NCBI GenBank assembly: GCA_036396895.1
Contig: DASWKB010000038.1
Coordinates: 13,145 to 77,144, forward strand
Direction: 5' to 3'
Length of the DNA stretch: 64,000 nt
From: a bacterium
GTDB lineage: Bacteria; Omnitrophota; Gorgyraeia; Aquiviventales; Aquiviventaceae
This document shows, one piece after another, positions 1 through 64,000 of this stretch (positions are counted from its first letter, which is position 1; the number at the start of each line of letters is the position of its first letter). The position numbers were made by a program, and so were the translations under genes. The notes below the pieces were generated by a model. It was not told the DNA's origin and made no database searches. It saw only the letters and a program-made list of their open reading frames with translations.

Positions 1-1368
1 GCCGCGATACCCGTTGCCGGCCAGCGCGAGGCCCGGCACGCCCGCAAGCCGCCGATCGAGGTCCGCCATGCGCGACGGATGCCCCACCGCGTACTGCGGC
101 ATCGCCTCAGGATACCGGTGCACGGAGATCCACAACGGGGCCGAGCGCGAACCGATCAGTTCCGCGAGCTCCTTGACGACCATCGCCCCCAGCGCCTCCT
201 CCCCGAGCGACGCGACGGGGCGATGCATCGCGCCACCGACGAACGCGCGCACGAGGACCGAGCCGGCCGGCGCCCGGTGAGGGAATTTCGTGCTGGCGAA
301 CGTGCAGCCGATGAGCGGCCGCCCTTCGACGGCGGGCACCACGAATCCGAATCCATCGAGCGCATGAAGTACGTCCGTCCGCCGGAACGCGACATTCACG
401 GTCGCGACCGACTCGTACCGGATGCCGCCGATGAGCGCGGCCGCCTCCGGGAGCGCCTCCGCCAGCACCGCCGCCGCCTGCGGCGCCGGCAGCGCCACGC
501 AGACGGCGTCCGCCTCGAGCGTCTCGCCGGGCGCCGCGCGCACGCTCCAGGATCCGCCCGGCTCAGGCCGTGCGACGGATCGCACCCGGCATCCGGCGCG
601 CAGCCGCGCCCCCCGCTCGCGCAGCCGGCCGAGGAGCGCGCCGATGATCGACTCCATGCCTCCCCGCAGCGATACGAACAGACCGTACCGAGGCCCGCTG
701 GCGCCGCGCATCGCGCCGTCGCGCGCCCGGACGCGCGCGCGCAGCGCCCGGATCAGGCTGCCGTGGCGCCGCTCCATCTCGGCGAGCTGCGGCAACGTCG
801 CGCCGAGGCTGAGCCGGTCAGGATCCGCCGTGTAGATGCCGGAAATCATGGGCTGCGCGAGCCGCTCCAGCGCCTCGCGGCCGAACCGCCGACGGACGAA
901 GCCGCCGACGCTCTCATCGTCCTCTCCGGACCGGGGCGGAATCCACCACTCCCCCGCCATGCGGAGCTTCGCCCGCCAGCCCACGAGATCCGTCCGGAAC
1001 AGCGTGCTGAACCTGACCGGAAGGCCGAGATAGATCCCTTCCGGCACGGGGCTTAACCGCCCGCGGTGAACGATGAAACTCCGCCGGCAGTCCTGATTCG
1101 TCCCGATCAGCTCTCCCCCGAGGCCGAGCCGCTGGCAGAGCTCCAGCGCCCACGGCTTGTCGGCAATGAAGGCGTCGGGGCCCGCCTCGAGCAGGAAGCC
1201 CTCGCGCGCGGATGAGGCGATCACGCCTCCGAACCGAGCGCCCGCCTCCAGCAGGGTCAGATCGAGCCGCCGCCCATCCTCCCCGGCCAGCTCCAGGGCC
1301 CGGTGCGCGGCGGCCAGCCCGGACACGCCGCCGCCGATGACGATCAGGCGAAACCGGTCCCGGCTCAT
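1..1368 (-). CDS. hemY: Protoporphyrinogen/coproporphyrinogen III oxidase (HemY/CgoX family), partial; the C-terminus lies beyond the window start
   Basis: My own minus-strand translation from the ATG near 1368 gives MSRDRFRLIVIGGGVSGLAAAHRALELAG..., which carries a GxGxxG FAD-binding fold. Length and further sequence (FLLEAGPDAF..., YPEAMPQY...GYRG) fit the HemY family. It is absent from the ORF track because it runs off the edge. Confidence 0.75.
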   Translation of the reverse strand, partial: MSRDRFRLIVIGGGVSGLAAAHRALELAGEDGRRLDLTLLEAGARFGGVIASSAREGFLLEAGPDAFIADKPWALELCQRLGLGGELIGTNQDCRRSFIVHRGRLSPVPEGIYLGLPVRFSTLFRTDLVGWRAKLRMAGEWWIPPRSGEDDESVGGFVRRRFGREALERLAQPMISGIYTADPDRLSLGATLPQLAEMERRHGSLIRALRARVRARDGAMRGASGPRYGLFVSLRGGMESIIGALLGRLRERGARLRAGCRVRSVARPEPGGSWSVRAAPGETLEADAVCVALPAPQAAAVLAEALPEAAALIGGIRYESVATVNVAFRRTDVLHALDGFGFVVPAVEGRPLIGCTFASTKFPHRAPAGSVLVRAFVGGAMHRPVASLGEEALGAMVVKELAELIGSRSAPLWISVHRYPEAMPQYAVGHPSRMADLDRRLAGVPGLALAGNGYRG

Positions 1369-1375
1369 GACAACA

Positions 1376-3322
1376 TCAGCGCCGGGAAAACTCGTGCACG
1401 GCGTCAACGAAGATTCTCGCGTGATCGGGCGGCGTGCCCGGCAGCACGCCGTGGCCGAGGTTCGCGATATGGCCCGGGAGGCCTCCCGCCCGGCTCAACA
1501 GCCGGCGCACGCGCGCGCGGATCGTCTCCGGCTCCGCGAACAGCGCGACCGGATCGAGGTTGCCCTGAATGCCGACGCCGGAGCCGATTTGACGCCAGGC
1601 CTCATCGAGCTCGATGCGGTGATCGACGCCGATCACGTCGCCGCCCGCCTCCCGCATGGCCGCCAGCAGCGTCGCCGTCTGGGTCCCGAACTGGATCACG
1701 GGGGTCCCCTGCGGCAGCGCGCGGATCACCGCCCGCGTGTGCGGCAGCACGAACTCGCGGTAGTCCGCCGGAGAGAGGCAGCCGACCCAGCTGTCGAAGA
1801 GCTGCACCGCGTCGGCGCCGGCTTCGATCTGCCCGATCAGGTATTTCGCGATGCCCCGGGAGAGCTTCTCCATCAGCGCGCGCCAGGCGCCGGGGTCCCG
1901 GTACATGAAGCGCTTGGTTTGGATGAAGGATCTGGACGTGCCGCCTTCGATGATGTAGGACGCGAGCGTGAACGGCGCGCCCGCGAAGCCGATCAGCGGC
2001 ACGCGCGCGTCGAGCCCCGCGCGCGCCAGGCGCACGGCGTCGAACACGAATCCGAGCGATTCGCCGGGCTCGATCTCGCGGAGGCGGTCCACGCCCGCGG
2101 CGGTCACCGACGCGCCGCCGCCGATGACCGGCCCCTCCTCGGCCGTGTACTCGAGCTCCAGCCCCAGCGGCTCGACGATGAGCAGCAAATCGGAGAAGAT
2201 GATGGCCGCGTCCACGCCGAGCGATTCCACGGCCGAAATGGTGACTTCCGCGGCGAGCTCCTTCGTCTTGCACAGCTCAAGGAACGAGACCGCGCTGCGC
2301 ACGCGGCGATACTCCGGCAGATAGCGCCCCGCTTGGCGCATCAGCCACACGGGCGTCACGCCGGCGGCCTCGCCGCGGCAGGCGGCGAGAAAGGGCGAAT
2401 CGCGCCGGGCCTCCATCGGGCGCCCTGCGGAGGGAACGGCGCCGGTGAACCGATGGAGCGGGCGGGCGCGCGCCTCGAGCAGTGCCACCGCCTGCGCCGC
2501 CAGCTCCGACACGAACAGGCCCATCTTCGAATGCGTGGGCTCGAAGTCGGCCCGGAGACCGCAGTCCTGCAGCGTTTCGCTGGTCGTCGGCCCGATCGAG
2601 GCGATGACCACGCGCCGGAGCGCCTCGCGGAAGGCCCCTTCCCGGCCGCACTCCCCGGCCAGGCGCAACAGATGGCGCACCTGGGCGGCGTTCGTGAACA
2701 GCGCGAACTGCACGCCGCCGCCGATCACCGCGTCGATCGCGCGCAGCACCGGAGCGGTGTCGTCGGGCAGCGCCCACCGGTACACGGGCACCCGCATCAC
2801 CCGGGCGCCGCGGCGCTTCAGCGCCTCCAGCAGGCGTTCGTTCGAAACGCCGTACTCCTGCACGGCCACGAGCCGCCCCTCGAGGGGAACGCTGCGCTCG
2901 CTCTGCTCGAGGGCCTGCAGGATCTCCTGCCAGGTGTTGGGCTCGGGCACCGTCAGGGCGATCGCGATCCCCCGGTCCTTCAGCACCCGCAGCGGCTTCG
3001 GGCCGCGGGCCACGACGGTCACCTTCGAGAGCGCGGCGGCGATCCGGTCCCACGGGTCGCGCGACTCGAGCGTCTCCAGGAGCAGCCGGGTCCCGACGCC
3101 GGTCATGCACACGAGCACGTCCACCTCTCCTGCCAGCAGGCGCTCGCCGAAGGCGGCCGCCTCCGGCTGACGGCCGAGGGGCACCTCCTGCAGGGCGGGC
3201 GCGCTCAGGGGCATGCCGCCGTAGCGGGACACGCTTTTGGCCATCACGTCGGCCATCCGGCTTTCGAAGACGGCGACCGTGGTGCCCGCGAATCCCTGGG
3301 TTGTCGTCACTGTGTGCTGCAT
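1376..3322 (-). CDS. hemDE: Bifunctional uroporphyrinogen-III synthase (N-terminal, HemD-like) / uroporphyrinogen decarboxylase (C-terminal, HemE) fusion protein
   Basis: 648 aa single ORF. The C-terminal ~350 aa has the canonical HemE N-terminal motif PVWLMRQAGRYLPEYR. The N-terminal ~290 aa has a HEM4-like two-lobed fold (VDVLVCMTGVGTRLL, FALFTNAAQVRHLL). Confidence 0.8.
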   Translation of the reverse strand: MQHTVTTTQGFAGTTVAVFESRMADVMAKSVSRYGGMPLSAPALQEVPLGRQPEAAAFGERLLAGEVDVLVCMTGVGTRLLLETLESRDPWDRIAAALSKVTVVARGPKPLRVLKDRGIAIALTVPEPNTWQEILQALEQSERSVPLEGRLVAVQEYGVSNERLLEALKRRGARVMRVPVYRWALPDDTAPVLRAIDAVIGGGVQFALFTNAAQVRHLLRLAGECGREGAFREALRRVVIASIGPTTSETLQDCGLRADFEPTHSKMGLFVSELAAQAVALLEARARPLHRFTGAVPSAGRPMEARRDSPFLAACRGEAAGVTPVWLMRQAGRYLPEYRRVRSAVSFLELCKTKELAAEVTISAVESLGVDAAIIFSDLLLIVEPLGLELEYTAEEGPVIGGGASVTAAGVDRLREIEPGESLGFVFDAVRLARAGLDARVPLIGFAGAPFTLASYIIEGGTSRSFIQTKRFMYRDPGAWRALMEKLSRGIAKYLIGQIEAGADAVQLFDSWVGCLSPADYREFVLPHTRAVIRALPQGTPVIQFGTQTATLLAAMREAGGDVIGVDHRIELDEAWRQIGSGVGIQGNLDPVALFAEPETIRARVRRLLSRAGGLPGHIANLGHGVLPGTPPDHARIFVDAVHEFSRR

Positions 3323-3383
3323 CGTGCCTCAGCGGTGTGTGCGATTTCGATGACTGGATGATGCCGAGTCTGGAGCAGGCGCG

Positions 3384-3472
3384 GTGCCAAATTCGGAATG
3401 CGGAATTCGGAATGCGGAATGACGTTCAAGCAGATCGATTCCGAATTCTCAATTCCCAATTCCGAATGTCAC
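3384..3472. repeat. Heptamer-array hairpin element, GGAATKC family, copy 1 (MITE/REP-like)
   Basis: gtgccaaattcggaatgcggaattcggaatgcggaatg ... cgattccgaattctcaattcccaattccgaatgtcac. Tandem GGAATKC heptamers sit on the left arm and their complement on the right. Related copies at 42540-42678 and 55914-55996. Confidence 0.7.
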
Positions 3473-3495
3473 GTCGGACCATGGTCTCAACGCAG

Positions 3496-4572
3496 TTAAG
3501 GCTTGAGGTACTCCTCCCGATAGATGGTCACCAAGGAAAAGAACAGGGTCAGCACGACGGGGGCCAAGAAGACGCCGATCAGGCCGTAGGCGCGGATGCC
3601 GCCCAGGATGCCGAGAAACAGCAGGAGGTACGGCAGTTTGGTGCGCTCGCCGATGAGGGCCGGCTTGAGCAGGTTGTCCACCAGGCTGATGCCCGCCACG
3701 CCCAGCACAAACAGGATGCCGGCGCGGACGACCTCCTGCTGCACCAGCAGGTACACGACCAGCGGAAGCCACACCATGCTGGCGCCCGCCACCGGCAGCA
3801 GCGCCGCCAGGAACGTCAGCGCGCCGAACAGCACGGGAAACGGCACCCCGATCAGCCAAAAGATGATCCCGCTCAAGATCCCCTGCGCGATGCCCGTCAG
3901 CACCTGACCCCGGATGACCGCGGCGAGCGTCTCGTTGATCTGGCCGAACAGCGCCTGCTTCGTCTGGGCTCTGAGCGGCGTCACCTGATGGATGAAATCC
4001 ACGATGCCGGGACCGTGCCTGAGGAACACGTAGAGCAGCGCGAACGTCAGGAGCGCCGAGAGTCCGGACAGCAGGAGATTGCGCGTCAGCAGGCCGGCCT
4101 GCCGGGCCGAGAAGTTCCCCATGCCCTTGACCGCCTCGAGGAGCCAATCGGCGAAGTTCGACTTGGCGGGGCCGAGCTCCGCCACCTGGCGCTGCAGCTG
4201 CTGGAAGAGCGGCATCTCCCGCACGCGCTCGACCACCTCCTCGAGATGCCCCTCCTGGACATAGGCGGCGACCTGCTGGTAAAACCCCGCGGCCTGGAAC
4301 GCCAGTTTTGTGACTAACATCAGCACCGGCGGGACGAGCACCACCGCCAGGATCACCGTGACGGTGAGCGCCGCCAGCGGTTCGGTGAACCTGGCCCGCT
4401 CGATGAGCCGGCGCTGAAGCGGATAGCACGCGAACGCCAGGATGCCGGCCCACAGGATGGAATTGATGAACGGGGACAGCACCAGATACACCTGGTATAC
4501 GATGAACGCCAGGAGGAGCAGGAAGAATCCGTTCAGGAGCCGGTCGCGGGGCATCGCCACTGATTTTACCAC
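3496..4572 (-). CDS. AI-2E family transporter (PerM/YhhT, UPF0118) permease
   Basis: 358 aa, multiple TM helices and a length typical of the AI-2E family (…LLPVAGASMVWLPLVVYLL…). Confidence 0.8.
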   Translation of the reverse strand: MVKSVAMPRDRLLNGFFLLLLAFIVYQVYLVLSPFINSILWAGILAFACYPLQRRLIERARFTEPLAALTVTVILAVVLVPPVLMLVTKLAFQAAGFYQQVAAYVQEGHLEEVVERVREMPLFQQLQRQVAELGPAKSNFADWLLEAVKGMGNFSARQAGLLTRNLLLSGLSALLTFALLYVFLRHGPGIVDFIHQVTPLRAQTKQALFGQINETLAAVIRGQVLTGIAQGILSGIIFWLIGVPFPVLFGALTFLAALLPVAGASMVWLPLVVYLLVQQEVVRAGILFVLGVAGISLVDNLLKPALIGERTKLPYLLLFLGILGGIRAYGLIGVFLAPVVLTLFFSLVTIYREEYLKP

Positions 4573-4634
4573 ACCATCGCGGTTCCAAGCTGCGGGTTCC
4601 GCGTCAAAGGTTGGCGGCGAGGACCTGGGAATCC

Positions 4635-4839
4635 CGAGAGGCTGGAAGCTGGAGGCTGGAGGCTAGAATGAGTACGTGATCATTCTAAATGCGCCCACGA
4701 TTGCATCTAAACATTGGGCGCATTTACCCTGAGCGAAGTCGAAGGGTACCCCCTCGACTCGCTTTGCTCGCTCGGGGTAAATGGAACCCATTCGAATGTT
4801 AACATGCAATGTGGGTTCCATTTAGCTCCCAGCCTCTCG
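4635..4839. repeat. Heptamer-array hairpin element, GCTGGAR family, copy 1
   Basis: Perfect 11-bp terminal inverted repeats (cgagaggctgg / ccagcctctcg) enclose ggctggaagctggaggctggaggctag. Inside are three internal palindromes (tagaatga..tcattcta; aaatgcgccca..tgggcgcattt; aaatggaaccca..tgggttccattt). Confidence 0.7.
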
Positions 4840-4865
4840 CGTCCAACTTCTCATCGACTCGTTGC

Positions 4866-5465
4866 TCAGGAGGTCGGAGCGAAGTACGGGTTTGTCCCCG
4901 AGGCGTGGTCGGTGGTGTCGTAGATGTCCTTGATCTCCGGCAGCTGTTCGCGCAGCATGGCCTCGATCCCGTGCCGCAGGGTCACGTTGGCCATGCCGCA
5001 GCCGTGGCACCCGCCCCCCATGCGAAGGTACACGTTGCCCTCCCTAACGTCGGTGAGCTCGACGAACCCGCCGTGCTGGGCGATCGCCGGGTTGACCTTG
5101 GAGTCGAAGAGCTCCCGAATCCTGCGCATCAGCTCGAAGTCCGGCGCGCGCCGCGCCAAGAGCTGTTCGCTGACGGCCGGCTCCCCGCTCCCGAGGTGCG
5201 CGCGGATGACACCCGCGATCTGCGCGGCCGTGACGCGCCAGTCCTGCTCGTCATGCTTGGTGACCGTCAGGGTGTTCCCGGCGATCCGGACGCCGTGCAC
5301 TTTGGCCTCCTGAAACAGCTTCTCGGCCAGCCCGGACCCCTTCGCCGACTCAGGATCCGTGAACGAGACGGACCCCTCGGCGAGCAGCGTCCGGTCGATG
5401 GTCAGCTTGCACACTTCCGGCTCAGACGGCTCGAGGTGAGCCTCGATCTTGATGGTCTGGTCCAT
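4866..5465 (-). CDS. nfuA: Fe-S cluster scaffold/carrier protein, Nfu/NifU-like (Nfu_N + NifU C-terminal domain)
   Basis: 199 aa. The C-terminal CxxC motif GGGCHGCGMA is typical of the NifU-like domain. Confidence 0.75.
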   Translation of the reverse strand: MDQTIKIEAHLEPSEPEVCKLTIDRTLLAEGSVSFTDPESAKGSGLAEKLFQEAKVHGVRIAGNTLTVTKHDEQDWRVTAAQIAGVIRAHLGSGEPAVSEQLLARRAPDFELMRRIRELFDSKVNPAIAQHGGFVELTDVREGNVYLRMGGGCHGCGMANVTLRHGIEAMLREQLPEIKDIYDTTDHASGTNPYFAPTS

Positions 5466-5896
5466 GGATCGAACCTCCTTGGATGGAACGGCGGCGTGGC
5501 CTGCCTATTTACTATAGCATGTCGTCCCGTCGCCGAACACCCCTCCCCTTGCGACCCCCTTGAGTTTGGCGACCAGTAACCGGTCCTGTGCCGCCACGGA
5601 ACTTCAGGCGTGTGCCGGCGCGGAAGAGCATGTTTGTGCATCTGTGCAGAACCCCGTTTGTGCCACGACGCCACCCTCAACAACGGAATGTTGGATAGAT
5701 GCACATCGGCACAAGCGTGATGGTCCATGATGGCCCAAACGGCTGGTTTCGTGATGGGACAATCCTGCTCTCCCGATACAGCACAAGACTGACTCCGCAC
5801 TCCCCACTCCACACTCCGCACTTGGCGCGACCGCTCGCGACGTGCCCCTCGCCCCATGCCCCCCGCCCCGACACGGCCCACGGTCCAGAGACGTCG

Positions 5897-6715
5897 CTAC
5901 CAGGTGATCCCGGAACCGGTCGGCGTCCGCCAGACTCCCAGCAGCACTGGGAGGGTTCCCCCCCAAGCCAGCCGGCCGAAGCGGTCCACGGCGATGGCCG
6001 CCAGCCGTTTCCGGCGAAGCTCCCGGAGCATGCTCCGGAGCACGACTGCCGGCGAGCGTCCATCGCGCGCGCGTTCGGCGATCCGTACGGCCAGCGCGGC
6101 TTCGACGATATCCTCTCCCAGCCCGGTGCAGGACACGGCCACGTTGTCGCCGGCCCAGTTTCCGACAGGCATGCCGCTGTCGCTCACCCGCCCCGCGGAC
6201 GCGCGCCGCTTGCCCCCGGTTGAGGTGGCTGCCGCCAGGCGGCCGGCGCGGTCGACGGCGACCGCCCCGACCGTGCCCGGCCCCTGAGGACGGATAGCCC
6301 GCCAGGCAACGGCGGGCCCCGCCGCCAAGCCCAGCCGGCGGGCGAACCTCGAAGCTTCCGGCCCAGCCAGGATCCTGTCGGAGCGTCCCAGCAGCGCTCG
6401 AGCCGCCCGAACGGGGTTCCGGACTCGCTCAATATTGAGGACACCCCCGAACCGGCTTGATTCGCCGTCCATGACCGAGGCGCTCATCCGGACCCGCCCG
6501 TCCCGCTGGGCGACCGACCCGGTCCCGGCATTGAACATCGGGTCGTCCTCCAGCCTGGACACGGCGTCCACCACGGCCGCAAGCGCCCCGGACCGCCGCA
6601 GGACGCGGTAGCCGTACTCGCAGATGCGCCTCAGGCGGCGCTCGGCCTCCCGCAGGCGCGCCGTGTCCGCCTGCGATCCGGCCCCCCCATGGATCACCAG
6701 CGCTGGGCGGCTCAT
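5897..6715 (-). CDS. Isoaspartyl peptidase / L-asparaginase (Ntn-hydrolase, plant-type asparaginase family)
   Basis: ALVIHGGAG N-terminal motif and a GTVGAVAVD nucleophile region. The ORF in the track (to 6778) has a Gly/Arg-rich N-terminal extension; the true start is probably the internal Met of MSRPALVIHGGAG. Confidence 0.7.
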   Translation of the reverse strand: MSRPALVIHGGAGSQADTARLREAERRLRRICEYGYRVLRRSGALAAVVDAVSRLEDDPMFNAGTGSVAQRDGRVRMSASVMDGESSRFGGVLNIERVRNPVRAARALLGRSDRILAGPEASRFARRLGLAAGPAVAWRAIRPQGPGTVGAVAVDRAGRLAAATSTGGKRRASAGRVSDSGMPVGNWAGDNVAVSCTGLGEDIVEAALAVRIAERARDGRSPAVVLRSMLRELRRKRLAAIAVDRFGRLAWGGTLPVLLGVWRTPTGSGITW

Positions 6716-6796
6716 TCCGCTTCCCATTCGACCCCTGCCCATGCTCATGTTATGTCCCCCTCCCCGCCCTTCCCCCACCGCACTGGGTGTCTGGGT

Positions 6797-6840
6797 GTCC
6801 CCAAGGTGACAGTCACCCAGGTGACTGTCACCTTGGGGAC
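6797..6840. promoter_or_regulatory. Perfect 20-bp inverted repeat with a 4-nt spacer, containing two GGTGAC-N-GTCACC palindromic boxes, in the divergent intergenic region between the asparaginase gene and the inositol-3-phosphate synthase gene
   Basis: gtccccaaggtgacagtcac ccag gtgactgtcaccttggggac. No T-tract follows, so this is more likely an operator than a terminator. Confidence 0.5.
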
Positions 6841-6957
6841 AGGCATGGGCGTGTGCGTGCTATCGACATGGATGGCTAACCACCGGCACTAACTGCTTGC
6901 ATCCATGGAATTTTCGATTATACTACTAGGGCTGTTTTCCACCAGGAGGGATGCTGC

Positions 6958-8169
6958 ATGAGACGGGCCGTGCGGCCGATTAGAATTGCCATCGTTGGCG
7001 TGGGAAATTGCGCCAGCTCTCTGTTGCAAGGCATCGCCTATTACGGGTCAAAGACTCCCGATGACGTCATCGGGCTCATGCACTGGGATCTCGGGGGCTA
7101 CCATCCCGGCGATCTCCAGGTAGTCGCGGCGTTCGACATCGATCAGCGCAAGGTCGGGCTGGACGTCGCAACGGCCATCTTCCAGCCCCCGAACTGCACC
7201 GCCGTCTTCCACCGCGAGGTGCCTCCCTCCGGCGCCACCGTGTCCATGGGCCCGGTGCTGGATGGCTATTCGGAGCACATGCGGGGCTACGAGGCGGCCC
7301 AGACGTTCCTCCCCGCGGACGTGCCCGAACCGACCGCCAAGCAGGTCATCGCCTCGCTCAAGGCCTCCGGTGCGGAGATCATGCTGAACTATCTGCCCGT
7401 CGGTTCCGAGCAGGCCACCCGGTTCTACGCCGAATGCGCGCTGGAGTCCGGGGTCGCATTCATCAACAACATGCCGGTGTTCATCGCCAGCGACCCCGCC
7501 TGGGCGGGCCGGTTCGCCGAGCGGAACCTGCCGATCATCGGCGATGACATCAAGTCCCAGCTCGGCGCCACCATCACCCACCGGGCGCTCACGGACCTCT
7601 TCAAGAAGCGCGGCGTCAAGCTCGAACGGACCTACCAGCTCAATACGGGCGGCAACACCGACTTCCTCAATATGCTCAACCGAACCCGGCTCTCGTCCAA
7701 GAAGCGCTCGAAGACCGAAGCGGTGCAGGCGGTGGCGGCCGAGCGCCTGGACCCCAACAACATCCACATCGGACCCAGCGACTACGTGCCCTGGCAGAAG
7801 GATAACAAGGTCTGCTTCATTCGGATGGAAGGCAAGCTCTTCGGCGACATCCCGATGAACCTCGAACTGCGGCTGTCGGTCGAAGATTCGCCGAACTCGG
7901 CCGGGGTCGCCATTGACGCCGTCCGCTGCTGTCGGCTGGCGCTCGACGCCGGACAAGGCGGGAACCTGGCAGGCCCCTCGGCGTACTTCATGAAGCATCC
8001 CCCCGCGCAGTTCCCTGACGACGAAGCGTACCGGATGGTCGAGGACTTCATCCGCACCCACCAGCCGGCCTCCAAGCCGGCTCCGGCGGGAGGGCGCTAC
8101 GCGGCCGCCGGCAGCGCCACCGACGGGAACGGCGCGCATTCCGTCGCGCGCATCGCGCGTAAAAAGTAA
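6958..8169 (+). CDS. ino1: myo-Inositol-1-phosphate (inositol-3-phosphate) synthase
   Basis: 403 aa. The N-terminus [20 protein letters not shown] matches the bacterial/archaeal MIPS Rossmann motif. There is a GGAGGG RBS upstream. This is the only convincing plus-strand gene in the window. Confidence 0.8.
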
Positions 8170-8188
8170 CCCCACTTCCGTCGCTGTT

Positions 8189-10503
8189 CTACTGCGCCAT
8201 GCGGATGCGATCCGCCCGCCGCTCCAGGTGCTCCGCTTTACCGACCTTTCCCGCTTTCCGCAACACGTCGGCGTAATTGTCCAGCAGGAACGCCACCTCG
8301 GGATGCGTCGGGCCGACCAGCTGTTCGTAGATATCGAGCGCGCGCTGGAAGAGCGCTTCCACCGTCGCCAATTCGCTTCCGCCGGTCTGGCGCGACAGCC
8401 CTTGCTGGCGCAAGGATTTGGCCGCCAGCTCCAGGATCTGATGATAGCGCTTGTATCTGGGGTCCTGGTTCGCGGGGCCGTCCCCGAGCTCGATCGGCGC
8501 CGCAAGCTGCACGGAGATCTCCCCGTCCGCCTCGGGCCCTCCGCCGGCCAGTGCCTGCTCCATGATGGCCAGCGCCCGCTGGAACATCCGCTCTGCCGCG
8601 TCCCGGTCGCCGCGCTGTTCGGTCACCCGGGCCAGGCGGCCCAGGATCCGGCCGACCTGGAGGTGCTCCGGTCCGCCGGACTGCTCGGCCACGTCGAGCG
8701 CGCGCGCGTACGCCTCTGAGGCTTCCTGGAGCCGCCCTTCGCCGCCGCGCAAGTCGCCGAGCTCGGTCAGGACGCGGGCGACTTCGGTATGCCGGTCGCC
8801 GAACTGGCGCTTCGTCAGGCGAAGCGCTTCCTCGAGCATCGCCCCCGCAGCCTCGATGTCGCCGCGCTCTCGCCGAACGGCCGCAAGCAGGCCGAGCAGC
8901 CGGGCGTCCTGCGCCTCGTCCCGGCGCGCGAGCGCGCGGTGTTCCCCGAGCAGGCGTTCTGCGCGCTCGATGAGCGGCGCCGCGGCCTCCAGCTCGCCGC
9001 GCGCCCGCTTGATCTCGGCCAGCTGGAGCAGCGCGCCCGCCAGCTGCGGCGCGCCCGAGGGTGCGGATGCCTGGAGAATGTCGGCCGCGCGCTGCCCGGC
9101 CGCCTCGGCTTCCTCGAACCGCTCCTGCGCGGCGTAGAGACTTGCCAGCTCGTTCAAGGGGCCGGCGGCGTCGGGATGCTCCGCGCCGAGGCGTCGCTCC
9201 ACGCCGAGCAGCGCCCGGCGCAGATGGGCTTCCGCCTCTCTCCCCCGTCCCTGCAGACGGAGCGCCGAGCCCCAGGCGCTCCTGGCCCGCACCGTCTCCG
9301 CATGGTCAGGTCCGAGGCGCTCCTCGGCGGTCGCGGTCGCCTGCGCCGCCAGCGTCTCTGCCGAGAGCAGATCGCCCCGCGCGGCCGCCAGCTCCGCGAG
9401 CGCGCGCAACGCGCCGGCGACCCTGGGATGGTCCGGGCCGTAGCGCTTCGCCGCGAGTTCCCGCGCCCGCTCCAACGCCTCGTGCGCCTGATCGAACTCC
9501 CCCCGCGCGGCCGCGAGATCCGCCCTGACGCGCAGCAGCGCGTCCTCGGACGGATGGCCCTCCGGCAGCCGCCGGCGGGCGCGCTCAAGCGCCTCCTCCG
9601 CGTCGGCGTACCGGCCCTCGGCGAGCGCCACGCGGCTGATCCCGAGCCAGACGTCCGCCATCAGCGGATGCTCGGCGCTCCAGACACGCTCGATGATCTC
9701 GCGGCTCTGAGACAGGAACGCCCGCGCCGAGGCGAGGTCGGACTCCTCGAGCGCAAGCGACGCGGAAGCCACCAGAGACTCCGCCATCCTGGGATGCGTC
9801 GGTCCCCAGCGCTCCTCGATGAGCGCGCGCGCCTCGCGCAGCGCCTCCCGGGCCTGCGGATACGCGCCGGCGCGCGCCTGCCGCTCGCCCTCGAGCAGCA
9901 GGATGTGCGCCGCCGGAGCCGATCCGCCTGAGCTGGCGCGGTCTGTCAGCGCCAGCGCCCGCGCGAGCAGCTCACCGGCCGCTCCGAAATCGGCCGTCGC
10001 CGTCGCGTTCGCCGCCAGGAGTCCAAGCGTGTGCGCCAGCTCCGGGGCGTCCGGGCCGAGTTCGCCCTCCGTGAGCTCGAGGCTGCGGGCCGCGAAGACG
10101 CGGGACGCCTCGAACGCTCCGAGGCGAAGATGGACCCCGGCGAGCCGGTCGAGAGCGGCGGACACCAGCGGATCGGATTGCGCGTGCCGGATGTGGCTCT
10201 GAATGGCGAGGACGCGGTAGGAGGTCCGCTCGGCTTCGGGCAGCCGTCCGGCGGCCAGTTGGAGGTCTCCGAGCACGGACAGGGCCGCCGCCACGGACGG
10301 CGCATCCGGACCAGCGGCGCGCTCCGCGCCAGCCACGGCGCGCGCCGCCGCGGTCTCGGCCTCCGCGTACCGGCCGGACTGCCGCAGCGCCCGCGCGCGC
10401 TCGAGCAGCTCCGCGGCCGGCTGAGCCCCCTCGGCGCACTCGGCCCGCGGCACGAACGACGCCACGAAGAGTCCCACGGCCAGGAGCAGCCGGGCGGTGT
10501 TCA
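8189..10503 (-). CDS. Tetratricopeptide-repeat (TPR_10/TPR_12-type) protein with an N-terminal signal peptide
   Basis: Long array of 42-aa repeats with the pattern ...LG..H...A..L..LA..Y...G.Y..AE.L. The likely start is the GTG at 10503 (VNTARLLLAVGLFVASFVPRAEC, a signal peptide). The ORF in the track is extended upstream. Confidence 0.65.
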
Positions 10504-11622
10504 CTCGGAACGGTGTCCCGGATGCGCGAGTTGCCGCAGCATCCACGCCACGACCGCAAGGCCCGCCGCGAACAAGACGAGAAACGCCGCCATGGGCCCC
10601 CACTGCGCCGAGACGCGCAGCTCCTCCGGCCGGAACACGTGCGCGAGTTCGATGGACTGCACCCATTGCCGGCTCACTGCGTTGGCGATCAACACGGCCG
10701 CCTGCGCCGCCGCCACGGGCCAGACGGCGACCGGACCGGCCGCCGCGCGTCGCATGAGCGCCCACACAAGGACCGGCAGCGCGGCGGACGCGGCCGAGGC
10801 CGCGAGCAGACCCGGCGTCCCGGCGATCGCGCCGGTCACGCGCGCCTCGAGCGTCCCGAACACGTACCAGGCGCCCATCGCGCCGAACCAGACCAGGCCC
10901 AGCCCGTGCAGCCGCGACGCGGCCCGCGCGGCCCAGCGCCGGTAGTCCTCGGACTCCCCGCGCGCCGCCGTCCGGGTCTCCACCAGAATGTACACCGCGG
11001 TCGTCATGATCGCCAAGCCGAACATCATCAGCCACCTGGGGAACAGCGTGGGATCCGCCAGGTTCAATCCCGTCCCGGTGACCGCGCCGGCGACGCTCGT
11101 CCGCTCATACAGCGCCAGCATCCTCGCCGGGTCGGCCATCAGGCTGAAGGCGTTCGAAAACACGAATCCGATCGCCAGGAACAGGCCGGCGCTCACGACC
11201 CCGGCCGCGCGGCCCAGCGGCGAGACCCGCCCGCCCCGCACCTGGCCGGCGTAGACATACACCCCGTAATACGCCGCCAGGAGCATGGGAATGACCGAGA
11301 ACCAGAACCATCCCATCATGATGGTCGCGGGATAGAACACGGGATAGTACGCGACCTGGATGAACAGGAGCGGCACGATGCCGAAGTTGACGCCCAGCGC
11401 GATGAGGATCGGCATCGCGCTCGCGAGCCGCCGGCCCAGGCGCGCCGCGTGCGCGTGCCGGGTGAACGCGCACACCGCGACGAGCACCATCCCGGCGTAC
11501 CAGACGTGCATCGGCACCATGTGGAGCACGAAGCCGAGCAGCTTGAAGCCGGCCAGAACCCAGTAGGGCGCCGGGCTGCCCGCCGGCGTCCCCGCCGCCA
11601 GCGGAAACGTCTCGGGCGTCAT
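10501..11622 (-). CDS. Polytopic inner-membrane protein of unknown function (possible partner subunit of the upstream CydA-like protein)
   Basis: 373 aa, about 9 predicted hydrophobic helices. Its 4-nt overlap with the upstream gene suggests translational coupling. Confidence 0.45.
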   Translation of the reverse strand: MTPETFPLAAGTPAGSPAPYWVLAGFKLLGFVLHMVPMHVWYAGMVLVAVCAFTRHAHAARLGRRLASAMPILIALGVNFGIVPLLFIQVAYYPVFYPATIMMGWFWFSVIPMLLAAYYGVYVYAGQVRGGRVSPLGRAAGVVSAGLFLAIGFVFSNAFSLMADPARMLALYERTSVAGAVTGTGLNLADPTLFPRWLMMFGLAIMTTAVYILVETRTAARGESEDYRRWAARAASRLHGLGLVWFGAMGAWYVFGTLEARVTGAIAGTPGLLAASAASAALPVLVWALMRRAAAGPVAVWPVAAAQAAVLIANAVSRQWVQSIELAHVFRPEELRVSAQWGPMAAFLVLFAAGLAVVAWMLRQLAHPGHRSE

Positions 11623-13007
11623 GCGCCCCCTCCCCGCGACTCCGCCCCCGGCAGGACCGGATGCGGCGACGCCAGCGTCTCCAGGTAGCGGCGCAGCGCC
11701 AGAGCCTCCTCCGGCCTCCCCGACCAGGGCGGCATGAAGAAATGATACCGGTCCAGATTCACGATGAGATGGTCCAGCATCCCGGGCGTCCAGCCGGGCA
11801 GCATTTCGCGCATGCCCGAATAGCCGCTCGCGGCGTGGCAGGAGCCGCAGTGGTGCATGAACACCGTCCGGCCGATGAGGCGCTGATCGGCCTCCGTCAG
11901 CGACGGGATGCGCGACTCATCGAGGCCGCCGCCGGAGACCAGCTGGGGCAGCCGCCCCGCAACGTACCGGCGCGTCCACACCCCCCCGTCGAGAAACCCG
12001 TCCCGCTTGAGGCGCGGCACCTCCGAGACGTAGATGTTGTGGCTGTACACCTCGCCGTAGATGACGAACGGCTTCCGGGCGGCCTCCCGCACGAATTCGG
12101 CCTGCCCGGTGACGATATAGCCGATGAGGAGCAGGAGCACGGCGAAGCCCGGGCTCACCCACTCGGGATGCCGGTAGGGGCCGAAGTAGAACATGAAGAA
12201 CACGACCACGCTGAGCGCGAAGATCAGCGCGATCATGAGGTTCATCGCCGCGGCGCCGATGAGCGTCGCCTTCGCGCTCGCCGGCAGCGCCGCGTGCCAC
12301 CAGAGGCCTCCCAGGGTGATGAGCACCGCCCCGGCCATCGCCGGCCGGGCCGAGCGGCGGGCGATCATCGCCCGCAGACCGGCCGGACCGTTCCAGAATG
12401 ACGAATGGACATAGACATACAGCGTCGCCAACAGCAGCGAGGCGCCGGTGCGGGCGACGATCTGCGGCAGGGTCTGAGGGTTCGCCCAGCCCCGCCAGAA
12501 GTCGCCCTGCCAGTCGCCGGGGTTGAGCATGAACGCGGTGATGCCGGTGATGATCACGAGGCTCATCCAGGCCGAGCCGGCGTAGATCCAGGCCATCGCC
12601 TGGTGCGCGCGCGGGGTGAGCCGGTCCCACGCGTAGTAGAAGATGAAGGCCGAGACGATCTCGATGAGGAAGAAGACGTACTCCATCGCCCAGCCGAACA
12701 CGAAGAGGTGGATGAGCATCTGGGTGGGGAGCGGAGAGGCGAGCCCGATGGTCCACCAGATGCCCACGCCCGTGATCGCCCCGTAGACGACGGTGAGCAG
12801 GATGAAGAACCACGCGTGCCGCCGGAGGTACGCCAGGTAGGCCGCGTTGCCGGTCCGGTAGGCGTGCCGGGTCTCCACCGCGAGGAACAACCCGCCGCCC
12901 ACCGCGTAGAGCGCGACGTAGATGTGGAGCACCGCGACGGCCGCGATGAGCATGGGGGCGGTCAGGCCGGGCACGTACCAGAACGGGTAATGCATGGCTG
13001 CGCTCAC
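11619..13007 (-). CDS. Cytochrome bd-type oxidase subunit I (CydA)-like membrane protein with a C-terminal monoheme cytochrome c domain
   Basis: The N-terminal ~330 aa has CydA-like helices (…FIFYYAWDRL… compares with the CydA FFFGWDRL region; EAARKPFVIYG compares with EAGRQPW). The C-terminal soluble domain contains MHHCGSCHAASGY, a CxxCH heme c site. Confidence 0.55.
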   Translation of the reverse strand: MSAAMHYPFWYVPGLTAPMLIAAVAVLHIYVALYAVGGGLFLAVETRHAYRTGNAAYLAYLRRHAWFFILLTVVYGAITGVGIWWTIGLASPLPTQMLIHLFVFGWAMEYVFFLIEIVSAFIFYYAWDRLTPRAHQAMAWIYAGSAWMSLVIITGITAFMLNPGDWQGDFWRGWANPQTLPQIVARTGASLLLATLYVYVHSSFWNGPAGLRAMIARRSARPAMAGAVLITLGGLWWHAALPASAKATLIGAAAMNLMIALIFALSVVVFFMFYFGPYRHPEWVSPGFAVLLLLIGYIVTGQAEFVREAARKPFVIYGEVYSHNIYVSEVPRLKRDGFLDGGVWTRRYVAGRLPQLVSGGGLDESRIPSLTEADQRLIGRTVFMHHCGSCHAASGYSGMREMLPGWTPGMLDHLIVNLDRYHFFMPPWSGRPEEALALRRYLETLASPHPVLPGAESRGGGA

Positions 13008-13026
13008 TCCTTGATCGTCTAGCGTA

Positions 13027-13701
13027 TCACCGGACCCAGCGGCCCGCCAGATGGCCGATGCCGTAGCCTGCGACCGCCGCGAGGCCCGCGATCCCGAGCA
13101 TTTCGAGCCCGCTCATCCACCAGCGCGTCTTCACCATCCGCCCCTTGAACGCGCCGAAGAGGAAGAGCGCCGCCGCCGTGGCCAGCACGGACACGAGCAT
13201 GGCCTCCCGCACCGTCCAGATGAGATACGGCGCCGCCGGCACGCATCCGCCGATCACGTAGGCTGTGCCCATCGTGAACGCGTTGCTCGCCGGCCGCTCG
13301 AGCGCCTCCGGGTAGATCCCGAGCTCCTTGTGCGCCATGTCCTCAAGGAGCAGGCGCTTGTCCGACAGGAGCCGCCGGGCGATGACGGCGATTTCCTCTT
13401 CCGTCCAGCCGCGGGCGCGGTACATCGCCACGAGCTCCCGCCGCTCGCCGGCCGGGTCGCGCTCGATCGCCTCTTCCTCCTCGCGGAGCAGCCGCGCCAG
13501 GTATTCGCGCTGCGCTTTGGAGGACAGGTAGGACCCGGCGGCCATCGAGAGCGATTCGACGACGATGATGACGCATCCCGCGATGATGACCGCGGCGGCG
13601 TCGCGGGTGCCCTCCGCGATGCCGGTCAGCGCGCCCAGCGTCGACACCAGACCGTCCTGGACGCCGAAGACCATCTCGCGCAGCCGCGCGCGGGCGCGCA
13701 T
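13027..13701 (-). CDS. VIT1/CCC1 family iron/manganese transporter
   Basis: The N-terminus REMVFGVQDGLVSTLGALTGIA is typical of the VIT family, and TM helices are present at both ends. The start is probably the internal Met (MRARARLREM…). Confidence 0.65.
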   Translation of the reverse strand: MRARARLREMVFGVQDGLVSTLGALTGIAEGTRDAAAVIIAGCVIIVVESLSMAAGSYLSSKAQREYLARLLREEEEAIERDPAGERRELVAMYRARGWTEEEIAVIARRLLSDKRLLLEDMAHKELGIYPEALERPASNAFTMGTAYVIGGCVPAAPYLIWTVREAMLVSVLATAAALFLFGAFKGRMVKTRWWMSGLEMLGIAGLAAVAGYGIGHLAGRWVR

Positions 13702-13835
13702 GTCGGGCGCGCCGCGGCGCCTCGCGGCGACGCTTCGCCCGGACGGCGGGGCGGGCGCGCCGGGAAGCGCATGATGCTCCCCCGGCGACGCCTCGCCCCG
13801 AGGAGCGGGCGGCGCGGGCAGCGCCCCGTCCGGGC

Positions 13836-14120
13836 TCATGCGGAAGAACTCCGGCGCATCATGAGGTAATAGAGCACGGGAATCGCGGTGCGGGAGAGCA
13901 GCGTCGAGGCGACTTCGCCCGCCATGAGCGCGATCGCCAGCCCCTGGAAGATGGGATCGAACAGGACGCCCGCGCCGCCGCCCAGGAGGAGCGACGCAGC
14001 CACCATGACCAAGGCTCCCGCGCGCGCGCTCATCGACACGTCCGGTTGGCGAGCACGATCCCGGAAGATCTTCTGCAGATTGCGCACGCTCATGAGGCCC
14101 ATCCGGTCAGTCCCGGCCAT
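13836..14120 (-). pseudogene. Possible remnant of an RND efflux pump: C-terminal ~90 aa only
   Basis: 94-aa ORF. …[30 protein letters not shown] resembles the last TM helix and C-terminus of RND (AcrB/CzcA) transporters. No RND body is present upstream. Confidence 0.3.
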
Positions 14121-14168
14121 TCCCGCAGCCGGACCATCGGGCGCCCATCCGCGGAGGCGAACGCCGGG

Positions 14169-16160
14169 TCAGAGCCGGCCGCGCACGAGCTGCTGCGCGA
14201 CCGCCGGGTCGGCGAGCGTCGTCGTGTCGCCCAGGTTGTCCACTTCACCGGCCGCCACTTTCCGGAGGATGCGCCGCATGATCTTGCCGGAGCGGGTCTT
14301 CGGCAGCGCGTCGGTGAACTGGATCTTCTCCGGCGTCGCGATGGGACCGATCACCGCACGCACGTGCGACATGAGCTTCTTGCGCAGCTCATCCGTGGGC
14401 TCGACGCCCTGCTTCAAGGTGACGTAGCAGTAGAGGCCCTGCCCCTTCACCTCATGCGGAAACCCGACCACCGCCGCTTCCGCGACCGTTTGGTGCGCCA
14501 CCAGGGCGCTCTCGACCTCCGCCGTGCCGAGCCGGTGCCCCGAGATGTTGATGACGTCATCGATGCGGCCCATCAGCCAGTAGAAGCCGTCCGCGTCGAC
14601 CCGGCAGCCGTCCCCGGTGAAGTACTTGCCCGGGAACATAGAGAAGTACACGTCCTTGATCCGCGTGTGCGCCGGATCGCCGTAGACGCCGCGGAGCATG
14701 CCGGGCCAGGGCTGCGTGATCACGAGCGAGCCGCCTTCGTTGACGGCGGCTTCCGTGCCGTCCTGCCGGAGCACCTGCGGGACCACGCCGAAAAACGGCT
14801 TTGTCGCGGATCCCGGCTTGGTCCCCAGCGCGCCCGGCAGCGGCGTGATCAGAATGCCCCCGGTCTCCGTCTGCCACCAGGTGTCCACGATCGGGCAGCG
14901 CGCCTTCCCGATGACCCGGTGGTACCACATCCACGCTTCCGGGTTGATCGGCTCGCCGACCGACCCCAGGATGCGCAGGCTGGAGAGGTCGTGTTTATTC
15001 GGCCACTCCTCCCCGAGCCGCATCAGGGCGCGGATCGCCGTCGGCGCCGTGTAGAACACCGTCACTTTATACTCCTCGACGATCTGCCAGAACCGGTCGG
15101 GCTCGGGGAACGTCGGAATGCCCTCGAACATGATCGCCGTCGCGCCGTTGGAGAGCGGCCCGTAGACGATGTAGGAGTGCCCCGTCACCCATCCGATGTC
15201 CGCCGTGCACCAGAACAGATCGTCATCGTGCACGTCGAAGATATACTTGAAGGTGACATGGACGAAGAGCAGGTAGCCCGCCGTCGTGTGGAGCACGCCC
15301 TTGGGCTTGCCGGTTGAGCCGCTCGTGTAGAGGATGAACAGCGGCGACTCCGCGTCCATCGGCTCAGGCGGGCACGGCCGGGCGGCCTCCGGACGCGCCA
15401 TCTCCTCATGCCACCAGAGGTCGCGGCCGGCCGTCATGGCGCAGCTGCCGTCGCCCCGGCGGTATACGATCACGGTCTTCACGCTCGGGCAATCCGCGAG
15501 CGCCTCGTCCGCCTTCGCCTTCATGCCGAGGGATTTGCCCCCGTGCACCGCCGCATCCGTCGTCACCAGGAGCCGCGAGTTGCAGTCCTGCAGCCGGTCC
15601 CGCAGGGCGCTGGGGCTGAACGCCGAGAACACGACCGAATGGATGGCGCCGATTCTCGTGCAGGAGAGCATCGCGACCGCCAGCTCCGGGATCATCGGCA
15701 TGAAGAGGGTCACCCGGTCCCCGCGCGTCACGCCGTGCGCCTTCAGGACGTTCGCGAACCGGCACACCTCGGCGTGCAGCTCTTCATACGTCAGGGTCCG
15801 CTTGTCCTTCGAGGATTCCCCCTGCCAGATGATGGCGGGCTTGGTCTTACGCGGCCCATCGAGATGACGGTCGAGGCAGTTGGCGCTCACGTTCAGCTGC
15901 GCGCCGTGGAAATACTCCACGTAGGGATGCTCGGTCTCGCCGATCGTGGACCAGTCGGAGCGTACGACCGCGTCCCAGCGCGTCATCCAGCTCAGGTGCT
16001 CCTCGGCCATCCGGCCCCAGAACGCCTCGGGCGACCGCACCGACTCTTCGTACATCATCCGGTATTCCTCTTCGCCCTTGATGAACGCGCCTTCCCGGAC
16101 TTTCGCGGGAGGATCGAAGCGCCGCTCCTCCTGCAGCAACGACGAAATATCTTGCGCCAT
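14169..16160 (-). CDS. acs: Acetyl-CoA synthetase (AMP-forming)
   Basis: About 660 aa from [18 protein letters not shown]. Carries the AMP-binding signature [12 protein letters not shown] and Acs-specific N- and C-terminal regions. Confidence 0.9.
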
Positions 16161-16187
16161 CGCATCCTCCTTCTCAGTATTCGCGAG

Positions 16188-16274
16188 AAGCTGGAGGTTG
16201 GAGGCTAGAAGCTCGAACATTCCAGCTTCCAGCATCCAGCTTCCAGCATCCAGCATCCAGCTTCCAGCTTCCGA
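16188..16274. repeat. Heptamer-array hairpin element, GCTGGAR family, copy 2 (includes a 7x CCAGCWT tandem array)
   Basis: gctggaggttggaggctagaagctcgaacattccagcttccagcatccagcttccagcatccagcatccagcttccagcttcc, between hypE and acs. Confidence 0.65.
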
Positions 16275-16302
16275 CCAGTGCCCTTGACCCGCGTGATGCG
16301 GT

Positions 16303-17355
16303 CTAGCAGATACGGGGCAGCTGCTCGCCGCTCAGCATATCAAGAATCCGGGAGGATCCGATGGCGCTTTTCAGCGAGACAAGGCCGGGGGTGTCGCCCG
16401 CCACCCGTCCGATTTCGACCGCCTGCTGCCCCAGCGGGTGCGCCCGCATCAGGGCCGCCGCCCGGGGAGCGTCCTGGGGCGCCACGAACGCGACGAACCG
16501 CCCTTCGTTGGCGACGTACAGCGGGTCGAGACCCAGCATCTCGCAGGCGCCGCGCACCTCCTCGCGAACCGGCACGGCCGCCTCATCGACCGCAAGCGGC
16601 ACCCGCGCGCTCTGGGCAAGCTCCACCAGCGCGCTCGCGAGACCGCCGCGGGTGAGATCCCGCAGGCAGTGCACCTCGATCCCGGCCTCCACCAGCGCCG
16701 CGACGAGGCCGGCGAGCGGAGCCGAATCGCTCTCGATCGCGCTCTCGAACTCGAGCCCCTCGCGGACCGCCATGATCGCGATGCCGTGCCGGCCGATGTC
16801 TCCGCTCAGCAGCACCACGTCCCCCGGCCGGATGCGGTCGGGACCGATGACCACGCCGGGCGGCACAAGACCGAGCCCCGCGGTATTGAGGTAGATCCCG
16901 TCGCCTTTGCCCCGGTCCACGACCTTGGTGTCGCCGGTCACGATGTCGACTCCGGCCGAGGCGGACGCCTCCCGCATGGAGCGCACGACTTCCCACAAGG
17001 ACGCCATCGGAAACCCCTCTTCCAGAATGAAGCCCACGGTGAGCGCGACGGGCTTCGCCCCGCACATCGCCAGGTCGTTGACCGTGCCGTGCACCGCGAG
17101 CGAGCCGATGTCACCGCCGGGAAATTTCCAGGGCCGCACGACATAGGAATCCGTCGTCAGCGCCACCCGCGTCCCGTTCACGCCGAGGACGGCGCCGTCG
17201 TGCAGCCGCTCCGGGCTGCCGCCGAAGGCGGGTACGAACACCCGCTCGATCAGCTGGCGCATCAGCTTGCCTCCACCCCCGTGCGCGAGCAGAATCTGCG
17301 GCGTCTCCGTGATCGGCAGCGGACACGCAAGCGACAGCGGGGGGCGCTCGCTCAT
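16303..17355 (-). CDS. hypE: Hydrogenase maturation protein HypE (carbamoyl dehydratase)
   Basis: From [15 protein letters not shown]…; has AIR-synthase-like domains and the HypE C-terminus …PRIC. The ORF in the track has a spurious Arg-rich N-terminal extension. Confidence 0.9.
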
Positions 17356-18458
17356 CGCGCCTCCACCTTCGCCGCGACCCCCCGGTAGCGGTAATAGGCG
17401 GCGCAGGCCCCCTCGGATGAGACCATCGTCGCGCCCATCGGGCGCTCGGGCGTGCAGCGGGTGCCGAACGCGGGGCACTCCGTCGGCTTCTTCACGCCCT
17501 GCAGCACGAGCCCGCTCTCGCACTCGGCGGGCTCCTCCGTATGGCGGTCCGCTACGCCGAAGCGGCGCTCGGCGTCGTGCGCGTCGTACGGCGGCCGCAA
17601 GCCCAGGCCGCTTGCGGGGATGCTCCCGACGCCGCGCCACTTGCGGTCGACGACCGTGAAGACCTCCCGGATCAGCGCCTGCGCCGGACGGTTGCCCGCG
17701 CGCCGGACCGCGCGCGCATACTGGTTCTCGACCTCGGCGCGGCCCTCCTCGAGCTGGCGGACGCACAGGTACACGCCCTGGAGGATGTCGAGCGGCTCGA
17801 AGCCCGTCACGACGATCGGCACGCGGTAGCGCGCGGCCAGCGGGCCGTATTCGGCGGTGCCCATGATCGTGCAGACGTGTCCCGCGGCCAGGAATCCCTG
17901 CACCCGGTTCATGGGCGAGCTCAGGATCGCTTCCATGGCGGGCGGGACGAGCACGTGCGAGACGAGCAGAAAGAAATTCTGGAGGGTCGCCCGGTGCGCC
18001 TGATACACGGCCATGGCGGTGGCGGGCGCGGTCGTTTCGAACCCGACGGCGAAGAAGACGACCTCGCGGTCGGGATGCGCGGCCGCGAGCGCGACGGCGT
18101 CCATCGGCGAATAGACGACCCGGACGTCGCCGCCGCGCGCCTTCACGGCGAAGAGGTCCTCGCGGCTGCCGGGCACGCGCAGCATGTCTCCGAAGGAGCA
18201 GAAGATGACGCCCGGCGCCGCGGCGATCGCGAGCGCTTTGTCGATGAGCTCAAGGGGCGTCACGCACACGGGACAGCCGGGCCCGTGGATCAGCGTGAGC
18301 TCGGGCGGCAGGAGCTCGTCGATGCCGAACTTCACGATGGCGTGCGTCTGCCCTCCGCAGATCTCCATGATCGTCCAGGGGCGCCTCGTGCGATTCGCGA
18401 TCAGCCGCGCGTAGCGGCGGGCGGCTTCGGCGTCGCGGTACTCATCGATGAATTTCAT
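17352..18458 (-). CDS. hypD: Hydrogenase maturation protein HypD
   Basis: 368 aa with MKFIDEYRD…, the GPGCPVCV motif and the CGG motif. ATGA overlap with hypE. Confidence 0.9.
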
Positions 18459-18709
18459 GGCGGCGGCGCCTCAAGTTCCGCGAGCTCGCCCATGCGCCGC
18501 AGGTAGTCGAAGACGACGGTCGCTTCCTGCTCGTCGACTTTGCTGATCGCGAACCCGACGTGCACGATCACGTAGTCCCCCACCCCGGCCTCGGGGACAT
18601 AGGAGAGGTTGACGGGCTTGAGGACGCCGCCGAAGCTCACCTTTCCGGTCCGCGCGCCGGGCTCCTCCCGCTCGAGGCGCACGATTTGTCCGGGCACGCC
18701 GAGGCACAT
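18455..18709 (-). CDS. hypC: Hydrogenase maturation protein HypC
   Basis: [11 protein letters not shown]-terminus (the MCL(A/G)(I/V)P signature), about 84 aa. Confidence 0.85.
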
Positions 18710-21414
18710 CACGTCCTCCGCTCGCTTCGGTCGGCGGCGAGAGCCTGGCCGAGCGACAGTCCGCCGTCATTCGGCGGAACGCGCTGATGCCAGTAGGGGC
18801 GAAATCCGGCATCGCGCAGGCGGCGCACCGCCCGCTCGGTCAGCCGGCGGTTCTGGAAGCACCCGCCGCTGAGCGCGACACGGCGCTCGCCGATCGCGGC
18901 GGCCGCCGCAAGGATATATTCTACCAAGGTCTCGTGCACGTTCGCCGCGATGATTCCCGCGTCCACGCCGCGCCGGCGGTCCTCGAGGAGCCCGCGCACC
19001 ATCGGACCCCAGTCGATCACGATGGGCGAGTCCGCCCCTCCCGGCCGGCCCAGCCGCACAGGGTACGGCCCGGAGCCGTCCGCGCGCCCGGCCACGTCTT
19101 CCAGCAGCATCGCCGCCTGCGCTTCGAACGCCGCGACCTGCCGCAGCCCGATGAGCGCGGCGACGGCGTCGAAGAGCCGCCCGGCGCTCGAGGTGATCGG
19201 CGCGTGGATCCCGCGCCTCAGCATGACCCGCAGCACCTCCCGCTCCTTCGGTGTGAACGCGGCCAGCGCCGGCACCTCGCGGCGCGAAAACGCCCCCTCG
19301 CCGAAGAGCTCGTACAGCACGCCGAGCGCCGAGCGCCGCGGCTCCTTGACGGCCTGATCCCCGCCCGGGAGGCGGAACGTGCGCAAGTGCGCCGCGCGCT
19401 CGAACCCCCGGGCGCCGACGCGAAGGAATTCCCCTCCCCAGACCGTGCCATCGAGCCCGTACCCCGTGCCGTCCCAGGCGACGCCGAGGACCGGCGGCTC
19501 CAGGTCGTTCTCCGCCATGCAGCTGAGCACGTGCGCGTAGTGATGCTGCACCGCCACGACCGGGAGGCCCGTCTGCCCGGCATACTGGGTCGAGCGGTAA
19601 TCCGGGTGGGCGTCGCAGGCGACCGCCTGAGGCCGCGCCTCGTGCAGGCGCGCGAGGTTCTCCGCGGCCTGCTGGAACGCGGCATACGCCTGCACGGTCT
19701 CGAGATCGCCCAGGTGCTGGCTGACGACCACGCCGGAGCCGACGGTGAGCGCGACGGTGTTCTTCAGGTGCCCGCCGACGGCGAGCACGGTCCGGACGGA
19801 GCGCCGCTTCAGCGGCACCGGCAGAGGGGCGTAGCCGCGCGCCCGGCGGATCAGAAGCTCGCGCTCGAGCACGACGCGCACGACGGAATCGTCCACGTGC
19901 CTGGCGATCGGCCGGTTGTGGACCAGAAAGAGGTCGGCAATGCCCTCCAGCCTGTCCAGCGCCTCGCTCTCGTCCGTGCAGATCGGCTCGTCCGAGAGGT
20001 TACCGCTGGTCGCCACGATGGGACCCGCGACCGCCTGAACGAGCAGGTGGTGCAGCGGCGTGTACGGGAGCATGACGCCCAGCGTCCGTTGCCCGGGGGC
20101 GAGGCTCTCCGCCAACGGGGACTCCTCAGGCCGGATCCGCTTCTCGAGCAGCACAATCGGGGCCTGGGGAGACGCGAGGAGGCGCTCCTCGATTTCCGAT
20201 ACGTCGCACTGCGCCCGCACCGCGCCGACCGAGCGCACCATCACCGCCAGCGGCTTCTCCTCGCGCCGCTTGCGCTCGCGCAGTTCCCGCACGGCGCCGT
20301 CATTGCGCGCGTCCGCGACCAGATGGAATCCGCCGAGCCCCTTGACCGCCACGATGCCGCCTGAGCGCACTGCCTCGGCCGCCGCCGCGAGCGCGGCGGC
20401 GTCCCTGGCCAGCACCGCGCCCGCCGGATCCCACAGCGCCAGACGGGGTCCGCAGGCCGGGCAGGCGTTCGGCTGGGCGTGGAACCGGCGGTCGGCCGGA
20501 TCGTCGTATTCGCGGCGGCAGTCCGGGCAGAGCGTGAAGCGGCTCATCGTCGTGGCCGGCCGGTCGTAGGGCAGTGCGAGGATAATGCTGAACCGCGGCC
20601 CGCAGTTCGTGCAGTTGGTGAACGGATACCGGAAGCGGCGGTCGCGCGGATCGTCGAGCTCCCGACGGCAGTCCGCGCACGTCGCCAAATCTGGCAGGAC
20701 GACGCCGGTCCGGGCGCCGCCCTGACCGCTTTGGCGGATGGCGAAACCGCGGAGCCCGGCCGCGTCCAGCCAGCGGACCTCCTCGCTGTACACCGCGGCC
20801 TGTGGCGGGAGATCATGGCGGAGCCCCTCCAGCAGCCGCGCGAGCGTCTCCGGAGCGCCTTCCGCCTCGACGATCACGCCTTGGGGGGAGTTCTGCACCC
20901 AGCCGTCGAGCCCGAGCCGGGTCGCCAGCCGGTGCACGAAGGGACGGAACCCGACGCCCTGTACCGCGCCGGTCAGGGCGACGTGGAGCCGCCGCCGCTC
21001 CTGCCGCGCGATCCGGATCCCGGATTGTTGCGCCATCGGACTCTCCATCCGCCGTGACGGCCCCTCGGCCGCCTCCGTCGAATCCGCCACCGTCACGTCG
21101 ATCACCTCGAGCGCGTGCGCACCCGGCACCTCGATCAGCGCGCCGCAGGCGCCGCACGGGAGCATCGACCCGGCGAGCGCGTCGTGCGTCACGGGCTCAT
21201 CGCGCCCGCACGCGCACCGGACGGACGTCACGCCCGGCTCGATGATGACCTCGGCGGACTCCAGGACGGACCCCGCCGAGGCGGCCGCGAGGGCGTGCCG
21301 CACCGCCTCGGGCGCGAGCGCGCCTCCCGCACGGACCCGCACCTGTCGTACTCCTGTCGGGAACCGCCGGGTGAGCTCGCGCATCAGGGCCAAGACGGAG
21401 CCGGATTCATGCAT
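18709..21414 (-). CDS. hypAF: HypA-HypF fusion: N-terminal HypA (Ni-insertion zinc-finger protein) fused in-frame to carbamoyltransferase HypF
   Basis: MHESGSVLALMRELT… plus CxxC…CxxC (CACGRD…CGACG) make a HypA of about 115 aa. After a linker comes the HypF acylphosphatase domain (LTGAVQGVGFRPFV), two CxxC zinc fingers, and the YrdC and Kae1-like domains, ending …GGLSLGQ. There is no stop codon between the HypA and HypF parts. Confidence 0.75.
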   Translation of the reverse strand: MHESGSVLALMRELTRRFPTGVRQVRVRAGGALAPEAVRHALAAASAGSVLESAEVIIEPGVTSVRCACGRDEPVTHDALAGSMLPCGACGALIEVPGAHALEVIDVTVADSTEAAEGPSRRMESPMAQQSGIRIARQERRRLHVALTGAVQGVGFRPFVHRLATRLGLDGWVQNSPQGVIVEAEGAPETLARLLEGLRHDLPPQAAVYSEEVRWLDAAGLRGFAIRQSGQGGARTGVVLPDLATCADCRRELDDPRDRRFRYPFTNCTNCGPRFSIILALPYDRPATTMSRFTLCPDCRREYDDPADRRFHAQPNACPACGPRLALWDPAGAVLARDAAALAAAAEAVRSGGIVAVKGLGGFHLVADARNDGAVRELRERKRREEKPLAVMVRSVGAVRAQCDVSEIEERLLASPQAPIVLLEKRIRPEESPLAESLAPGQRTLGVMLPYTPLHHLLVQAVAGPIVATSGNLSDEPICTDESEALDRLEGIADLFLVHNRPIARHVDDSVVRVVLERELLIRRARGYAPLPVPLKRRSVRTVLAVGGHLKNTVALTVGSGVVVSQHLGDLETVQAYAAFQQAAENLARLHEARPQAVACDAHPDYRSTQYAGQTGLPVVAVQHHYAHVLSCMAENDLEPPVLGVAWDGTGYGLDGTVWGGEFLRVGARGFERAAHLRTFRLPGGDQAVKEPRRSALGVLYELFGEGAFSRREVPALAAFTPKEREVLRVMLRRGIHAPITSSAGRLFDAVAALIGLRQVAAFEAQAAMLLEDVAGRADGSGPYPVRLGRPGGADSPIVIDWGPMVRGLLEDRRRGVDAGIIAANVHETLVEYILAAAAAIGERRVALSGGCFQNRRLTERAVRRLRDAGFRPYWHQRVPPNDGGLSLGQALAADRSERRT

Positions 21415-21973
21415 CGGGCACCGCCGGCTCAGGCGCGCGCGGAGGCGCGGACGGACACGCCAGGTCCCGCAGGATGCGCCCCGCGACCTTCGCAGACGCC
21501 CGTCGCACCGCGGGCGTGACCGGCGCTCCGGGATCAAAGCAGTCCCCCTCGATGCCGTACACCATCACCCGGGCCGGCAGACGGCGCATCGCCCGGGCCA
21601 GCTCGATCGCGTCGGCGACGCCCATCCCGTGCGTCGAGTGCTGGCGCAGCTCAGCCGGTACGGGACCCTCGCTCACGGCGAGCCGGTGGATCGTCCCCGG
21701 CCGAGCGCCGGAGGCGACGGCATCGATGAGCACGACGTGCTCATGGGCCGCCCAGGCATCCAACAACTCCGTCAGCGCGCCCCCGGCTTCGAGGATCTCG
21801 ACGCCCGGCAATGCCGCGGACCGAATGCGGCGCGCCGCCAGCACCCCGGCGGCGTCATCGCCGCGGAGCGTGTTCCCCATGCCCACCACGAGCACCCGCC
21901 CGGCCGGCAGAGGCGCCGCCGGACCGGCCGATGCCGCATCCGTCCCGGATGTCCGGCGCGCACGTCCCCGCAT
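21407..21973 (-). CDS. Hydrogenase maturation endopeptidase (HycI/FrhD/HoxW family)
   Basis: VLVVGMGNTLRGDDAAGV (GNxLxxDDG motif), about 160-188 aa, immediately downstream of the large subunit. Confidence 0.75.
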   Translation of the reverse strand: MRGRARRTSGTDAASAGPAAPLPAGRVLVVGMGNTLRGDDAAGVLAARRIRSAALPGVEILEAGGALTELLDAWAAHEHVVLIDAVASGARPGTIHRLAVSEGPVPAELRQHSTHGMGVADAIELARAMRRLPARVMVYGIEGDCFDPGAPVTPAVRRASAKVAGRILRDLACPSAPPRAPEPAVPDA

Positions 21974-21976
21974 GGC

Positions 21977-23300
21977 TCACTCCCGGAACAGCCGCAGCTT
22001 CAAGAAGTGCGTGGAACACGAAATGCACGGGTCGTAGTTCCTCACGGCCTGCTCGCATTGCCACTCGAGTTCCTTCGCCGGGAGCGAGAGCCGTTCCGGC
22101 ACAAACGCCCGGAGATCCTGCTCGATCGTGGCCTGGTTCACCGCCGTCGGAGACACGATCTTGGCGTCCCGGATCGTCCCCGCGTCGTCGATCGTGTACC
22201 GGTGGTAGAGGATCCCCCGCGGCGCCTCGGTGACGGCGTAGCCCGTGCCCGCGCGGGGCCGCACTTCGACGGCGGGGGCGTCGGGCGGCTCGTACGCCTC
22301 GATGATCCGCAGCGCTTCCTCGAACGCGAACACCGTTTCGACCCCGCGCACCAGGATGCTCCGGAACGGGTTCCGGCACGAGTCGCTCAGGCCGGCCTGC
22401 CGCGCCGCGTCTTGCGCGACCGACGGAAGGCGCTCGAAGTTCAGGCTGTACCGGGCCAGCGGCCCGACGTGCGCCGTGCCGCGGCCCTGCACCACGCTGT
22501 GCAAGGCGGTCGAATGCGGCTGGTGTTGCTCCAGCAAGTGGGCATCGTAGTCCCGGACCTCGATGTCGAGGCCTTTGTTGGACACGAGCCGTCCTTCGTT
22601 CAGCGGGTACTCCTCGGCGTGCCGGAGCGCCACGAACTCATAGTCCTGCTCGAAGTCCGGGTAGGACAGCGTGGCCAGCCACGACATCGTCTTCACGGCG
22701 GCGTCGCGCCCCCAGGCCAGTTCGTCGCGCATGACCGCCAGTTCCGACTTGGTCGGCACCCGGTAGAATCCGCCGATCTTGACGTTGATCGGGTGGATCT
22801 CCCGTCCGCCCAGGAGCGTCATGAGCGTATTGCCGGCCTTCTTCATGCGGAGGCCGCGCTGGACGAGCTCAGGATGGTCTTTGGCCATCTGCACCGCGTC
22901 CTGATACCCGAGGAAATCCGGCGCGTGGAGCAAAAACATGTGCAGCACGTGGCTCTCGATCCATTCGCCGCAGTACAAGAGCCGCCGGAGCGCCCGCAGC
23001 GGCCCGTCCACGGTCACGCCGCAGATCTGCTCCATCGCATGCACGGCGCACATCTGATAGGCGACCGGGCAGATCCCGCAGATGCGCGCGGTGAGATCCG
23101 GCGCTTCGCGGAAATCCCGGCCGCGCAGCAACGCCTCGAAAAACCGCGGCGGCTCGACAATGCGCAGCTTCACGTCCTTGACGTCCCTCCCGCGGATGCG
23201 GATGTCGAGGCCGCCCTCGCCCTCCACCCGGGCGAGATAGTTCACCTTAATGTGACGCGTCGCGGTGCGGGGCATGGGCTTCACTCTCCCGTCGGAAGAC
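21977..23300 (-). CDS. hydA: [NiFe]-hydrogenase large (alpha) subunit, group 3b (sulfhydrogenase/NADP-coupled type)
   Basis: N-terminal [10 protein letters not shown] and C-terminal [10 protein letters not shown] Ni-binding CxxC pairs. About 440 aa. Confidence 0.85.
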
Positions 23301-24044
23301 ATCGGCATAGGCGTTGTACGTCCGGAAGCTGCGCACGAGGTCCGCCTCATGCGCGCCCAGCTGCTTCCACTGCTCGCTCAGCGCGCGGGTGTTGGCGCTT
23401 TCCATCGGGCCGAAACACCCGTAGCAGCCGCGGGAGAAAGCCGGGCAGATCGCCCCGCAGCCGTCCTGGGTGACGGGACCCAGACACGGCGTCCCGTGGG
23501 CCGTCATCACGCACGTCAGGCCGCGACGCTTGCAGGTGAGGCAGACGCTCGACGTCGGCAGGTTCGGCGCCCGTCCGTTCAGGAGCGCGCTGAAGACTTC
23601 CAGGAGCTGCGCCTTGTTGATCGGACAGCCCCGCAGTTCCAGATCCACCGTCACGTGGTCGATGATCGGCGTCGAGCGCTCCAGCGTCTCGATGTACTCC
23701 GGTTTGGCGTAGACGATGGACACGAACTCGTTGACCTTGCGGAAATTCCGCAGCGCCTGGATCCCGCCCGCGGTCGCGCACGCCCCGATGGTCACCAGCA
23801 TCCGGGACGCCCGCCGCACCTGTTGAATCCGCTCGGCATCATGGGAGGTCGTCACGGACCCTTCGACCAGCGAGACGTCATACGGCCCCTTCACGACGGC
23901 CCGTGACGCCTCAGGAAAATTCGCGATGTCCACCGCGCCCGCCACCGCGAGGAGCTCGTCCTCGCAGTCGAGGAGGCTCAGCTGACACCCGTCGCAGGAC
24001 GCGAATTTCCAGACTGCCAGTGTCGGCCGCTTCACCGCTCCCAT
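23247..24044 (-). CDS. hydD: [NiFe]-hydrogenase small (delta) subunit, group 3
   Basis: [12 protein letters not shown]…IGACATAGG, a short group-3 small subunit lacking a Tat signal. Confidence 0.8.
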
Positions 24045-24045
24045 G

Positions 24046-24906
24046 TCATATCTCCCGCTTGGCCAGCCACGGTTCCACGCGATCGACCCGAAACACCGGG
24101 CCGTCCTTGCAGACAAAGAACGGCCCGAACTGACAGTGCCCGCAGAGCCCGATGGCGCACTTCATATTGCGCTCCAAGCTGACGTAGATCCGGTCGTTCG
24201 TCACGCCGCGCTTCTGGAGCTCCTGGACGGCAAATCGCATCATGATCTCGGGACCGCAGACCATGGCGAGCGCCTGCAGGGGATCGAACCCGGCCCGCCG
24301 GATCAGGGGCGTCACCACCCCGACGTTCCCGCGCCAGCCCCCTTCCCCCCGGTCGACGGTGACCTGGACGTCGAGGTCGAATCGCCCGCCCCAGAGCCGC
24401 AGCTCGTTGCGGAAGAGAATGTCGCTCGGCGTCCGGGTCCCGTACAGCAGCACCACGCGCCCGTACCGGGACCGGTGCGCCAGCACGTGATAGATGGCCG
24501 GCCGCAGCGGCGCCAGCCCGATCCCGCCCGCGACGATCACGACATCCCGGCCGGCGGCGAGGTCCAGCGGCCAGCCGGTGCCGAAGGGCCCGCGCACGCC
24601 GAGGAGCCCTCCGCGTCCAAGACGGCTCATGGCGTTCGTCACCGCGCCCACGGCGCGCGTGGTATGCCCGACGCGCACGGTGGATGCCGGATCGCCCGAG
24701 ATCGAAATCGGGACTTCTCCCACCCCGATCACGTCGAGCATGTTGAACTGTCCGGGCCTGAAGGGCCGGACGCGCGAGCCCGGCTGCGGCTGCAGCTCCA
24801 TCGTAAACGTGTCGGCCGTTTCCTTCCGCACCCGCTTAATGAGAAACAGGTCCGGCCGCATCGGATCGGCGCCCCGCCCGTTCGTCTTGGTCTTCGCGCG
24901 CATCAC
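24046..24906 (-). CDS. hydG: Hydrogenase gamma subunit (PyrK/AsrB-like FAD/NAD(P)-binding, 2Fe-2S)
   Basis: FNR-like fold and the C-terminal [10 protein letters not shown] 2Fe-2S motif. Confidence 0.8.
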
Positions 24907-25363
24907 GCTCCCCCGTAGAGGTCCTGCAATTGCAGGCGAGCCGACTCCAGCCGGTCCGCGATCACCTGCGAGAAGCGCCGCAGGAGTTCATACCCCAGGT
25001 CGTGATCCTGCTCGCATTTCTTCCGCAGACACTCGCCGTCCAGCACCACGGCGCGGACCGGCGTCAGGGCGCGGGCGTCAAAGCGCCACTGATGCGGCGG
25101 GATGAGCCACGACCAGCCGAGCACGTCCCCCGCGGAGACGGTCTGAATCGTCCGGGGCGACCCGCCCACCGGCGGCAGCTCGATCCCGACGCGGCCTTCG
25201 CGCAGCACGTAGAACGCATTCGCCGGCTCGCCCGTGCGGAATATGTACGCCGCGGGCTGCACGGCGACGTTCCGCGCGCATCCGGCCAACACCGTGACGT
25301 AGGGGGCCGGAACATCATGGAAAAACGGGTGGTCGGCCAACAGCGACGCCAGATCGCGCATCA
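24903..25363 (-). CDS. Standalone cyclic-nucleotide-binding (cNMP/CAP effector) domain protein lacking an HTH
   Basis: About 150 aa from [16 protein letters not shown]…; has the beta-roll signature ([18 protein letters not shown]…). It overlaps the hydB stop (ATGA) and the hydG start, so it is embedded in the hydrogenase operon. Confidence 0.6.
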
Positions 25364-26545
25364 GGAGCCTCCTGGGGTGGCCGGCGGATCGCACCGCTCG
25401 GACTCGCGGATTTCCCGGACTTCCTCGGTCACATCGATGCCAACGGGACACCAGCTGATGCAGCGCCCGCACCCCACGCATCCCAGGGTCCCGAACTGGT
25501 CGACCCACGTCGCCAGCTTATGCGTCAGCCATTGCCGGTATCGCGCGCGCGTCGAGCTCCGGATGCTGCCGCCGTGAATGTAGCTGAACGCCATCGTGAA
25601 GCATGAATCCCATTTCCGGACCCGCTCCGCCGTCGTCCCGGTCAGGTCGGTGACCTCCTCCACCGTCGAGCAGAAACAGGTCGGGCACACCATGGTGCAA
25701 TTCGCGCAGGCGAGGCACCGCGACGCGACCTGATCCCAGCGCGGGTGGTCCAGATGCCGGTAGAGCAGGTCCTTCAGGCCGTCCACCTCCAGCGTCCGGC
25801 CCATCCGGGCGGCCGTCTCCGCCACCGCCGACGTCGCGCGGGCCACCGTCTCCGGATCGGCCGGCCGGTGCGCGAGCTCGGCGAGGAGCTCCCCGCCGCG
25901 CGCCGTGCCGACCTCGATGAGGAATTCATGACGCTGCGCGTCGCACAGCTCGGTGAGCGCCAGGTCAAATCCCGTCGTGGCTGCCGGGCCAGACTGCACG
26001 GACGCGCAGAAGCAGGTGCCGCCCGACTGGGTGCAGTTGACCGCGATCAGGCACGCGGATTGACGGCGGGCCGCGTACTGCGGATCGGCCCACGTCCCCT
26101 CGAGCAGAATCCGGTCCTGCACCGCGATCGCCTGAAGCTCGCATGCCCGCACGCCGAGGAACGCCAGCTTCTCACGCGGCGCGCCGCCCCCCGTGAACGC
26201 CGGCGCCCGCCCGGAGCGATCGACCCGGCAGACGGTCGCCACGGGAGGGTACAGCCAGCGCTTCCATGACTGCGGGCTGAGCGTATAGCCGAAGAGCGTG
26301 TCGTGCTCCCGGCGGAAGAGCCGGTAGCGCCCCGGGGCCTGCTCGTCGCCCCACCCCGCCGGCAGCGCCTCGGGCCCATCGAGTTCATCGTAGACCACGG
26401 CGCCGTCCCGCACGGTCGGACCGATCACCCGGTACTCCCGCTTGCGCAGCGCGTCGAACAGGCTCCCGAGCGCGGCGCGTTCCATGAGCGCCCGCCCCCC
26501 CGTCCCGAGGGCCCGCCGATTCCCCTGTGATGCCGTGCCGCCCAT
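25361..26545 (-). CDS. hydB: Hydrogenase beta subunit (AsrA-like, multiple 4Fe-4S clusters)
   Basis: CLACANCTMVCPTCFC plus further Cys clusters; about 394 aa. Confidence 0.8.
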   Translation of the reverse strand: MGGTASQGNRRALGTGGRALMERAALGSLFDALRKREYRVIGPTVRDGAVVYDELDGPEALPAGWGDEQAPGRYRLFRREHDTLFGYTLSPQSWKRWLYPPVATVCRVDRSGRAPAFTGGGAPREKLAFLGVRACELQAIAVQDRILLEGTWADPQYAARRQSACLIAVNCTQSGGTCFCASVQSGPAATTGFDLALTELCDAQRHEFLIEVGTARGGELLAELAHRPADPETVARATSAVAETAARMGRTLEVDGLKDLLYRHLDHPRWDQVASRCLACANCTMVCPTCFCSTVEEVTDLTGTTAERVRKWDSCFTMAFSYIHGGSIRSSTRARYRQWLTHKLATWVDQFGTLGCVGCGRCISWCPVGIDVTEEVREIRESERCDPPATPGGS

Positions 26546-26558
26546 GCGTGGTCTCCTC

Positions 26559-27587
26559 TCACGATCCGTCCGGCGCGTCGCCGGGCCGGGGACGCAGCGC
26601 GTAGGAACGCAGCACCTTCATGTAATTGGCCCGCTCGAACGCTTCGGGCTCGGCCACCGCCACCGTGCTCATGCTGCCCTGCATCTGCTGGACGGACTCG
26701 TATTCGTGCTCTTCCATCCACCGCACGAGGCCGGCCGTGAGCGTCTGCACGTGCTCGGGGCCGTGGCGCAGCAGCGCCGAGGTCATCATGGCCACCCGCG
26801 CGCCGGCCATCATGGCCTTCAGGACGTCCTCCGCCGTGTGGACGCCCCCCGTGACCGCCAGGTCCGCGCGCAGGCAGCCGTAGAGCATCGCCACCCACTG
26901 CAGGCGAAGCCGCAGCTCATCCGACGTGCTGAGCCGCAAGTTCGGGACGACCTCCAGCCGCTCCAGATCCAGATCCGGCTGATAGAACCGGTTGAACACG
27001 ACGAGCGCATCCGCCCCCGCGGACTCCAGGCGGCGGGCGATGTGGGCCAGCGCGCTGAAGAACGGGCTGAGCTTGACGGCCACCGGGATGTCGATGCTCG
27101 CCGCCACGTCCCTGACCAGCTGGACATACATCGCCTCGACGTCCGCGCCGCTGGTGTCCGGATTGGTCGGGATGAAATAGACGTTGAGCTCCAGCGCGTC
27201 TGCGCCGGCCTCCTGGATCCGCTTGGCGTAGCTGATCCAGCCGCCGGTGGAGACGCCGTTCAAACTGCCGATGATCGGGATCCCCACCGCCGCTTTCGCC
27301 CGCCGGATGTGCTCGAGGTACTCCTCGGGTCCGAGGTTGTAGCGCGTCATGTCCGGAAAGTAGGTGAGCGCCTCCGCGAAGCTCTCCGTCCCGTAGGAGA
27401 GGAACCGGTCCAGGTCCTGGCTCTCCAGAACGATCTGCTCCTCGAACAGCGACGGCAGCACGACGGCCGCGATGCCCGCGTCCTCGAGGCGCTGGATGCT
27501 CCGGAGGTCCTCCCCCAAGGGCCCGGCCGAGGCGACGAGCGGGCTGCGCAGCGTCAATCCCAGGTAGCGCGTCGTGAGGTCAGGCAT
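26559..27587 (-). CDS. Dihydroorotate dehydrogenase-like (PyrD class 1-like FMN TIM-barrel) protein
   Basis: …[11 protein letters not shown]…, [11 protein letters not shown] and [19 protein letters not shown] match the DHOD family. Sits between PFOR and hydB. Confidence 0.65.
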
Positions 27588-30500
27588 GAGGGGCCTCCGG
27601 CGGCGCGTCCGTCACGGCGCTGGACGCCAGGTGCTGGTAGCGGCGCCATCGCACCCTGACGTCCTCCTGCGCGAGCTCCAGCAGGCGCTTGGCCTCCTCC
27701 GGATTGCTGTGCGCCAGCATGGTGTACCGGGTCTCGTTGTAGATGTAGTTCTCCAGGGGGATGCTGGGCGGTCCGGAGTCGATCAGCAGCGGGTGCTTGC
27801 CGTCCCCCGGGCGCGCCGGGTGGTACCGGAACAGCGGCCAGTGCCCGGATTGAACCGCGGCTTTCTGCTGGTCCATCCCGTGCACGAGGTCGTAGCCGTG
27901 CGCGATGCAGTGGCTGTAGGCGATGATCAGCGACGGCCCATCGTAGGCTTCCGCTTCGAGAAAGGCCCTCAGGGTCTGCATGTCGCTTGCGCCCATGGCC
28001 ACCTGCGCGACGTACACGTGCCCGTAGCTCAGCGCCATGAGCGCCAGGTCCTTCTTCGGCATCTGCTTGCCGCTCGCGGCGAACTTCGCGACGCCAGCCC
28101 GCGGCGTGGCCTTGGACATCTGGCCACCGGTGTTCGAGTACACTTCCGTGTCCAGCACGAGCACGTTGACGTTGTGCCCGGAGGCCAGGACGTGGTCGAG
28201 ACCGCCGTAACCGATGTCGTACGCCCAGCCGTCCCCGCCCACGATCCAGACGGTCTTCTTGACCAGGACGTCCGCCAGTCGCTCCAAATCGGCCCCCTCC
28301 TGCTCCGCCAGCCCGCGGAGCCGCTCCTTCAGGCGCGCCACGCGCTGCCGCTGCGCCCGCAGGCCGGTCTCGGAGCTCTGGTCGGCGTTGAGGATCGAGT
28401 CCACGAGCTCCTCGCCGACGATGTCGCCGAGCTTGACCAGCAGCCGCTTGGCATAGGCCCCCTGCGCGTCGAGTGCCAAGCGCATGCCCAAGCCGAATTC
28501 CGCGTTGTCCTCGAAGAGGGAGTTGGCCCACGCCGGCCCGCGGCCGTCCCCGTTCGCGGTCCAGGGCGTGGTCGGAAGGTTCCCGCCGTAGATGGAGGAG
28601 CAGCCCGTCGCGTTGGCGATCATCGCCCGGTCGCCGAAGAGCTGGCTGAGCAGCTTGAGATACGGCGTCTCGCCGCATCCCGCACAGGCGCCGGAGAATT
28701 CGAACAGCGGCGGCAGGAGCTGCACGTCCTTCACCTGCGCGAGCGCGAGCGCCTCCCGGTCCGCCTCGGGCAGCGACAGGAAGAACTCCCAGTTGTCCCG
28801 CTCGGCCGTCCGGAGCGGCTCCTGCGGGTGCATGTTGATGGCCTTGTGCCGGACTTCGCGCTTGCTCTTGACCGGACACACCTCCACGCACAGGGCGCAT
28901 CCGGTGCAGTCTTCCGGCGCGACCTGCAGCGTATAGCGGCGGCCGCCGAACTCCCGCCACCGGGCGGGCGCGGACTTGAACGTCTCCGGCGCGCCCTGGA
29001 GCCGGTCCGCCGGATAGACCTTCCCCCGGATCACCGCATGCGGGCAGACCAGCACGCACTTGCCGCACTGCACGCAGAGCGTCTCGTCCCACACCGGGAT
29101 CTGCAGCGCGATATTGCGCTTTTCCCAGCGGGCCGTGCCCGTCGGATAGGTGCCGTCGTCCGGCAGCGCGCTCACGGGCAGCTGGTCCCCCTGCCCGACG
29201 ATCATCCGCCCCAGGACGGACTTGACGAACTCCGGCGCCTGCGCGGGGACGGGCGGCAGGAGCTCGAGCGCGCCGTCCGCCTCGGCGGGCACGGCGACCT
29301 CGTGCAGGTGCTCGAGCGCGTGATCGACCGCCGCGAAATTCTTCTGGACCACGGCTTCCCCCCGCTTCCCGTACGTCTTCTGGATGGAGGCTTTGATCGC
29401 CGTGATCGCCTCCTCCCGTGGCAGGACGCCGCTGATGGCGAAAAAGCAGGTCTGCATGACCGTGTTGATCCGCCGGCCCATCCCCGCTTCCTGCGCCACC
29501 CGGTACCCGTCGATGACGAAGACGCGCAGGCGCTTCTCGATGATCTGGCGCTGCACGGGGCGCGGCAGATGCGCCCAGACCTCCCCCGGCCCGTACGGGC
29601 TGTTGAGCAGGAACGTCGCCTCGGAGCGGGCGACGGAGAGGACGTCGAAGCGCTCCAGGAACGAGAACTGGTGGCACGCGACCACGCTCGCCTGCGTGAT
29701 CAGATAGGCCGAGCGGATCGGCCGCGAGCCGAAGCGCAGGTGGGAGACCGTCATGGATCCCGACTTCTTCGAGTCATAGACAAAGTACCCTTGCGCGTAG
29801 AACGGCGTCCCCTCGCCGATGATCTTGATGGAGTTCTTGTTCGCCCCCACCGTCCCGTCGGATCCGAGGCCGTAGAAGATCGCCCGGTGCGTATCCGCGT
29901 CCTCGGTCGAGACCTCCGGGTCGTAGGCCAGGCTCGTCATGGTGACGTCGTCCACGATGCCGACCGTGAAATGGTTCTTCGGAGAGGCGCTCGAGAGCTG
30001 ATCGAACACGCCCGTCAGCATCGCCGGGGTGAACTCCTTGGACGAAAGCCCGTACCGGCCGCCGATGATCTTCGGATGCGTCCGGAAGGGCGCCCGCCCG
30101 GCCGACACGGCTTCCTGGACGGCGGCGACGACGTCCAGGTACAGCGGCTCGCCCGCGCTGCCGGGCTCCTTGGTGCGGTCGAGCACCCCGATGGCGGTCA
30201 CCGTGGGCGGCAGCGCGGCGATGAAGTGCTCCACCGAGAAGGGGCGGTAGAGCCGGACGTTGATGAGCCCGACGCGCGCCCCACGGGCGGTCAGGTACTC
30301 AACGGTCTCCTGGGCCGTTTCGGCGCTGGAGCCCATCAGGACCACCACGTGCTCGGCATCCGGCGCGCCGAGGTAGTCGAAGAGGTGGTAGCGGCGACCC
30401 GTCAGGCGGCCGAGGGCGTCCATCGCGCCCTGCACGATCGCCGGACACGCGAGGTAATACGGATTGGAGGCTTCGCGGGCCTGGAAGTGCACGTCCGGGT

Positions 30501-31161
30501 TGTGCGCCGTGCCCCGGATGACCGGCCGGTCCGGAGTGAGCGCGCGGGCTCGGAACGCGCGAACCAAGTCGTCGTCGATCAGGGCCCGGAGATCCTCGGG
30601 GGCGAGCCGTTCGACCTTCATGACCTCGTGCGAGGTCCTGAATCCGTCGAAGAAATGCACCGCGGGCACGCGGGACTTGAGCGCGGCCGCGTGGCTCACC
30701 AAGGCGAGGTCCATCGCCGCCTGCACGGAGCTGGAGGCGAGCATGGCGAACCCGGTCGCGCGCGCGGCCATCACGTCGCTGTGGTCGCCGAAGATCGACA
30801 GCGCCTGGGTCGCGATGGACCGGGACGCGACGTGAAACACCGTCGGGAGCAGCTCCCCGGCGATCTTGTACATGTTCGGGATCATGAGGAGCAGGCCCTG
30901 CGAGGCGGTGAACGTCGTGGTCAGTGAGCCCGCCTGGAGGGCGCCGTGCACCGCCCCCGCGGCTCCGCCTTCGCTCTGCATCTCTTCAACCGAGGGAGGA
31001 ACCCCCCACAGGTTCGGCCTGCCCTGGGTCGCCCACTGATCCGCCCATTCCCCCATGGTCGAAGAGGGGGTGATGGGATAGATCGCGATCACCTCGCTGA
31101 GTTGATAGGCGATCTCGGCAACCGCCTGGTTGGCATCGAGCGTCACGCTCGGGCGTGGCAT
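27580..31161 (-). CDS. nifJ: Pyruvate:ferredoxin (flavodoxin) oxidoreductase, single-polypeptide NifJ/PFOR type
   Basis: 1193 aa with ferredoxin-like [12 protein letters not shown] and the TPP motif [16 protein letters not shown]. Confidence 0.9.
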
Positions 31162-31247
31162 CGCGTCCCCTCCCTTGTCTCGTCCCCTGCAGCGTCCGAT
31201 CTGACGTCCTGAGCTTACCTATGAGATACCTGAATATACCGCCGCCT

Positions 31248-31267
31248 TCTATGATGGCTGTCATAGA
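31248..31267. promoter_or_regulatory. Inverted repeat TCTATGA-N6-TCATAGA about 90 bp upstream of the PFOR start, in a locally AT-richer region
   Basis: tctatgatggctgtcataga. It shares the CTATGA half-site with the palindrome upstream of the Crp/Fnr gene at 36328. Confidence 0.35.
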
Positions 31268-31394
31268 GGATTCCTGCATTGGAGGCATAAACGTACCGTG
31301 AGAAAGCGAGATAGTTCCATCAAATGGGCTTGGCTATGACCTGGCGCATACCGTATTGAAACGGGACCGCACTGTCTCGGAGGCCGCTGGCGGG

Positions 31395-32057
31395 TTAGAG
31401 ACGGATTTTCCCTGACAGCAAGAGAAGCTGCCGGTCGTCCCAATCCGCGCCGCGCCGGATGCTCTGGATGCCCCAGGCGAGCGTAGCGGAGAGTTGCTTG
31501 GTGAGGGAGGTCTGGAGGCCCGCGAAGAGGCGATTCTGGTTCCAGCCCCCGTGGGGGGTCTCGAAGAAGGGTTCCTCGCTCGCACACACCGCGAGCCGGC
31601 CGTCGGTGCCCGGCAGCGTGTACACCGCTTGAATGCGGTTGCGGTAGCGCCACTTCACGTCATCGGAGGCGCCTTCGATCACGCGGATCTCCAGGCGCGC
31701 CCGGTTCTCGAACTTCACGGGGCCGACGGCGACGTGCGGAATCAGATCAAACATCGGCCGGTGCTCGTCGCGCCAATGGCCGTCTTGGCCCTTCTCCTGC
31801 ATGTAGCTGTAGACCGCTCCGGCCCTGAGATGCGGCAGCACCTGGACGGCGGCGCTCCCCTCCCAGTAGACGAAGAAGATCTCCCGCATGTCGTCCCGGT
31901 ACCGGGTCTGCTCGACCAGGGTCCCCGAGACCCGGCCGCGCGTGAAGAGCGGCCACACGGTTTCCTGCCACAGGTGCCAGTCGTCCGATGCCCGGACGGC
32001 CGGCGTCACCGCGAGACTCCCGAGCACGAGCACGCATGCGAGACCGAAACGGGACAC
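31395..32057 (-). CDS. Secreted hypothetical protein (signal peptide)
   Basis: MSRFGLACVLVLGSLAVTPAVRA signal peptide, 220 aa, no recognisable motif. Confidence 0.45.
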   Translation of the reverse strand: MSRFGLACVLVLGSLAVTPAVRASDDWHLWQETVWPLFTRGRVSGTLVEQTRYRDDMREIFFVYWEGSAAVQVLPHLRAGAVYSYMQEKGQDGHWRDEHRPMFDLIPHVAVGPVKFENRARLEIRVIEGASDDVKWRYRNRIQAVYTLPGTDGRLAVCASEEPFFETPHGGWNQNRLFAGLQTSLTKQLSATLAWGIQSIRRGADWDDRQLLLLSGKIRL

Positions 32058-32125
32058 GAATCCTCCTCAGCTCAGTGAACAGTGAACAGGCAAAAGCCAA
32101 AAGGCAAACGCACAAGTGACAAGGA

Positions 32126-32467
32126 TCATTCGTGTGACGTTCGACGTTCGTCCCTTTGGTCCACCAACCGGATCGTCTCCACGATCAACGGCAGATACCG
32201 GTCGAGACAGCAGTCGGCGCGGCTGCGGACCTCGCACGCATCGTCGGCCCGGCGGTGCTCGCACCGTGAACAGATCCGCGCGCGGACGGCGGCCTCGTAC
32301 GCCGGTCCGGAGGCCCCGCCGACCTCGCGCACCAGTTCCACCAGCGCGGGAATCCACGCGGCCATCCGGCACGTGTCCGGATCCTCGCAGGAGAGCTGCC
32401 GGTCGAGGCAGACCCCGTGGACGTGCGCCCGAAGCGCGTCCCGATAGTGCTGCCAGGGATCCGTCAT
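32126..32467 (-). CDS. Small Cys-rich hypothetical protein (8 Cys), translationally coupled to pckA
   Basis: MTDPWQHYRDALRAHVHGVCLDRQLSCEDPDTC…ICSRCEHRRADDACE…CCLDRY. The ATGA overlap places its start on the pckA stop. Confidence 0.4.
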   Translation of the reverse strand: MTDPWQHYRDALRAHVHGVCLDRQLSCEDPDTCRMAAWIPALVELVREVGGASGPAYEAAVRARICSRCEHRRADDACEVRSRADCCLDRYLPLIVETIRLVDQRDERRTSHE

Positions 32468-34146
32468 GGGCCTCCTCCCGGCGATGAAGACGCGGCGCGC
32501 GCGCCGACCGCGCCGTCTTCCGGCGCGGCCTGCCGGACGTCCGGCGGCACCCGCCCGTCGAACTGCGCGAAATTCTTCCGGAATCGCTGCGCCAGCTCGC
32601 GCGCCTTCGCGTCGTACGCGGACGGGTCCTGCCACGTGCGGCGCGGGTCGAGGACGGTCTCCGGCACGTCCGGGCATCGCGCGACCGCGTCCATGCCGAA
32701 CACCGGGTCACGCCGCGTCGGAGCCTCATCGAGCGCGCCGCCGAGCGCCGCGTCGATGATCGCCCTGGTCAGCTCGATCTTGATCCGCTTGCCGGCGCCG
32801 TAGGCCCCCCCGCTCCAGCCGGTGTTCACCAGCCAGCAGCGGGTGCGCTGCTCGGCGATCTTGTCCCCGAGCAGCTTCGCGTAGACGATAGGGTCCAGCG
32901 CCATGAACGGCGCGCCGAAACAGGTGCTGAAGGTGGCCTGCGGCTCGGTCACGCCCAGTTCCGTCCCCGCCACCTTCGCGGTGTAGCCGGAGAGAAAATG
33001 GAACATCGCCTGCGCGGGCGTGAGACGGGCGATCGGGGGCAGCACCCCGAACGCGTCGCAGGTGAGCATGATCACGTCGCGCGGATGGCCGCCGCATCCC
33101 GTCCGGCTGGCGTTGGGGATGTAGCAGAGCGGGTAGGCCCCGCGGGTGTTCTCGGTCAGCGAATCATCATCGAGGTCCAGCCGCCGGCTCTCCGGATCGA
33201 GCGCGACGTTCTCCAGCACGGTCCCGAACCGGCGCGTCACGGAGAAGATCTCGGGTTCCGATGCCGCCGAGAGGCGGATCATCTTCGCGTAGCAGCCGCC
33301 TTCGATGTTGAACACGCCGTGATCGCTCCAGCCGTGCTCGTCGTCGCCGATCAGGGTGCGCCGCCGGTCGGCCGAGAGCGTGGTCTTGCCCGTGCCGGAG
33401 AGGCCGAAGAAGACCGCCACCTCCCCGTCGGGGGCGATGTTCGCCGAGCAGTGCATGGAGAGCACGCCTGCGAGCGGCAGGAGGTAGTTCATCAGCGTGA
33501 ACACCGATTTCTTGATCTCGCCCGCGTACCCGGTGCCTCCGATCAGGATCAGCTTCTGTCCGAAGTTCACGACAATGAACGTGGGCGAGTTCGTCCCGTC
33601 GATCTCCGGGTCCGCGCCGAAGGAGGGGGCATGGAGCACCGTGTAGTCCGGCGTGAAGGCGGGATCGAAGCCCGTCCGGTCCTCCACGATGAACATGGTC
33701 CGGGCGAAGAGGCTGTGCCAGGCGCTTTCCGTCATCACCCGGATCGAACGCCGGTAAGCGGGATCCGCCCCGGCCGCGCAGTCCTGGATGAAGAGGTCTT
33801 TCCCCCGCAGCGAGGACAGCATGCGCCGGTGGAGCCGGGCGAACCGGGCCGAGGACATGGCGCGGTTGACCGGTCCCCACCACACGTGGGACTCGCTGGA
33901 CGGCTCGCGCACGACGTACTTGTCGTTCGGCGAGCGCCCGGTGTGCTGGCCGGTCCGGACCACCAGCGCTCCGCCACGGGCGACCGACCCTTCGCGCCGG
34001 CGGATCGCTTCCTCGTACAACGCCGAGGTCGAGAAGTTCCACGACACCTGCCCGGCCCGGGTCAGGCCGTGGCGGGCGAGCTCGCGGGCGGGCGAAGACT
34101 CCGGGGAGGATTCAGGCGAGCGGGCACGGGTTCGGCGCTGCGGCAT
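32464..34146 (-). CDS. pckA: Phosphoenolpyruvate carboxykinase (ATP)
   Basis: RSPNDKYVVRE, Walker A FFGLSGTGKTTLS, and overall PckA collinearity. The ORF in the track carries an N-terminal extension. Confidence 0.9.
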   Translation of the reverse strand: MPQRRTRARSPESSPESSPARELARHGLTRAGQVSWNFSTSALYEEAIRRREGSVARGGALVVRTGQHTGRSPNDKYVVREPSSESHVWWGPVNRAMSSARFARLHRRMLSSLRGKDLFIQDCAAGADPAYRRSIRVMTESAWHSLFARTMFIVEDRTGFDPAFTPDYTVLHAPSFGADPEIDGTNSPTFIVVNFGQKLILIGGTGYAGEIKKSVFTLMNYLLPLAGVLSMHCSANIAPDGEVAVFFGLSGTGKTTLSADRRRTLIGDDEHGWSDHGVFNIEGGCYAKMIRLSAASEPEIFSVTRRFGTVLENVALDPESRRLDLDDDSLTENTRGAYPLCYIPNASRTGCGGHPRDVIMLTCDAFGVLPPIARLTPAQAMFHFLSGYTAKVAGTELGVTEPQATFSTCFGAPFMALDPIVYAKLLGDKIAEQRTRCWLVNTGWSGGAYGAGKRIKIELTRAIIDAALGGALDEAPTRRDPVFGMDAVARCPDVPETVLDPRRTWQDPSAYDAKARELAQRFRKNFAQFDGRVPPDVRQAAPEDGAVGARAASSSPGGGP

Positions 34147-34202
34147 GATGGGGCTTCCGACTCCTTGCGTTGTGGTGGCTGCGCCCGTCGCCGCGTCAGA
34201 CG

Positions 34203-34673
34203 TCAACGCAGGAGCGCCCGCAGCACATCCATCGAGGTGACAATGCCGGCCAGGGTGCCCTCCCGTCCGACGACGACCCGGTGCACCTGCCGGCGCAGCA
34301 TCACCCGCCCGATGGCGCGCACGCTCGTCTGCTCCCGGACCAGGGGCGAGGCCGGCGCCATGACGTCGCGCACGCGGCGCTCGTCGGCCTCGGGGCCGAG
34401 CGACGGCGGAGGCGCCACGGCCGTGGATTCCTGCGTGAAATAGGCCGCCTCATCCGCGGCGCCGGTCCGGCCAAGCACCAGATCGCGCTGGGACACCGCC
34501 CCGACCAGCCGGCCCTCGGCGTCCACCACCGGCGCGCCGCTGACGCCGTGGTCGAAGAAGACCTGAGCCGCCTCCCGGAGCGTCATGTCCGGGCTCAGCG
34601 CCACGACGTGCCGGCGCATGACATCCCCGGCCCGCAGCTGCACGCCGTCCCGCTTCACCTGGATCCCAGCCAT
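34203..34673 (-). CDS. CBS-domain pair protein
   Basis: Two CBS repeats (…VMRRHVVALSPDMTLREAAQVFFDHGVSGAPVVD…). Confidence 0.65.
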   Translation of the reverse strand: MAGIQVKRDGVQLRAGDVMRRHVVALSPDMTLREAAQVFFDHGVSGAPVVDAEGRLVGAVSQRDLVLGRTGAADEAAYFTQESTAVAPPPSLGPEADERRVRDVMAPASPLVREQTSVRAIGRVMLRRQVHRVVVGREGTLAGIVTSMDVLRALLR

Positions 34674-34702
34674 CGCTCCCGCCGCCCCGCCGCGAGGCGG
34701 GT

Positions 34703-35356
34703 TTACACGCGCACGCGGAACTCGGCGCCCGCGGTTCGCTCGCCGGCGATGTCGCCCTCGAGTTCCCGGATCAGCGTCCGGCAGTCAATCCCGTGCCGCC
34801 AGGCCACCTCGTCGAGGCACACCAGTCCCTCATCCTGAATGTTGATGAACATCCGCCGGAATACCCCTGCGGCTTCCGGATAGGCACGGAGCACCCGGTT
34901 CACGGTCATTCGCTCATCGACGCCGGCCTCCACCGAAGGCTCACCGAACTCCTCCTCGGAGGGGAGCCGCCGTTCAAGTTCCGGAAACAGCATGGCTTCC
35001 TCCTCGTCCATATGCCGGCGCAGCCGCTCGATGAGCGCGAGGAGCCGCGGGCGGATCGCCGCACGTGCTTCTCCCGGTCCCTGGACGAACGCCCGGTTGA
35101 TGGCGCTCAGCAGGCGCGGCTCGCGGCGGTGCGTCACGCCCAGGTGCGCGATCTCATCCGGTTCCAGCGAGGCGCGGCACCGGCTGATGAGCGACTCCTC
35201 CCGCCTGATATGGTCCTTCAACTGGCGCGCGAGCGTGTACACGAGCTCCCTCGCCACGTACCATGCCTGCGGATGCAAGGCAAGCGCGCTCTCGAGGATC
35301 TGAAGTTTCGCGCGCAGCAGCGCGTGCTCGCGCCGCAGGCGCTCCACCGGTTGCAT
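34703..35356 (-). CDS. Hemerythrin HHE cation-binding domain + C-terminal DUF1858 (ScdA_N-like) protein; has the RIC/YtfE domains in reversed order
   Basis: H…HxxxE motifs (RREHALL, KDHIRREE, HMDEEE) and a C-terminal …VLRAYPEAAGVFRRMFI…CLDEVAWRHGID… segment. Confidence 0.6.
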   Translation of the reverse strand: MQPVERLRREHALLRAKLQILESALALHPQAWYVARELVYTLARQLKDHIRREESLISRCRASLEPDEIAHLGVTHRREPRLLSAINRAFVQGPGEARAAIRPRLLALIERLRRHMDEEEAMLFPELERRLPSEEEFGEPSVEAGVDERMTVNRVLRAYPEAAGVFRRMFINIQDEGLVCLDEVAWRHGIDCRTLIRELEGDIAGERTAGAEFRVRV

Positions 35357-35575
35357 CGCGACCTCCCGTCTCCTCCCGCGCCACAGAGACCCGGAGCGTA
35401 CGAGGTTGCGCGCTGTGGTGCTCACATCCTACGTTCGGCCTGCGCACCCTTTCGGCGTCGGCTCGATGATGATGTCCAACTCGCGCTCGAGGGCCGCCAC
35501 GTGGCCCGCCTGGACCTGCGCGCCGACGGCGATCATGATCAGGCGCGCCGGAACCCGGGCGCGCTATGACGCATG

Positions 35576-36271
35576 TCAGCCCCCGGCGCGGACAGTCCCG
35601 TCGCGAGACGCGGTCCGGCCGTTGCCGTCAACCAGATGCCTGAGCTGCTCCGGCGCGAGCACCGTGATCTTGCCGCGGGATGACGTGATCCACCCCTTCC
35701 GCTTCATCGTGGAAAGCGTCCGGATCGAGGTCTCCCAGCGAGTGCCGGCCATCCTGGCCAGCTCGTGGTGCGTCAGCGGAATCGTCACGCCGAAGGTCGT
35801 CCGAAGCCTGAGCAGCACCGAGGCCAGCCGCTGTTCCACGGGCGCCTGCCCGAGACGGATCGTCTCCGCCATGTGGCGCATCCGGTGAATGCAGCTGGTG
35901 ATGACCGCTTCGGCGAACTGCGGATACTGCGAAATGAGCTCGCCGCAGGTGGCGGACGGAATCCGAACCACCTGAGCGTCCGTGGCGGCCAGAGCCCCGG
36001 CGGAGTACGTCCCGCGTTCGAACGCGGAAATGCCGCAGAGCGCCTCGTCCGGCGTCATCGTGAAGATCGTCGCCAGGGATCCCTGGGGGGTGCGCTTCAC
36101 CAGGAACACGACCCCGCGCTTGAGCACCCACACGGCTTCCGCCGGCTGATGCTCCTCGAAGATCATGGCGCCCTTGCCGAACCGTAGACGCTGGCACTCG
36201 GACGCCAACTGCCGGCACACCGGGGACGGCAGAGCTTGAAACAGCGGCACAGAATCGAGCAGATGCTCCAT
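35576..36271 (-). CDS. Crp/Fnr family transcriptional regulator
   Basis: cNMP-binding beta-roll plus a C-terminal HTH (TIPLTHHELARMAGTRWETSIRTLS). Confidence 0.8.
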   Translation of the reverse strand: MEHLLDSVPLFQALPSPVCRQLASECQRLRFGKGAMIFEEHQPAEAVWVLKRGVVFLVKRTPQGSLATIFTMTPDEALCGISAFERGTYSAGALAATDAQVVRIPSATCGELISQYPQFAEAVITSCIHRMRHMAETIRLGQAPVEQRLASVLLRLRTTFGVTIPLTHHELARMAGTRWETSIRTLSTMKRKGWITSSRGKITVLAPEQLRHLVDGNGRTASRDGTVRAGG

Positions 36272-36327
36272 GGCTCCTCCCTCACGGCTTCTGTCAGTAT
36301 CGTACCCCCACCGGAGGGAGAAGTTCT

Positions 36328-36341
36328 ATGACGTACGTCAT
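36328..36341. promoter_or_regulatory. Perfect 14-bp palindrome ATGACGTACGTCAT (5-4-5 spacing as in FNR/FixK-type boxes), about 60 bp upstream of the Crp/Fnr gene
   Basis: Seen directly in the sequence. Candidate autoregulatory operator. Confidence 0.4.
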
Positions 36342-36398
36342 GCGTGGGTAGCGCGGCGCGTCGGAGCGGTCCGGTTTCCTGACAGATGACCCGGGGGC

Positions 36399-37055
36399 TC
36401 AGGAACGGACGAGCTCGCTGAGGTGCTTGGGATGGACGATCGTGGTCTTGCCGCGGACGGACCGGATCCACCCCTGCTGCTTGAAGCGGCTCAAGGTGCG
36501 GATGGCGGTCTCATGCGTCGTGCCCGCCAGCTCGGCCAGCTCGTGGCGGGTCAGCGGAATCGTCTCGCCGAATTTCTTCTGGAGCGTGAGCAAGACTTGC
36601 GCGATGCGCTTTTCTGCTGGCTCGTAGGCGGTGCAGCTCTTGTGCTCGACCTGGCGCAGGCGATCGCAGAACAGGCACAGCGTCTGGCTGGCGAATTCCC
36701 TGGACTTCGCCATGGCCTGGTGGAACATCTCAAGCGGAACCCGGACGAGCGTGCTGTCCACGGCGGCAATGGCATCGACGGGATAGGCCTTGCGGTCCAG
36801 CGTGGAGAGGCAACAGAAGGTCTCCCCGGGGGTCATGACGCACGTGGTGGATGCCCGGCCGTCGGCGAAGAAATTCATCAGGTGGACGCGTCCGGTACGC
36901 ACGACCCAGACCGCGTCGGCCTGCTCGTTCTGCCGGAAGACCGTTTCGCCCTTGGCGAACCCGCGCTCGCGGCTCACGGACGCGACCTGCTGCAACTCCG
37001 CGGGCGTCAAGCGCTTGAACGGATCCACGTTGGCCAGAAATTGCTGCATCATGCC
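36399..37055 (-). CDS. Crp/Fnr family transcriptional regulator (second paralog)
   Basis: From MMQQFLANVDPFKRLT…; has the HTH TIPLTRHELAELAGTTHETAIRTLS. Overlaps the end of ccsA. Confidence 0.8.
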   Translation of the reverse strand, partial: GMMQQFLANVDPFKRLTPAELQQVASVSRERGFAKGETVFRQNEQADAVWVVRTGRVHLMNFFADGRASTTCVMTPGETFCCLSTLDRKAYPVDAIAAVDSTLVRVPLEMFHQAMAKSREFASQTLCLFCDRLRQVEHKSCTAYEPAEKRIAQVLLTLQKKFGETIPLTRHELAELAGTTHETAIRTLSRFKQQGWIRSVRGKTTIVHPKHLSELVRS

Positions 37056-38773
37056 CCTGCTCGGACGCGGCGGGAAGCCATGACGGCGCCCAGGAGCGCG
37101 ATGAACGCCGCTTCTCCGATGGCGTACGCGATCAAGAGCGGCGGGATCGGCTTCGCGTTCCCGCCGGCATAGCTGTGCAGGCCGACCAGATAGAAGCTCA
37201 CACCATAATACGTCATCAAGAGCAGGAAGAATCCCGCGATCGTGGCCATCGCCACGCCGGCCGGCCGCAGCCAGCCGGCGAACCGGCCGTGCAGCACCGC
37301 GATGAACCACAAGAGCGTGATGAGCGCCCAGGTCTCCTTGGGATCCCAGCCCCAGTACCGGCCCCAGGACGCGTTCGCCCAGACCGCCCCGAGCATGATC
37401 CCGGCCGCCAGGAGCACCACGCCGACCTGAATCGTCCGGTAGAGCCACAGATCGAGCGCGGCGAGCGTGGCGTCCTCGCGGCGCGCGAGATACTTCGCGC
37501 CCGCAAAGTGCGCCAGGACCGCCGCCAGCGCCAGCGCGCCGTAGCTCGCCACGATCGTGAGGACGTGCACGGTAAGCCACAGGTTGCTGCGCAGCACGGC
37601 GACGATCGGGGTGATGCTGGAATCCAGCGGCAGATGGTCCGCCAGGATCAGGGTGATGACGGCGAGGATCGACGCCGCCAGCGCGAAGAACCGCACGCGG
37701 TAGCGCCACTCGAACACGAAGGCGAGGACGACCGCGACGAACGGCAGCCAGAGCATGGTCTCGTAGAAGTTCGCCACCGGAGGCCGCTCGGCAAGCACCA
37801 CCCGCGCGACCATGCCGCCCGCGTGGAGGGCCGCCGCCAACGTCATCGCGGCCATCCCGATCGCCGCCGCCCGCCGCGAGCCCGCCGCTGCCGTCGAGGT
37901 GCCGCCGGGTGTGACGCCCGGCGCACCCGCGCGCAGCCCGGCCGCCAGGGCCAGGATCGCCAGGACGTACGCGATGCGGGCGAGCAGGAACGGCTCGAGC
38001 CGGTTGTACCACACCTCGAGCGTGAGGCGCCACTCCGCGGGATACGCGGACGGCTGAAGGTCCCGGAGAGTCCGGCGAAGCGACCGCGCCGATTGCCCAA
38101 GCGCCTCCGCATCGCCGCCTCGCACGGCCTGGACGAAGGAGGCCCATGCGCCGCGGACGGTGTCCCGCGCCTCCGGCGGGTGGCCGGCCGGGTTCAGCAC
38201 GGGCAGCCAGGTCCGCTCAAGCCGCGACGCGGGCGGGACGAGATCGAGCTCCTGTTCAAAGAGGAGATTGAGCGTGACGAAGCGGTCGTACACGTCCATC
38301 GTTTCGTTCTCGGCGATGGTGAGCTTCTCATCGCGCTGCTGCTTCGCCACGATGGGCGGCAACAGCTGCATGAGCCGCCGCGTCGCGATGATCCCGTGGT
38401 AGGAGACGTGCGCGGACTCATCCGGCACCCCCAGCGCGTCGCGCAACGGGCCATACGGCACGGCGATGAGCGGCGCGTCCTGCCAGCGCTCCGGCTCCGC
38501 GATCAAGGAGAGCGTCGTCGCCACCGGGTCCTGCCCCCCCAGGGTCGGCGATCCCGTCAGATGCTTCAGGGTCTCCCAGGCGAAGCTGTCGAAGGGTTTG
38601 TGGCGCCCATGGTGCTGGATGACGATCCGCCGCGCGCCCGAGAGCGCCGCCTCCGGCCAGTCCCGCACGTCGGGCACGTCCCCGGCTGCCTGGACGGCGA
38701 TCCCCGCCGACATGACGAGTCCGCACGCGAGGCCCCAGACGCGCCAGGCGCGCCGCCGAGTGCCGATCATGCG
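37049..38773 (-). CDS. ccsA: Cytochrome c biogenesis protein CcsA/ResC (System II) with a large N-terminal periplasmic domain
   Basis: WWD domain WGRYWGWDPKETWAL and multiple TM helices. Confidence 0.8.
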   Translation of the reverse strand, partial: RMIGTRRRAWRVWGLACGLVMSAGIAVQAAGDVPDVRDWPEAALSGARRIVIQHHGRHKPFDSFAWETLKHLTGSPTLGGQDPVATTLSLIAEPERWQDAPLIAVPYGPLRDALGVPDESAHVSYHGIIATRRLMQLLPPIVAKQQRDEKLTIAENETMDVYDRFVTLNLLFEQELDLVPPASRLERTWLPVLNPAGHPPEARDTVRGAWASFVQAVRGGDAEALGQSARSLRRTLRDLQPSAYPAEWRLTLEVWYNRLEPFLLARIAYVLAILALAAGLRAGAPGVTPGGTSTAAAGSRRAAAIGMAAMTLAAALHAGGMVARVVLAERPPVANFYETMLWLPFVAVVLAFVFEWRYRVRFFALAASILAVITLILADHLPLDSSITPIVAVLRSNLWLTVHVLTIVASYGALALAAVLAHFAGAKYLARREDATLAALDLWLYRTIQVGVVLLAAGIMLGAVWANASWGRYWGWDPKETWALITLLWFIAVLHGRFAGWLRPAGVAMATIAGFFLLLMTYYGVSFYLVGLHSYAGGNAKPIPPLLIAYAIGEAAFIALLGAVMASRRVRAGA

Positions 38774-40512
38774 CCCCCTCCCCCCCAGCGCGCCGCCTTC
38801 GCCCGCCGCGCGATGAACATCCACACGACCCCGAGAATCACGATGAGAAATCCGGCGTACACCAGCGGCGTGCCGGGATCGTTCCGCACCGACAGCACCG
38901 TCGTTTCCACTGCGCCCGGGACGAAGCTCGACTGGAACAGGCTGTACCCGCGGTACTTGAGCGGGTTGTTCATGCTGATCTTGCGCATGAGGATAACGCC
39001 CCGCTCCAGGTCGCTCAGGTGGACGTCGCTTTCGAAGCCGGCGGCCATCTGCGTGCCGGGATAATCGATCTTCCTGAAGTCCAGCAGCTTCACGGTGAAC
39101 GGCAGCTCGCGCGTCTGCTGCTCGTAGCTCACCGTCACGGGGTGCCCGTTGAGATCCAGCTCGAGCGCGCCGCCGGATCCGACCCAGCCGTCGGCTTCAG
39201 CGTCGCTCGAGGACAGCGTCACGTGCAGCGCTTCCCCCCTGACCTCGTCGCTGCGGTTCGTCACGCGCTGCTCCAGGACGGCGCGCGGCGCGTACGCCTC
39301 CACGCGGAACACGTACTCGAGCCAAGGGTGCGTATACGTCTCGCCCGGCTCCAGATGCTCGACATGCCGCCGTTCGCCCGCCCGGCCGGTCAGCACCGCG
39401 CCCAGCCGCTCGGCGCCCGGATGCACGTAGAGCGCGATCGCATTCGGCGGCAGCGACGCCGAGAAGGGATGCGTGTAGCTCACCTGGGCCGGAATCTGAT
39501 GCTGCCAGCCGTGCATGGACGCGATGTCCGGATGGAAGGCGAAGAGCAGGTACGGGTCGGTCCCCTCCGGTCCGCTCAGCGTGAAGGCCACCGCGGGATT
39601 GTTCGGAGAGTCCGAGCGGGATTCGGGGCCATCCTCGCCGATCACGAAGTCAGGAAAGTAGTCGCGGAACGTGATCGTGTACGGAGTCCCCTCGACCGGG
39701 ATGGGCGTGTGCATCGTCTCCGGCACAGGAATGTCGCGCGCACCCAGGTCCGGCAGCGCCACGGCCACGACCCCCCGCAGGTGGCGGGTGGCCGGAACCG
39801 GCTCGATGAGGCGCGCGGCGTCGGCCTCCGTTTCCGGCTCGAGGAAGATGACGTGCGCGTCGCCCCAGCCGATCCCGAACCGCTCCGGGTCGCGCGCGAA
39901 GAGCCACAGCGCGTCCTGCTGGAGCCCGTGTTCCACCCTGACCCGCACGGCCGGGTTCGCCTCAGGCCCGCCATCGGTGACCTCGTCCTGCACCACCGCG
40001 TCCGGATAATACCGGTTCACCGTGAGCTCCAGGCGGCGGCCCTCCAGCTCGGCCGAGAACGACGCGTCGGGCTCGTGCACCCAGGCCTGCGTCTCGAAGA
40101 AGGTCGGGAACGCCCGGTGCCCGCCGGGATTCGGCTGATGCAGCACGAGGACCTTGCCCGGAAGCAGCAGCGTCCGGTTGGCCTCCCCTTCGCGGATCAC
40201 GAGCTGGCCCTCGATGCCGAAGCGGCCGCCGATGATGCCGCCGAGGAGAATGCAGATGATCCCGAGGTGCGCCAGGAGGAACGGCACGTGCTTGCGCTTC
40301 CACGGCACGCGACGCAGCGCCGACACCACCAGGTTCACCGCGAGAAATCCGAGGATCCCCTGGAACCACCACGCCTGGTAGATGAAGCGCTGGACGGAGG
40401 CCGTGCCGTAACGCGTCTCATAGATCGTGCCCCACGCCAGCACGATCGCGATCGCGAGGATCAGCGCGACCGCCATCTGGAGTGAGCCCATCCAACGAAG
40501 GAGTCGAGTCAT
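38767..40512 (-). CDS. ccsB: Cytochrome c biogenesis protein CcsB/ResB (System II)
   Basis: 581 aa with N-terminal TM helices and the ResB family N-terminus (…WGTIYETRYGTASVQRFIYQAWWF…). Confidence 0.8.
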   Translation of the reverse strand: MTRLLRWMGSLQMAVALILAIAIVLAWGTIYETRYGTASVQRFIYQAWWFQGILGFLAVNLVVSALRRVPWKRKHVPFLLAHLGIICILLGGIIGGRFGIEGQLVIREGEANRTLLLPGKVLVLHQPNPGGHRAFPTFFETQAWVHEPDASFSAELEGRRLELTVNRYYPDAVVQDEVTDGGPEANPAVRVRVEHGLQQDALWLFARDPERFGIGWGDAHVIFLEPETEADAARLIEPVPATRHLRGVVAVALPDLGARDIPVPETMHTPIPVEGTPYTITFRDYFPDFVIGEDGPESRSDSPNNPAVAFTLSGPEGTDPYLLFAFHPDIASMHGWQHQIPAQVSYTHPFSASLPPNAIALYVHPGAERLGAVLTGRAGERRHVEHLEPGETYTHPWLEYVFRVEAYAPRAVLEQRVTNRSDEVRGEALHVTLSSSDAEADGWVGSGGALELDLNGHPVTVSYEQQTRELPFTVKLLDFRKIDYPGTQMAAGFESDVHLSDLERGVILMRKISMNNPLKYRGYSLFQSSFVPGAVETTVLSVRNDPGTPLVYAGFLIVILGVVWMFIARRAKAARWGGGGA

Positions 40513-40686
40513 CAGCGGTGTGTCCGTGCCGTTACAACGGGAGGGCGACTGCGTCCCTGCCGACCATGCGCCTTATCATACTACACCGATGCGTCGGAAG
40601 GAAAGACGGGAAAAAACCTGGCCATGGCGACGAAGGCGAGCCCGCCGGCGCAGAGCCCCGCCGCGGCCATCGCGAGCGCGCGCCGC

Positions 40687-42603
40687 CTACACCTCGTCAT
40701 CCGGCTCGTTCTCGCGGTGGGCCCGATCCGACTCCGAGGGCCGCCCGCTGATCCACGTCCACTTCATCGGGTACTCGTCCGGGTCGAACATCACGAAGTA
40801 GAAGTGCCACACGGCGATCGCCAGGCACGCGAGGACCGCCTCGTAGTAGTGAATCGCGTTCACCACGTCGAAGCACCACTTCGGGAACACGCGCAGCGTC
40901 CAGTCCTGCCAGGTCATCAGCGTGCCCGTCAGCACCATCACGATGGAGCCCCACACGAGCGCCCAGTACTCCATCTTCTCGACATAGCTGTAGCGGGCGA
41001 AGACCGGCCGCGCCGCGCGCCGTCCCAGGTAGAACGCCAGCATGCGGAACGGATCGATGAGATCGCGGCGCCTCGGCCACAGCGCCGCCAGCTCCTTCCT
41101 GCCGCGCGTCGTGGCGGCCATGAACCACAGGTGGTACACCGACAGCAGCACGAACAGCGCCGCCGCGACCCGGTGCCCCATGCTCCGCCAATCGAACCGG
41201 CCGACGAAGGGGCTCGACCACCAGGCCTGCGGGAACGACAGCGCGAAGCCCGTGTAGGCCAGCGTCAGGAACGCGAGAATCAACAGGACGTGCTGGAGGC
41301 GCTCGCCGCGCTGCATCCGCATGCCGGTGGCCTGAGCCCGGTGGCGGCGGTAATGCTCGGCGAGCTTCCGCCTGAAGTCCAGGAAGTTGTGCGCGAGCAT
41401 CCCGCCGATCACCATCACGATCAGCGCCAGGTAGAACCTGCGGACCCACCCGACGACGCGGTGCTCCAGGCCCGGCCGGGTGCCTGAGTGGATCTGCCCT
41501 TTGGCGACCTGGGCGCTGACGCCGGGGTGGCACTTCCCGCAGGTCTGCGGCAGGTTCGAGGGATGCACCGAGGAGCGGGGGTCGTTCGAGGGGAGGATAT
41601 CGTGGGCCCCGTGGCAGGAGGCGCAGTTCGCCGCCGTCGGCATGCCCATCTGCAGCGCAAGCCCGTGGAAGCTCGACATGTAGGTGTCGACGGTGTGCGA
41701 CGGGAGCCCGTACTTGGTGATGATGCGCTCGGCTGCGTGGCACTGCCCGCACGTCTCGGGAATGTGCGAGGGGAAGACCGACGATGCGGCCAGCTTCACG
41801 GACGCGATGGTGTGCTCGCCGTGGCAGTCGGTGCAGACCGGCGCCTCGCGCTTCCCCGCCTGGACGGCGCCGCCGTGGACGCTGCGCAGGTACGTCTGCT
41901 GGATGTTCTCATGGCATTTCCCGCAGGTGGCCGGGATGCGCTGCCAGTAGAGCTTCGACCCCGGATTGGTCGCGCGGTGCAGATCGTGCGAGCCGTGGCA
42001 GTCCGTGCACACGGCCGCCGCCGCCACGCCCCGCTCGATGAGCGCCCGGCCGTGCACGCTCTCATCGTAGGAGGCCACCGGCTCGGGCTGCGCCAGCCGG
42101 AACCGGGCCATCTCGGCGGTCTTCCCGTGGCATTGCGCGCAGGTCTCGGGAATGTTGGCCCGGTGCACGGGCGAGGCGGGGTTGCGCGAGCTCAGCAGCT
42201 CATGGGCGTTGCCGTGGCAGCTGCGGCAGGTCGCCGCTTCGGTGACGCCGGCTTTCAGCGCCAGGCCGTGATCGCTGTTCAGGTAGACTTCGGTCTCGAT
42301 CCGGTGGCAGGAGGCGCAGCTCACGGGCGCAAGCGGCACGCCGTGCGGGATCTCCGTCACGTCCCGGTGGCAGCTCGTGCAGCGGTTGCGGCCGTGGATC
42401 GAGGCTCCGAACAGCTCGGGGTCGATGAACGGGTCCGCGGACGGGTCGCCGTGGCACGCCAGGCACGTGTCATTGTCCGGAGCCTCCTGCGCGCGCGCCG
42501 GCGCTGCGAATGCCAACACCAATCCCAGCGCCAACCATCGTGCCAAATTCGGAATTCGGAATGCGGAATGGCTCGGCGTACCGTTCGATGTGGAATGTGT
42601 CAT
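40687..42603 (-). CDS. Undecaheme c-type cytochrome fused to a C-terminal diheme cytochrome b (HydC/FdnI-like) membrane domain; same architecture as Geobacter CbcL
   Basis: 11 CxxCH motifs follow a signal peptide. The C-terminal 4-5 TM helices carry conserved His (MLAHNFLDF, SVYHLWF, NAIHYYEAVL, AVWHFYF). The start codon and N-region lie inside the GGAATKC element. Confidence 0.7.
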   Translation of the reverse strand: MTHSTSNGTPSHSAFRIPNLARWLALGLVLAFAAPARAQEAPDNDTCLACHGDPSADPFIDPELFGASIHGRNRCTSCHRDVTEIPHGVPLAPVSCASCHRIETEVYLNSDHGLALKAGVTEAATCRSCHGNAHELLSSRNPASPVHRANIPETCAQCHGKTAEMARFRLAQPEPVASYDESVHGRALIERGVAAAAVCTDCHGSHDLHRATNPGSKLYWQRIPATCGKCHENIQQTYLRSVHGGAVQAGKREAPVCTDCHGEHTIASVKLAASSVFPSHIPETCGQCHAAERIITKYGLPSHTVDTYMSSFHGLALQMGMPTAANCASCHGAHDILPSNDPRSSVHPSNLPQTCGKCHPGVSAQVAKGQIHSGTRPGLEHRVVGWVRRFYLALIVMVIGGMLAHNFLDFRRKLAEHYRRHRAQATGMRMQRGERLQHVLLILAFLTLAYTGFALSFPQAWWSSPFVGRFDWRSMGHRVAAALFVLLSVYHLWFMAATTRGRKELAALWPRRRDLIDPFRMLAFYLGRRAARPVFARYSYVEKMEYWALVWGSIVMVLTGTLMTWQDWTLRVFPKWCFDVVNAIHYYEAVLACLAIAVWHFYFVMFDPDEYPMKWTWISGRPSESDRAHRENEPDDEV

Positions 42604-42678
42604 GGACCGGCCGAGCGGGCATGACACGTTACACATCCAACATGACACAATCGGGATTCCGCATTCCGCATTTGGCAC
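42540..42678. repeat. Heptamer-array hairpin element, GGAATKC family, copy 2 (longest; near-perfect terminal inverted repeats)
   Basis: gtgccaaattcggaattcggaatgcggaatg …(unique core with tgtcatg/catgaca and ggctcggc/gccgagc sub-palindromes)… gggattccgcattccgcatttggcac. Confidence 0.75.
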
Positions 42679-42686
42679 TGATTTCG

Positions 42687-44200
<1,514 letters not shown>

Positions 44201-44201
<1 letters not shown>

Positions 44202-45485
44202 CACGAGCGCTCCCCCCGCGAGCCGTCCGGGCGGTCCAACTCCCTGATCCGCAGCACGAGGCCGAGGATCAAGAGCCCCAGGATCACGAGCGTCACCCAA
44301 AAGCCCTTGCGGCGGAAGTGGAACTCCTCCACCGCCTGCTCCCCCTGCCCCGCGGCCTCATCCGCATGGGCAAGCCCCTCCTCGACGATGGGGTCCATCT
44401 TGTCCATCGAAAAGGCGTGCACATACGCCCGCGACTGCGTCAGTTTGGCGCCCGCCTCGTGGAGCTCGAATTCCGCGTCCGCCACGTCCATGCCCAGGCC
44501 GTCGGCCTGTTCGATCAGGGCATTCGCGTCCTGCACGCGGGTCTTGAGCCGCTCGATTGCCCCGCGCATCGCTTGGGCGGTGCGGAACCCCGCGGACTCG
44601 GGCTCGTGGCAGCTGACGCAGAGCGCCTCGGGGCCGGTCCCGAGCATCTCGTCCGTCGGCCTGGCGATCAAATGGTTGCCGTGGCACACCTCGCACTCCG
44701 GCAGCCCCAACGCCTCGTGCGCCGCTTTGTGCGGGCTGTTGACGAACAGGTCGCGCGAGAGCGCGTGGCACTGGGCGCACACGTTGCCGACGGCGAGCGT
44801 GCCCGGGCGGGCGGCCTCGTGTGATCCGTGGCAGCTGGCGCAATGGGGCGCCGCGCGGTCGCCCCGGAACAACAGCGCCTGGCCGTGCACGCTCCGCGAA
44901 TATTCCCAGTGCTGATTGACCGGCAGCCCGTGCCGGTCCATGACGGACGCGTCCGCATGGCACGTCGCGCACGTCCCGGGGATGTTGGTCGCATAGACCG
45001 GCGAGGAGGGGTTGCGCGCCTGCAGGATCCCGTGGACGCCGTGACAGCTCGTGCAGACGGGAACGTCGGCGTCGTGCGCGGCGAAGCGTTTGCCGTGCTG
45101 GCTCGTCAGGTACTTCGCGTACTGGTCGGTCGGCAGGTTCGGATTGAACCGCCGCATGTACTCCGGATTCGCGTGGCACCGGGCGCAGAGCGCCGGGATC
45201 TCCTCGCGCCGGATATGCCCGAGGAACCCCCGCGCGGGATCCATGGCCGCCTCCGGATCCATGGAGGCGGGATCTCCCCCGTGGCAGTCGGCGCACGTGA
45301 GCCCGCGCGCGGCATGCACATCGTCGGGAAACAGCGCGGCCGGCCCCCGGGTGCCGCCCTCCATGGCCTGATGGCATTCCACGCACCCGCTGCCCTTGGT
45401 CTGTGCCTGCGCCGCCGGCGCCCATGCCGGGATCGCGAGCGCCGCGACGACGCCGGCTCGCAGCACCACCGCCGAGCGCGTCATG
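44201..45485 (-). CDS. Nonaheme c-type cytochrome with signal peptide and C-terminal TM anchor
   Basis: From MTRSAVVLRAGVVAALAIPAWAPAAQA; 9 CxxCH; C-terminal WVTLVILGLLILGLVL helix. Its ATGA overlap with the cytochrome b stop suggests translational coupling. Confidence 0.75.
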
Positions 45486-46560
45486 GCGCGTGCCCGATCC
45501 AGAGCGCGTAGACCGTCATGCCCACCACGTAGCTCATCCCGACCCACCCCAGCAGCGCCATCAGCCAATGCGCCCGTCCGCGGCGGGCCGGACGGTCCAG
45601 CCACGGCACCAGCACCAGCGCGGCGCCCGCAATCCCGATGCCGCCGATGGCGAGCAGCTCTCCTTCCAAGCCGAAGACATGGCTCGGCACCAGCTTCAAG
45701 GTCTGAAACATCCAGAGGAAGTACCATTCCGGCTCGATGCCGGCCGGCGTCGGCGCGAAGGGATCCGCCTGCTCGCCCAGCGTGGCCGGCAGGTACACCG
45801 CGAGGGCCAGCACCGCCCCGAGCATCACGCACCATGCGACCAGATCCCGGAGCAGGAAGTCCGGCACGAACGGCATGCTGCGCTCGTCCCGCACAGAGAG
45901 CGGCCGGCTCATCCCCTGCATCTGAATCATGGCCAGATGCGCGCCCAGCAGGCCCAGGAGCGCGATCGGCAGGATGGCGATATGCAGCCAATAGAACCGC
46001 CGGATGGTCGCCGCGCCCACTTCCGGACCTCCGCGCAGCATGGTCCCGATGACCGGGCCGATCCCGGGCACGGCCGCGGAGATTTCCGTGCCGACTTTCG
46101 TCGCGAAGTACGCGAGCGTATTCCACGGCAGGAGGTACCCGGTGAATCCGAAGCCCATCAGGAGGAAAAACAGGAGCGCCCCGCTGACCCAGGTCAGTTC
46201 CCGGGGCGGGCGGTACGCCTTCAGGAAAAACGTGCTCGCCAGATGCACGAAGGCGGAGAGGATCGCCACGTTCGCCGCCCAGGCGTGCACCGAGCGCACG
46301 AGCCAGCCGAACTCCACCTTGGTCATGATGAAGCGGACGGACTCGAACGCGTGCTCGGCGGAGGGCTGATAGTACAGCAGCAGCAGGATGCCGCTCAGAA
46401 TCTGGATGACGATCAGGACAAGCGTCATGCCGCCCCAGTAATACCAGATCGTGTGCCGGTGGACGGGCACCGTCTTGTGGGACGCGAACTCGCCGAGGCG
46501 CTGCAGGGGATAGCGGCTGTGGAAGAAGCCGCGCAGCCGCTCAGCCGCGCGCGCGAACAT
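45481..46560 (-). CDS. petB: Cytochrome b (bc1/b6f family, b6 + subunit IV fused length)
   Basis: …WGGMTLVLIVIQILSGILLLLYY…, the heme-ligand His regions (SVHAWAANVAILSAFVHL…) and a PEW-like region (LPW). Confidence 0.85.
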   Translation of the reverse strand: MFARAAERLRGFFHSRYPLQRLGEFASHKTVPVHRHTIWYYWGGMTLVLIVIQILSGILLLLYYQPSAEHAFESVRFIMTKVEFGWLVRSVHAWAANVAILSAFVHLASTFFLKAYRPPRELTWVSGALLFFLLMGFGFTGYLLPWNTLAYFATKVGTEISAAVPGIGPVIGTMLRGGPEVGAATIRRFYWLHIAILPIALLGLLGAHLAMIQMQGMSRPLSVRDERSMPFVPDFLLRDLVAWCVMLGAVLALAVYLPATLGEQADPFAPTPAGIEPEWYFLWMFQTLKLVPSHVFGLEGELLAIGGIGIAGAALVLVPWLDRPARRGRAHWLMALLGWVGMSYVVGMTVYALWIGHAP

Positions 46561-46811
46561 GGAGCCTCACGGGCAAGCCCGTCGCACTTGTCATCCCACG
46601 CTCCGCGTGAGGCGACATCCCGCCCCCGGTCTTGGCCGGAGCAGGCTCGGCGGGATGGAGCCTCACGGGCATGCCGGTTGCCCACATGAACACCGCCCGT
46701 GGGGCGGAATCCCGCGCGAGCCCACGGCCGCTGGCCGTGGTGCGAGTCGCGGGATCACCGGGTCCTTTCGCGCGCGTCATGATCCGCACCGGCAGCGCGC
46801 CCGCGGCTCCG
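46560..46811. repeat. Structured spacer between Rieske and cytochrome b genes, with direct and inverted copies of GGAGCCTCACG and several short stem-loops
   Basis: Two direct repeats of about 26 nt (atggagcctcacgggcaagcc…/atggagcctcacgggcatgcc…), an inverted copy (cgcgtgaggcg), and hairpins cgggcaagcccg and ccacgggc…gcccgtgg. Confidence 0.45.
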
Positions 46812-47294
46812 TCATGAGGATTTCGACACGACAATGTCATCGCCGCGGATGTTGACCTGAAACGCCTCGAGCGGCCGCGGAGGAGGCCCCGAGATCACCT
46901 GGCCGTTCAGGTCGAACTTGCCGTTGTGGCAGGCGCACCAGATGACGCTGGCGTGATCGTCGTACTGCACGGTGCAGTTCAGGTGCGTGCACACGGCGGA
47001 AAACGCCTTCAGGTCTCCGTGCGGCGTATGGACGAGCAGCGCGGGCTGGGACCCGAACCGGAAGATCTTGGCCTGGTTGGCGGCCAGCTCGCCGACTCTC
47101 CCCGCCACCACGTTCGACACCGAAGCTTCCCGGCCCATGGGAGGATAGAGATACCGCACGATCGGGTAGAGAGTCGACCCGATCAGGGCGAGGACGCCGC
47201 CTTTCAGGAGCCCCCCGAGGAACGCGCGCCGGCTGAACCCCCGGCGCGGACACATAATCCCGTTTGACGGTTCCATCTCGTTGCTCCGACGCAC
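46812..47294 (-). CDS. petA: Rieske [2Fe-2S] iron-sulfur protein with twin-arginine signal
   Basis: Tat motif SRRAFLGG; Rieske boxes CTHLNC and CACHNG. Confidence 0.8.
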   Translation of the reverse strand: MRRSNEMEPSNGIMCPRRGFSRRAFLGGLLKGGVLALIGSTLYPIVRYLYPPMGREASVSNVVAGRVGELAANQAKIFRFGSQPALLVHTPHGDLKAFSAVCTHLNCTVQYDDHASVIWCACHNGKFDLNGQVISGPPPRPLEAFQVNIRGDDIVVSKSS

Positions 47295-47394
47295 AAGAGG
47301 AGGCCGCCCGCCGGCTCCCGCGCATCCGCGCGTCAGTCAGGTCGCCTGGCGGGCGGCCTCCGCAGTGCCCGTGACGCCGTGCCGGAAGCCCGGA

Positions 47395-49431
47395 TCAGAA
47401 CTTCTTCGACACCTCCAACCACAATGCGTTCGCCCGGTAGTTGCCCGCCTCCGCCAAAGACTTGGCCAGATAATGATAATATCCGTACTTCGCGCCGAGT
47501 GTCACGTCCTCCTTCGGCGACCAGTTCACGCCGAGCTCCAGGTCGAGCCGCTCGTTGTCGATGCCGTACGGCAGCGCCGTCGGCGACACGTCATTGAAGT
47601 TCTCCGCGTCGGCATAGAGCAGCGAGGACGTCAGCGACACCGCGGACGTCGGCGTGTAATCGACGGTCAAGAGCCAGGTGGTGACATCGCTGCTGAACGC
47701 CGCGATCGGCGGGTTCGGACCGTGGCGGGCCGGCGTGACCACGTCCGCATCTTGCCGGGACACGGACCCCAGCACCAGGAGCCCATTGAGCGGCTGGAGC
47801 GCCACATCGTAGGTATAGATGTGCGACAACGTCTGCGTCTCGACGCTGTTCATGCCCTGCACCGCGGTCGCGTAGTCATCGTCCCGCAGCTGGTAGCGGA
47901 ACGAGGTGCGCAGCCAGCGCCGTGGCTTGAGCGTCACGCGGGTCGTGAACTCATCCGTGGCCTTGTTGGCATAGTCGATGAACGCGGAGCTGAACGACGT
48001 CTCGAATTGGTCGTCGTAGTCATTGTTGCTCCGTTTGTGGCGCACCTGGCTCGTCACGTCCAGGAACCGCCACGGCGAGCTCCGGGCGCCCAGCGTCCAG
48101 CCGCCGCGGCGGACATCGGTCACCGTGTCCCGGTAGAAGGAGTTCGCGCCCGTGATCCCGTCGGATTGATCTTCGCGAAGCCGGATGCGCGCCTGCTCCA
48201 GCTCGAGGTCCGTGTACACCGACGTACGGGGGATTCCGGTGAACTTGAGCGAGACCGCTTCGCCCCAGCGGTGCTCGTTCGAATCGCTGATGTTGTTCTC
48301 GATCCCGTCGATCACGCCGTCGGGCGACGCCCCGGAGGCCGGCGAGCCGTCTTCAGGATATACGGAGACGCTCTCGCGTTTCGCGAGCTCCGCCTTGAGC
48401 CGGGTGGTCAGCGTGAGCGAGTCCGCGACGTCCACCGCCAGGTTGCCGACCCAGGCGTGCGTATCCACATCGCTGTCGGCGCGCGCGTTCCGCTTCTGCT
48501 CCGAGAAGCTGAAGAAATTCGTCGGCACCCCCGCCGCGTTCAATTCATACAGGTCTTCGTATTCGCGGGCCGTCAGGTGCGCGAAGTGATACGCGCTGGC
48601 GAAGAACACCTTTTCTTCCAGGAACGCCCGCTCCGCGCCGAAGAGCGAGGTCAGCACCGCCGCCTCCGGGCGCTGGTCGTGCCGCCGCATCAGCTTGTCG
48701 GCGGCGGTGGCGGTGGTCGAGATGTCCCGCTCGAGCCGCACGGATTCGATGTCGACGAACTCCGCCTCGTGCTTGGTGGTCAGGTTCCACTCCGCCACCT
48801 CGTCGGCGATCTCGAAGCCCACGACGTCGACGATCTCATCCACTTCCTGCCAAGTGGGCGCGATATTCCGGGTCACCGCCTCCTCCGCTTCGCTCCAGGT
48901 GAGGCGGGATTTCGTGCCGTCCTTGTACTCGCGTTCATAGAACAGCTTGATGTCCGGGAAATCCTCGAGCGTGAGGCCCGCCTCCAGCTCGATCTTGCCG
49001 ATGTCCATCTCCAGGCGCTTGTCCGTTTCGCTCCCCGAGAGCGTCGTGAACGGCGGATACACGCCGCCCGTGCCGTCGTAGTATTTCCGGAATTCCTGGA
49101 AATTCAGGTGGACGTACCCGAGGCCGCCCCAGTTGTACTCGAGCGCCGTCCCGAGATCGTTATCGTCGATGATGGCGTGCCCGGTTGCGCGGAATTCGGT
49201 GTCGCCCTCCCCTTCGACCTTGAGGGAGAAATCCTCGATGCCGCCGCCGTAGCCGTCCTTGATCCAGTGGTGCGCCCGGAACTTCTCGTCATCCCCCTGC
49301 ACGTCGATATAGCGCACGGGCAGCACCGTGATCGAGGACTCCATCTCGGCGGCCGCCGCGGTCCGGGCGCTCCCCAGGAGGCCGCCCACGGCCATGACCA
49401 GCGCCCCCACCGCACCGATCGTCGCTCTCAT
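47395..49431 (-). CDS. Outer-membrane beta-barrel protein (large, about 650 aa mature; C-terminal Phe)
   Basis: Signal peptide MRATIGAVGALVMAVGGLLGSARTAAAA, alternating amphipathic beta-strand pattern with aromatic girdle residues throughout, and a terminal …LWLEVSKKF. Confidence 0.55.
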   Translation of the reverse strand: MRATIGAVGALVMAVGGLLGSARTAAAAEMESSITVLPVRYIDVQGDDEKFRAHHWIKDGYGGGIEDFSLKVEGEGDTEFRATGHAIIDDNDLGTALEYNWGGLGYVHLNFQEFRKYYDGTGGVYPPFTTLSGSETDKRLEMDIGKIELEAGLTLEDFPDIKLFYEREYKDGTKSRLTWSEAEEAVTRNIAPTWQEVDEIVDVVGFEIADEVAEWNLTTKHEAEFVDIESVRLERDISTTATAADKLMRRHDQRPEAAVLTSLFGAERAFLEEKVFFASAYHFAHLTAREYEDLYELNAAGVPTNFFSFSEQKRNARADSDVDTHAWVGNLAVDVADSLTLTTRLKAELAKRESVSVYPEDGSPASGASPDGVIDGIENNISDSNEHRWGEAVSLKFTGIPRTSVYTDLELEQARIRLREDQSDGITGANSFYRDTVTDVRRGGWTLGARSSPWRFLDVTSQVRHKRSNNDYDDQFETSFSSAFIDYANKATDEFTTRVTLKPRRWLRTSFRYQLRDDDYATAVQGMNSVETQTLSHIYTYDVALQPLNGLLVLGSVSRQDADVVTPARHGPNPPIAAFSSDVTTWLLTVDYTPTSAVSLTSSLLYADAENFNDVSPTALPYGIDNERLDLELGVNWSPKEDVTLGAKYGYYHYLAKSLAEAGNYRANALWLEVSKKF

Positions 49432-49449
49432 CTCGCCTCCTCCCTCGCC

Positions 49450-50568
49450 TCAATACCGCAGGTGGTCGCTGAAGTTCGACCCGTGGACCGCCGTGTGGCA
49501 GCCCGCGCTGAAACACGTCCCTTCCGGTAGGCGACCCGCATGGCCCGAATTCCCGATGCTCGGGAAGTTGACCTGGGTGTGGCAGCGCAGGCACAGGTTC
49601 GCGTCCCGCGCGACCAGCATCTTGTCGTTGATCGAACCGTGAACCTGGTGGCACTCGGTGCATCCCTCGCGCAGCGCTTCGTGCTCGAACACGAACGGCC
49701 CTCGCTGCTCCTTGTGGCACTTGAAGCACGCCTCGTTCGTGCCGTGGAGGCTCGTCGCCGACCAGGGGCGGACGTCCGTCGCGTGCGCGTCATGGCAGTC
49801 CGCGCAGCTCATCTTGCCTTCCAGCACCGGGTGGTGGTGCGTCATCCGGAACTGCATCTTCTTGTCCGTGTGGCAGGCGAAGCACGCGTTGGGGTCCTTG
49901 CGGGGGTTGATCATTCCGCCGACGCCGCGGCCTCCGCCGGCGTCCACATGGAGGCTGCCCGGCCCATGACAAGTCTCGCATCCTTGCGCCTTGAGGCCCT
50001 CCACCTCGCCCGGAATGGCAATGCGCGCGTGCGAAGAGTGCTTGAACTCCTTGGCCTCCTTGGCGTGGCACATGGCGCAGGTCTCCGTGCCGACGTATTC
50101 CGCCTTGGGCGCCTCCTCCGCTCCGTCCTCCGCCTGCTCATCGGCCCATGCCGCCGGCATCGCCAGGGAGGCCAGATACCGGTTGACCGACCGCGGTGGC
50201 AGCGAAGATTGCGGGCTGCCGGGCAGGGAGGCGGGGTCGGACGGGTTTGTGCCGGCGTTCAGCTCCTCGCCGTTCGTCGCGCCGTCTTCGTCGGCGTCCT
50301 GATCCTCGACGGCGCGGTAGTCCTCGATCGTGAGGGCCAGGGCGTTCCCGGCCCCCTTGAGCGCCTCGAGCGCCTTGCCGTAGGCGTTCAGGTCGCCTTT
50401 CTTCCCGACCGCGCTCTCATGGCAAGCCTTGCACGTCACGGCCTTCGTGTCCGGATAGGCGGCCTTAAAACTCTTCACGTTCTGGATCGTCGCCCAAGCC
50501 GAAGGCGCCATGACGAGCCACGCCAACAAGCCTCCCACTATGCCCAGCATGCCCCGCATGTCCCGCAT
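49450..50568 (-). CDS. Multiheme c-type cytochrome (8 CxxCH + 1 CX4CH) with an N-terminal monoheme/DxDxDG Ca-binding-like domain
   Basis: Signal peptide; CKACH, then DQDADEDGATNGEE, then CAMCH, CETCH, CFACH, CADCH, CFKCH, CTECH, CLRCH, and CFSAGCH near the C-terminus. Confidence 0.7.
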   Translation of the reverse strand: MRDMRGMLGIVGGLLAWLVMAPSAWATIQNVKSFKAAYPDTKAVTCKACHESAVGKKGDLNAYGKALEALKGAGNALALTIEDYRAVEDQDADEDGATNGEELNAGTNPSDPASLPGSPQSSLPPRSVNRYLASLAMPAAWADEQAEDGAEEAPKAEYVGTETCAMCHAKEAKEFKHSSHARIAIPGEVEGLKAQGCETCHGPGSLHVDAGGGRGVGGMINPRKDPNACFACHTDKKMQFRMTHHHPVLEGKMSCADCHDAHATDVRPWSATSLHGTNEACFKCHKEQRGPFVFEHEALREGCTECHQVHGSINDKMLVARDANLCLRCHTQVNFPSIGNSGHAGRLPEGTCFSAGCHTAVHGSNFSDHLRY

Positions 50569-50618
50569 TGCTCCCCCCTCAGGCTGCATCCGCGCACCAC
50601 ACTCGGCCGTTCCTGAGC

Positions 50619-50996
50619 TTATGATGACGGCGAACCCTCCGGAGCCGACGCGGGATCGGACGGATCCGTCCCCGCCTCGAGCTCCTCGCCGTTGGTCGCG
50701 CCGTCTTCGTCAGCGTCCTGGTCCTCGACGGCGCGGTAGTCCTCGACCGTCAGGGTCAGGGCGTTCCCGGCGCCCTTGAGCGCCTCGAGCGCCTTGCCGT
50801 AGGCGTTCAGGTTTCCCTTCTTGCCGATCGCGGCCTCATGGCAGACCTTGCACGTCACGACCTTCGTGCCCGGATAGGCGTCCTTAAAACTCTTGACGTT
50901 CTGGATCGTCGCCCGGGCCGAGGGCGCCATGACGAGCGCCGCCGCGATGACGCCGAGCCCGATTACGAGACCGTGACCGATTCGCATGGCTGGTTC
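50619..50996 (-). CDS. Small secreted monoheme cytochrome c with a DxDxDG motif; tandem paralog of the N-terminal domain of the downstream multiheme cytochrome
   Basis: MRIGHGLVIGLGVIAAALVMAPSARA signal, CKVCHE, DQDADEDGATNGEE. DNA about 90% identical to 50224-50520. Confidence 0.6.
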   Translation of the reverse strand, partial: EPAMRIGHGLVIGLGVIAAALVMAPSARATIQNVKSFKDAYPGTKVVTCKVCHEAAIGKKGNLNAYGKALEALKGAGNALTLTVEDYRAVEDQDADEDGATNGEELEAGTDPSDPASAPEGSPSS

Positions 50997-52087
50997 TCCT
51001 GCGCGTCCGTCCGCCACCACCGCAGAAAATGCTCGGTCTGCCGCGACAGCATGGCGCGGCACGATGCCACGGCCCGGCGGCGGCTCGCCAGTGTCGTGTC
51101 CACGGCCGTTTGCAGATCGTCGATGTTGTAGAGCGTGACGCCCGGCATGCGGCCGACCGCCGGATCCACGTTCCTCGGCACCGAGAGATCGACGATGACG
51201 AGCGGGCGGGATCCTCGGACGGCCTGCGCCGATTCGATATCGCCGGGATCGATCACGTAGTGCGGCGCCTGCGTGCAGACGATCGCGACATCGATGTGCG
51301 CGAGATGCCGCTGGGCCTGCTCCCATGAGAGCCAACCGCCGGAGCACAACGAGGCCAGTTCCCTGGCTTTGGCCTGGGTTCGGTTGACGACCCAGACCTG
51401 GCCGATGCCCGCGGCGGTGAGATGGCGCACCGTCGTTTCCGCGGCCTTGCCCGCGCCCCACAACAGCGCATGCGCCTCGCCGAGACGCTCGCCGAAGAGC
51501 CGGCGGAGGAGCCCCGCCACCACGGACCCGATCGACCCCGGACCGCCGTTCACGGCCGTGCGCGTGCGGATCAGCTTGGCGGCATGGAGGGCCTTTTGGA
51601 AGAGCCGGTTCAGGAGCATGCCGGTGGCACCGGCGTCCTGCGCGGTGAGGTAGGCCTGCTTGACCTGCGCGGCGATCTCGGACTCGCCCAGCACCATGGA
51701 GTCCAACCCTGAGGCCACCTGGAACAGGTGGGACACGGCGTCGTGGTTCGCGCGCCGGACCAGCGCCGCCTCGAGCCGGGCCGGTTCCGCTCCGGCCCGG
51801 GCCGCGAACATCTCGCACGCCGCGCGGGCGGCCGCATCGGGATCAGTCCCTGCCAGATAGCATTCGACGCGGTTGCACGTCGAGAGCACCACGGCCTCGT
51901 CGATGGCCGCCGATGCGCACAGCGCGCGGAGCGCATCGGGCAGCTCGCGGGGGTGGAAGGCCAGCCGGTCGCGCAGATCGAGCCCCGTGCCGCGGTAGTG
52001 CACCCCCACCACCGCGAGCGCCCGCGCCCGCGCCGAGGAGGAAGGCGCCGCGCCAGCAATGGGCTGGATGTGGTCTGTCTGCGCAGT
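50963..52087 (-). CDS. hemA: Glutamyl-tRNA reductase
   Basis: …VLSTCNRVECY…, a C-terminal NAD-binding and dimerization region, about 375 aa from MTAQTDHIQP. Confidence 0.85.
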   Translation of the reverse strand, partial: TAQTDHIQPIAGAAPSSSARARALAVVGVHYRGTGLDLRDRLAFHPRELPDALRALCASAAIDEAVVLSTCNRVECYLAGTDPDAAARAACEMFAARAGAEPARLEAALVRRANHDAVSHLFQVASGLDSMVLGESEIAAQVKQAYLTAQDAGATGMLLNRLFQKALHAAKLIRTRTAVNGGPGSIGSVVAGLLRRLFGERLGEAHALLWGAGKAAETTVRHLTAAGIGQVWVVNRTQAKARELASLCSGGWLSWEQAQRHLAHIDVAIVCTQAPHYVIDPGDIESAQAVRGSRPLVIVDLSVPRNVDPAVGRMPGVTLYNIDDLQTAVDTTLASRRRAVASCRAMLSRQTEHFLRWWRTDAQENQPCESVTVS

Positions 52088-52207
52088 CATGGACGGATTG
52101 GGAGAATTATAGTCCCGCCTCTCGGCCGGCGCTAGGATGGAATTGTGCTCGAAGGGCATGCCTGATCTATCCAGATACGTCGAGTATTCGAAGACAGGAC
52201 ATCCGTC

Positions 52208-52567
52208 TCAGTTCCGCTCCGTCAGGCACGGGAACCCGGCGCTCCGGCCCCCGTGCCGGGCGCAGCAGGGAAACGTCCCGGTCAGCCGGTACCGGACGCA
52301 TTGCCCTTCCCTGATGGCCTCGACCAGCCCCGCCGCGCGCAAGATCGCCAGATGGTGCGACACGCGCGCGGGTCTCACGCGCAGGCGCCTCGCCAGCTCG
52401 CCCACATGCTCGCTGCGCGACAGCAGGGCGCGCACGAGCCCAAACCGGATCGGATCTCCCATCGCCTGGAACAGGATCACGCACGCCTCCGGCGTCCGGG
52501 GAGCCTGGGCCTGCCAGCCGCTGCCGTTGTTGACGGCCGATTCAACTTCGCGTCGGGATCGCCTCAT
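52208..52567 (-). CDS. ArsR/SmtB family transcriptional regulator
   Basis: …LFQAMGDPIRFGLVRALLSRSEHVGELARRLRVRPARVSHHLAILRAAGLV… (winged HTH). Confidence 0.7.
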   Translation of the reverse strand: MRRSRREVESAVNNGSGWQAQAPRTPEACVILFQAMGDPIRFGLVRALLSRSEHVGELARRLRVRPARVSHHLAILRAAGLVEAIREGQCVRYRLTGTFPCCARHGGRSAGFPCLTERN

Positions 52568-53162
52568 TCAGCGCATCCAGCAGCTGGTCGATCCGCATGC
52601 CATAGCACCACGCGACCTCCTCGAGCGTCGCGCTGCCGTGCCAGCGCCGATTGACCCGCAGCGCATCGACCACCGCGGCGAGCTCCGGAAACCGGCGCAG
52701 CGTCGCGTTCAGCGTGGCGTCCTTCGTGATGGGCCACACGGCCGCCGCCCCCGCGGGCGGCAGCTGCTCCAACAGCGGGAACAGCAGATCGTGCTCCCGT
52801 TGGGTGTGAACCCGGTAGAGCGCGAGGAAATGCTCCGCGAACGTCGTGAACGACTCCTGGCCCGGCATGACGCCGCCTCTGGCCAGCGCCTTCAGGACCG
52901 TCAGCGATTCCAGCAGATCCCGGTGCTCCGCCAGCAGCACTTCGATCAGCGCGGGATCCGCCTGGCCCGAGGCCCGAAACGGCACGTAGAACTGCCGCTC
53001 TTCCTGCGCGATATGCTCGGTGAGCCTGACCGCGCAGGCGTCGAGAAACGGGAGCAGATCTTCCGGCGGCACCCGCATATGCGATGTCACCCACAGATCG
53101 AGATGGGCCAGCGTCGCGTCAAGCAACTCATGGTCGTCATGCAGCCATGCGAGCCGATTCAT
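52542..53162 (-). CDS. Hemerythrin HHE domain + C-terminal DUF1858 protein (second paralog)
   Basis: HDDHELL, TEHIAQEE and EHRDLLE motifs, plus C-terminal …LRRFPELAAVVDALRVNRRWHGSATLEEVAWCYGM…. Confidence 0.6.
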   Translation of the reverse strand: MNRLAWLHDDHELLDATLAHLDLWVTSHMRVPPEDLLPFLDACAVRLTEHIAQEERQFYVPFRASGQADPALIEVLLAEHRDLLESLTVLKALARGGVMPGQESFTTFAEHFLALYRVHTQREHDLLFPLLEQLPPAGAAAVWPITKDATLNATLRRFPELAAVVDALRVNRRWHGSATLEEVAWCYGMRIDQLLDALNEAIPTRS

Positions 53163-53283
53163 GCTCCGGAGCTCGTCCAGGACGGTGCCCGGCTTGTCGT
53201 GTTGTGTCGAACGCTCGAACGGGCTCCCGGCTCTACGGTAGCGGGAATCCCGGATGGCCTTCTATGACGTGACGCATGTTCGT

Positions 53284-54519
53284 TCAACATCGCTCCAGCC
53301 GCACCGTTGCCTCCGCGTGCGCGGACTCGAACGCCCCGGCATCGGGGGCCCGGAGCAATCGCGGAAGCGCGAACCACAGCCAAGCCAGCGCGCCCAGCAG
53401 CCAGGCGCCTGCCGCCGTGCCCAGCGCATGGAAATAGCCGGCGGGCACGAGATCCGCGCACAGCCGCGCGATCAGCGCCGCGCCCAGCGCGACCCCGAGC
53501 AGGCGAATGATCCACAGCGGGTTGCGAAGGCGCAACCCTTCCCCGCTGTGGCTCATCACCACCATCGTGGCGACCGCAAACGCCATCAGGCTGAACCCGC
53601 CCAAAAACACCACGTGCAGCATCGCAACCCGGTACGCCGGCTGCCACGCCGCCGCCCACAAGCCTCCCATGATGGCCCACAGCGACACCCACACCAGCCG
53701 CGCATAGCCCTCGGGAACCGCCGGAGGCCTCCAGCACTGCGTGGTCCAGGCCAGCTCCGCCGTGACCACCGCCGCCCGCAGCGCATAGGCCGGACGGATC
53801 ATGCCTGCGCCTTCCAGCACGCCGCTCGCCGCCAGCGACGCGCCGGCGGCCGCGTGCGCGGCCATCCGCACGCCGGGCCGGGTCCACCATCGGGGATCAC
53901 CCGGATCGACGCGGACCGGCAGCCCGCCCCGTCCGAGCAGCCTGGGCGCCATGAAGCCGGCGACGCCGACGACGATGGACAGCAGGAATCCCTGCTGAGC
54001 CAGCACGCGCCCCGTGCCGCTCACCCACACCGGGGCGCCCCCCAGCTCCCGGGCCATCATCATCCCGGCTCCCGCGATGCCCAACAGCAGGCCGATCGGG
54101 ATCCAAACGAACTCCGCCGGCGCATCGCCGCCGCGCCGCGCCGCCACCCGGCGCGCGGCGAACGCGCCCAACTGAACGAGCAGCGCGATGAAACACGCCA
54201 GCGACGCGGCCCACCAGCCGAATGACAGGCACAGCACGTATCCCGCCAGCGCCGCCAGGGCGCCCGCCAATTCCGCGGTGGAGGCGGGCGGCGTTGACGA
54301 GAACCGCGGAAGCGCGGTCATGAGGAAGCCGGCGATGAAGCCGTACATGTAGCCGCCGACTTGAAGGAACGCGTGAAAGGAACCGGATGAGGCCTCGGTC
54401 CATCGGGCCGCGTACGCGAGCCAGTGGCCGACGCCGAGGCAGCCCAGCAGCGTGCCGATGGGAAACAGGACCCGAAAGGGCTCCCGCTTCGCCTGGGTCC
54501 AGGTGATCATCCCGCGCAC
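53284..54519 (-). CDS. NnrS-like polytopic membrane protein (heme-copper membrane protein family linked to NO response)
   Basis: 411 aa, about 12 TM helices with multiple His in the helices. Family assignment from overall architecture only. Confidence 0.45.
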   Translation of the reverse strand: MRGMITWTQAKREPFRVLFPIGTLLGCLGVGHWLAYAARWTEASSGSFHAFLQVGGYMYGFIAGFLMTALPRFSSTPPASTAELAGALAALAGYVLCLSFGWWAASLACFIALLVQLGAFAARRVAARRGGDAPAEFVWIPIGLLLGIAGAGMMMARELGGAPVWVSGTGRVLAQQGFLLSIVVGVAGFMAPRLLGRGGLPVRVDPGDPRWWTRPGVRMAAHAAAGASLAASGVLEGAGMIRPAYALRAAVVTAELAWTTQCWRPPAVPEGYARLVWVSLWAIMGGLWAAAWQPAYRVAMLHVVFLGGFSLMAFAVATMVVMSHSGEGLRLRNPLWIIRLLGVALGAALIARLCADLVPAGYFHALGTAAGAWLLGALAWLWFALPRLLRAPDAGAFESAHAEATVRLERC

Positions 54520-55655
54520 GAGGCCGGCTGTCCGGCCTGGACGCGCGGCACATAGGCGCAGCCCGGCTCTTCCGCGAGATAATCGCCGGTCGTCGCGTAG
54601 GCGCGCGCGCGGGAGCCGCCGCAGGCGTCCCGGTACTCGCAGATCCCGCAGCGGCCGCCCAGGCGGTCGGGATCGCGAAGCGCCCGGAACACCGGCGAGT
54701 CGCGGTACACGTCCGCCAGCCGGTGGCGGCGCACGTTGCCGGCCGCCAGCGGCAGAAACCCGCTCGGATAGATCTCCCCGTGGTACGAGATGAACAGGTG
54801 GCCTTTGCCCGCGTTGATCGGCTGCGGGGCCTGGCCGATCGTCCCCATCGGCCCGATCGCGCGCCGCAGCGCCTCAGGCAACGCCGCATCCGAGGCCGAG
54901 GGACGCCGGGCGGCCGCCGGCTCGCGCTGCATGACGTAACGGCGGAAGTGGGGGGCTTCGGTGATCTTGACGATGAACGGCGCGCGGCGTGTCAGCGCGT
55001 AGAGCTTCGCGAAGACCCGTTCGAATTCCTCGGGCGCGAGCCCCTCCACCTGGTTGCCCCGGCCCACCGGCACGAGGAAGAACACCTCCCAGAATACGAT
55101 CCCGAGGCGCTCGATCAGCTCGATCATCGCGTCGGCGTCCTCGAGGTTGCGCCGGCTGAAGACGGTGTTGATCTGGACGGCGAGCTTGGCCTCGTGCGCC
55201 CACTGCACGGCGTCCATGGTCTTGCGGAACGCGCCCGGCACGCCCCGGAACGCGTCGTGCGCGCCGGGGGTGCTCGCATCCAGGCTCAGCGCCATCTGAT
55301 CGAGCCCCGTGTCCTTCAGCGACGCGACGACGGACCGGGTCAGCTTCGCGGTCGCGGCCGGAATCGTGCCGACGCGCCGTCCGCGCGCTTTGGCGCGCCG
55401 GATCAGCTCGAAGAGATCGGGCCGCTTGAGCGGATCGCCGCCGCTGAGGACCAGGATCGGGGTGCCGAGGGCCGCGATCTCATCGATCAGCGCCAGCCCC
55501 TCTTCGGGCGTCAGCTCTCCGGGCAGCGGGTTCGGCTGGGCGGCGGCGCGGCAGTGCGCGCAGGCGAGGTCGCAGGCTTGCGTGGTTTCCCAAATGACGA
55601 TGAAGGGCGTCCGGGCGAGGTCGAGCGCGCGCGCGTGGGCGTGGGGCGGCGTGGT
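54507..55655 (-). CDS. Radical SAM / SPASM-domain enzyme (NirJ/AhbD/MftC-like subfamily)
   Basis: IWETTQACDLACAHC (CX3CX2C) and a C-terminal auxiliary-cluster Cys region CGICEYRDACGG. The start is probably the Met of MTTPPHAHARA…. Confidence 0.7.
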   Translation of the reverse strand, partial: TTPPHAHARALDLARTPFIVIWETTQACDLACAHCRAAAQPNPLPGELTPEEGLALIDEIAALGTPILVLSGGDPLKRPDLFELIRRAKARGRRVGTIPAATAKLTRSVVASLKDTGLDQMALSLDASTPGAHDAFRGVPGAFRKTMDAVQWAHEAKLAVQINTVFSRRNLEDADAMIELIERLGIVFWEVFFLVPVGRGNQVEGLAPEEFERVFAKLYALTRRAPFIVKITEAPHFRRYVMQREPAAARRPSASDAALPEALRRAIGPMGTIGQAPQPINAGKGHLFISYHGEIYPSGFLPLAAGNVRRHRLADVYRDSPVFRALRDPDRLGGRCGICEYRDACGGSRARAYATTGDYLAEEPGCAYVPRVQAGQPASCAG

Positions 55656-55903
55656 CATGCGCCTGGCGTCCCGGGCGGCGCGGGAACCACGCCGGAGACC
55701 GGCAGCGCGTCGAACGGCCACGCCCCGCCGTCGGTCGTGAAGACGCAGTCCACGCGGAAGCAGGCGGGATCCTTATCGAGGCAGTTGACCACTCTCCACT
55801 TCCCTGGCGCGTGCTGCAGCAGGATCGCCCAGACGCTGCGCTGCGTCAGCGCGCACGTGCACGGCAGGTATTTCACCTCGCCCCGGTCCGCCTCACTCAT
55901 CAC
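55655..55903 (-). CDS. Small Cys-containing hypothetical protein (82 aa) translationally coupled to the radical SAM/SPASM gene
   Basis: VKYLPCTCALTQRSVWAILLQHAPGKWRVVNCLDKDPACFRVDCVF; its stop overlaps the rSAM start; lies immediately downstream of GGAATKC element copy 3. Confidence 0.35.
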   Translation of the reverse strand: MMSEADRGEVKYLPCTCALTQRSVWAILLQHAPGKWRVVNCLDKDPACFRVDCVFTTDGGAWPFDALPVSGVVPAPPGTPGA

Positions 55904-55913
55904 TGTGCCTCCC

Positions 55914-55996
55914 GTGCCAAATGTGGAATTCGGAATTGGGAATTCGGAATGTGCTCCCGGTTTTCAATTCCGCATTCCGCATTCCGCATTTGGCAC
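55914..55996. repeat. Heptamer-array hairpin element, GGAATKC family, copy 3
   Basis: gtgccaaatgtggaattcggaattgggaattcggaatg tgctcccggtttt caattccgcattccgcattccgcatttggcac. Confidence 0.7.
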
Positions 55997-56045
55997 ACCG
56001 CATGCCCATGCACCTTGAATCTTCCTTGACGTGAGCCTGATGCAG

Positions 56046-57788
56046 TTAGCCGGCGCACTCGCCCTTCCCCATCCCTCCCAAGGAGAAGTCCTCCGTGTGC
56101 CCCCAGTCGCGGAACGCCTCAGGGTCTTCCGGGTTGGGTTCGAACACGGCGAACGGGGCCAGCGCGCGCTCGATCGGCGCCGTGCCGGCGCGTTCCACGC
56201 AGGCCCGGAACGATTCCCCGTCGGTCCGCTCGCGCCGGTACCAGGCCAGCAGCGCCTCGACGGCCTGCGGGACCCGCCGCGCCGGCAGCCGCGCCACCGT
56301 CTGCCCGAATGACGCTTCGCCGTCCCCGCATCCGCCGCCGACCAGCACCTGATAGAACGGCACCGGGCGGCCCGCCACGTTCCGGCTCGACCCGAACATG
56401 CCGATGTCGGCGATATGATGCTGGCCGCAGGAATTCGGGCAGCCGGAGAGCTTGATCCGGAGCGCTTGGAGGTCGTCGGTCTTGTACTCCGGAGCGTCGA
56501 GCGTGTCCGCCAGCGCCGTCGCCAGGCCGCGCGAGGCGGTAATGCCGATCTGGCAGGTGTCCGCGCCCGGGCAGGACGTGATGTCCTGAATCCGCTCCGC
56601 GTCGGCGCGCCCGAGCCCGAGCGGGACGAGCACCGCGTACAGCGACGGCAGATCCTCTTCCCTAACCCAGGGCAGGCACACGTCCTGCCACGGCGTCGTG
56701 ACGACCCGCCCGCCGGAGAACCGGCGCGCCGCGTCCGCGAGACCCCGCAGCTGGGGCACCGACAGATCACCCAGGAGCAGCCGCACGGTGACCATCGCGA
56801 CGCCCGGCTGGCGCTGGGGCTGCGCGTTCGTCTTGACCCACCGGACATACCCCGCGGCGCCCTCCGCCCGGATGGCGCGGCCGCCGCCGCGCCCGTTCGT
56901 TGGGATCGCCGGCTCCGGCAGCAACGGGAACCGCTCCGGGCGCGCGTGCAGCTCGTCGCGCCGAGCGAACACGCGGCGGCGGAACTCCTCGATGCCGATC
57001 GAGCTCAGCAGGAACTTCATCCTGGCGCGCTGGCGGTTCTTTCGCTCACCGTCGCGGTTGAACACCGCAAGGACGGCCTCCATCGTCGGCAGGAGCTCCG
57101 CCAGCGGCGTCCACGGCTCCAGGAGATCCGCCGGGCGCGGGAGCGCCCCGAGCCCCCCGCCGACGTACAGCCGGAATCCGGGCCGGCCCTGATCCAGCGC
57201 CGCGATCACCCCGATGTCATGGATCGCCGCCATCGCCCGGTCGTGCCGGCAGCCGGAGAAGCTCATCTTGAACTTGCGGGGAAGCTCCTGCGTGTCCGGG
57301 TGCCTGAGGAAATACGTGGTCGCGGCCAGCACGTACGGCGCCACGTCGAAGACCTCATCGGGGCAGAGCCCGGTGAACGGGCACGCGGTGATGTTCCTGA
57401 CGCTGTTGCCGCACGCCTCCCGCGTGGTGAGGCCGACATCCGCCAGCTCCGCCAGCAGGTCCGGCACCCGCGGCAGGGGCACCTCGTAGAGCTGGAAGTC
57501 CTGCCGGGTCGTCACGTGCGCCCTGCCGGTCGCGTAGGCCTCCGCGAGCGCCGCGACCCGCTCGCACTGCCCGGCGTTGAGCCAGCCGCCTGGCACTTTG
57601 ATGCGGACCATCTGGCGGTCGCGCAGCGCGCGGATGCCGTAGATCCCGAGCTGCAGCCGGCACTTCTTGAAGTCATCCGCGGAGAGCGACCCGTCGAGGT
57701 ACTGGCGGATGCGGCCCCGGAACTCGTCCAGTTCCGCCGGGTTCCCCGGCAGCGTCACGATGGGTGTCGTCGGCTGTGTCTGCTGCAT
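56046..57788 (-). CDS. Ferredoxin-dependent sulfite/nitrite reductase (siroheme + 4Fe-4S; NirA/Sir family)
   Basis: Two NiR/SiR repeats and the cluster motif SGCPNSCGQHH…; 580 aa. Confidence 0.85.
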   Translation of the reverse strand: MQQTQPTTPIVTLPGNPAELDEFRGRIRQYLDGSLSADDFKKCRLQLGIYGIRALRDRQMVRIKVPGGWLNAGQCERVAALAEAYATGRAHVTTRQDFQLYEVPLPRVPDLLAELADVGLTTREACGNSVRNITACPFTGLCPDEVFDVAPYVLAATTYFLRHPDTQELPRKFKMSFSGCRHDRAMAAIHDIGVIAALDQGRPGFRLYVGGGLGALPRPADLLEPWTPLAELLPTMEAVLAVFNRDGERKNRQRARMKFLLSSIGIEEFRRRVFARRDELHARPERFPLLPEPAIPTNGRGGGRAIRAEGAAGYVRWVKTNAQPQRQPGVAMVTVRLLLGDLSVPQLRGLADAARRFSGGRVVTTPWQDVCLPWVREEDLPSLYAVLVPLGLGRADAERIQDITSCPGADTCQIGITASRGLATALADTLDAPEYKTDDLQALRIKLSGCPNSCGQHHIADIGMFGSSRNVAGRPVPFYQVLVGGGCGDGEASFGQTVARLPARRVPQAVEALLAWYRRERTDGESFRACVERAGTAPIERALAPFAVFEPNPEDPEAFRDWGHTEDFSLGGMGKGECAG

Positions 57789-57851
57789 CGCGGTGCTCCT
57801 TCCCCTGGTTCGAAGTCTGACAGGCTTCTGTGCGCTCGTCGATGACCGACG

Positions 57852-58103
57852 TCAGATGCCCATGCCGTCTTTCTGCCACGTCGTCATCTCCCGCCGGTGC
57901 GCGAACAGGAACCGGTCGATCGCCTCGAGCACCGCGCGGCTCCGCGGCGCCGTCTCCTGGCGCTCCCAGCGGCTGAGCGTCGAATAGCTCACGCCCAGCT
58001 GATGGGCGCAGGCCTCCTCGGACCAGCCCATCTGCCTGCGGAGCCGCTTCAGCGCCTCCAGCCGTTCCCTGACTGTCTGGATTCCGGATACACTCATGTG
58101 CAA
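57852..58103 (-). CDS. XRE-family helix-turn-helix transcriptional regulator (small)
   Basis: …QMGWSEEACAHQLGVSYSTLSRWERQETAP… (HTH_XRE). Confidence 0.55.
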   Translation of the reverse strand: MHMSVSGIQTVRERLEALKRLRRQMGWSEEACAHQLGVSYSTLSRWERQETAPRSRAVLEAIDRFLFAHRREMTTWQKDGMGI

Positions 58104-58198
58104 ATGCTACAGCATCTGCACAGATCCGTTCCATGACATCCGTCATATTCGTCAACAAAGCCGGCCTGGGGCTGGAACGGGGCGGGGGGCGGGGACGT

Positions 58199-58372
58199 GG
58201 GGATGACCATGAGAGCATGAGAAGGTAGAAGATGGAGGGTGGAGGGTGGAAGAGAGAAGATGGAAGGTGGAGGGTAGAAGGTAGAAGGTAGAAGATAGAA
58301 GGTAGAGTTATATTGTCATTTGTACTTTCTATCTTCTACCTTCTATCTTCTACCTTCTCACGGTCATCCCCA
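58199..58372. repeat. Octamer-array hairpin element, GGTAGAAG/GGTGGAGG family
   Basis: Terminal inverted repeats ggggatgaccatgaga / tctcacggtcatcccc enclose (ggtagaag/ggtggagg)n, an AT-rich loop (ttatattgtcatttgtac), then (cttctacc/cttctatc)n. Confidence 0.7.
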
Positions 58373-58399
58373 CATCCGCGCCCCCCGGCCCAATCGTGA

Positions 58400-59884
58400 T
58401 CAGAACTGCTTCTTATACTTGAGAAACACCTCATCCAGCGGCGACGCCTTCGATTCGTTCGCCGCCGGGTCCGTGGTAACCGGCGTGGGGCGGACGTCCT
58501 TCTCGCCTTCGAGGGAGACCGAAGAGGTGCCGTCGAGCCGGTATTCCGCGCCCAGCCTGTGCGTGGTGGTCGGGGGCTGGAGCGAGGTCTCGGCCTGGGT
58601 CTGTTCGACCCCGTAGGTCGCCTTGAGTTTCCTGGTCACCGATGTCTCCACCTCGACCCCGCGAACGCCTTCGTCGTGTTTGAGCGCGACCGCGTCGATC
58701 CCGAGGCGCTGCGCCACGCGCCCGCCGAGTCCGCCGAAGAGGAAATAATCGATGAACTCGGAGGCGAGCTCTGGCGTCACCCGCCCCTCGGTGAGCGCCG
58801 TGGTGACTCCCCGCCACTCCTTCCCGGTCCCCAGCATGACGAGCAAGACCCCCTGCGGCTTCGGCGGCACCGAACTCAGCCGGAGGTCGGGCTTCTCCGG
58901 CGTGCCGCGCAGGCGGACCGTAATGGTGGTGTCGGCGATGCGCGCGGTCCCTTCCACATCCATCACCGGGCGCGTCGGCTCTCCCGCAAACTCCAGCCGG
59001 CTGTTTCGAAGCCGGAGCGCCGTCTGCCTGACCAGCGCTCCGCCGCCGGTCAGCTCGACAATCCCCCGCAGACCCGGCGGGGTCTTCGTCGTGTCAACGG
59101 CCAGGCGCAGCGTGACCGGCGCCTCGGTGACGGCGACCGGGCGGTGCGCGAGCCGCTCGATGTGCAGCCGGCCCATCACCACCGGCTCCCTGAGCGTGCC
59201 GGCGAGGCGGACATCGACGTCCCGAACGAGCCCCGTGACGCCCGGCAGCTTGTCTCCGGTGCCGATGAAGTCCAACACCTGCCGGACGGAGACCGTCTTC
59301 GAATAGACCCAGCCGTCCAGGCGGCCGTCCTCGATGGTCGCGGACACGACGACCGGCTCGGCTCCCGGCAGCCGGATGCGCGCGTTCTGCACAACCCGGA
59401 CCGAGTCGAGCGAGAGCGGCCACTCCAGATCGAGCCGCTGGATCTCGATGTCGGCCTCCTGAGGCAGCCCCCGCACGCCGCGCAGTCGCACGCCCGCAAG
59501 CGACACGCGGGATCCCGGCGAGCCGCTCGCCTCGCTCGCGGTGAACTCCCGCACGACGCCCGGCACATGCAGCGAGAGGTCCCGCATGGCGAATTGCACC
59601 GGCTTGCCCCCGCCGAGCAAACCGGTCGCCGCCAGATTCCCGACACCGATCTGCGACCCCGACGGCAGCGGCCCGGGCCCCTCGATGGCGAGCCCCTGCA
59701 GCGTCATCCCGTCCTGCAGCGTGCCCTGCGTGCCGGCGAGCTCGACGCGTGTCGCGTCCACCTGCCACGCGAGCCACAATCTGATGAGCGCCGACGATCC
59801 CGCGTTCGTCGCGACCGCGGCATACGCGCCGCCGGCCATGACGATGAGCCCCGCAAGTCCGAGCCAACCCAAGCGGCGTCTCAT
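58400..59884 (-). CDS. TamB/AsmA-like (DUF490) protein with N-terminal membrane anchor
   Basis: [24 protein letters not shown] anchor; the C-terminal region …[26 protein letters not shown]… resembles the TamB C-terminal domain. ATGA overlap with treY. Confidence 0.45.
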
Positions 59885-62817
59885 CGCGATGCACCTTCTT
59901 CCGGCGCCGCCTCGCCCTCCAGGATCGCCACCGGCAGGTGCCGGAACACGGCGGCGAGCCTGAGCCCGTGCAGCCATGTGACGGGCGCGCTCTCGATGGT
60001 CTCCCCCGTCAGGACGCTGCGCCACCGGTGCGGCGCGCCTCCGGGCAAGAGCAGCGTGTCGGACCCCCACACCGGCTGCCCGACCGGAAACGGATGCGTG
60101 CCCGCCAACCGCGAGGCGAGCCTGGGCACCGCGGCAAGCACCCAGTGCGGCCCGTGAGACCTGACGAACGCGAACACATGCGCGCGATGGGTGCCGAGCG
60201 CCTCCAGCGGCCGGTACTGGCCGGCGCCCAGCGCGTCGCGCCGACGCTGCCTGAGCTCGAGCCCTTGCCGGATGAGCAGCAGCTTGATCGCGCCGGTCTC
60301 CCAGCGCGCCAAGAGCGCCTTGGCGGACGCCTTCAGCCGCTCCGAATCCTGCGCCGGGGGTAGCGCCGCCAGCTCCGACGCCCGGCGCGCGAAATCGACC
60401 GGCCGTCGGTTGTCCGGATCGACGAGGCTGTCATCCCAGAGCTCGGTGCCCTGATAAAAATCCGGCGCGCCGGGCGCGCAGAGCTTGACCGCCGTCTGGG
60501 CCAGCGAGTTGACCGCCCCGAGGCGACCGACGACGCCAGCCAGGCGCGCGACATCAGCCAGGAAGGGCTGCTCCTCCCCGGGCGTCAACACGGTCCGGAC
60601 GAACCGCGTGAGGACCTCCTCATAGGCGGCGTCCGGGTTGATCCAGCTCGTCCTGAGCTTGGCTTCGCGGACCGCCTTCGTCATGTACGCCGAGAGGCGG
60701 TCCGCGTAGTCCGGCGCCACGGCGGCGCCGCGGGCGCCGGCGGGCCAGGTGCCCAGCAGGGTCTGGTAGAACAGGGACTGCTCCTCCGGCCCCGGGACCG
60801 GGTCGCCGTCGACGACGCCGATGAGCTCCCGGTGCCACGCGCGCCAGCGCGTGAGCGCGTCTTCCCACTCATCCGGCATCTCCGAGAGCGCGTTCAGCCG
60901 CGCCCGGATGTCTTCGCTGCGCTTCGTGTCGTGCGTCGAGGTCGCCGAGAGCCCGTACGGCCAGCGCTCCGCCCGCTCGGCGAGCCGCTGGTGCGCGGCC
61001 TCGGGCGCGACGACGCCGTGCGCGGGCTCGCCGCCCACCTCATTGAGGGATCCGAGCGGGCAGAGGCGGTAGAACGCGGTGTCTTCCACGCCTTTGGCGG
61101 CGACCGGCGCCGTCAACTGCTGCAGGCGGAGCACGAACACCCGCCGCTGGGCGCGCTGCGCCTCGGTCAGCCCGTCGGGATCCTCCAGCAGGAGCACGGA
61201 CCTGATGAACTCGAACACGGACGCGCTCATCTCGGGATTGCGGCGCTTCGCCGCGTGGACGGCGGCGAGGATCGCCTGCGTGCCTTCCTCGTGCACCTCG
61301 GCCGCGCCGGCCCGGATGTACGTCCGGTACACCGGAAAGCACGCGATGACCTCCCGCAGGGCCGCGTGCAGGCTCGCAAGCGTGAAATCGCGCGACCAGC
61401 GATGCTGCTCGGAGATCCGGTCGAGCCGCCGGGCCAAGACGTGGAGCTCGCTCGCCATCGCCACCTCGAGCAGCGCCCTGCGGCTCTGATAATAGACGTC
61501 GCCGAAGTTCACCGGGCGCCCGGTCGCCGCGGCGTAGATCTCCTTGAGCCGCGTCCAGCCGGCGGCATCGACGAACAGCCCGTTGACCAGATTGAGGAAT
61601 TCATAGCCGGTCGTGCCGTGAACCGGCCACTCCGCGCGCAGGCGCTCCCGCGGCCCGAGGATCTTCTCGACGACGATGTAGCCCGCCCGGTCTCCGGCCG
61701 CGCCCGGCGCCAGGTGCCCGCCCTCCTCGAGGGCGCGCCGGCAGGCGTCCTGCAGCGCATGCAGGTACTGCTCGGGGTCGTACAGGCCGTCGGGGTGGTC
61801 GACCCGCAGGCCGTGCACGTAGCCGGCGCGGATCAGCTCGAGCACGAGGCTGTGGACGACCTGGAACACCTCCGGCTCCTCCACCCGCACGGCCGCGAGC
61901 TCATTGATGTCGAAGAACCGCCGGTAGTTGATCTCATCGGCCGCGACCCGCCAGTGCGCGAGCCGGTACGCCTGATCGGCGAGCAGGGCCTCGAGCCGGT
62001 CGAAGCTCTCCGGCTTCCCGGGCACGCCGTTGAGCGATTCGAGAACGCGCTCGAGCTCCCGCGACAGGTCCGGCGCCGCGCCGAGCAGCGCCGCGAGGTG
62101 CCGCTTCAGGACCGATTGCTCCCGGTGGCGCTCCCGGTTCCGCTCGGGATCGGTCTCGGTCCGCGGCGGCAGATTCCCCAGCCCGGTCAGGATGCGCTCC
62201 AGCTCCGCCAGCACCCGGTCGCTCTCGCCGAGGGCCGGACGAACGCCGTCTCGCAGCGGCTCAAGGATCCGCGCCCACGTGCGCGGGGCGAGCGGGAACC
62301 GCCGTCCGCGGTACCGGACGGCGAACGCCCCGTCCTCGTAGACGACCACGAGCTCTCCGCTCTCCAGCACCCGCCCGTACTGGTCGCCCAACACCGGCAG
62401 GAGCACCTTGTGCGCCAGGTCCGGCTTCGGGGGCGTCCAGTCGATGTCGAACATCTTCGACTCGGGCGAGCTGGACCCGTTCTCCAGCACGTCCTGCCAC
62501 CACCGGTTGGCCTCATCGCTGATGTCCATGTGGTTCGGCACGACATCGAGGATGAGCCCCATGCCGTGCCGCTTCAAGGTCTCGACCAGCCGGCCGAACT
62601 CCTCCATCGTGCCCAGTTCCGGATTCAGCATGGTGTGGTCCGTCACGTCGTAGCCGTGGCGACTGCCGGGACGGGCGCGGAACACGGGAGAGGCGTAGAG
62701 GTCGCTGATGCCCAGGTCGTGCAGGTAGGACACGAGCGCCGTCGCGTCCCGGAACCTGAAGGCGCGGGAGAACTGGACCCGGTACGTCGCCAGCGGCGCA
62801 TAGAGCGGCGCGATCAT
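59881..62817 (-). CDS. treY: Malto-oligosyltrehalose synthase (GH13)
   Basis: [60 protein letters not shown]; 978 aa. Confidence 0.85.
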
Positions 62818-62821
62818 CGCC

Positions 62822-64000
62822 TCATGCCTCCTCGGCGAAGACGGCGCACTGATACGGCGCCAGGGGCCACTGCGCCGCGCCGGGCGCGGCGTCCTCCGGC
62901 ACGGCGCTGCCCGGCCCGGCCCAGCGCCACTCGGCGCTGTCGAGGCGCTTCCGCCACCGGCCCGGGGGGACCGGAACGCCGCGGACGGCCGGCTGAGCGC
63001 CGAAATGAAACATGAGGAACACCGATGAGCCGGGCGCTCCGCGGCGCGCGAGGAACAGCCGCGCCGCCTCCTCGACGGTGACGGCCAGGCCGTCGCGATC
63101 GGCGCGGGCCAGCGCCGGATGCGCCCGCCTGAGCGCCAGCGCCTCCCGGTAGAACTCGCGCAGCGCCCGGTGCCGGCCCTCGAGCGCCGGCGCCGGCGTC
63201 AACCGGGAGCGCCGGAAGGTGTCCTCCGCCTGGGGATCGGGCGGGCTCGCCTGCCAGCCGAACGCCGCGAACTCGCGCGAGCGCCCCTGCCGAACCGCCT
63301 CGATGAGCCCGGGATCGCCGTGCTCGATGAAATACAGAAACGGCGCCGTCTCCCCGTACTCCTCGCCCATGAAGAGGAGCGGAATGCCCGGCGCGAACAG
63401 CACCATGCCCGCCGCCAGCTTCAGCGCGTCGAACGGCGCGAGCGCGCTGAGCCGCTCGCCCAGCATGCGGTTGCCGACCTGGTCGTGGTTCTGCGAGAAG
63501 ATGACGAACCGGTCCGCCCCGCACGCGCGCGCGGGCGCGCCGTGCCGCCGGCCCCGGAACGCGGAGTGCCGCCCCGCGTACACATAGCCCTCCCGCCAGG
63601 CGCTCGCCAGATCCTCCAGCGTCCCGAAGTCCCGGTAATACCCCTGCCGCTCGCCGGTGAGCAGCGCGTGCAGGGCGTGGTGGAAGTCGTCGTTCCACTG
63701 GGCATCGAGCCCCCAGCCGCCGAGCTCGGCGGGCCGGATCGCCCGGGGATCGTTGAGGTCGCTTTCGGGGATCACGTGCACGGCGCGGCCGGCTCGTCCG
63801 GCCTCCGCATGCACCGCCGCTCCCAGCTCGGCGAGGAACGGCCTGGCGCTGACATCGAAGATGCCGTGGATGGCGTCCAGCCGGAGCGCGTCGACGTGGA
63901 AGTCCCGGACCCAGCCGAGGGCGTTCTCGATGAAGTACCGGCGCACCTCGTCGCTGCCCGGCCCGTCGAAGTTGATCGCCGCGCCCCAGGGACCCCGGTA
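62822..64000 (-). CDS. treZ: Malto-oligosyltrehalose trehalohydrolase (GH13), partial; the N-terminus lies beyond the window end
   Basis: …[14 protein letters not shown]… (catalytic Asp region) and the typical TreZ C-terminal domain. The reading frame is open to the window edge. Confidence 0.8.

Follow-up and report, generated by a model that had tools for sequence, protein, structure and literature searches.

A GCTGGAR heptamer foldback and a 139-bp MITE, probably nested, between nfu and an AI-2E family transporter gene

The feature at positions 4635-4839 is very probably composed of two nested repeat elements, namely a foldback with arms built of the heptamer GCTGGAR and a 139-bp MITE inserted into this foldback. 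It lies in a window (the whole stretch of 64,000 nucleotides that was analysed) with 69% GC and with nearly all genes on the minus strand. An earlier note had described the feature as a single, highly structured 205-bp non-coding unit, placed as an intercistronic terminator or processing site, or a mobile element. The single unit has to be given up: palindromes B, C and D belong to a separate, inserted transposable element, and palindrome A is the apex of the foldback. The mobile element is retained for the inner 139 bp, a multi-copy MITE, while the 205 bp as a whole are a composite. Each part belongs to a repeat family, the MITE has sharp boundaries, a preferred target and a TA duplication, and the tetranucleotide CTAG in which it sits is depleted in the window. 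Both parts are selfish or neutral DNA, fairly ordinary bacterial repeats that add members to already known kinds of repeat, rather than a new RNA gene. What seemed an elaborate 205-nt "RNA structure" is in this way split into two ordinary repeat classes, and a false non-coding RNA annotation is avoided. The features of the locus are as follows.

3496..4554, minus strand: AI-2E family transporter gene, downstream of copy 1, with its start codon 81 nt from the foldback
4636..4685, unstranded: left arm and apex of foldback copy 1, with the terminus CGAGAGGCTGG and then heptamer units at 4641-4668, delimited by TRF, the pre-insertion reconstruction and the family alignment
4664-4687: hairpin A, the apex of the original foldback, 8 bp (TAGAATGA/TCATTCTA), reading TAGAATGA-gtacgtga-TCATTC(TA)
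4686..4824, plus strand: the MITE, 139 bp, with TA at 4686-4687 and at 4823-4824, one of the two being the duplicated target
4686-4726: hairpin B, left terminal hairpin of the MITE, 12 bp (TAAATGCGCCCA/TGGGCGCATTTA)
4721-4783: hairpin C, central hairpin of the MITE, 16 bp with one mismatch, absent from the list of the earlier note
4725..4748, plus strand: short hairpin TACCC-TGAGCGAAGTCGA-AGGGTA inside the MITE, with the loop GAGCGAAGTCGA and a diverged inverted copy at 4750-4777
4778-4824: hairpin D, right terminal hairpin of the MITE, 13 bp (TAAATGGAACCCA/TGGGTTCCATTTA)
4825..4852, unstranded: right arm of foldback copy 1, a degenerate four-unit array (GCTCCCA GCCTCTC GCGTCCA ACTTCTC) that holds the terminus CCAGCCTCTCG at 4829-4839
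4866..5465, minus strand: nfu (NifU-like), upstream gene of copy 1, with Pfam NifU and Nfu_N domains and its stop codon 13 nt from the foldback

All that had been noticed in copy 1 is indeed there: the perfect 11-bp terminal inverted repeat (CGAGAGGCTGG at 4635-4645, paired with CCAGCCTCTCG at 4829-4839), the GCTGGAR array (GCTGGAA, GCTGGAG and GCTGGAG, with the variant GCTAGAA, at 4641-4668) and the three perfect internal hairpins A, B and D. The right arm is complementary to the left one over 30 nt at 77% and over 16 nt at 94%, and, as this arm is itself a heptamer array, the foldback extends to 4852. An unoccupied CTAG is found at 4663, in the left arm. The second copy and the gene that follows it are placed thus.

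14169..16160, minus strand: acs (acetyl-CoA synthetase), downstream of copy 2, with its start 22 nt from the hairpin
16183..16275, unstranded: foldback copy 2, uninterrupted, with the left arm GCGAGAA GCTGGAG GTTGGAG GCTAGAA GCTCGAA at 16183-16217

Copy 2 is an intact foldback, as copy 1 very probably was before the insertion of the MITE. Its left arm, of four to five units resembling GCTGGAR, has an unoccupied CTAG at 16205, and its right arm is (TTCCAGC/ATCCAGC) x 7.6 at 16220-16272, ending in TTCCGAC. The tandem array reported earlier for this copy is thus present, with 7.6 units, and the element turns out to be a plain hairpin of two opposed arrays that spans 16183-16275. Likewise, the two copies do form one repeat family. 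What they share is limited to the termini, the arms of heptamers and the GCTAGAA unit; nothing of 4686-4824 is found a second time in the window. The fold of copy 2 is only modestly better than that of shuffles (z = -2.3). The sequence at both loci is reproduced exactly by independent ENA assemblies, copy 2 being identical in an independent assembly with no variation in unit number between two assemblies of the locus; an assembly artefact was ruled out by this agreement. In the window as a whole, GCTGGARGCTGGAR with up to 2 mismatches has 20 matches against 2.3 expected, a value reached by 0 of 100 shuffles, and among tandem periods from 4 to 12 period 7 alone is over-represented (8 arrays, the others having 0-1), with TRF reporting it at 4641-4668 and 16220-16272.

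In the proposed order of events, the MITE would have entered the CTAG of the innermost GCTAGAA unit in the right arm of copy 1, with duplication of the central TA. In silico excision of the MITE together with one TA joins TCATTC-TA-GCTCCC and yields a single hairpin (-60.5 kcal/mol, z = -7.8), and the foldback reconstructed in this manner has hairpin A as its apex, arms of four heptamer units each and an empty site that reads ...GATCATTCTAGCTCCCAGCC.... In copy 1, the left arm GCTAGAATGA is the exact complement of TCATTCTAGC, where the actual right arm reads TCATTC-TA-(MITE)-TA-GC, and at two other loci with the same MITE, L390 and L393, the flanking array stays in its 7-nt register only when a single TA is counted as target. 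From arm complementarity and heptamer register together it follows that the target contributes one TA and no more, and the register of the heptamers can therefore serve as an internal ruler for the size of a target-site duplication when no empty site is at hand. In the case of the nearest relatives of the AI-2E gene (51-56% identity), the gene is not adjacent to nfu, and no empty orthologous site was recovered. The flanks of another locus, L406, judged by eye, agree with a single target TA.

The tetranucleotide CTAG occurs 6 times in the window against 181 expected, a 30-fold depletion, and two of these six sites, plus the occupied one, lie within the two GCTGGAR elements. The same MITE is found in CTAG-bearing variant units of GCTGGAR or YTCCAGC arrays at L393+, L390 and L406. 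Its repeated presence in CTAG-bearing heptamer units at several loci is explained by the near absence of CTAG from the genome, which makes of these units insertion traps. This would be an example of target funnelling, in which variant heptamer units become landing pads in a CTAG-depleted genome.

The inner element was followed in metagenomes with the 24-mer TACCCTGAGCGAAGTCGAAGGGTA, which is present in at least 119 loci; among the matches listed, the whole B-C-D module, of about 139 nt from TAAATGCGCC... to ...GGTTCCATTTA, is seen in about 60 of 105 distinct contexts with unrelated flanks. When the entire window was compared with these loci by megablast, positions 4685-4825 alone gave matches (57 hits, 82-100% identity), and all 57 end at C/TA...TA/G, that is, at the boundaries 4685/4825. 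The copy in the window is 100% identical to the L393+ copy, which has other flanks, and at least 11 copies share 96% identity or more. Of the insertions, 47 differ in their flanks; they have YTAR as target and TA at both ends, with C (68%) or T (23%) as the usual base on the 5' side of the MITE and G (72%) or A (21%) on the 3' side. The ends TAAATG...CATTTA are kept in 40 copies. Hairpins B and D are inverted homologues of each other and thus constitute imperfect terminal inverted repeats of 31 nt (4685-4715 and 4795-4825, 74% complementary). Within the window, the stretch 4664-4825 has about 50% GC and is unique, TAAATG/CATTTA being found nowhere else in the 64 kb and nhmmer returning one copy of the MITE only. 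Moreover, the break points of megahit contigs from the source samples coincide exactly with the MITE, the contigs overlapping by k = 141, since a multi-copy repeat interrupts short-read de Bruijn assemblies.

IS630/Tc1-mariner-type transposases have a CTAG-type target and duplicate TA. Given the target and the duplication seen here, a TA-duplicating transposase probably mobilises the MITE, and an enzyme of the IS630/Tc1-mariner type would act on it in trans. In about 3 Mb of fetched loci, no pair of matching ends 0.5-3 kb apart, as expected of an autonomous insertion sequence, was found apart from two MITEs in L393, and the MITE is absent from the annotated plasmid and phage collections searched. 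In the literature, searched with sequence strings and peptide motifs, no publication on this MITE or on GCTGGAR arrays was found. The element represents an undescribed family of MITEs, widespread in metagenomes, for which at least 47 distinct insertions are counted and which has structured termini and a TA duplication. Coding potential was considered and rejected: a 52-aa ORF at 4663-4821 on the minus strand and three other small ORFs have neither a Pfam match nor a homologue, and the small ORFs in the element are by-products of its palindromic TAAATG ends. A promoter-like sequence, TTTAGA-18-TAGAAT on the minus strand at 4711..4682, spans the junction of MITE and flank, where the AT-richer insert inflates such matches.

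The loop GAGCGAAGTCGA of the MITE has a wider distribution. Hairpin C contains the 18-mer CCTGAGCGAAGTCGAAGG, which is found exactly in 101 viral contigs against about 2 by chance, for a collection size guessed at about 6e10 bases. This 18-mer is usually seen as a conserved loop, GAGCGAAGTCGA, between short stems that vary in sequence, or in inverted pairs, and the unit is also found alone in very diverse genomes, including AT-rich ones; related palindromes are multi-copy and unannotated in Sphingomonas plasmids. The loop motif of hairpins B and D, ATTGCATSTWAACATT, a control 16-mer with two degenerate positions, was rejected as a family of its own, as its 113 hits in viral contigs are close to the roughly 112 expected by chance under the same guess of about 6e10 bases, with a flanking stem of at least 6 bp in 3 of 113 and a CCCA/TGGG stem in 0 of 113; a hairpin-shaped pattern for D matched a single unrelated coding sequence. 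A general link between GAGCGAAGTCGA and heptamer arrays is not supported either, the array test being positive in 0 of 105 contexts and the lag-7 run test in 0 of 102, with similar values in controls, and GCTGGAR loci having 1 GAGCGAAGTCGA unit near an array against 0.6 expected. One locus, L203, is a striking exception.

The foldbacks also have relatives, both in the window and outside of it. The further heptamer features of the window are these.

3378-3470, 42531-42680 and 55916-55996: GGAATKC hairpins with the termini GTGCCAAAT...ATTTGGCAC
5792-5869: direct heptamer arrays
58170-58390: AGAAGGT hairpin with GC-rich outer stems

Altogether, the 64 kb hold at least 6 heptamer-armed intergenic hairpins of three families (GGAATKC, GCTGGAR and AGAAGGT). 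About 77 kb of contigs with near-identical MITE copies (GC 64-69%) carry all three of these hairpin families with the same non-repeat termini, so that further copies, with the termini and apex of the window's own, do exist in related metagenome contigs. GCTGGAR members are located in L393 at 1687-1781, 3198-3264, 6906-7064 and from 12452, and in L406 from 5359. The members of L393 and L406 and the copies of the window have in common the termini CGAGARGCTGG / CCAGCYTCTCG and an inner GCTWGAA unit, and the apex GAATGAGT..GATCATTC is common to copy 1 and the members in related contigs. Members of the GCTGGAR family differ in unit number, from about 2 to 8 per arm, and a relative of copy 2 in L406, with the same TTCCGACCAG end, carries the MITE. 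The lineage would thus carry a dispersed family of intergenic foldbacks, in which opposed GCTGGAR tandem arrays form the arms and the termini and apex are conserved, and replication slippage in 7-nt steps may be the mechanism by which the arms grow. Lineage-specific families of heptamer hairpins with conserved termini have a bearing on the nature of bacterial heptamer repeats.

Outside of this lineage, when one genome per species was scanned, three GCTGGAD units in a row were found in at least 120 stretches, those listed coming from Acidobacteriota, Bacteroidota, Planctomycetota, Gemmatimonadota, Chloroflexota, Actinomycetota, Armatimonadota, Pseudomonas/Stutzerimonas/Halomonas and others. An inverted partner is present within 300 nt in 23 of the 120 stretches listed, many of which fold into clean hairpins, and 896 kb of GCTGGAD stretches hold 91 other heptamer arrays of many sequences, against at most 16 for any other period between 4 and 12. 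It is unlikely that heptamer-armed foldbacks are a distinct class dispersed across phyla, as opposed to incidental simple-sequence repeats, and that the GAGCGAAGTCGA loop is a pan-bacterial functional module for a host or transposon protein; if true, a cross-phylum GCTGGAR class would point to a dedicated mechanism working in 7-nt steps or to a binding factor.

The placement of the two copies between co-directional genes, nfu and AI-2E for copy 1 and hypE and acs for copy 2, was confirmed. The hypE stop is at 16303, 27 nt from copy 2 on the side opposite to acs, and a ribosome-binding site, GGAGGA, lies between the acs start and the hairpin of copy 2. Six of seven heptamer elements have a called upstream stop codon, and they begin 6-49 nt past it. 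Such a position tentatively suggests that the foldbacks might be part of the transcripts of the co-directional genes and serve as 3' stem-loops, either partial terminators or protectors of mRNA 3' ends. As for the signature of an intrinsic terminator, no terminator-like site falls within the element when 3300-6000 is scanned, and neither hairpin is followed by a T run or U-tract.

Other readings of both parts have to be weighed against two nested repeats. The 139-bp module might instead be a structured RNA, a small non-coding or cis-regulatory family, with copies that reflect function and not transposition. Its hairpins do covary: over 40 distinct copies, pairing is kept in 98.3% of cells and double changes are seen at 9 pairs, or 46 cells, values reached by 0 of 500 shuffles and well above those of slid controls, and the loop GAGCGAAGTCGA is invariant and appears also in unrelated hairpins of many genomes. 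These compensatory changes are, however, mostly located in hairpin D and common to whole subfamilies, so that they amount to few independent events; the homology stops sharply at TA/TA with a preference for YTAR; and near-identical copies lie between unrelated flanks, some of them within repeat arrays where a gene-specific role is improbable. Nor does the module match an Rfam family, as Rfam 15 yielded no gathering-level match in the window, only far sub-threshold chance matches in 4500-4950 (E-value up to 10), and nothing in 11 loci bearing the GAGCGAAGTCGA hairpin. A structured RNA family is therefore very unlikely, and the compensatory changes, being beyond the need of a plain DNA parasite, may point to a function of the MITE hairpins as RNA or single-stranded DNA. 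A single multi-branched RNA of the whole 205 bp, made of an outer stem and four hairpins and serving intercistronic processing or termination between nfu and AI-2E, would suit the position between co-directional genes and the very stable fold of 4620-4860 (-120 kcal/mol, z = -10.3, with a five-way junction on either strand). Yet the outer arms and the inner 139 bp differ in history and in family, copy 2 lacks the inner part entirely, and no other locus conserves the full arrangement, the MITEs in other arrays being inserted in different arms and registers. This larger RNA is extremely improbable and is largely refuted by the homology boundaries.

Regarding the outer element, the GCTGGAR hairpins could have arisen independently, by local slippage of heptamers on pre-existing hairpins, without any dispersed family and with a likeness due to a favoured heptamer. 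The GCTGGAR arrays in genomes of many phyla, a fraction of which have inverted partners nearby, the lack of common termini among the cross-phylum hairpins and the abundance of other heptamer arrays in those same loci are all in line with such an origin, whereas within the lineage the termini CGAGARGCTGG, the inner GCTAGAA/GCTTGAA unit and the apex are shared, and the other two hairpin families of the window have conserved non-repeat termini too (GTGCCAAAT...ATTTGGCAC and GGGATGACCATGAGAAGGT). Independent slippage is for these reasons quite unlikely. A RAYT transposase (IS200/IS605-type) could also be what moves the foldbacks, which would then be REP/REPIN-like elements with heptamer arms of secondary importance, and they do resemble REP/REPIN elements in lifestyle (PMC3116915), as short, multi-copy extragenic palindromes with conserved ends that lie just after genes. 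Nevertheless, the GTAG or CGTC head tetranucleotide that is the hallmark of such elements (PMC3733652) is absent from the termini CGAGARGCTGG, and mobilisation of this kind is likewise distinctly unlikely. A lineage-wide family of heptamer foldbacks, one of which was interrupted by the MITE, is the reading retained here.

Cyanobacterial STRR heptamers are intergenic heptameric repeats, and similar repeats have been described in several other bacteria. The GGGAATC heptamers of Xanthomonas, to which no function has been assigned, are 89-93% intergenic, have a mean distance of 28 nt to the upstream ORF and form 70-75 convergent inverted pairs that are potential stem-loops (PMC4692102). Some other examples are the GGGGAYT heptameric repeats of Nostoc (PMC4692102), Nostoc heptamers located near start codons (bioRxiv 10.1101/2022.06.06.494920) and the TAACTGA repeats of Beggiatoaceae and cyanobacteria (PMC4679880). 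Like the heptamers of Xanthomonas, the period-7 arrays of the window are intergenic, lie near the end of the upstream ORF, form opposed pairs and vary in length. Unlike those of Xanthomonas and Nostoc, they have GCTGGAR as the unit, their hairpins have conserved non-repeat termini and apices and belong to dispersed families, and the GCTGGAR hairpins are without G-quadruplex potential. In the case of REP/REPIN palindromes, which can protect mRNA 3' ends (PMC3116915; PMC3733652), the likeness is that of multi-copy extragenic palindromes placed after genes, and the difference lies in the arms, which are heptamer arrays in the foldbacks, and in the missing GTAG/CGTC head. A typical REP/REPIN palindrome is 20-40 bp long.

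Correia/NEMIS elements of Neisseria and ERIC/RUP-type MITEs are about 100-160 bp long and non-coding, are bounded by terminal inverted repeats and insert at TA with its duplication; they are multi-copy, intergenic within transcription units and form hairpins in mRNA. For Correia elements, processing by RNase III and promoter activity are known. The 139-bp MITE has no sequence similarity to any of these, and it differs from them in its hairpin-forming termini and central hairpin, in its preference for YTAR, mostly CTAG, and in its uncultured hosts, with contigs of 64-69% GC. With IS630 it has in common the target (C/T)TA(G/A) and the TA duplication, a likeness confined to target-site behaviour, and no transposase gene or full-length insertion sequence with these ends was found in the fetched loci. 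The nesting itself also has a parallel in the small dispersed repeats (SDRs) of Nostocaceae (Elhai et al. 2008, cited in PMC5861425). SDRs are reportedly very small mobile repeats of 21-27 nt, confined to Nostocaceae, that are nested in other repeats, including tandem heptamer arrays and hairpins. The feature at 4635-4839 has the same repeat-within-repeat layout and is unlike them in its inserted element, which is a 139-bp MITE with a target-site duplication.

The MITE, a 139-bp three-hairpin element (4686-4824) inside copy 1 of the second family of heptamer hairpins, is a repeat that breaks up short-read assemblies of the source organism. In the megahit assemblies of the source samples, the end of one contig (L001) and the start of another (L003) fall exactly at this element (window 4685-4825), and the two overlap by 141 nt, which is the k-mer size. 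A second case of nested insertion may be found in the first hairpin family, whose arms are arrays of the heptamer GGAATKC and whose termini, GTGCCAAAT...ATTTGGCAC, are kept across copies:

Window 3378-3470, first-family hairpin
Window 42531-42680, first-family hairpin, with an additional inner hairpin, GATGTGGAATGTGTCATG...CATGACACGTTACACATC, between its arms (the possible nested insertion)
Window 55916-55996, first-family hairpin
Metagenome contig L366, 8198-8263, further copy

Copy 2 of the second family is the uninterrupted GCTGGAR foldback at 16183-16275, between hypE and acs. Its outermost unit, GAGAAG (16186-16191), is also complementary to CTTCTC at 16171-16176, directly adjoining the acs ribosome-binding site; because of this complementarity, the long copy 2 hairpin and the small hairpin beside the ribosome-binding site (16171-16191) are mutually exclusive folds. 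Four further second-family hairpins lie within 12.7 kb of L393, a metagenome contig of a related organism:

L393 1660-1810
L393 3170-3300
L393 6880-7100
L393 12430-12600

These four have longer flanks in common, with CCGTCTG/TCCGTC heptamers, and bigger composite repeat units are therefore present in the related organism.

The third family is built from AGAAGGT/GGAGGGT arrays opposite TACCTTC arrays, with strongly asymmetric arms (12 units of the former and 5 of the latter), and its arrays are enclosed by a GC-rich outer stem, with a conserved flank, GGGGATGACCATGAGA:

Window 58170-58390, third-family hairpin
L366 6224-6398, related contig
L390 5969-6212, related contig
L427 5713-5898, related contig
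L430 5574-5672, related contig

Very diverse genomes, ranging from AT-rich to GC-rich, carry a short hairpin whose loop, GAGCGAAGTCGA, is invariant. This hairpin stands solo, in tandem or in inverted pairs (CCGTTCGCCCTGAGCGAAGTCGAAGGGC...GCTTCGACTTCGCTCAGCACGAACGG), and its closing stems are variable (TACCC/GGGTA, CATCC/GGATG, CGCCC/GGGCG and AACGT/ACGTT). It is absent from Rfam and unannotated, and a literature search found no publication on it. Its occurrences are as follows:

L126-L226, viral contigs
L344-L462, metagenome contigs
H1-H9, Sphingomonas plasmids

In the window as a whole, 181 CTAG sites would be expected but 6 are present, an under-representation of about 30-fold; GATC and TCGA are 2.5-2.7-fold over-represented. 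Two fused genes are also encoded:

1376-3322, minus strand, single 648-aa ORF joining HemD (uroporphyrinogen-III synthase) and HemE (URO-D)
18709-21537, minus strand, 942-aa HypF with a HypA-like domain at its N-terminus

Heptamer arrays are also found outside the hairpin families, including direct, non-inverted ones in the spacer of 431 nt that separates nfu from the asparaginase gene:

Window 5792-5869, ACTCCGC x4.4 and GCCCCAC x3.7

In the Acidobacteriota MAG AnMBR.bin219, 8 kb of sequence (L086) holds 17 separate arrays of several unit types, an extreme density that makes this genome suitable for studying the heptamer-array phenomenon. An independent composite is found in an IMG/VR contig:

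L203 4830-4930, GCTRGAA-type heptamer hairpin with two GAGC..TCGA units in its loop

This composite closely resembles copy 1, but it lacks the MITE termini.

What the first reader, a model, noticed from the sequence alone, without database searches (positions are those of the whole stretch)
11619..13007. CydA-like membrane protein with a C-terminal cytochrome c domain and an uncharacterised membrane partner
The first about 330 aa align loosely with cytochrome bd subunit I helices (…IFYYAWDRL… against the CydA FFFGWDRL). There is no long Q-loop. The C-terminus carries a soluble monoheme c domain (CGSCH). The downstream 373-aa polytopic protein (10501-11622) does not look like CydB. This may be a divergent bd-like oxidase or reductase that receives electrons from cytochrome c rather than quinol.
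Basis: partly seen in the sequence, partly recalled or inferred. Interest (0 to 1): 0.55.

Follow-up and report, generated by a model that had tools for sequence, protein, structure and literature searches.

The report
Cytochrome c-fused bd-type oxidase pair
This is a two-gene membrane enzyme of the cytochrome bd oxidase superfamily that has lost the quinol site and carries its own cytochrome c domain; it belongs to the "OR-C" family, which was named from genomes in 2021 but for which I found no biochemical study.

Summary
ORF 11619-13007(-) is a real gene; its likely start is the ATG at 12995, giving 458 aa. It encodes an 8-helix CydA-like core: Pfam Cyt_bd_oxida_I scores 48.9 bits against a cut-off of 26.2. 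There is no Q-loop. A C-terminal monoheme c domain carries CGSCH and an invariant FFMPPW Met.

The active-site and proton-channel residues are kept: H28=H19, E109/E116=E99/E107, H135=H126, S149=S140, and probably E308=E445. An invariant Arg (R186) replaces the haem b558 ligand H186.

The 373-aa partner has no Pfam, NCBIfam or PDB sequence hit. Its AlphaFold model nevertheless matches only bd-oxidase subunits. A broad family profile aligns collinearly with the CydA-c family (HHalign 95.8%, E 8e-9). It is therefore a CydA paralogue that keeps the H19-equivalent (H34, invariant in 70/70) and lacks the two channel glutamates.

The stop and start codons overlap (ATGA). The pair is adjacent in 81/81 loci with room, and relatives occur in 536 GTDB species.

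These features match the OR-C1a/OR-C1b family of Murali, Gennis and Hemp (2021). O2 reduction is inferred, not shown.

The parts
11619..12995 (-). OR-C1a-type subunit ('CydA-c'), 458 aa from the ATG. The ORF extends to the GTG at 13007. Residue numbers in this report use the 462-aa numbering.
   Evidence: ORF. Pfam PF01654 48.9 bits. More than 1133 homologues at 53-76% identity. Start choice from SD AAGGAG and homologue N-termini.
12075..12956 (-). Membrane core, residues 18-311: 8 TM helices, with N- and C-termini both periplasmic. Key residues: H28 (=E. coli H19), E109/E116 (=E99/E107), H135 (=H126), S149 (=S140), R186 in place of H186, E304/R307/E308/R311-K312-P313 (=E445/R448 motif).
   Evidence: AF2 model, pLDDT 79.5. 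Alignments to Geobacillus and E. coli CydA. Invariant columns. K+R 11 on the inside against 2 on the outside.
11670..11894 (-). Periplasmic monohaem class I cytochrome c domain, residues 372-446. CGSCH lies at 11835-11849; the probable distal ligand is M425 in the invariant FFMPPW.
   Evidence: Pfam PF13442 E 0.0022, below the cut-off. 7o38_A cytochrome c-552 E 1.3e-3.
10501..11622 (-). OR-C1b-type subunit, 373 aa with 9 TM helices. It is a CydA paralogue in the CydB position. H34, Q89, W107, Y118, Y122, R196 and R318 are invariant. There are no E99/E107 equivalents and no CxxCH.
   Evidence: AF2 pLDDT 88.7, pTM 0.89. The 15 best Foldseek PDB hits are all bd oxidase chains. HHalign of A3 against A2: 95.8%, E 8.1e-9, 300 collinear columns. 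Invariants.
11619..11622 (-). ATGA overlap between the stop codon of subunit a and the start codon of subunit b, which suggests translational coupling.
8189..10504 (-). TPR-repeat protein with a signal-peptide-like N-terminus. Its GTG start overlaps the partner's stop (GTGA), so it is probably co-transcribed in this genome. It is not conserved next to the pair elsewhere.
   Evidence: Neighbour clustering.
13027..13839 (-). VIT1-family (Fe/Mn transporter) gene that ends 31 nt upstream of the ATG, on the same strand. It is not conserved next to the pair elsewhere.
   Evidence: Pfam PF01988 E 1.3e-56. Neighbour clustering.

Best explanation

**Shown or directly read from the sequence**
- Subunit a is a CydA core cut down to 8 helices.
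- It keeps the axial His of the di-haem O2 site (H28) and the E445/R448-like motif in TM8.
- It keeps the whole cytoplasmic proton channel (E109, E116, S149, H135).
- It has no Q-loop and no haem b558 ligands.
- Its C-terminus, predicted to be periplasmic, carries a monohaem class I cytochrome c domain.
- Subunit b is a diverged duplicate of CydA. It takes the structural place of CydB and lacks the channel glutamates.

**Inferred mechanism**
1. A periplasmic donor, probably a soluble or membrane-bound cytochrome c, reduces the fused haem c.
2. The fused haem c replaces b558 as the entry haem and passes electrons to the two haems in the TM1-4 bundle.
3. There O2 is reduced to water with protons taken from the cytoplasm.
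4. Turnover therefore separates charge across the membrane without pumping.

In a host that also encodes PFOR and a [NiFe] hydrogenase, the enzyme would serve micro-oxic respiration and/or O2 scavenging.
For: **Superfamily**
- PF01654 scores above its cut-off.
- The ten best Foldseek PDB hits for subunit a are all subunit I chains.

**Residue map**
- H28, E109, E116, H135 and S149 are invariant and align to the E. coli and Geobacillus residues.
- The two glutamates are 7 residues apart, as in Geobacillus and as reported for OR-C.

**Loss of the quinol and b558 module**
- The TM6-TM7 linker is 13 residues.
- H186 aligns to the invariant R186.

**Haem c domain**
- CGSCH and M425 are invariant.
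- The topology puts the domain in the periplasm.
- A ResB-type cytochrome c maturation gene lies in the same window.

**Partner**
- It has the bd fold and is a CydA paralogue at 95.8%.
- The ATGA overlap links the two genes.
- It sits directly downstream on the same strand in 81/81 loci with room.
- No other gene recurs in more than 12 of 84 loci.

**Match to the published family**
- The description fits: 8 TM, C-terminal haem c, an adjacent OR-C1b, and lists of 1-haem OR-C1a next to 0-haem 'hypothetical' OR-C1b.
Against: - I found no biochemical study of any OR-C enzyme. O2 as substrate, haem types and the electron donor are all inferred.
- Many carriers are MAGs labelled with lineages I take, from general knowledge, to be mostly anaerobic (Bipolaricaulota, Anaerolineae, Thermodesulfobacteriota).
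- The E308=E445 alignment is weak on its own (6.4 bits), and the authors' table lists E445 as absent in their OR-C1a reference.
- The Pfam cytochrome c hit is below its cut-off in this protein.
- I could not place the protein with the authors' own HMMs, or next to a listed isolate sequence.
Confidence: 0.7

Rival explanations
1. It is a bd-family haem enzyme, but O2 is not the physiological substrate. The cytochrome c-fed, proton-consuming site reduces another small oxidant such as H2O2, NO or an oxyanion. Alternatively, the pair works mainly as a transmembrane electron conduit using haems in both subunits.
For: - Carriers are mostly MAGs labelled with lineages I take to be mostly anaerobic, and the host has PFOR, a [NiFe] hydrogenase and a multihaem/porin cluster.
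- H34 in the partner is invariant in 70/70 sequences and aligns to the haem ligand H28/H19, so a further haem is possible.
- I found no activity data for OR-C.
Against: - The full set of residues used for O2 reduction and proton delivery in canonical bd is strictly conserved.
- From general knowledge, canonical bd oxidases are themselves common in nominal anaerobes as O2 scavengers.
- In L003 the pair sits beside a haem-copper oxidase operon.
Confidence: 0.2
2. It is an ordinary quinol-oxidising cytochrome bd (CydAB), as the database names say ('cytochrome ubiquinol oxidase subunit I').
For: Source annotations and the PF01654 hit.
Against: - There is no Q-loop.
- The b558 ligand H186 is replaced by R186, and there is no M393 region.
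- A haem c domain is fused to the C-terminus.
- The partner has no significant PF02322 hit: only 2 of 43 relatives match, best E 0.0013.
Confidence: 0.03
3. The downstream 373-aa protein is an unrelated transporter or membrane protein that is adjacent by chance.
For: No family hit in Pfam, NCBIfam or PDB by sequence.
Against: - Adjacent on the same strand in 81/81 loci across many phyla.
- ATGA overlap with subunit a.
- The 15 best fold hits are all bd oxidase chains, at probability 1.00.
- HHalign 95.8% to the CydA-c family.
Confidence: 0.01

Closest known systems
OR-C1 (OR-C1a + OR-C1b) cytochrome bd-type oxygen reductases, Murali, Gennis and Hemp 2021 (bioRxiv 10.1101/2021.01.16.426971)
   Same: - 8-TM CydA core without a quinol site.
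- A C-terminal periplasmic extension with CxxCH.
- H19, E99 and E107 are kept, with the short spacing between the glutamates.
- An adjacent cydA-derived second subunit without the channel glutamates.
- Their list includes 1-haem OR-C1a next to 0-haem 'hypothetical' OR-C1b in Thermoanaerobaculum, Hydrogenobacter, Thermocrinis and D. vulgaris DP4.
   Different: - This clade is almost entirely from MAGs, and no listed isolate appeared among the closest relatives.
- It keeps H126, S140 and an E445/R448-like motif that their table gives as variable or absent in the Desulfovibrio reference.
- The model of the partner shows 9 helices, not 8.
- I could not test placement with their HMMs.
Canonical cytochrome bd quinol oxidase CydAB (qOR1-3; E. 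coli 6rko/6rx4, Geobacillus 5doq)
   Same: Fold of both subunits, the di-haem-site His, the proton-channel Glu/Glu/Ser/His, and the GWDRL and ExxRQPW-type motifs.
   Different: - No Q-loop, and H186 is replaced by Arg.
- 8 helices instead of 9 in subunit I.
- A fused cytochrome c.
- Subunit II is a CydA paralogue with a conserved TM1 His, not a PF02322 CydB.
CydAA' (qOR4a/qOR4b) of Archaea
   Same: The second subunit is a CydA duplicate that keeps the H19 equivalent and lacks E99/E107 (compared).
   Different: CydAA' keeps the quinol site and b558 ligands in subunit a and has no haem c.
OR-N bd-like oxidases of Nitrospirota and Chloroflexota
   Same: No quinol site, and cytochrome c is proposed as the donor.
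   Different: OR-N subunits have 10-14 helices and no fused haem c in CydA, and they sit in operons with separate electron-donor modules.

Membership tests
Cytochrome bd superfamily, subunit I (Pfam PF01654) | HMM score above the gathering threshold | tested here: met
   48.9 bits against 26.2, E 4.8e-13.
Cytochrome bd superfamily, subunit I (Pfam PF01654) | Four-helix core with the axial His (H19) and the proton-channel glutamates E99/E107 | tested here: met
   H28, E109 and E116 are invariant and align to Geobacillus H21/E101/E108 and E. coli H19/E107.
Cytochrome bd superfamily, subunit I (Pfam PF01654) | bd subunit I fold | tested here: met
   The ten best Foldseek PDB hits are all CydA/AppC chains, E down to 3.5e-7.
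qOR (quinol-oxidising CydAB) | Periplasmic Q-loop / quinol-binding site between TM6 and TM7 | tested here: not met
   The linker is 13 residues.
qOR (quinol-oxidising CydAB) | Haem b558 ligands H186 and M393 | tested here: not met
   H186 aligns to the invariant R186, and no M393 region aligns.
qOR (quinol-oxidising CydAB) | CydB (PF02322) as second subunit | tested here: not met
   No hit for the window protein. Only 2 of 43 relatives hit weakly, best E 0.0013.
OR-C (Murali et al. 2021) | CxxCH haem c site in subunit I, on a C-terminal periplasmic extension | tested here: met
   CGSCH at 387-391, invariant. The domain follows TM8, and the topology is N-out/C-out.
OR-C (Murali et al. 2021) | About 8 TM helices, no quinol site | tested here: met
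OR-C (Murali et al. 2021) | Adjacent OR-C1b, a cydA-derived 'b' subunit lacking E99/E107 | tested here: met
   HHalign 95.8%, E 8.1e-9, with H34 aligned to H28 and no Glu equivalents. Adjacent in 81/81 loci.
OR-C (Murali et al. 2021) | Placement in the OR-C clade by the authors' HMM classifier or tree | not testable with these tools
A search seeded from a Blastocatellia homologue returned no listed isolate.
OR-C (Murali et al. 2021) | Oxygen reductase activity with cytochrome c as donor | not testable with these tools
   This is also only proposed in the literature.
OR-N | 10-14 TM CydA without fused haem c, in operons with separate donor modules | tested here: not met
   8 TM, fused haem c, and a self-contained two-gene cassette.
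Class I cytochrome c (PF13442 and relatives) | CxxCH plus a distal Met, with an HMM score above the cut-off | tested here: inconclusive
   The motifs are invariant, but the score is 18.7 bits against a cut-off of 27. Most homologues carry a precomputed PF13442 hit.

The most novel reading that the evidence does not exclude
The enzyme is not simply 'bd with a cytochrome c handle'. The CydA-derived partner binds its own haem through H34, which is invariant in 70/70 sequences. A second possible ligand sits at TM5 position 199, where E. coli CydA has H186: His in 43/70 relatives and Met in this clade.

The complex would then be a pseudo-symmetric multi-haem machine. In these mostly anaerobic lineages it might reduce something other than O2, or carry electrons across the membrane.
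Probability: 0.12. Interest if true: 0.65.

Novelty: new member of a known kind. Interest (0 to 1): 0.3.

Why it matters
OR-C is one of three branches of the cytochrome bd superfamily, and I found no purified or assayed member in the searchable literature.

This clade is compact: one haem c and two genes that need no conserved accessory genes nearby. It is also very widespread. Relatives occur in 536 GTDB species representatives, and the partner family has 1466 cluster representatives at 50% identity. Databases still label it 'ubiquinol oxidase subunit I' plus 'hypothetical protein'.

Correct annotation changes how the O2 tolerance and respiratory chains of many uncultured Armatimonadota, Bipolaricaulota, Chloroflexota, Planctomycetota and Acidobacteriota are read.

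For this window the result is confirmatory. It is a clean example of a known, uncharacterised family. The one added point is that the partner is demonstrably a CydA paralogue with an invariant TM1 histidine.

Tried and rejected
1. **Pairwise BLASTP of the two subunits.** Nothing found.
2. **Narrow partner profile (A1) against the CydA-c profile.** Only 21.7-24.9% probability. A broader profile (A3), built from the exhaustive representative search, was needed to reach 95.8%.
3. **HHalign of the profiles against single E. coli CydA and CydB sequences.** Too insensitive to separate CydA from CydB ancestry. Even the true pair, A2 against CydA, gives only 19.7%.
4. **Pfam scans of 43 and 70 partner relatives.** Two weak CydB hits and otherwise noise.
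5. **Profile search of the partner against PDB sequences.** No hit.
6. **Foldseek against AFDB50,** to reach named isolates. The library was unavailable.
7. **Third homologue search, seeded from a Blastocatellia locus,** to reach Chloracidobacterium or Thermoanaerobaculum. Only MAG proteins were returned.
8. **Literature search for locus tags of listed OR-C1a genes.** No papers.
9. **Apparent 865-aa 'fusion' of both subunits (P0325).** Rejected as a frameshift artefact, because residues about 215-320 are Arg/Pro-rich out-of-frame sequence.
10. **Conserved neighbours.** None beyond the pair. Clusters seen in 12 loci or fewer are generic domains (sigma-54 activators, ABC ATPases), and PFOR is nearby in only 6 of 84 loci.
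11. **Promoter and terminator scan.** Uninformative in this 70% GC DNA.
Full report
**1. What is there**

The minus strand carries two overlapping genes.
- The upstream ORF runs 11619-13007: 462 aa from a GTG.
- Every homologue begins MHYP, and an AAGGAG lies 11 nt before the ATG at 12995, so the product is most likely 458 aa. Residue numbers below use the 462-aa numbering.
- Its TGA overlaps the ATG of the 373-aa downstream gene (10501-11622) as ATGA.

In this genome two further same-strand genes abut the pair.
- A VIT1-family gene ends 31 nt upstream.
- The GTG of a TPR protein with a signal-peptide-like N-terminus overlaps the partner's stop.

Neither of these neighbours is conserved elsewhere.

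**2. Subunit a is a trimmed CydA with a cytochrome c tail**

Family and fold:
- Pfam Cyt_bd_oxida_I matches residues 20-232 at 48.9 bits (cut-off 26.2).
- Geobacillus CydA (5doq_A) is hit at E 4e-6 with the sequence and 8e-9 with a 42-sequence profile.
- The AlphaFold model (pLDDT 79.5) has eight TM helices: 18-52, 55-90, 96-125, 132-158, 179-204, 209-239, 253-278 and 286-311. A helical soluble domain follows at 327-446.
- The ten best Foldseek PDB hits are all bd subunit I chains.

Residue mapping, with conservation:
- H28 = E. coli H19.
- E109 and E116 = E99 and E107. They are 7 residues apart, as in Geobacillus.
- H135 = H126, and S149 = S140.
- AWDRL = GWDRL.
- All of these are invariant in 42 homologues.
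- The TM8 motif E304-x2-R307-E308-x2-R311-K312-P313 aligns with the CydA AExGRQPW motif (E445/R448). That stretch is weak on its own (6.4 bits).

What is missing:
- TM6 and TM7 are joined by 13 residues, so there is no Q-loop.
- The b558 ligand H186 aligns with an invariant Arg, R186.

Topology and the haem c domain:
- K+R counts are 11 on predicted cytoplasmic loops and 2 on periplasmic loops.
- With eight helices, both termini are therefore periplasmic. That is where a c-type haem domain must be.
- The domain has one CxxCH (CGSCH, 387-391) and an invariant FFMPPW with M425.
- It resembles cytochrome c-552 Ks_3357 at E 1.3e-3.
- The Pfam cytochrome c score is below its cut-off here (18.7 against 27). 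Most homologues carry a precomputed PF13442 hit.
- A ResB-type cytochrome c maturation gene lies at 38767-40512.

**3. The partner is the second bd subunit, derived from CydA**

Sequence searches against Pfam, NCBIfam and PDB find nothing. BLASTP against subunit a also finds nothing.

Fold evidence:
- The AlphaFold model is confident (pLDDT 88.7, pTM 0.89) and has nine TM helices.
- The 15 best Foldseek PDB hits are all cytochrome bd chains, both A and B type, at probability 1.00 and TM 0.43-0.67.

Profile evidence:
- A narrow family profile aligned to the CydA-c profile only marginally: 21.7%, E 1e-3.
- That is about the level of the true pair, CydA-c profile against E. coli CydA (19.7%).
- An exhaustive HMM search found 1466 representatives at 50% clustering with E ≤ 1e-3.
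- A 70-sequence profile built from them (24-45% identity to the window protein) aligns collinearly over 300 columns with the CydA-c family at 95.8%, E 8.1e-9.

In that alignment:
- H34 pairs with H28, and R318 pairs with R307.
- The positions of E109 and E116 are hydrophobic in the partner.
- H34, Q89, W107, Y118, Y122, R196 and R318 are invariant in 70/70 sequences.

The partner is thus a 'b-type' CydA paralogue, not a PF02322 CydB.

**4. Conservation**
- Subunit a has more than 1133 relatives, and 3006 when seeded from another member. The partner has more than 527.
- A scan of one genome per GTDB species found 536 species with a relative. Nearly all are MAGs labelled Armatimonadota (closest, 66-67%), Bipolaricaulota, Chloroflexota, Planctomycetota, Acidobacteriota, Kryptoniota, Zixibacteria and others.
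- In all 81 fetched loci with room downstream, the partner follows directly on the same strand.
- No other gene family recurs in more than 12 of 84 loci. The cassette is self-contained.

**5. Comparison with what is known**

Murali, Gennis and Hemp (bioRxiv 10.1101/2021.01.16.426971) split the bd superfamily into qOR, OR-C and OR-N. Their description of OR-C:
- It lacks the quinol site.
- It has about eight helices and a C-terminal periplasmic extension with haem c.
- It keeps H19, E99 and E107.
- It sits next to OR-C1b, a cydA duplicate.

Their Table S7 lists many single-haem OR-C1a genes. It also lists OR-C1b genes with no haem c, annotated 'hypothetical protein'. In Thermoanaerobaculum aquaticum, Hydrogenobacter thermophilus, Thermocrinis and D. 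vulgaris DP4 the gene IDs of the two lie next to each other.

They report OR-C in 41 phyla, including Armatimonadota, Chloroflexota, Planctomycetota, Acidobacteriota and Zixibacteria. Later papers use the same classification.

Every defining feature that I could test is met. Placement with the authors' own HMMs could not be tested.

Minor differences from their Desulfovibrio reference row:
- H126, S140 and an E445-like motif are conserved here.
- The partner model has nine helices.

**6. Mechanism**

The sequence shows an intact di-haem-site ligand set and proton channel, loss of the quinol/b558 module, gain of a periplasmic haem c, and an obligate CydA-like partner.

The inferred mechanism has three steps.
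1. A periplasmic cytochrome c reduces the fused haem c.
2. The fused haem c feeds the two haems in TM1-4.
3. There O2 is reduced with cytoplasmic protons, which gives an electrogenic, non-pumping oxidase.

The host also encodes, within the window, PFOR, a [NiFe] hydrogenase with its hyp genes, and a multihaem/porin cluster. A micro-oxic respiration or O2-scavenging role is therefore plausible.

I found no biochemical study of an OR-C enzyme. A different acceptor, or an extra haem in the partner at H34, cannot be excluded.

**7. Verdict**

The system is a member of an already named, biochemically uncharacterised family.

The database names are misleading: 'cytochrome ubiquinol oxidase subunit I' for subunit a and 'hypothetical protein' for the partner.

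Interest is modest.

Noticed in passing
window 38767-51842 (- strand): A ResB-like cytochrome c biogenesis gene (38767-40512) is followed by several multihaem cytochromes. ORF 40687-42903 has 11 CxxCH plus a cytochrome b561 domain. ORF 42687-44300 has 6 CxxCH, 44201-46126 has 9, and 49450-50589 has 8 with MtrC-like domains. An MtrB/PioB-like beta-barrel gene lies at 47395-49431. Together they look like a porin-cytochrome extracellular electron-transfer cluster.
   Followed up: partly
window 16303-24116 (- strand): [NiFe] hydrogenase large and small subunit genes (21977-23350, 23247-24116) lie next to ORFs whose translations look like hypF/hypC/hypD/hypE maturation genes (16303-21537). Only the two hydrogenase subunit ORFs were scanned against Pfam; the hyp assignments are my reading of the ORF translations.
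   Followed up: partly
window 26559-31161 (- strand); L004/L024 1221-5862; L005 1468-5103: PFOR (27580-31161) and a DHO_dh-like gene (26559-27587) lie about 14 kb from the pair. In bacterium HR10 the same two genes sit immediately upstream of the OR-C pair. A PFOR-sized cluster is nearby in 6 of 84 loci. This is a possible weak link to protection of O2-sensitive enzymes.
   Followed up: partly
window 8189-10504 (- strand): A 771-aa TPR_12-rich protein has a signal-peptide-like N-terminus. Its GTG start overlaps the OR-C1b stop codon (GTGA). It is apparently co-transcribed here but is not found next to the pair in other loci.
   Followed up: partly
partner residue 199 (window about 11026-11028); alignment A3: At the TM5 position that lines up with E. 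coli CydA H186 (in an alignment that is not significant on its own), 43 of 70 OR-C1b-family representatives have His. This clade has Met (M199-M200, at least 90% conserved). Together with the invariant H34, this hints that the 'b' subunit may bind haem.
   Followed up: partly
P0325 (865 aa): This looks like a fusion of both subunits. The middle (residues about 215-320) is Arg/Pro-rich out-of-frame sequence, so it is a frameshifted gene call and not a natural fusion.
   Followed up: yes
L003 8502-13362: In a Bipolaricaulota MAG the OR-C pair lies next to a haem-copper oxidase operon (COX1, COX3, COX4_pro) with haem A synthesis genes (CtaA, UbiA-family, DUF420).
   Followed up: no
homologues P0255, P0257, P0259, P0260, P0262, P0263: Some CydA-c homologues carry a precomputed hit to a recent Pfam entry, PF28413, that I did not look up. 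It may be a dedicated model for part of this family.
   Followed up: no
window 13836-14120 (- strand): A 94-aa ORF overlaps the start of the VIT1 gene. Its hydrophobic C-terminus (…[13 protein letters not shown]) reads to me like the end of an RND-type transporter, so it may be a gene fragment. This was not tested.
   Followed up: no

Follow-up and report, generated by a model that had tools for sequence, protein, structure and literature searches.

The stretch at positions 16303-31161 of the window, which is the 64-kb piece of DNA analysed here, probably contains two independently conserved modules that lie side by side and are read as one operon in this genome. We consider it likely that a module of pyruvate:ferredoxin oxidoreductase (PFOR) and a dihydroorotate dehydrogenase-like (DHOD-like) protein stands beside a standard group 3b hydrogenase operon, and that the DHOD-like protein belongs to PFOR. 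The first module would consist of a nifJ-type PFOR and a translationally coupled downstream flavoprotein of the DHOD/DPD fold (NF005741), and the second of the beta subunit, a HoxI-like cNMP protein, the gamma, delta and alpha subunits, an endopeptidase, and HypA/F, C, D and E. Among the orthologous DHOD-like and hydB loci compared, the two modules were found side by side only in this MAG. The useful lead is the tight pairing of PFOR with the DHOD-like protein, which has already been partly noted in Synechocystis and Propionibacterium.

Gene content and operon structure

Because the minus strand carries almost every gene of the window, co-directionality by itself is weak evidence of an operon, and the argument for one is based on the overlapping junctions. 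From PFOR through the DHOD-like gene, hydB, cNMP, hydG, hydD, hydA, the endopeptidase, HypA-HypF, hypC and hypD to hypE, the 11 junctions measure -8, +13, -1, -4, +1, -29, +3, -8, -4, -4 and -4 nt, which would allow the whole set to be transcribed as a single unit from a start upstream of PFOR. The features are as follows.

31335..31350, unstranded: the palindrome again, with 1 mismatch, 174-189 nt ahead of the PFOR start
31250..31265, unstranded: perfect palindrome TATGA-N6-TCATA, candidate Crp/Fnr-type operator
27580..31161, minus: PFOR (nifJ), homodimer-type pyruvate:ferredoxin (flavodoxin) oxidoreductase, 1193 aa (TIGR02176)
26559..27587, minus: DHOD-like protein, predicted FMN TIM barrel, 342 aa (NF005741), 8-nt overlap with the PFOR stop codon
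25361..26545, minus: hydB, beta subunit, AsrA-like, 4Fe-4S, 394 aa (Fer4_22, E = 9.5e-34)
24903..25361, minus: cNMP-domain protein, HoxI-like, 152 aa (PF00027, E = 2.3e-14)
24046..24906, minus: hydG, gamma subunit, FAD/NAD(P)-binding, 2Fe-2S, 286 aa (NAD_binding_1 and DHODB_Fe-S_bind)
23247..24044, minus: hydD, delta (small) subunit, 265 aa (Oxidored_q6; ShyD 165.5 bits, HydD 149 bits)
21977..23275, minus: hydA, [NiFe] alpha (large) subunit, 432 aa (NiFeSe_Hases)
21407..21973, minus: hydrogenase maturation endopeptidase, HycI-type, 188 aa (PF01750; TIGR00072 119 bits, cut-off 47)
18709..21414, minus: HypA-HypF fusion, 901 aa (TIGR00143 817 bits, residues 146-894)
18455..18712, minus: HypC, 85 aa (PF01455, TIGR00074)
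17352..18458, minus: HypD, 368 aa (PF01924, 513.6 bits)
16303..17355, minus: HypE, 350 aa (AIRS, AIRS_C), ATGA overlap with hypD
16187..16276, minus: hairpin element between hypE and Acs, repeated GCTGGA(A/T) heptamers opposite a partial complement
14169..16160, minus: Acs, AMP-forming acetyl-CoA synthetase (ACAS_N, AMP-binding, AMP-binding_C)

A preliminary description of this DNA, made from the letters alone, was right about which genes the cluster contains, about their order and strand, and about where the cluster begins and ends. Its count of fifteen genes falls to 12 open reading frames, or 13 functions if HypA and HypF are taken as two; its single transcription unit is compatible with junctions of -29 to +13 nt, and its Acs gene does lie behind a hairpin. 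The group 3b assignment made there agrees with the family and PDB matches to sulfhydrogenase alpha subunits, and the reading of the gamma subunit as a PyrK homologue (PyrK/AsrB-like by model scores) and of the beta subunit as AsrA-like is supported as well. The maturation set, described as complete, is present in the genes listed above and lacks HypB, since no HypB/CobW-type protein was found in the window ORFs scanned.

The spacer between hypE and Acs is 142 nt long and holds the long imperfect heptamer hairpin, whose RNA fold has an energy of -59.5 kcal/mol compared with -47.9 +/- 3.8 for shuffles (z = -3.1). The hairpin is not followed by a T-run, and the terminator scan did not report it; in this 69% GC DNA neither that scan nor the promoter scan was informative.

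PFOR itself scores 1810 bits on TIGR02176 (cut-off 911), contains every expected Pfam domain, and aligns end to end with the Moorella PFOR 6cin (1412 bits). Compared with solved PFORs, including 6cin, it has no extra domain or special docking insertion. The perfect palindrome lies 89-104 nt upstream of its start codon. With at most 1 mismatch, TATGA-N6-TCATA occurs four times in the window against 0.10 expected, and by the gene coordinates all four sites map upstream of genes. Two Crp/Fnr genes, hemerythrins, a CBS protein and an ATP-PEPCK are located upstream of PFOR, and the palindrome, a candidate operator predicted for a Crp/Fnr-type regulator, is common to the upstream regions of PFOR and the Crp/Fnr genes. 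These neighbouring genes and the common palindrome suggest a low-oxygen context, and the cluster is plausibly one low-oxygen fermentation operon.

Hydrogenase and maturation genes

The best matches, the subunit set and the NiFe ligands all point to a group 3b-like hydrogenase. The top NCBIfam matches of hydB are ShyB (142 bits), HydB (139.5) and AsrA (115.8), and hydG scores 205.9 bits on NF006220, 180.8 on AsrB, 176 on ShyC and 161.9 on the PyrK model. The alpha subunit reaches 283 bits on ShyA and 260 on HydA, versus at most 127 on the Frh, Vhu and NiFeSe models. Its top PDB matches are 9nez (sulfhydrogenase 1 alpha) and 5yxy (cytosolic NiFe-hydrogenase alpha), at 237 and 236 bits, and the next distinct PDB protein reaches only 156 bits. 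The ligand motifs RICGIC and DPCISCSTH are at residues 66 and 417, the latter followed by a 9-aa tail. The start codon of hydA is uncertain, and the gene as drawn overlaps hydD by 29 nt.

The 152-aa protein is a cyclic-nucleotide-binding domain alone, with no HTH, and its gene overlaps the hydB stop codon by 1 nt. A homologue directly follows hydB in 55 of 58 hydB loci and also in L082 and L083, and the order hydB, cNMP, hydG, hydD, hydA, protease recurs elsewhere without PFOR. Such a gene in a 3b cluster has been named HoxI (PMC12319191). In bacterial 3b operons, a HoxI-like cNMP gene of this kind is a normal component.

Among the maturation genes, the HypA part of the HypA-HypF fusion was recognized by PF01155 at residues 1-103 (34.4 bits, cut-off 28.9), and the protein runs from an N-terminal MHE through CxC and CxxC motifs to acylphosphatase, zinc-finger, YrdC-like and Kae1-like parts.

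Family and active site of the DHOD-like protein

The 342-aa protein scores 480.6 bits on NF005741, 'dihydroorotate dehydrogenase-like protein' (cut-off 303). On the PyrD equivalogs it reaches 92.9, 86.2 and 83.8 bits (cut-offs 269, 270 and 330), on class 2 PyrD models at most 37 (cut-offs at least 200), on Pfam DHO_dh 58, and on the PreA models it remains far under the cut-off. The closest folds are the FMN domain of DPD and DHOD A/B, including DHODB PyrD. The active site was compared with that of L. lactis DHODA. Residues N135, K172, G247-G248 and T269-S270 correspond to Asn127, Lys164 and the GG and GT motifs of DHODA, and from these retained motifs the protein is predicted to bind FMN. Unlike PyrD, it lacks the residues with which dihydroorotate is bound and oxidised: Lys43, Asn67, Cys130 and Asn132 of DHODA align to P45, P78, F138 and P140, leaving no Cys or Ser at the catalytic position in this alignment. 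On the evidence of its family scores and active-site residues, the protein is not a dihydroorotate dehydrogenase. Cysteines for Fe-S clusters are absent, and its sole Cys, C238, is not conserved. The structure model is of moderate confidence (mean pLDDT 72.5); segments 48-83 and 307-342 are strongly conserved, with near-invariant residues such as E50 and R319 among them, and of low confidence in the monomer model.

Conserved linkage with PFOR

We compared 80 orthologous loci (62-73% identity) from Methylomirabilota, Acidobacteriota, Gemmatimonadota, Chloroflexota, Planctomycetota, Nitrospirales, Hydrogenedentota and others. PFOR lies immediately upstream of the DHOD-like gene in all 80; the PFOR stop is at most 3 nt from the DHOD-like start in 70, and the two genes overlap in 46. 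The link is kept at 52% (L173), 45% (L174), 42% (L167) and 39% (L164) identity, and 4 of 6 family members sampled at 39-42% identity lie away from PFOR. Some distant members stand alone or have unrelated neighbours, and a response-regulator receiver domain is part of one of them as a fusion. A hydrogenase gene was found downstream of the DHOD-like gene in 0 of 68 orthologous loci, no other conserved neighbour was seen in these loci, and neither PFOR nor a DHOD-like gene was found upstream of hydB in 24 hydB loci. Gene order ties the function of the DHOD-like protein to PFOR rather than to the hydrogenase, and the synteny and the translational coupling suggest that the two proteins may also associate physically.

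Alternative explanations

A role as a true class 1 dihydroorotate dehydrogenase in pyrimidine synthesis, with the gene merely lying here, would accord with its DHO_dh match, its overall DHOD fold and the JGI/KEGG-style annotation 'dihydroorotate dehydrogenase (fumarate)'. However, every PyrD equivalog cut-off is missed, the protein has no equivalents of the catalytic Cys/Ser, Lys43, Asn67 and Asn132, and the gene is conserved with PFOR and not with pyr genes, so we find this scarcely credible. The preliminary description had named bona fide PyrD identity as a route by which its own proposal could be refuted; the protein is none, and that route does not apply. In that proposal, the DHOD-like protein serves the hydrogenase as an additional catalytic subunit, docked on its gamma and beta subunits as in PyrD-PyrK or PreA-PreT, and the complex would reduce a dihydroorotate-like substrate with H2 or NADPH. 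Although the gene stops 13 nt before hydB, the gamma subunit carries DHODB_Fe-S_bind and matches the PyrK model, and the fold is closest to the DPD FMN domain and DHODB PyrD, the conservation beside hydB that had been set beforehand as a test turned out to be conservation behind PFOR, with zero counts in both directions. The hydrogenase module forms a complete, conserved set that does not include the DHOD-like gene, that gene overlaps the stop codon of PFOR both here and in the majority of orthologous loci, and the orotate-binding and catalytic residues are missing; we abandon hydrogenase docking as very improbable. A more serious alternative, which we consider somewhat unlikely, is that the protein is co-expressed with PFOR yet acts alone, being neither its physical nor its electron-transfer partner, for example as a flavoenzyme for a metabolite that arises when PFOR is active, or in the protection or repair of an oxygen-sensitive enzyme in mostly aerobic lineages. 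Synteny denotes functional linkage rather than contact, none of the best 150 family representatives is a PFOR/DHOD-like fusion, PFOR carries no additional domain for docking, and some distant members, as described above, stand alone or beside other genes. Nevertheless, stop-start overlaps are typical of subunits produced in a fixed ratio, and here they recur across phyla in 46 of 80 loci; the conserved low-confidence segments are compatible with ordering on a partner, which is a weak argument.

The association of the two modules can also be questioned. They may be abutting but separate transcription units, with no functional link between pyruvate oxidation and the hydrogenase implied: they are never adjacent elsewhere among the DHOD-like and hydB loci compared, the 13-nt gap at the seam contains hydB's own ribosome-binding site (GGAGA), and other hydrogenase operons begin at hydB with upstream regions of their own. 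We regard this as unlikely, because 13 nt is too short for an intergenic promoter, which would have to sit inside the DHOD-like gene, the scan of this GC-rich DNA found no terminator-like site at the seam, and the candidate operator palindromes lie upstream of PFOR and not of hydB. Moreover, Synechocystis induces nifJ and hox jointly under microoxia (PMC11368403). Still less probable is that the cluster runs in the reductive direction, with H2 as the reductant, Acs activating acetate, PFOR acting as a pyruvate synthase in acetate assimilation, and PEPCK connecting pyruvate/PEP with oxaloacetate. An AMP-forming Acs, normally an acetate-activating enzyme, is indeed found downstream and an ATP-PEPCK upstream of PFOR, and the literature describes 3b hydrogenases as bidirectional. 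However, to our knowledge, the NAD(P)H-level electrons of a 3b enzyme cannot reduce ferredoxin without extra energy input, and a device for such input is absent from the cluster; the nearby Crp/Fnr, hemerythrin and CBS genes better fit a low-oxygen fermentative response.

Proposed mechanism and comparison with known systems

In the reading that we favor, with the DHOD-like protein belonging to PFOR beside a standard 3b operon, PFOR would at low oxygen convert pyruvate to acetyl-CoA, CO2 and reduced ferredoxin, and surplus reductant would pass to NAD(P)H and leave as H2 through the NAD(P)-linked 3b enzyme. The usual view is that group 3b hydrogenases work with NAD(P)H, PFOR yields reduced ferredoxin, and an enzyme connecting the two pools is absent from the cluster. 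We tentatively propose, as a possibility held at less than even chance, that the DHOD-like protein is an FMN-carrying partner that would take electrons from the Fe-S chain of PFOR or from ferredoxin to a small acceptor.

Similar pairings, likened by annotation, have been recorded elsewhere. In Synechocystis, nifJ (sll0741), sll0743 and sll0744 are listed as one microoxia-induced transcription unit, sll0744 being annotated as 'dihydroorotate dehydrogenase (fumarate)' (PMC11368403). A DHOD-annotated gene of Propionibacterium is co-transcribed and co-regulated with PFOR (PMC7650540), and in Chloroflexus the locus tags of porA (Caur_2080) and of a 'dihydroorotate oxidase' (Caur_2081) are adjacent (PMC3150298). 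The electron route proposed for the DHOD-like protein would resemble that of dihydropyrimidine dehydrogenase, in which the FMN domain is fed by Fe-S clusters.

Gene content and layout of the cluster

In a window with a G+C content of about 69%, in which almost all genes lie on the minus strand, Pfam and NCBIfam searches identified 12 consecutive minus-strand ORFs from 31161 down to 16303. These ORFs, and the acs gene beyond them, are as follows.

27580-31161, minus strand, nifJ-type PFOR (TIGR02176)
26559-27587, minus strand, DHO_dh-fold protein of 342 aa, here the DHOD-like protein (NF005741)
25361-26545, minus strand, hydrogenase beta, hydB (Fer4_22; best matches ShyB, HydB and AsrA)
24903-25361, minus strand, cyclic-nucleotide-binding-domain-only (cNMP) protein, 152 aa (PF00027)
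24046-24906, minus strand, hydrogenase gamma, hydG (NAD_binding_1 and DHODB_Fe-S_bind)
23247-24044, minus strand, hydrogenase small subunit delta, hydD
21977-23275, minus strand, hydrogenase large subunit alpha, hydA, 432 aa
21407-21973, minus strand, HycI-type endopeptidase
18709-21414, minus strand, HypA-HypF fusion, 901 aa
18455-18712, minus strand, HypC
17352-18458, minus strand, HypD
16303-17355, minus strand, HypE
14169-16160, minus strand, Acs, 142 nt beyond HypE

The gene cluster proposed in the preliminary description is borne out by the Pfam and NCBIfam identities and by the junctions, with three amendments. Fifteen genes had been claimed, and 12 ORFs are counted. From PFOR to HypE, the 11 junctions measure -8, +13, -1, -4, +1, -29, +3, -8, -4, -4 and -4 nt. 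The argument for an operon is drawn from these overlapping junctions; co-directionality is uninformative in this window. The start of hydA is ambiguous: the ATG at 23275 gives a 29-nt overlap with hydD, the longest ORF runs from 23350, and in related loci the gene starts a few nucleotides from the hydD stop. Scans of 13800-32500 for sigma-70 promoters and intrinsic terminators, which GC-rich DNA makes uninformative, returned none above shuffled expectation and none at gene junctions.

The placement of acs behind a hairpin also stands. At 16187-16276, the 142-nt spacer between HypE and Acs holds a long, imperfect hairpin without a T-run, in which about seven tandem GCTGGA(A/T) heptamers face a partial reverse complement. 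This structure is more stable than shuffled sequence (z = -3.1), and the GCTGGA(A/T) pattern has 8 matches against 0.1 expected. The heptamer repeat might be a small REP-like element or an mRNA-stabilising structure. Two further copies of the heptamer occur at 4641-4660, at the 5′ end of an AI-2E transporter ORF.

PFOR and the DHOD-like gene form a conserved pair

The PFOR of the window scores 1810 bits against TIGR02176 (cut-off 911) and carries POR_N, PFOR_II, POR, EKR, Fer4 and TPP_enzyme_C, which is the full nifJ-type homodimeric set of Pfam domains in a single polypeptide. Its alignment with the solved structure 6cin reaches 1412 bits across residues 4-1180. The gene overlaps the DHOD-like gene by 8 nt. 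The generality of this arrangement was assessed in 80 loci from species-representative genomes that carry DHOD-like relatives at 62-73% identity, and all genes of the window cluster were searched for in them. According to the record titles, these loci represent Methylomirabilota/NC10/Rokubacteria, Acidobacteriota, Gemmatimonadota, Chloroflexota, Planctomycetota, Nitrospirales, Hydrogenedentota and others.

PFOR lies directly upstream on the same strand in 80/80 loci. The distance from the PFOR stop to the DHOD-like start is at most 3 nt in 70 of the 80, and the two genes overlap by 1-8 nt in 46. The preliminary description had suggested that the DHOD-like protein could be a hydrogenase partner; among the 68 loci whose downstream DNA extends to 3 kb or more, hydB, hydG, hydD and hydA never follow the DHOD-like gene, and the gene found beside it throughout is PFOR. 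Remoter members at 52%, 45%, 42% and 39% identity still come after PFOR; four of the six members sampled at 39-42% identity are not behind PFOR. The position behind PFOR is thus an empirical trait that the present survey adds to the family, whose curated definition does not include it. In one of the remoter loci (L164), two DHOD-like paralogues stand in tandem behind PFOR. When the flanking ORFs of the 80 loci were clustered, no third conserved neighbour of the pair was found. The biggest plausible cluster covers 15/80 loci, and the next, with 13 loci, is of low complexity and seemingly an out-of-frame translation. No GltD-like or sll0743-like partner emerged beside the pair among the 80 loci.

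These counts show quantitatively that, across phyla, PFOR has as its translationally coupled partner a family mis-annotated as "DHOD". The pairing itself is no new discovery: the family has its own NCBI entry, and the linkage appears in two papers. The general value of the result lies in this near-universal coupled pair, which marks an uncharacterised flavoprotein that very probably works with PFOR, an enzyme central to anaerobic carbon metabolism.

Family, fold and active site of the DHOD-like protein

The HMM searches suggested in the preliminary description place the DHOD-like protein under all PyrD and PreA cut-offs and above that of NF005741 (PRK07565), against which it scores 480.6 bits (cut-off 303), with residues 1-330 on profile positions 1-330 of 335. 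Among the PyrD models, NF005574 gives 92.9 bits (cut-off 269), TIGR01037 86.2 (270) and NF041011 83.8 (330), and the class 2 models reach at most 37 bits with cut-offs of 200-619. The PreA model NF006183 gives 81.2 bits (cut-off 335) over the barrel only (positions 1-329 of 422), and the C-terminal 2x[4Fe-4S] ferredoxin domain of PreA is absent. A word-indexed search found at least 8000 homologues, all at E <= 1e-10, and an exhaustive search found 1228 clusters at 50% identity with E <= 1e-30.

The active site, likewise singled out for checking, was mapped by aligning L. lactis DHODA to a profile of 123 diverse members of the family. The FMN framework is kept: Asn127 corresponds to N135, Lys164 to K172, the GG pair after strand 7 to G247-G248, and the Gly-Thr motif after strand 8 to T269-S270. 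In the 123 members, K172 and G248 are conserved at 95% or more and N135 and S270 at 85-95%; G247 and T269 are invariant among the closer relatives (27-sequence alignment). The residues that bind orotate or contact FMN-N5 are lost, with Lys43 replaced by P45, Asn67 by P78 and Asn132 by P140 (DHODA numbering first). The catalytic base is lost as well. Cys130 of L. lactis DHODA aligns with F138, a position occupied by Tyr in most of the 26 close homologues in the alignment, and the other alignment register, which puts Cys130 at V136, again gives no Cys or Ser at the catalytic position. An invariant Cys occurs nowhere in the close-homologue alignment, and the loop after the ELN motif has no invariant Ser. 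A role as OYE-like proton donor for an invariant Tyr at the catalytic-loop position was considered and rejected, since across the family at large Y137 is not kept. The only cysteine of the protein, C238, is not conserved, and the protein therefore has no Fe-S cluster. Because the FMN framework is kept and the catalytic and orotate-binding residues are lost, the DHOD-like protein is predicted to be a flavoprotein, and very probably neither a dihydroorotate nor a dihydropyrimidine dehydrogenase. The 342-aa protein and its homologues, thousands of which carry the label "dihydroorotate dehydrogenase (fumarate)", should be left out of any count of pyrimidine enzymes.

A family profile search found no solved structure of an NF005741 member. 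By profile, the family lies nearest to L. lactis DHOD B (PyrD) and DHOD A, with E near 1e-13, and to the pig DPD FMN domain. An AlphaFold2 monomer model has a mean pLDDT of 72.5 and a confident barrel core. Foldseek matched this model to the DPD FMN domain and to class 1 DHODs at 17-22% identity, with query-normalised TM-scores of 0.59-0.68 among the 50 matches listed, DPD and DHOD A/B being at the top.

The group 3b hydrogenase and its maturation genes

The assignment of the hydrogenase to group 3b is supported, as the best family and PDB matches, the ligand motifs and the four-subunit gene set agree. The alpha subunit scores 283 bits with ShyA and 260 bits with HydA, versus 127 with FrhA, 124.5 with VhuA and no more than about 127 with the NiFeSe models. 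In the PDB, it best matches 9nez (sulfhydrogenase 1 alpha, 237 bits) and 5yxy (cytosolic NiFe-hydrogenase alpha, 236 bits), which we take to be the Pyrococcus furiosus and Thermococcus enzymes; the next are 7t2r (156 bits) and the NAD-reducing hydrogenase 5xf9 (148 bits). By these matches the large subunit is nearest to group 3b enzymes, ahead of those of groups 3a, 3c, 3d, 1 and 2. Both CxxC ligand pairs are present: the NiFe-ligand motifs are RICGIC at residues 64-69 and DPCISCSTH at 415-423, and a 9-residue tail beyond His423 fits the adjoining endopeptidase. Alpha, delta, the AsrA-like beta and the AsrB/PyrK-like gamma are contiguous, in an order that recurs in dozens of loci. As predicted from these features, the hydrogenase is of group 3b architecture.

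A reciprocal survey was centred on hydB homologues and comprised 80 metagenome loci and two further contigs. The cNMP-domain gene lies directly 3′ of hydB in 55/58 loci with enough downstream sequence, and hydG, hydD, hydA and the protease gene normally come next. For 24 loci the sequence upstream of hydB extends to 5 kb or more, and neither PFOR nor a close DHOD-like gene was found there in any of them. The adjacency of the DHOD-like gene and hydB, on which the preliminary description had made its proposal depend, is thus not conserved in related genomes. The two surveys, from the DHOD-like side and from the hydB side, indicate that the window joins two independently conserved modules, and the seam between them is the 13-nt gap at 26546-26558. 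The cluster is real, tidy and built of known parts, and the juxtaposition of the PFOR and hydrogenase modules is a minor variant seen in this MAG only.

The cNMP protein, encoded between hydB and hydG, carries PF00027 only. Its gene is the rule in bacterial 3b operons and deserves to be annotated as their regular fifth gene. In a methanotroph 3b cluster, a cNMP-domain protein was labelled HoxI, after the Ralstonia soluble hydrogenase (PMC12319191). In the protein of the window, the phosphate-binding cassette reads as non-canonical, with LGW for FGE and RFDA for R[ST]A, and its ligand may therefore be neither cAMP nor cGMP. For HoxI, the ligand proposed is NADPH (PMC12319191).

The maturation genes had been described as a complete set. 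HypA (fused), HypF, HypC, HypD and HypE are present, and a HypB/CobW-type protein was not found among the larger ORFs, which were those scanned across the window; its gene may lie elsewhere in the genome. HypA forms the N-terminus of HypF in the 901-aa ORF, where MHE..., CxC and CxxC precede the acylphosphatase domain, whereas a related Blastocatellia locus (L082) encodes HypA on its own, as a protein of 87 aa.

Regulatory and genomic context

Upstream of PFOR lie a DUF2490 gene and genes for ATP-PEPCK, a CBS protein, a hemerythrin and two Crp/Fnr-family regulators. A TATGA-N6-TCATA palindrome (consensus about ATGAC-N4-GTCAT) has 4 sites in the window against 0.1 expected, all upstream of genes.

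31250-31265 and 31335-31350, palindromes in the 233-nt region upstream of PFOR
36327-36342, palindrome before a Crp/Fnr gene
58132-58147, palindrome before an HTH gene beside the nitrite/sulfite reductase gene

The copy before the Crp/Fnr gene lies 56-71 nt upstream of it, and the Crp/Fnr regulators encoded nearby are candidates for binding the palindrome as their operator.

Two hemerythrin-domain proteins, NnrS and a nitrite/sulfite reductase are encoded at 34703-35425, 52542-53261, 53284-54873 and 56046-57851, and regulators of ArsR and HTH type also occur. This gene content suggests that much of the window is devoted to O2/NO-responsive metabolism. The block at 40687-50709 encodes multihaem cytochromes c (Cytochrome_C7, Paired_CXXCH and MtrC/MtrF-like), a weak MtrB/PioB-like outer-membrane barrel, a NapC/NirT-type cytochrome, a cytochrome b and a Rieske protein, and resembles a module for electron transfer in the periplasm or outside the cell. 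At 37049-40572 lie genes of ResB and CcsA type for cytochrome c assembly. At 1376-3328, one ORF joins uroporphyrinogen-III synthase (HemD) and uroporphyrinogen decarboxylase (HemE), and other haem-pathway genes are scattered (GluTR at 50963-52207; an amine-oxidase/protoporphyrinogen-oxidase-like gene at 1-1494).

Proposed role of the cluster

Based on the upstream gene set and the distribution of the palindromes, we infer a low-oxygen regulon, with a promoter upstream of PFOR that would drive all genes from PFOR to hypE. Under such a regulon, PFOR would convert pyruvate to acetyl-CoA, and excess reductant would leave as H2 via the NAD(P)-linked 3b enzyme, an outlet reportedly described for the Hyh enzyme of Mycobacterium smegmatis. 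The cluster contains no gene for the step from ferredoxin to NAD(P)H. Packed into one window, the genes for Crp/Fnr regulators, hemerythrins, PEPCK, PFOR, a 3b hydrogenase and Acs outline what is probably a low-oxygen programme of an uncultured bacterium.

For the DHOD-like protein, the reading that we put forward, tentatively and as possible rather than probable, is that of an electron-accepting flavoprotein partner of PFOR. Three segments of the protein, 48-83, 201-216 and 307-342 (the C-terminal helix region), are strongly conserved and of low confidence in the monomer model. Such a pattern may fit, weakly, ordering on a partner, the alignment being shallow. On the PFOR side, two alignments with solved PFORs revealed no lineage-specific docking insertion of note in the parts examined. 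The main rival, which we regard as almost as likely, is that the DHOD-like protein is an enzyme that is co-expressed with PFOR and acts independently. Among the best 150 family representatives there is no fusion to PFOR; the single fusion is Response_reg-DHO_dh, a distant member of 500 aa (P0310, from locus L170) in which a response-regulator receiver domain is joined to the DHOD-like barrel. Literature searches found no paper that gives the NF005741 family a function.

A stronger form of the partnership would make PFOR and the DHOD-like protein an obligate two-protein enzyme, in which the FMN barrel would be reduced directly by the distal [4Fe-4S] cluster and would in turn reduce a small acceptor. 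This form, which we consider unlikely, would be a ferredoxin-independent pyruvate:acceptor oxidoreductase, widespread in soil and freshwater bacteria and a bacterial counterpart of the eukaryotic PFOR-flavoprotein fusion, pyruvate:NADP+ oxidoreductase (PNO). It would span Methylomirabilota, Acidobacteriota, Gemmatimonadota and Chloroflexota, and probably cyanobacteria and actinobacteria. If true, it might explain the use of PFOR by largely aerobic lineages. The preliminary description had proposed a new mechanism in which the DHOD-like protein docks on the hydrogenase, and neither the neighbourhood surveys nor the residue losses support it. That the barrel, besides serving PFOR, also bridges it to the hydrogenase beta-gamma module in this MAG is, at best, highly improbable. 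Synechocystis (sll0741/sll0744) is one tractable organism for work on the pair.

Comparison with known systems

In Synechocystis, the transcription unit sll0741 (nifJ)-sll0743-sll0744 is induced under microoxia together with hox (PMC11368403). As in the window, a DHOD-annotated gene follows nifJ, and there it is co-induced under microoxia. In contrast, the genes of the window overlap directly, with no gene between them, and the hydrogenase operon is appended. By annotation and position, sll0744 is a putative member of the family. In Propionibacterium, a DHOD-annotated gene shares its transcript and its regulation with PFOR, and an Nfn/Fix-like complex of PFOR with the flanking GltD-like and DHOD-annotated products has been proposed (PMC7650540). 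That gene is again, by annotation, a putative family member, and, unlike in Propionibacterium, a GltD/NfnB-like gene is not conserved beside PFOR in the window or in the 80 loci. The quinol-oxidising, bifurcating role proposed there is unsupported in the window. The adjacent Chloroflexus locus tags Caur_2080 and Caur_2081 point to a similar linkage (PMC3150298), with a putative family member. PFOR and DHOD are also named in a JBC 2025 paper, but its subject is subunits of PyrK/NfnA type, which are other than NF005741.

The hydrogenase resembles sulfhydrogenases I and II of P. furiosus and the cytosolic NiFe hydrogenase of Thermococcus (9nez, 9e15, 5yxy) in its four homologous subunits, ligand motifs and cleavable C-terminal tail. 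It differs from the Thermococcales enzymes in its score (283 bits against an equivalog cut-off of 700), in the cNMP gene that the bacterial operon adds as a fifth between beta and gamma, and in a longer N-terminus of beta. By domain and position, the cNMP protein is like HoxI of the R. eutropha group 3d soluble hydrogenase, which is likewise a small cNMP-domain-only protein within a cytoplasmic NAD(P)-linked [NiFe] operon (PMC12319191).

The DHOD-like protein shares its TIM-barrel fold with class 1B DHOD (PyrD-PyrK) and with DPD (PreA-PreT and the mammalian enzyme), in which Fe-S centres of the partner feed the FMN barrel. However, it is only 17-22% identical to these enzymes, lacks their catalytic Cys, their orotate/uracil-binding Asn and Lys and the 2x[4Fe-4S] domain of PreA, and has PFOR, not a PyrK- or PreT-type protein, as its conserved neighbour. 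In the PNO of Euglena and Cryptosporidium, PFOR is fused to a P450-reductase-type FMN/FAD/NADPH flavoprotein module. Although the DHOD-like protein differs from that module in being a separate barrel of DHOD fold with no recognisable NAD(P) domain, PNO provides, by analogy only, a precedent for electron transfer from PFOR to a dedicated flavoprotein in place of free ferredoxin.

Follow-up and report, generated by a model that had tools for sequence, protein, structure and literature searches.

Does the stop-free reading frame that joins hypA to hypF at this locus encode a genuine two-module protein, and does the fusion suggest that nickel insertion is linked to the synthesis of cyanide in a new way? 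The frame lies at 18709..21414 on the minus strand of the window, by which we mean the whole 64-kb stretch of DNA that was analyzed. Its translation ran over 901 codons to a TGA stop at 18709-18711, and the protein is annotated by NCBI as HEX9780513.1 (901 aa). Pfam identified HypA, Acylphosphatase, two zf-HYPF, Sua5/YrdC, HypF_C and HypF_C_2 domains along it, in this order. A preliminary description of the DNA had proposed an in-frame passage from HypA into a full-length HypF, and the uninterrupted frame, with both modules detected, bears this out.

We compared the junction with other records. A separately assembled ENA contig was identical to the window DNA (100% identity across 15,190 nt, junction included), and the two DNA assemblies, whose contigs break differently (77.7 kb and 19.2 kb), carry the same junction DNA. 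A 10-kb JGI contig record contained a protein identical to the fusion, compared as protein. The preliminary description had named a stop codon or frameshift in the linker as the sign of two separate genes; both are absent from the two DNA assemblies compared, and the JGI protein is identical. As the junction is identical in the ENA assembly and in the JGI protein, an assembly artefact is unlikely. All three records probably derive from one sample, and, being identical in sequence, they may share the same reads and hence possibly a common base error.

The HypA module comprises aa 1-110 (21085..21414, minus strand). It matched the Pfam HypA model at aa 1-103 with 34.4 bits against a gathering cutoff of 28.9, and stayed far below the equivalog cutoffs of the NCBIfam HypA models (TIGR00100, 19.2 vs 88.1 bits; NF001976, 24.3 vs 146 bits). 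By sequence, the module is a member of the family at the Pfam level and belongs to a divergent subfamily. The protein begins with MHESG at the ATG at 21414, with the MHE nickel motif at 21406-21414, and M1 and H2 show almost no variation across 41 members of the subfamily; since HypA sits at the N-terminal end of the fusion, the free amino terminus is preserved. The zinc-site cysteines (encoded within 21145-21216) form one CxC pair (C67-A-C69) and one CxxC pair (C87-G-A-C90) with a CxC-17-CxxC spacing, so that only the second of the two CxxC pairs originally reported is one. Among the 41 aligned members C67, C87 and C90 are invariant and C69 nearly so, and the spacing is conserved throughout the subfamily, so that it is characteristic of the family and no sign of decay. 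The subfamily-conserved residues M1, H2, C67, C69, G70, C87 and C90 are all intact in the fusion.

Homology searches and structure prediction gave the same picture. With aa 1-135 as query, the top phmmer matches were standalone HypA proteins of about 116 aa that aligned end to end (41% identity, E=3e-15), and the subfamily profile matched HypA entries in the PDB, namely 3A43 (1.4e-11) and 6G81/2KDX (4e-7). An AlphaFold2 model of aa 1-141 had pLDDT values of 87-96 over aa 1-110. The top 14 PDB matches of this model in Foldseek were all HypA, with probabilities of 0.99-1.00 (1.00 for the top 12) and TM scores of 0.4-0.6, and the PDB matches included HypA bound to a group-3b large subunit (5YXY/5YY0). 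The mean identity of the module to standalone subfamily members was 36%, inside the 31-42% range among these members themselves, and its GC3 of 0.91 equalled that of the rest of the gene. The Pfam match, the four cysteines and the confident model of a HypA fold support the earlier claim of a complete HypA with an MHE start.

The HypF module (aa 141-901; 18712..20994, minus strand) contains the acylphosphatase, two zf-HYPF, YrdC-like and Kae1-like domains, with Pfam matches to Acylphosphatase at aa 144-226, Sua5/YrdC at 348-524, HypF_C at 540-635 and HypF_C_2 at 644-890. The HypF equivalog model TIGR00143 matched aa 146-894 over model positions 2-740 of 741 with 817 bits, exceeding the cutoff of 466. 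The module is therefore a full-length HypF with all domains, as had been stated, and it shares 58-64% identity with unfused HypF proteins of 750-810 aa.

Between the modules lies a linker of about 30 aa (aa 111-140, ADSTEAAEGPSRRMESPMAQQSGIRIARQER; 20995..21084, minus strand), longer than the 25 aa first given, which we delimited by the drop in AlphaFold2 pLDDT and by the positions at which homologues end or start. Over aa 111-141 the pLDDT fell from 96 to 67, 60, 56 and 42, and the linker is predicted to be flexible or disordered. Standalone HypA proteins terminate 2-12 aa past the LEVxxV strand, and unfused HypF homologues start at positions aligned with aa ~126-141 of the fusion. The first ~16 aa of the linker thus seem to correspond to a former HypA tail or junction and the last ~14 aa to the usual N-terminal leader of HypF. 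The segment also contains putative relics of internal start signals (21034..21048, minus strand): an ATG for M123 (21046-21048), a GGAGAG Shine-Dalgarno motif (21041-21046) and, 4 nt downstream of this motif, an ATG for M127 (21034-21036). At similar spacing, GGAG(G) motifs of the same type also stand ahead of other genes of the window (the PFOR gene, hyhB and hypC), and in one relative with separate genes (L062) the hypF Shine-Dalgarno sequence also lies inside the hypA tail.

The genes around the fusion are all on the minus strand and belong to a hydrogenase operon. Upstream, a hydrogenase maturation endopeptidase gene of the HycI/HoxW type (21407..21973; Pfam HycI; TIGR00072, 119 bits) has a stop codon that overlaps the ATG of the fusion by 8 nt (ATGCATGA). 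Downstream, the ATG of hypC (18455..18709; Pfam HupF_HypC; 84 aa beginning with MCLGVPG in the gene call for this locus, L001) overlaps the TGA of the fusion by 1 nt (TGATG), followed by hypD (17352..18458; Pfam HypD, 513 bits; TIGR00075, 501 bits) and hypE (16303..17355; 350 aa in the same gene call; TIGR02124, 437 bits). The whole operon is packed by such stop/start overlaps. Pfam, NCBIfam and motif searches identified a four-subunit, group-3b-like [NiFe] hydrogenase at 21977..26545, encoded by genes for a HyhB-like Fe-S subunit (25361-26545), a HyhG-like NAD(P)/FAD-binding subunit (24046-24906), the small subunit (~23247-24116) and the large subunit (21977-23275/23350), together with a small cNMP-binding ORF (~24903-25508). 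The best NCBIfam matches were sulfhydrogenase ShyA/B/C/D and HydA/B/G/D, all under the equivalog cutoffs; the make-up of group 3b, with four subunits and N- and C-terminal cysteine motifs in the large subunit, is present according to Pfam architecture and motifs. The large subunit has the motif RICGICP and a C-terminal DPCISCSTH with a 9-aa extension. Because it retains both the Ni-Fe cysteine motifs and a cleavable C-terminus, the enzyme should still need nickel. An Rfam scan of the window gave no matches.

No hypB had been seen in this cluster, and we found neither a HypB P-loop nor the ENVGNLVCP motif in the six frames of the whole window; the same ENVGNLVCP search finds HypB in 31 of 103 collected sequences. 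A Pfam scan agreed with this result, giving no CobW/HypB match in the approximately 45 window ORFs scanned, a set without the right-end ORFs 59881-62817 and 62822-63946. The HypA module of the fusion is the only hypA in the 64 kb, beside an intact hydrogenase. Among 87 HypF loci the commonest linked order was hypA-hypB-hypF (19 loci), and hypA-hypB-hypF-hypCDE is the probable ancestral layout. In another 10 of the 87 loci, from several phyla, hypA is adjacent to hypF, and the flanks of all 10 lack a HypB motif, which is present at 26 of the remaining 77; this is consistent with derivation of the 10 loci by loss of hypB. Such a loss brings hypA beside hypF.

The same operon, again without hypB, is found in the closest relatives of the fusion (64% HypF identity), in which a separate hypA abuts or overlaps hypF. 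We examined three loci that share the order protease-hypA-hypF-hypCDE and the orientation of the window: L002 (GCA_900696445.1), L004 (a Deinococcus sp. MAG, GCA_016199255.1) and L062 (an Aggregatilineales MAG). L002 also has the full four-subunit hydrogenase cluster and the small cNMP-binding ORF upstream, in the gene order of the window; the contigs of L004 and L062 are short and end before the hydrogenase region. Unlike the window, all three have a stop codon between hypA and hypF. At L002 and at the locus L003 hypA touches hypF, and the L002 junction reads '...GAG TGA ATG...', so that only the TGA lies between two genes that share one frame. The two genes overlap by 26 nt in L004 and by 8 nt in L062, which encodes a HypA of the CxC type. 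The HypA proteins of L002 and L004 are short (87 and 94 aa) and have no zinc-site cysteines, whereas the module in the window keeps its zinc site. Since hypA and hypF touch or overlap in these relatives, one mutation would be enough to fuse such a pair.

We next asked whether the fusion occurs elsewhere. Among the best 120 HypF relatives, PF01155 was present only in the window's own protein cluster, the next closest HypF among the matches listed having 64% identity, and none of approximately 87 other HypF loci encoded HypA together with HypF in a single open frame. A scan of JGI metagenomes with aa 1-230 returned 15 loci that matched in the acylphosphatase domain only and no independent copy of the fusion, and we found no report of a HypA-HypF fusion in the literature. 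The covalent fusion is thus as unusual as had been suspected, within a partial census of HypF relatives, HypF loci and literature. The phmmer search against 1.84 billion representatives at 50% identity is evidence for homology to HypA and not for the absence of fusions: it returned only standalone proteins of HypA size, and even the query's own protein was absent, evidently because fusions are represented there by unfused HypF proteins. Word-index searches with the N-terminal 141 aa and with aa 1-230 missed even the known fusion and are not counted in the census; the former gave no matches at all, and the latter, which seems biased towards short entries, gave only HypF N-termini that were short or partial. 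The locus L062 had appeared in tblastn as a second fusion (query residues 25-894), and its translation revealed a stop codon and a change of frame between hypA and hypF. Long stop-free stretches upstream of other hypF genes (L024, L009) were rich in R, P and G and resembled non-coding read-through, not HypA. We conclude that the HypA-HypF fusion is most likely genuine, has a new domain architecture and is known from one uncultured bacterium. As a singleton it provides no evidence so far that selection has retained it.

How did the fusion arise, and do both halves work? We favour a genuine fusion by stop loss in an operon with hypA and hypF but no hypB, which yields a protein of two modules, each working in its usual way, and consider this reading probable, though well short of certain. 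One competing explanation is that a wrong base in the consensus hid the hypA stop codon or the other frame, and that the genes are really separate. The fusion is confined to one population, its three identical records probably share reads, its relatives carry separate genes, and a single base change would suffice, as several linker codons (TCA, GAG, TCG) are one base step from a stop. Yet two assemblies with different breaks agree in the junction DNA, the JGI protein is identical, about 30 linker codons follow without a stop in the HypA frame, with a GC3 of 0.83, and the 901-aa product was accepted in the NCBI annotation. Consensus substitution errors are also rare in short-read assemblies, and we regard such an artefact as quite unlikely. 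It also appears unlikely that the HypA part is dead or dispensable, with HypF made from M123 or M127 or tolerating the extension, and with nickel inserted by another HypA or non-enzymatically. The good Shine-Dalgarno motif and ATG kept at M127 would fit this explanation, as would the divergence of the module from canonical HypA models. In E. coli, maturation becomes independent of hypA and hypB at high nickel. Some Frankia lineages were reported to have neither hypA nor hypB beside their only hydrogenase (PMC11879354). However, all subfamily-conserved residues of the module are intact, it diverges no more than standalone members do from each other, its codon bias is undiminished, its predicted fold is confidently that of HypA, and no other hypA accompanies the intact hydrogenase within 64 kb.

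A third explanation sees the fusion as adaptive: in systems without hypB, HypA would work attached to HypF, and the covalent link would be the extreme of a real partnership. The nickel chaperone might have been recruited to the assembly line of HypF, HypE, HypCD and large subunit, or the ATP cycle of HypF might replace the NTPase switch of HypB. Adjacency combined with fusion is classic 'Rosetta stone' evidence, and the 10 adjacent hypA-hypF loci span several phyla without a HypB motif in their flanks. Many HypA proteins of such loci have lost the zinc domain, which suggests a modified route of nickel insertion. On the other hand, deletion of hypB from a hypA-hypB-hypF order, as found in 19 loci, explains the adjacency trivially, the fusion is known only once and gives no indication of having been retained, and its linker is predicted to be disordered and looks like what was once an intergenic stretch or a gene tail. 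In a 2025 review of how the [NiFe] cofactor is assembled, HypA and HypF are not described as interacting (PMC12134894). We therefore find an adaptive origin improbable, and likewise doubt that the fusion is the most conspicuous sign of a route of nickel insertion independent of HypB, in which HypA physically partners HypF or the HypF-HypE-HypCD line.

The stop-loss reading can be laid out as follows. The ancestral operon would have had the order protease-hypA-hypF-hypC-hypD-hypE, with abutting or overlapping genes and with hypB lost or never present. A point substitution or small indel, probably recent, would then have removed the hypA stop codon and fused the frames. In the resulting protein, about 30 flexible residues would tether a HypA module that retains the free Met1-His2-Glu3 nickel site and the four-cysteine zinc site to a HypF module, and each most likely keeps its normal job. 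HypA would deliver nickel to the adjacent group-3b-like large subunit before the protease trims the C-terminal extension, and HypF, as a presumably complete carbamoyltransferase, would use carbamoyl phosphate to form the thiocarboxamide on the C-terminal cysteine of HypE, from which the CN ligands are made. Translation, coupled to that of the protease gene, would begin at the MHE ATG, and the retained GGAGAG-ATG at M127 may let HypF be made alone. Substrate channelling is no obvious benefit of the fusion, because its two parts belong to opposite ends of the maturation pathway. We regard the fusion as one step removed from a recurrent type of operon that lacks hypB and has hypA abutting hypF, and not as a sign that nickel insertion and cyanide synthesis are functionally linked in a new way.

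Provided that the cell makes the fusion protein and that it is active, HypA can deliver nickel despite a permanent tether to an ~84-kDa enzyme of another step in [NiFe]-cofactor assembly, which would constrain models for the docking of HypA on the large subunit. The fusion could also be used directly to find out whether Hyp proteins work in a single assembly complex. Seen alongside the clusters of its relatives in which hypA and hypF occur without hypB, some with HypA lacking the zinc domain, it points to a little-studied insertion of nickel without the HypB NTPase. Were a HypB-independent route to exist, one complex could bring both the nickel chaperone and Fe(CN)2CO to the large subunit, and the fusion would be a natural 'Rosetta stone' for an interaction of HypA with HypF, in line with hypB-less clusters in which hypA always abuts hypF and the zinc domain is often lost. 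If it is merely a recent neutral stop-loss, it is a neat example of how the packed, overlapping genes of an operon become multidomain proteins.

Compared with canonical hypA-hypB-hypF-hypC-hypD-hypE operons, the window keeps the relative order of hypA and hypF-C-D-E but lacks hypB, the gene for the GTPase partner of HypA, which these operons have between hypA and hypF. Like the HypA metallochaperones (PF01155) of Thermococcus kodakarensis (3A43; HypA-HypB, 5AUN/5AUP; HyhL-HypA, 5YXY/5YY0) and Helicobacter pylori (2KDX/6G81), the HypA module has an N-terminal Met-His-Glu, about 110 residues and the two-part fold of an alpha/beta nickel domain and a four-cysteine zinc knuckle, and, like standalone hypA genes, the fusion is next to a [NiFe] hydrogenase and a protease gene. 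Unlike standalone HypA, it runs on into HypF past the last strand, and its first cysteine pair is CxC. The HypF module has the same canonical domain order as HypF of the E. coli type (TIGR00143) and is followed by hypC, hypD and hypE; what sets the fusion apart from the 119 other listed HypF relatives (752-813 aa) is the additional 140 residues of HypA module and linker at its N-terminus.

Translation of window positions 18709-21414 on the minus strand gave one open frame of 901 codons, confirming the in-frame HypA-HypF fusion of the preliminary description and supporting its interpretation. Pfam matches comprised HypA at aa 1-103 (34.4 bits against a gathering cutoff of 28.9), Acylphosphatase at aa 144-226, two HypF zinc fingers, a YrdC-like domain at aa 348-524 and two Kae1-like HypF C-terminal domains at aa 540-890. 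The NCBIfam HypF equivalog TIGR00143, whose cutoff is 466 bits, scored 817 bits, with nearly the entire length covered. We preferred the ATG at 21414 to an upstream TTG, an alternative start giving 942 aa, because it encodes Met-His-Glu, the obligatory HypA N-terminus, overlaps the stop codon of the upstream maturation-protease gene (ATGCATGA) and is the start used in NCBI record HEX9780513.1.

The gene sits within a tightly packed minus-strand operon that runs from PFOR and a DHODH-like gene through hydrogenase genes and the maturation protease to hypA::hypF, hypC, hypD and hypE. Overlaps measure 8 nt for protease/hypA, 1 nt for hypF/hypC (TGATG) and 4 nt each for hypC/hypD and hypD/hypE. The hydrogenase genes encode a four-subunit, group-3b-like [NiFe] enzyme (HyhB-like, HyhG-like, small and large subunits). 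Its large subunit retains RICGICP, DPCISCSTH and a 9-residue C-terminal extension, so the enzyme must still depend on Ni insertion and proteolysis. A small ORF with a cyclic-nucleotide-binding domain (~24903-25508, minus strand) lies between the HyhB-like and HyhG-like genes and overlaps both; it has the same position in the related locus L002 (3876-4370), a hint that the enzyme has cNMP-linked regulation or an additional subunit. The 1193-aa pyruvate:ferredoxin oxidoreductase and the DHODH-like gene are directly upstream of the hydrogenase on the same strand (26559-31161), and an acetyl-CoA synthetase gene (14169-16256) is just downstream of hypE; these neighbours suggest a hydrogenase role linked to pyruvate/acetate.

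When aa 1-135 served as query in an exhaustive phmmer search, 70 proteins of 68-204 residues were returned at E<=1e-3, the top match aligning end to end with 41% identity (E=3e-15). Across an alignment of 41 of these homologues, C67, C87 and C90 are invariant and M1, H2, C69 and G70 nearly so. The first of the two CxxC pairs described previously is in fact CxC (C67-A-C69), one of two details of that description that need correcting, and the conservation marks CxC...CxxC as a signature of the HypA subfamily, not decay. A subfamily profile matched the solved HypA structures of T. kodakarensis (3A43, 1.4e-11) and H. pylori (6G81 and 2KDX, 4e-7). In an AlphaFold2 model of aa 1-141, pLDDT was 87-96 across aa 1-110, and every one of the best 14 PDB matches was a HypA structure, among them complexes of HypA with HypB and with the group-3b large subunit HyhL.

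The segment connecting the two modules measures about 30 residues instead of the 25 first given, and pLDDT falls over aa 111-141 to 67, 60, 56 and 42. Standalone HypAs of the subfamily extend 2-12 residues beyond their last strand (LEVxxV), and the closest unfused HypFs start at positions aligned to aa ~126-141. The linker is thus made up of two parts, aa ~111-126 being a former HypA tail or junction and aa ~127-140 the ordinary HypF N-terminal leader. The junction DNA reads ...CGG CGG ATG GAG AGT CCG ATG GCG..., with a GGAGAG Shine-Dalgarno sequence 4 nt upstream of the M127 ATG; elsewhere in the window, the PFOR gene, hyhB and hypC are preceded by similarly spaced GGAG(G) motifs. The M127 site appears to be the former start of hypF and may still be functional.

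We next consider how rare the fusion is. Among the best 120 HypF relatives in a 5.8-billion-protein collection, a HypA domain was found only in the window's own cluster, the remaining HypFs being 752-813 aa long. All stop-to-stop ORFs of 80 HypF loci taken from GTDB species representatives, and of some further loci, were searched with HypA and HypF profiles, and only the window and its duplicate, ENA contig L001, had both in one frame. Long upstream extensions of other HypFs looked non-coding and were rejected as fusions. The census is partial: three N-terminal-fragment searches missed the 100%-identical fused entry P0001, so the absence of fusions is not shown by them, and the fusion's own protein was not among the hits from a library of 50%-identity representatives. 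In effect, such fragment searches cannot see a domain that is fused onto a long family with many members. Hyp fusions are unmentioned in the literature searched, including a 2025 review of [NiFe]-cofactor assembly.

In 87 non-redundant loci, the order hypA-hypB-hypF occurred in 19, hypB upstream without a preceding hypA in 7, hypA directly before hypF in 10, and neither gene upstream on the same strand in 51. The HypB signature ENVGNLVCP was present in 31 loci; it was found in the flanks of none of the 10 hypA-hypF loci, compared with 26 of the 77 others. As noted before, hypB is missing nearby: the window contains neither ENVGNLVCP nor a CobW/HypB match in Pfam scans of roughly 45 of its ORFs.

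The closest HypF relatives share 61-64% identity. In L002/L003 (GCA_900696445.1), ordered hyhB-cNMP-hyhG-hyhS-hyhL-protease-hypA-hypF-hypC-hypD-hypE, hypA ends ...GAG TGA and hypF begins at the next base in the same frame. The two genes overlap by 26 nt in L004 (a Deinococcus sp. MAG) and by 8 nt in different frames in L062 (an Aggregatilineales MAG), where HypA is of the CxC type and the hypF Shine-Dalgarno sequence lies within the hypA tail. These layouts probably represent the ancestral state, and a stop-codon substitution or 1-2-base indel would suffice to fuse any of the pairs. The simplest history would run from hypABFCDE through loss of hypB and abutment of hypA and hypF to stop loss and fusion.

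Is the fusion real, and does it work? This protein has been recorded three times, from a third-party MAG at NCBI (77.7-kb contig), an ENA assembly (19.2-kb contig) and a JGI contig (10 kb). Over 15,190 nt, junction included, the ENA contig matches the window with 100% identity, with no stop or frameshift separating the genes in the linker, and the ENA and JGI proteins differ solely in how a GTG start was written. Since the sequences are identical, the records probably stem from one sample, and an error shared at the read level, or a rare allele, may lie at the junction; however, their contig breaks differ, which indicates separate assembly runs and makes an assembler artefact unlikely. We regard a base-call artefact as improbable.

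In the established pathway, HypF consumes carbamoyl phosphate and ATP and transfers a carbamoyl group to the C-terminal cysteine of HypE, which HypE dehydrates to thiocyanate. Fe(CN)2CO is assembled by HypC and HypD and inserted into the large subunit, Ni insertion by HypA, normally with HypB or SlyD, follows, and a protease then cleaves the C-terminal extension. The Ni site of HypA consists of the free N-terminal amine, His2 and Glu3, and is preserved because HypA is the N-terminal module. The HypA module scores far below the NCBIfam HypA equivalog cutoffs, as a dead appendage might, but its mean identity to other long-form members (36%) falls within their own range (31%-42%), so that it is no outlier, and GC at third codon positions hardly differs between the HypA part (0.91) and the remainder of the gene (0.90). 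The module is divergent yet intact-looking, and a dead appendage is unlikely. We think that the protein is bifunctional and does both usual jobs; the disordered linker of ~30 residues should allow the modules to act independently, at a forced 1:1 stoichiometry, with extra HypF possibly made from M127. Since the two activities lie at opposite ends of the pathway, we see no channelling benefit. The singleton status suggests a recent, roughly neutral event. We give little credence to an adaptive HypA-HypF partnership replacing HypB.

The window holds a second in-frame fusion, which joins consecutive pathway enzymes: a 648-aa ORF (1376-3322, minus strand) with HEM4/HemD at aa 26-267 and URO-D/HemE at aa 308-645. 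This uroporphyrinogen-III synthase/uroporphyrinogen decarboxylase ORF is also called as one gene in ENA contig L102. A cluster at 40687-50589 (minus strand) encodes multihaem c-type cytochromes, one of which carries a fused cytochrome b561-like membrane domain, together with cytochrome b, a Rieske protein and a protein of 678 aa that weakly matches MtrB/PioB-type porins; genes for cytochrome c biogenesis of the ResB/CcsA type occupy 37049-40512. The cluster resembles a module for electron transfer in the periplasm or outside the cell. Around it, on the side away from the hydrogenase operon (34703-36271 and 52208-57788, minus strand), are genes for two hemerythrin-domain proteins, Crp/Fnr-type regulators, an ArsR-type regulator, NnrS, a radical-SAM protein and a nitrite/sulfite reductase, a region that may respond to NO, nitrite or oxygen.

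Where hypB is missing and hypA abuts hypF, most clusters have a short HypA (~80-94 aa) encoded directly upstream of hypF (L002 7737-8000; L004 500-784; also L061, L075, L081, L089 and L096). It keeps the MHE (or GTG-encoded) start and has no zinc-site cysteines, a short loop replacing the Zn domain. The MAGs or genomes are labelled Deinococcus, Nitrospinia, Enhydrobacter, Nitrosomonas, Chloroflexia and Dehalococcoidia, and we found no description of such a HypA in hypB-less clusters in the literature searched. These clusters, in several of which HypA lacks the Zn domain, may be a more rewarding lead than the fusion. Clusters lacking hypB have been reported elsewhere, for example in Frankia (PMC11879354). 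The fusion itself, found in a single uncultured high-GC bacterium, is one mutational step away from a recurrent operon layout and is a new domain architecture built from two well-known maturation proteins.
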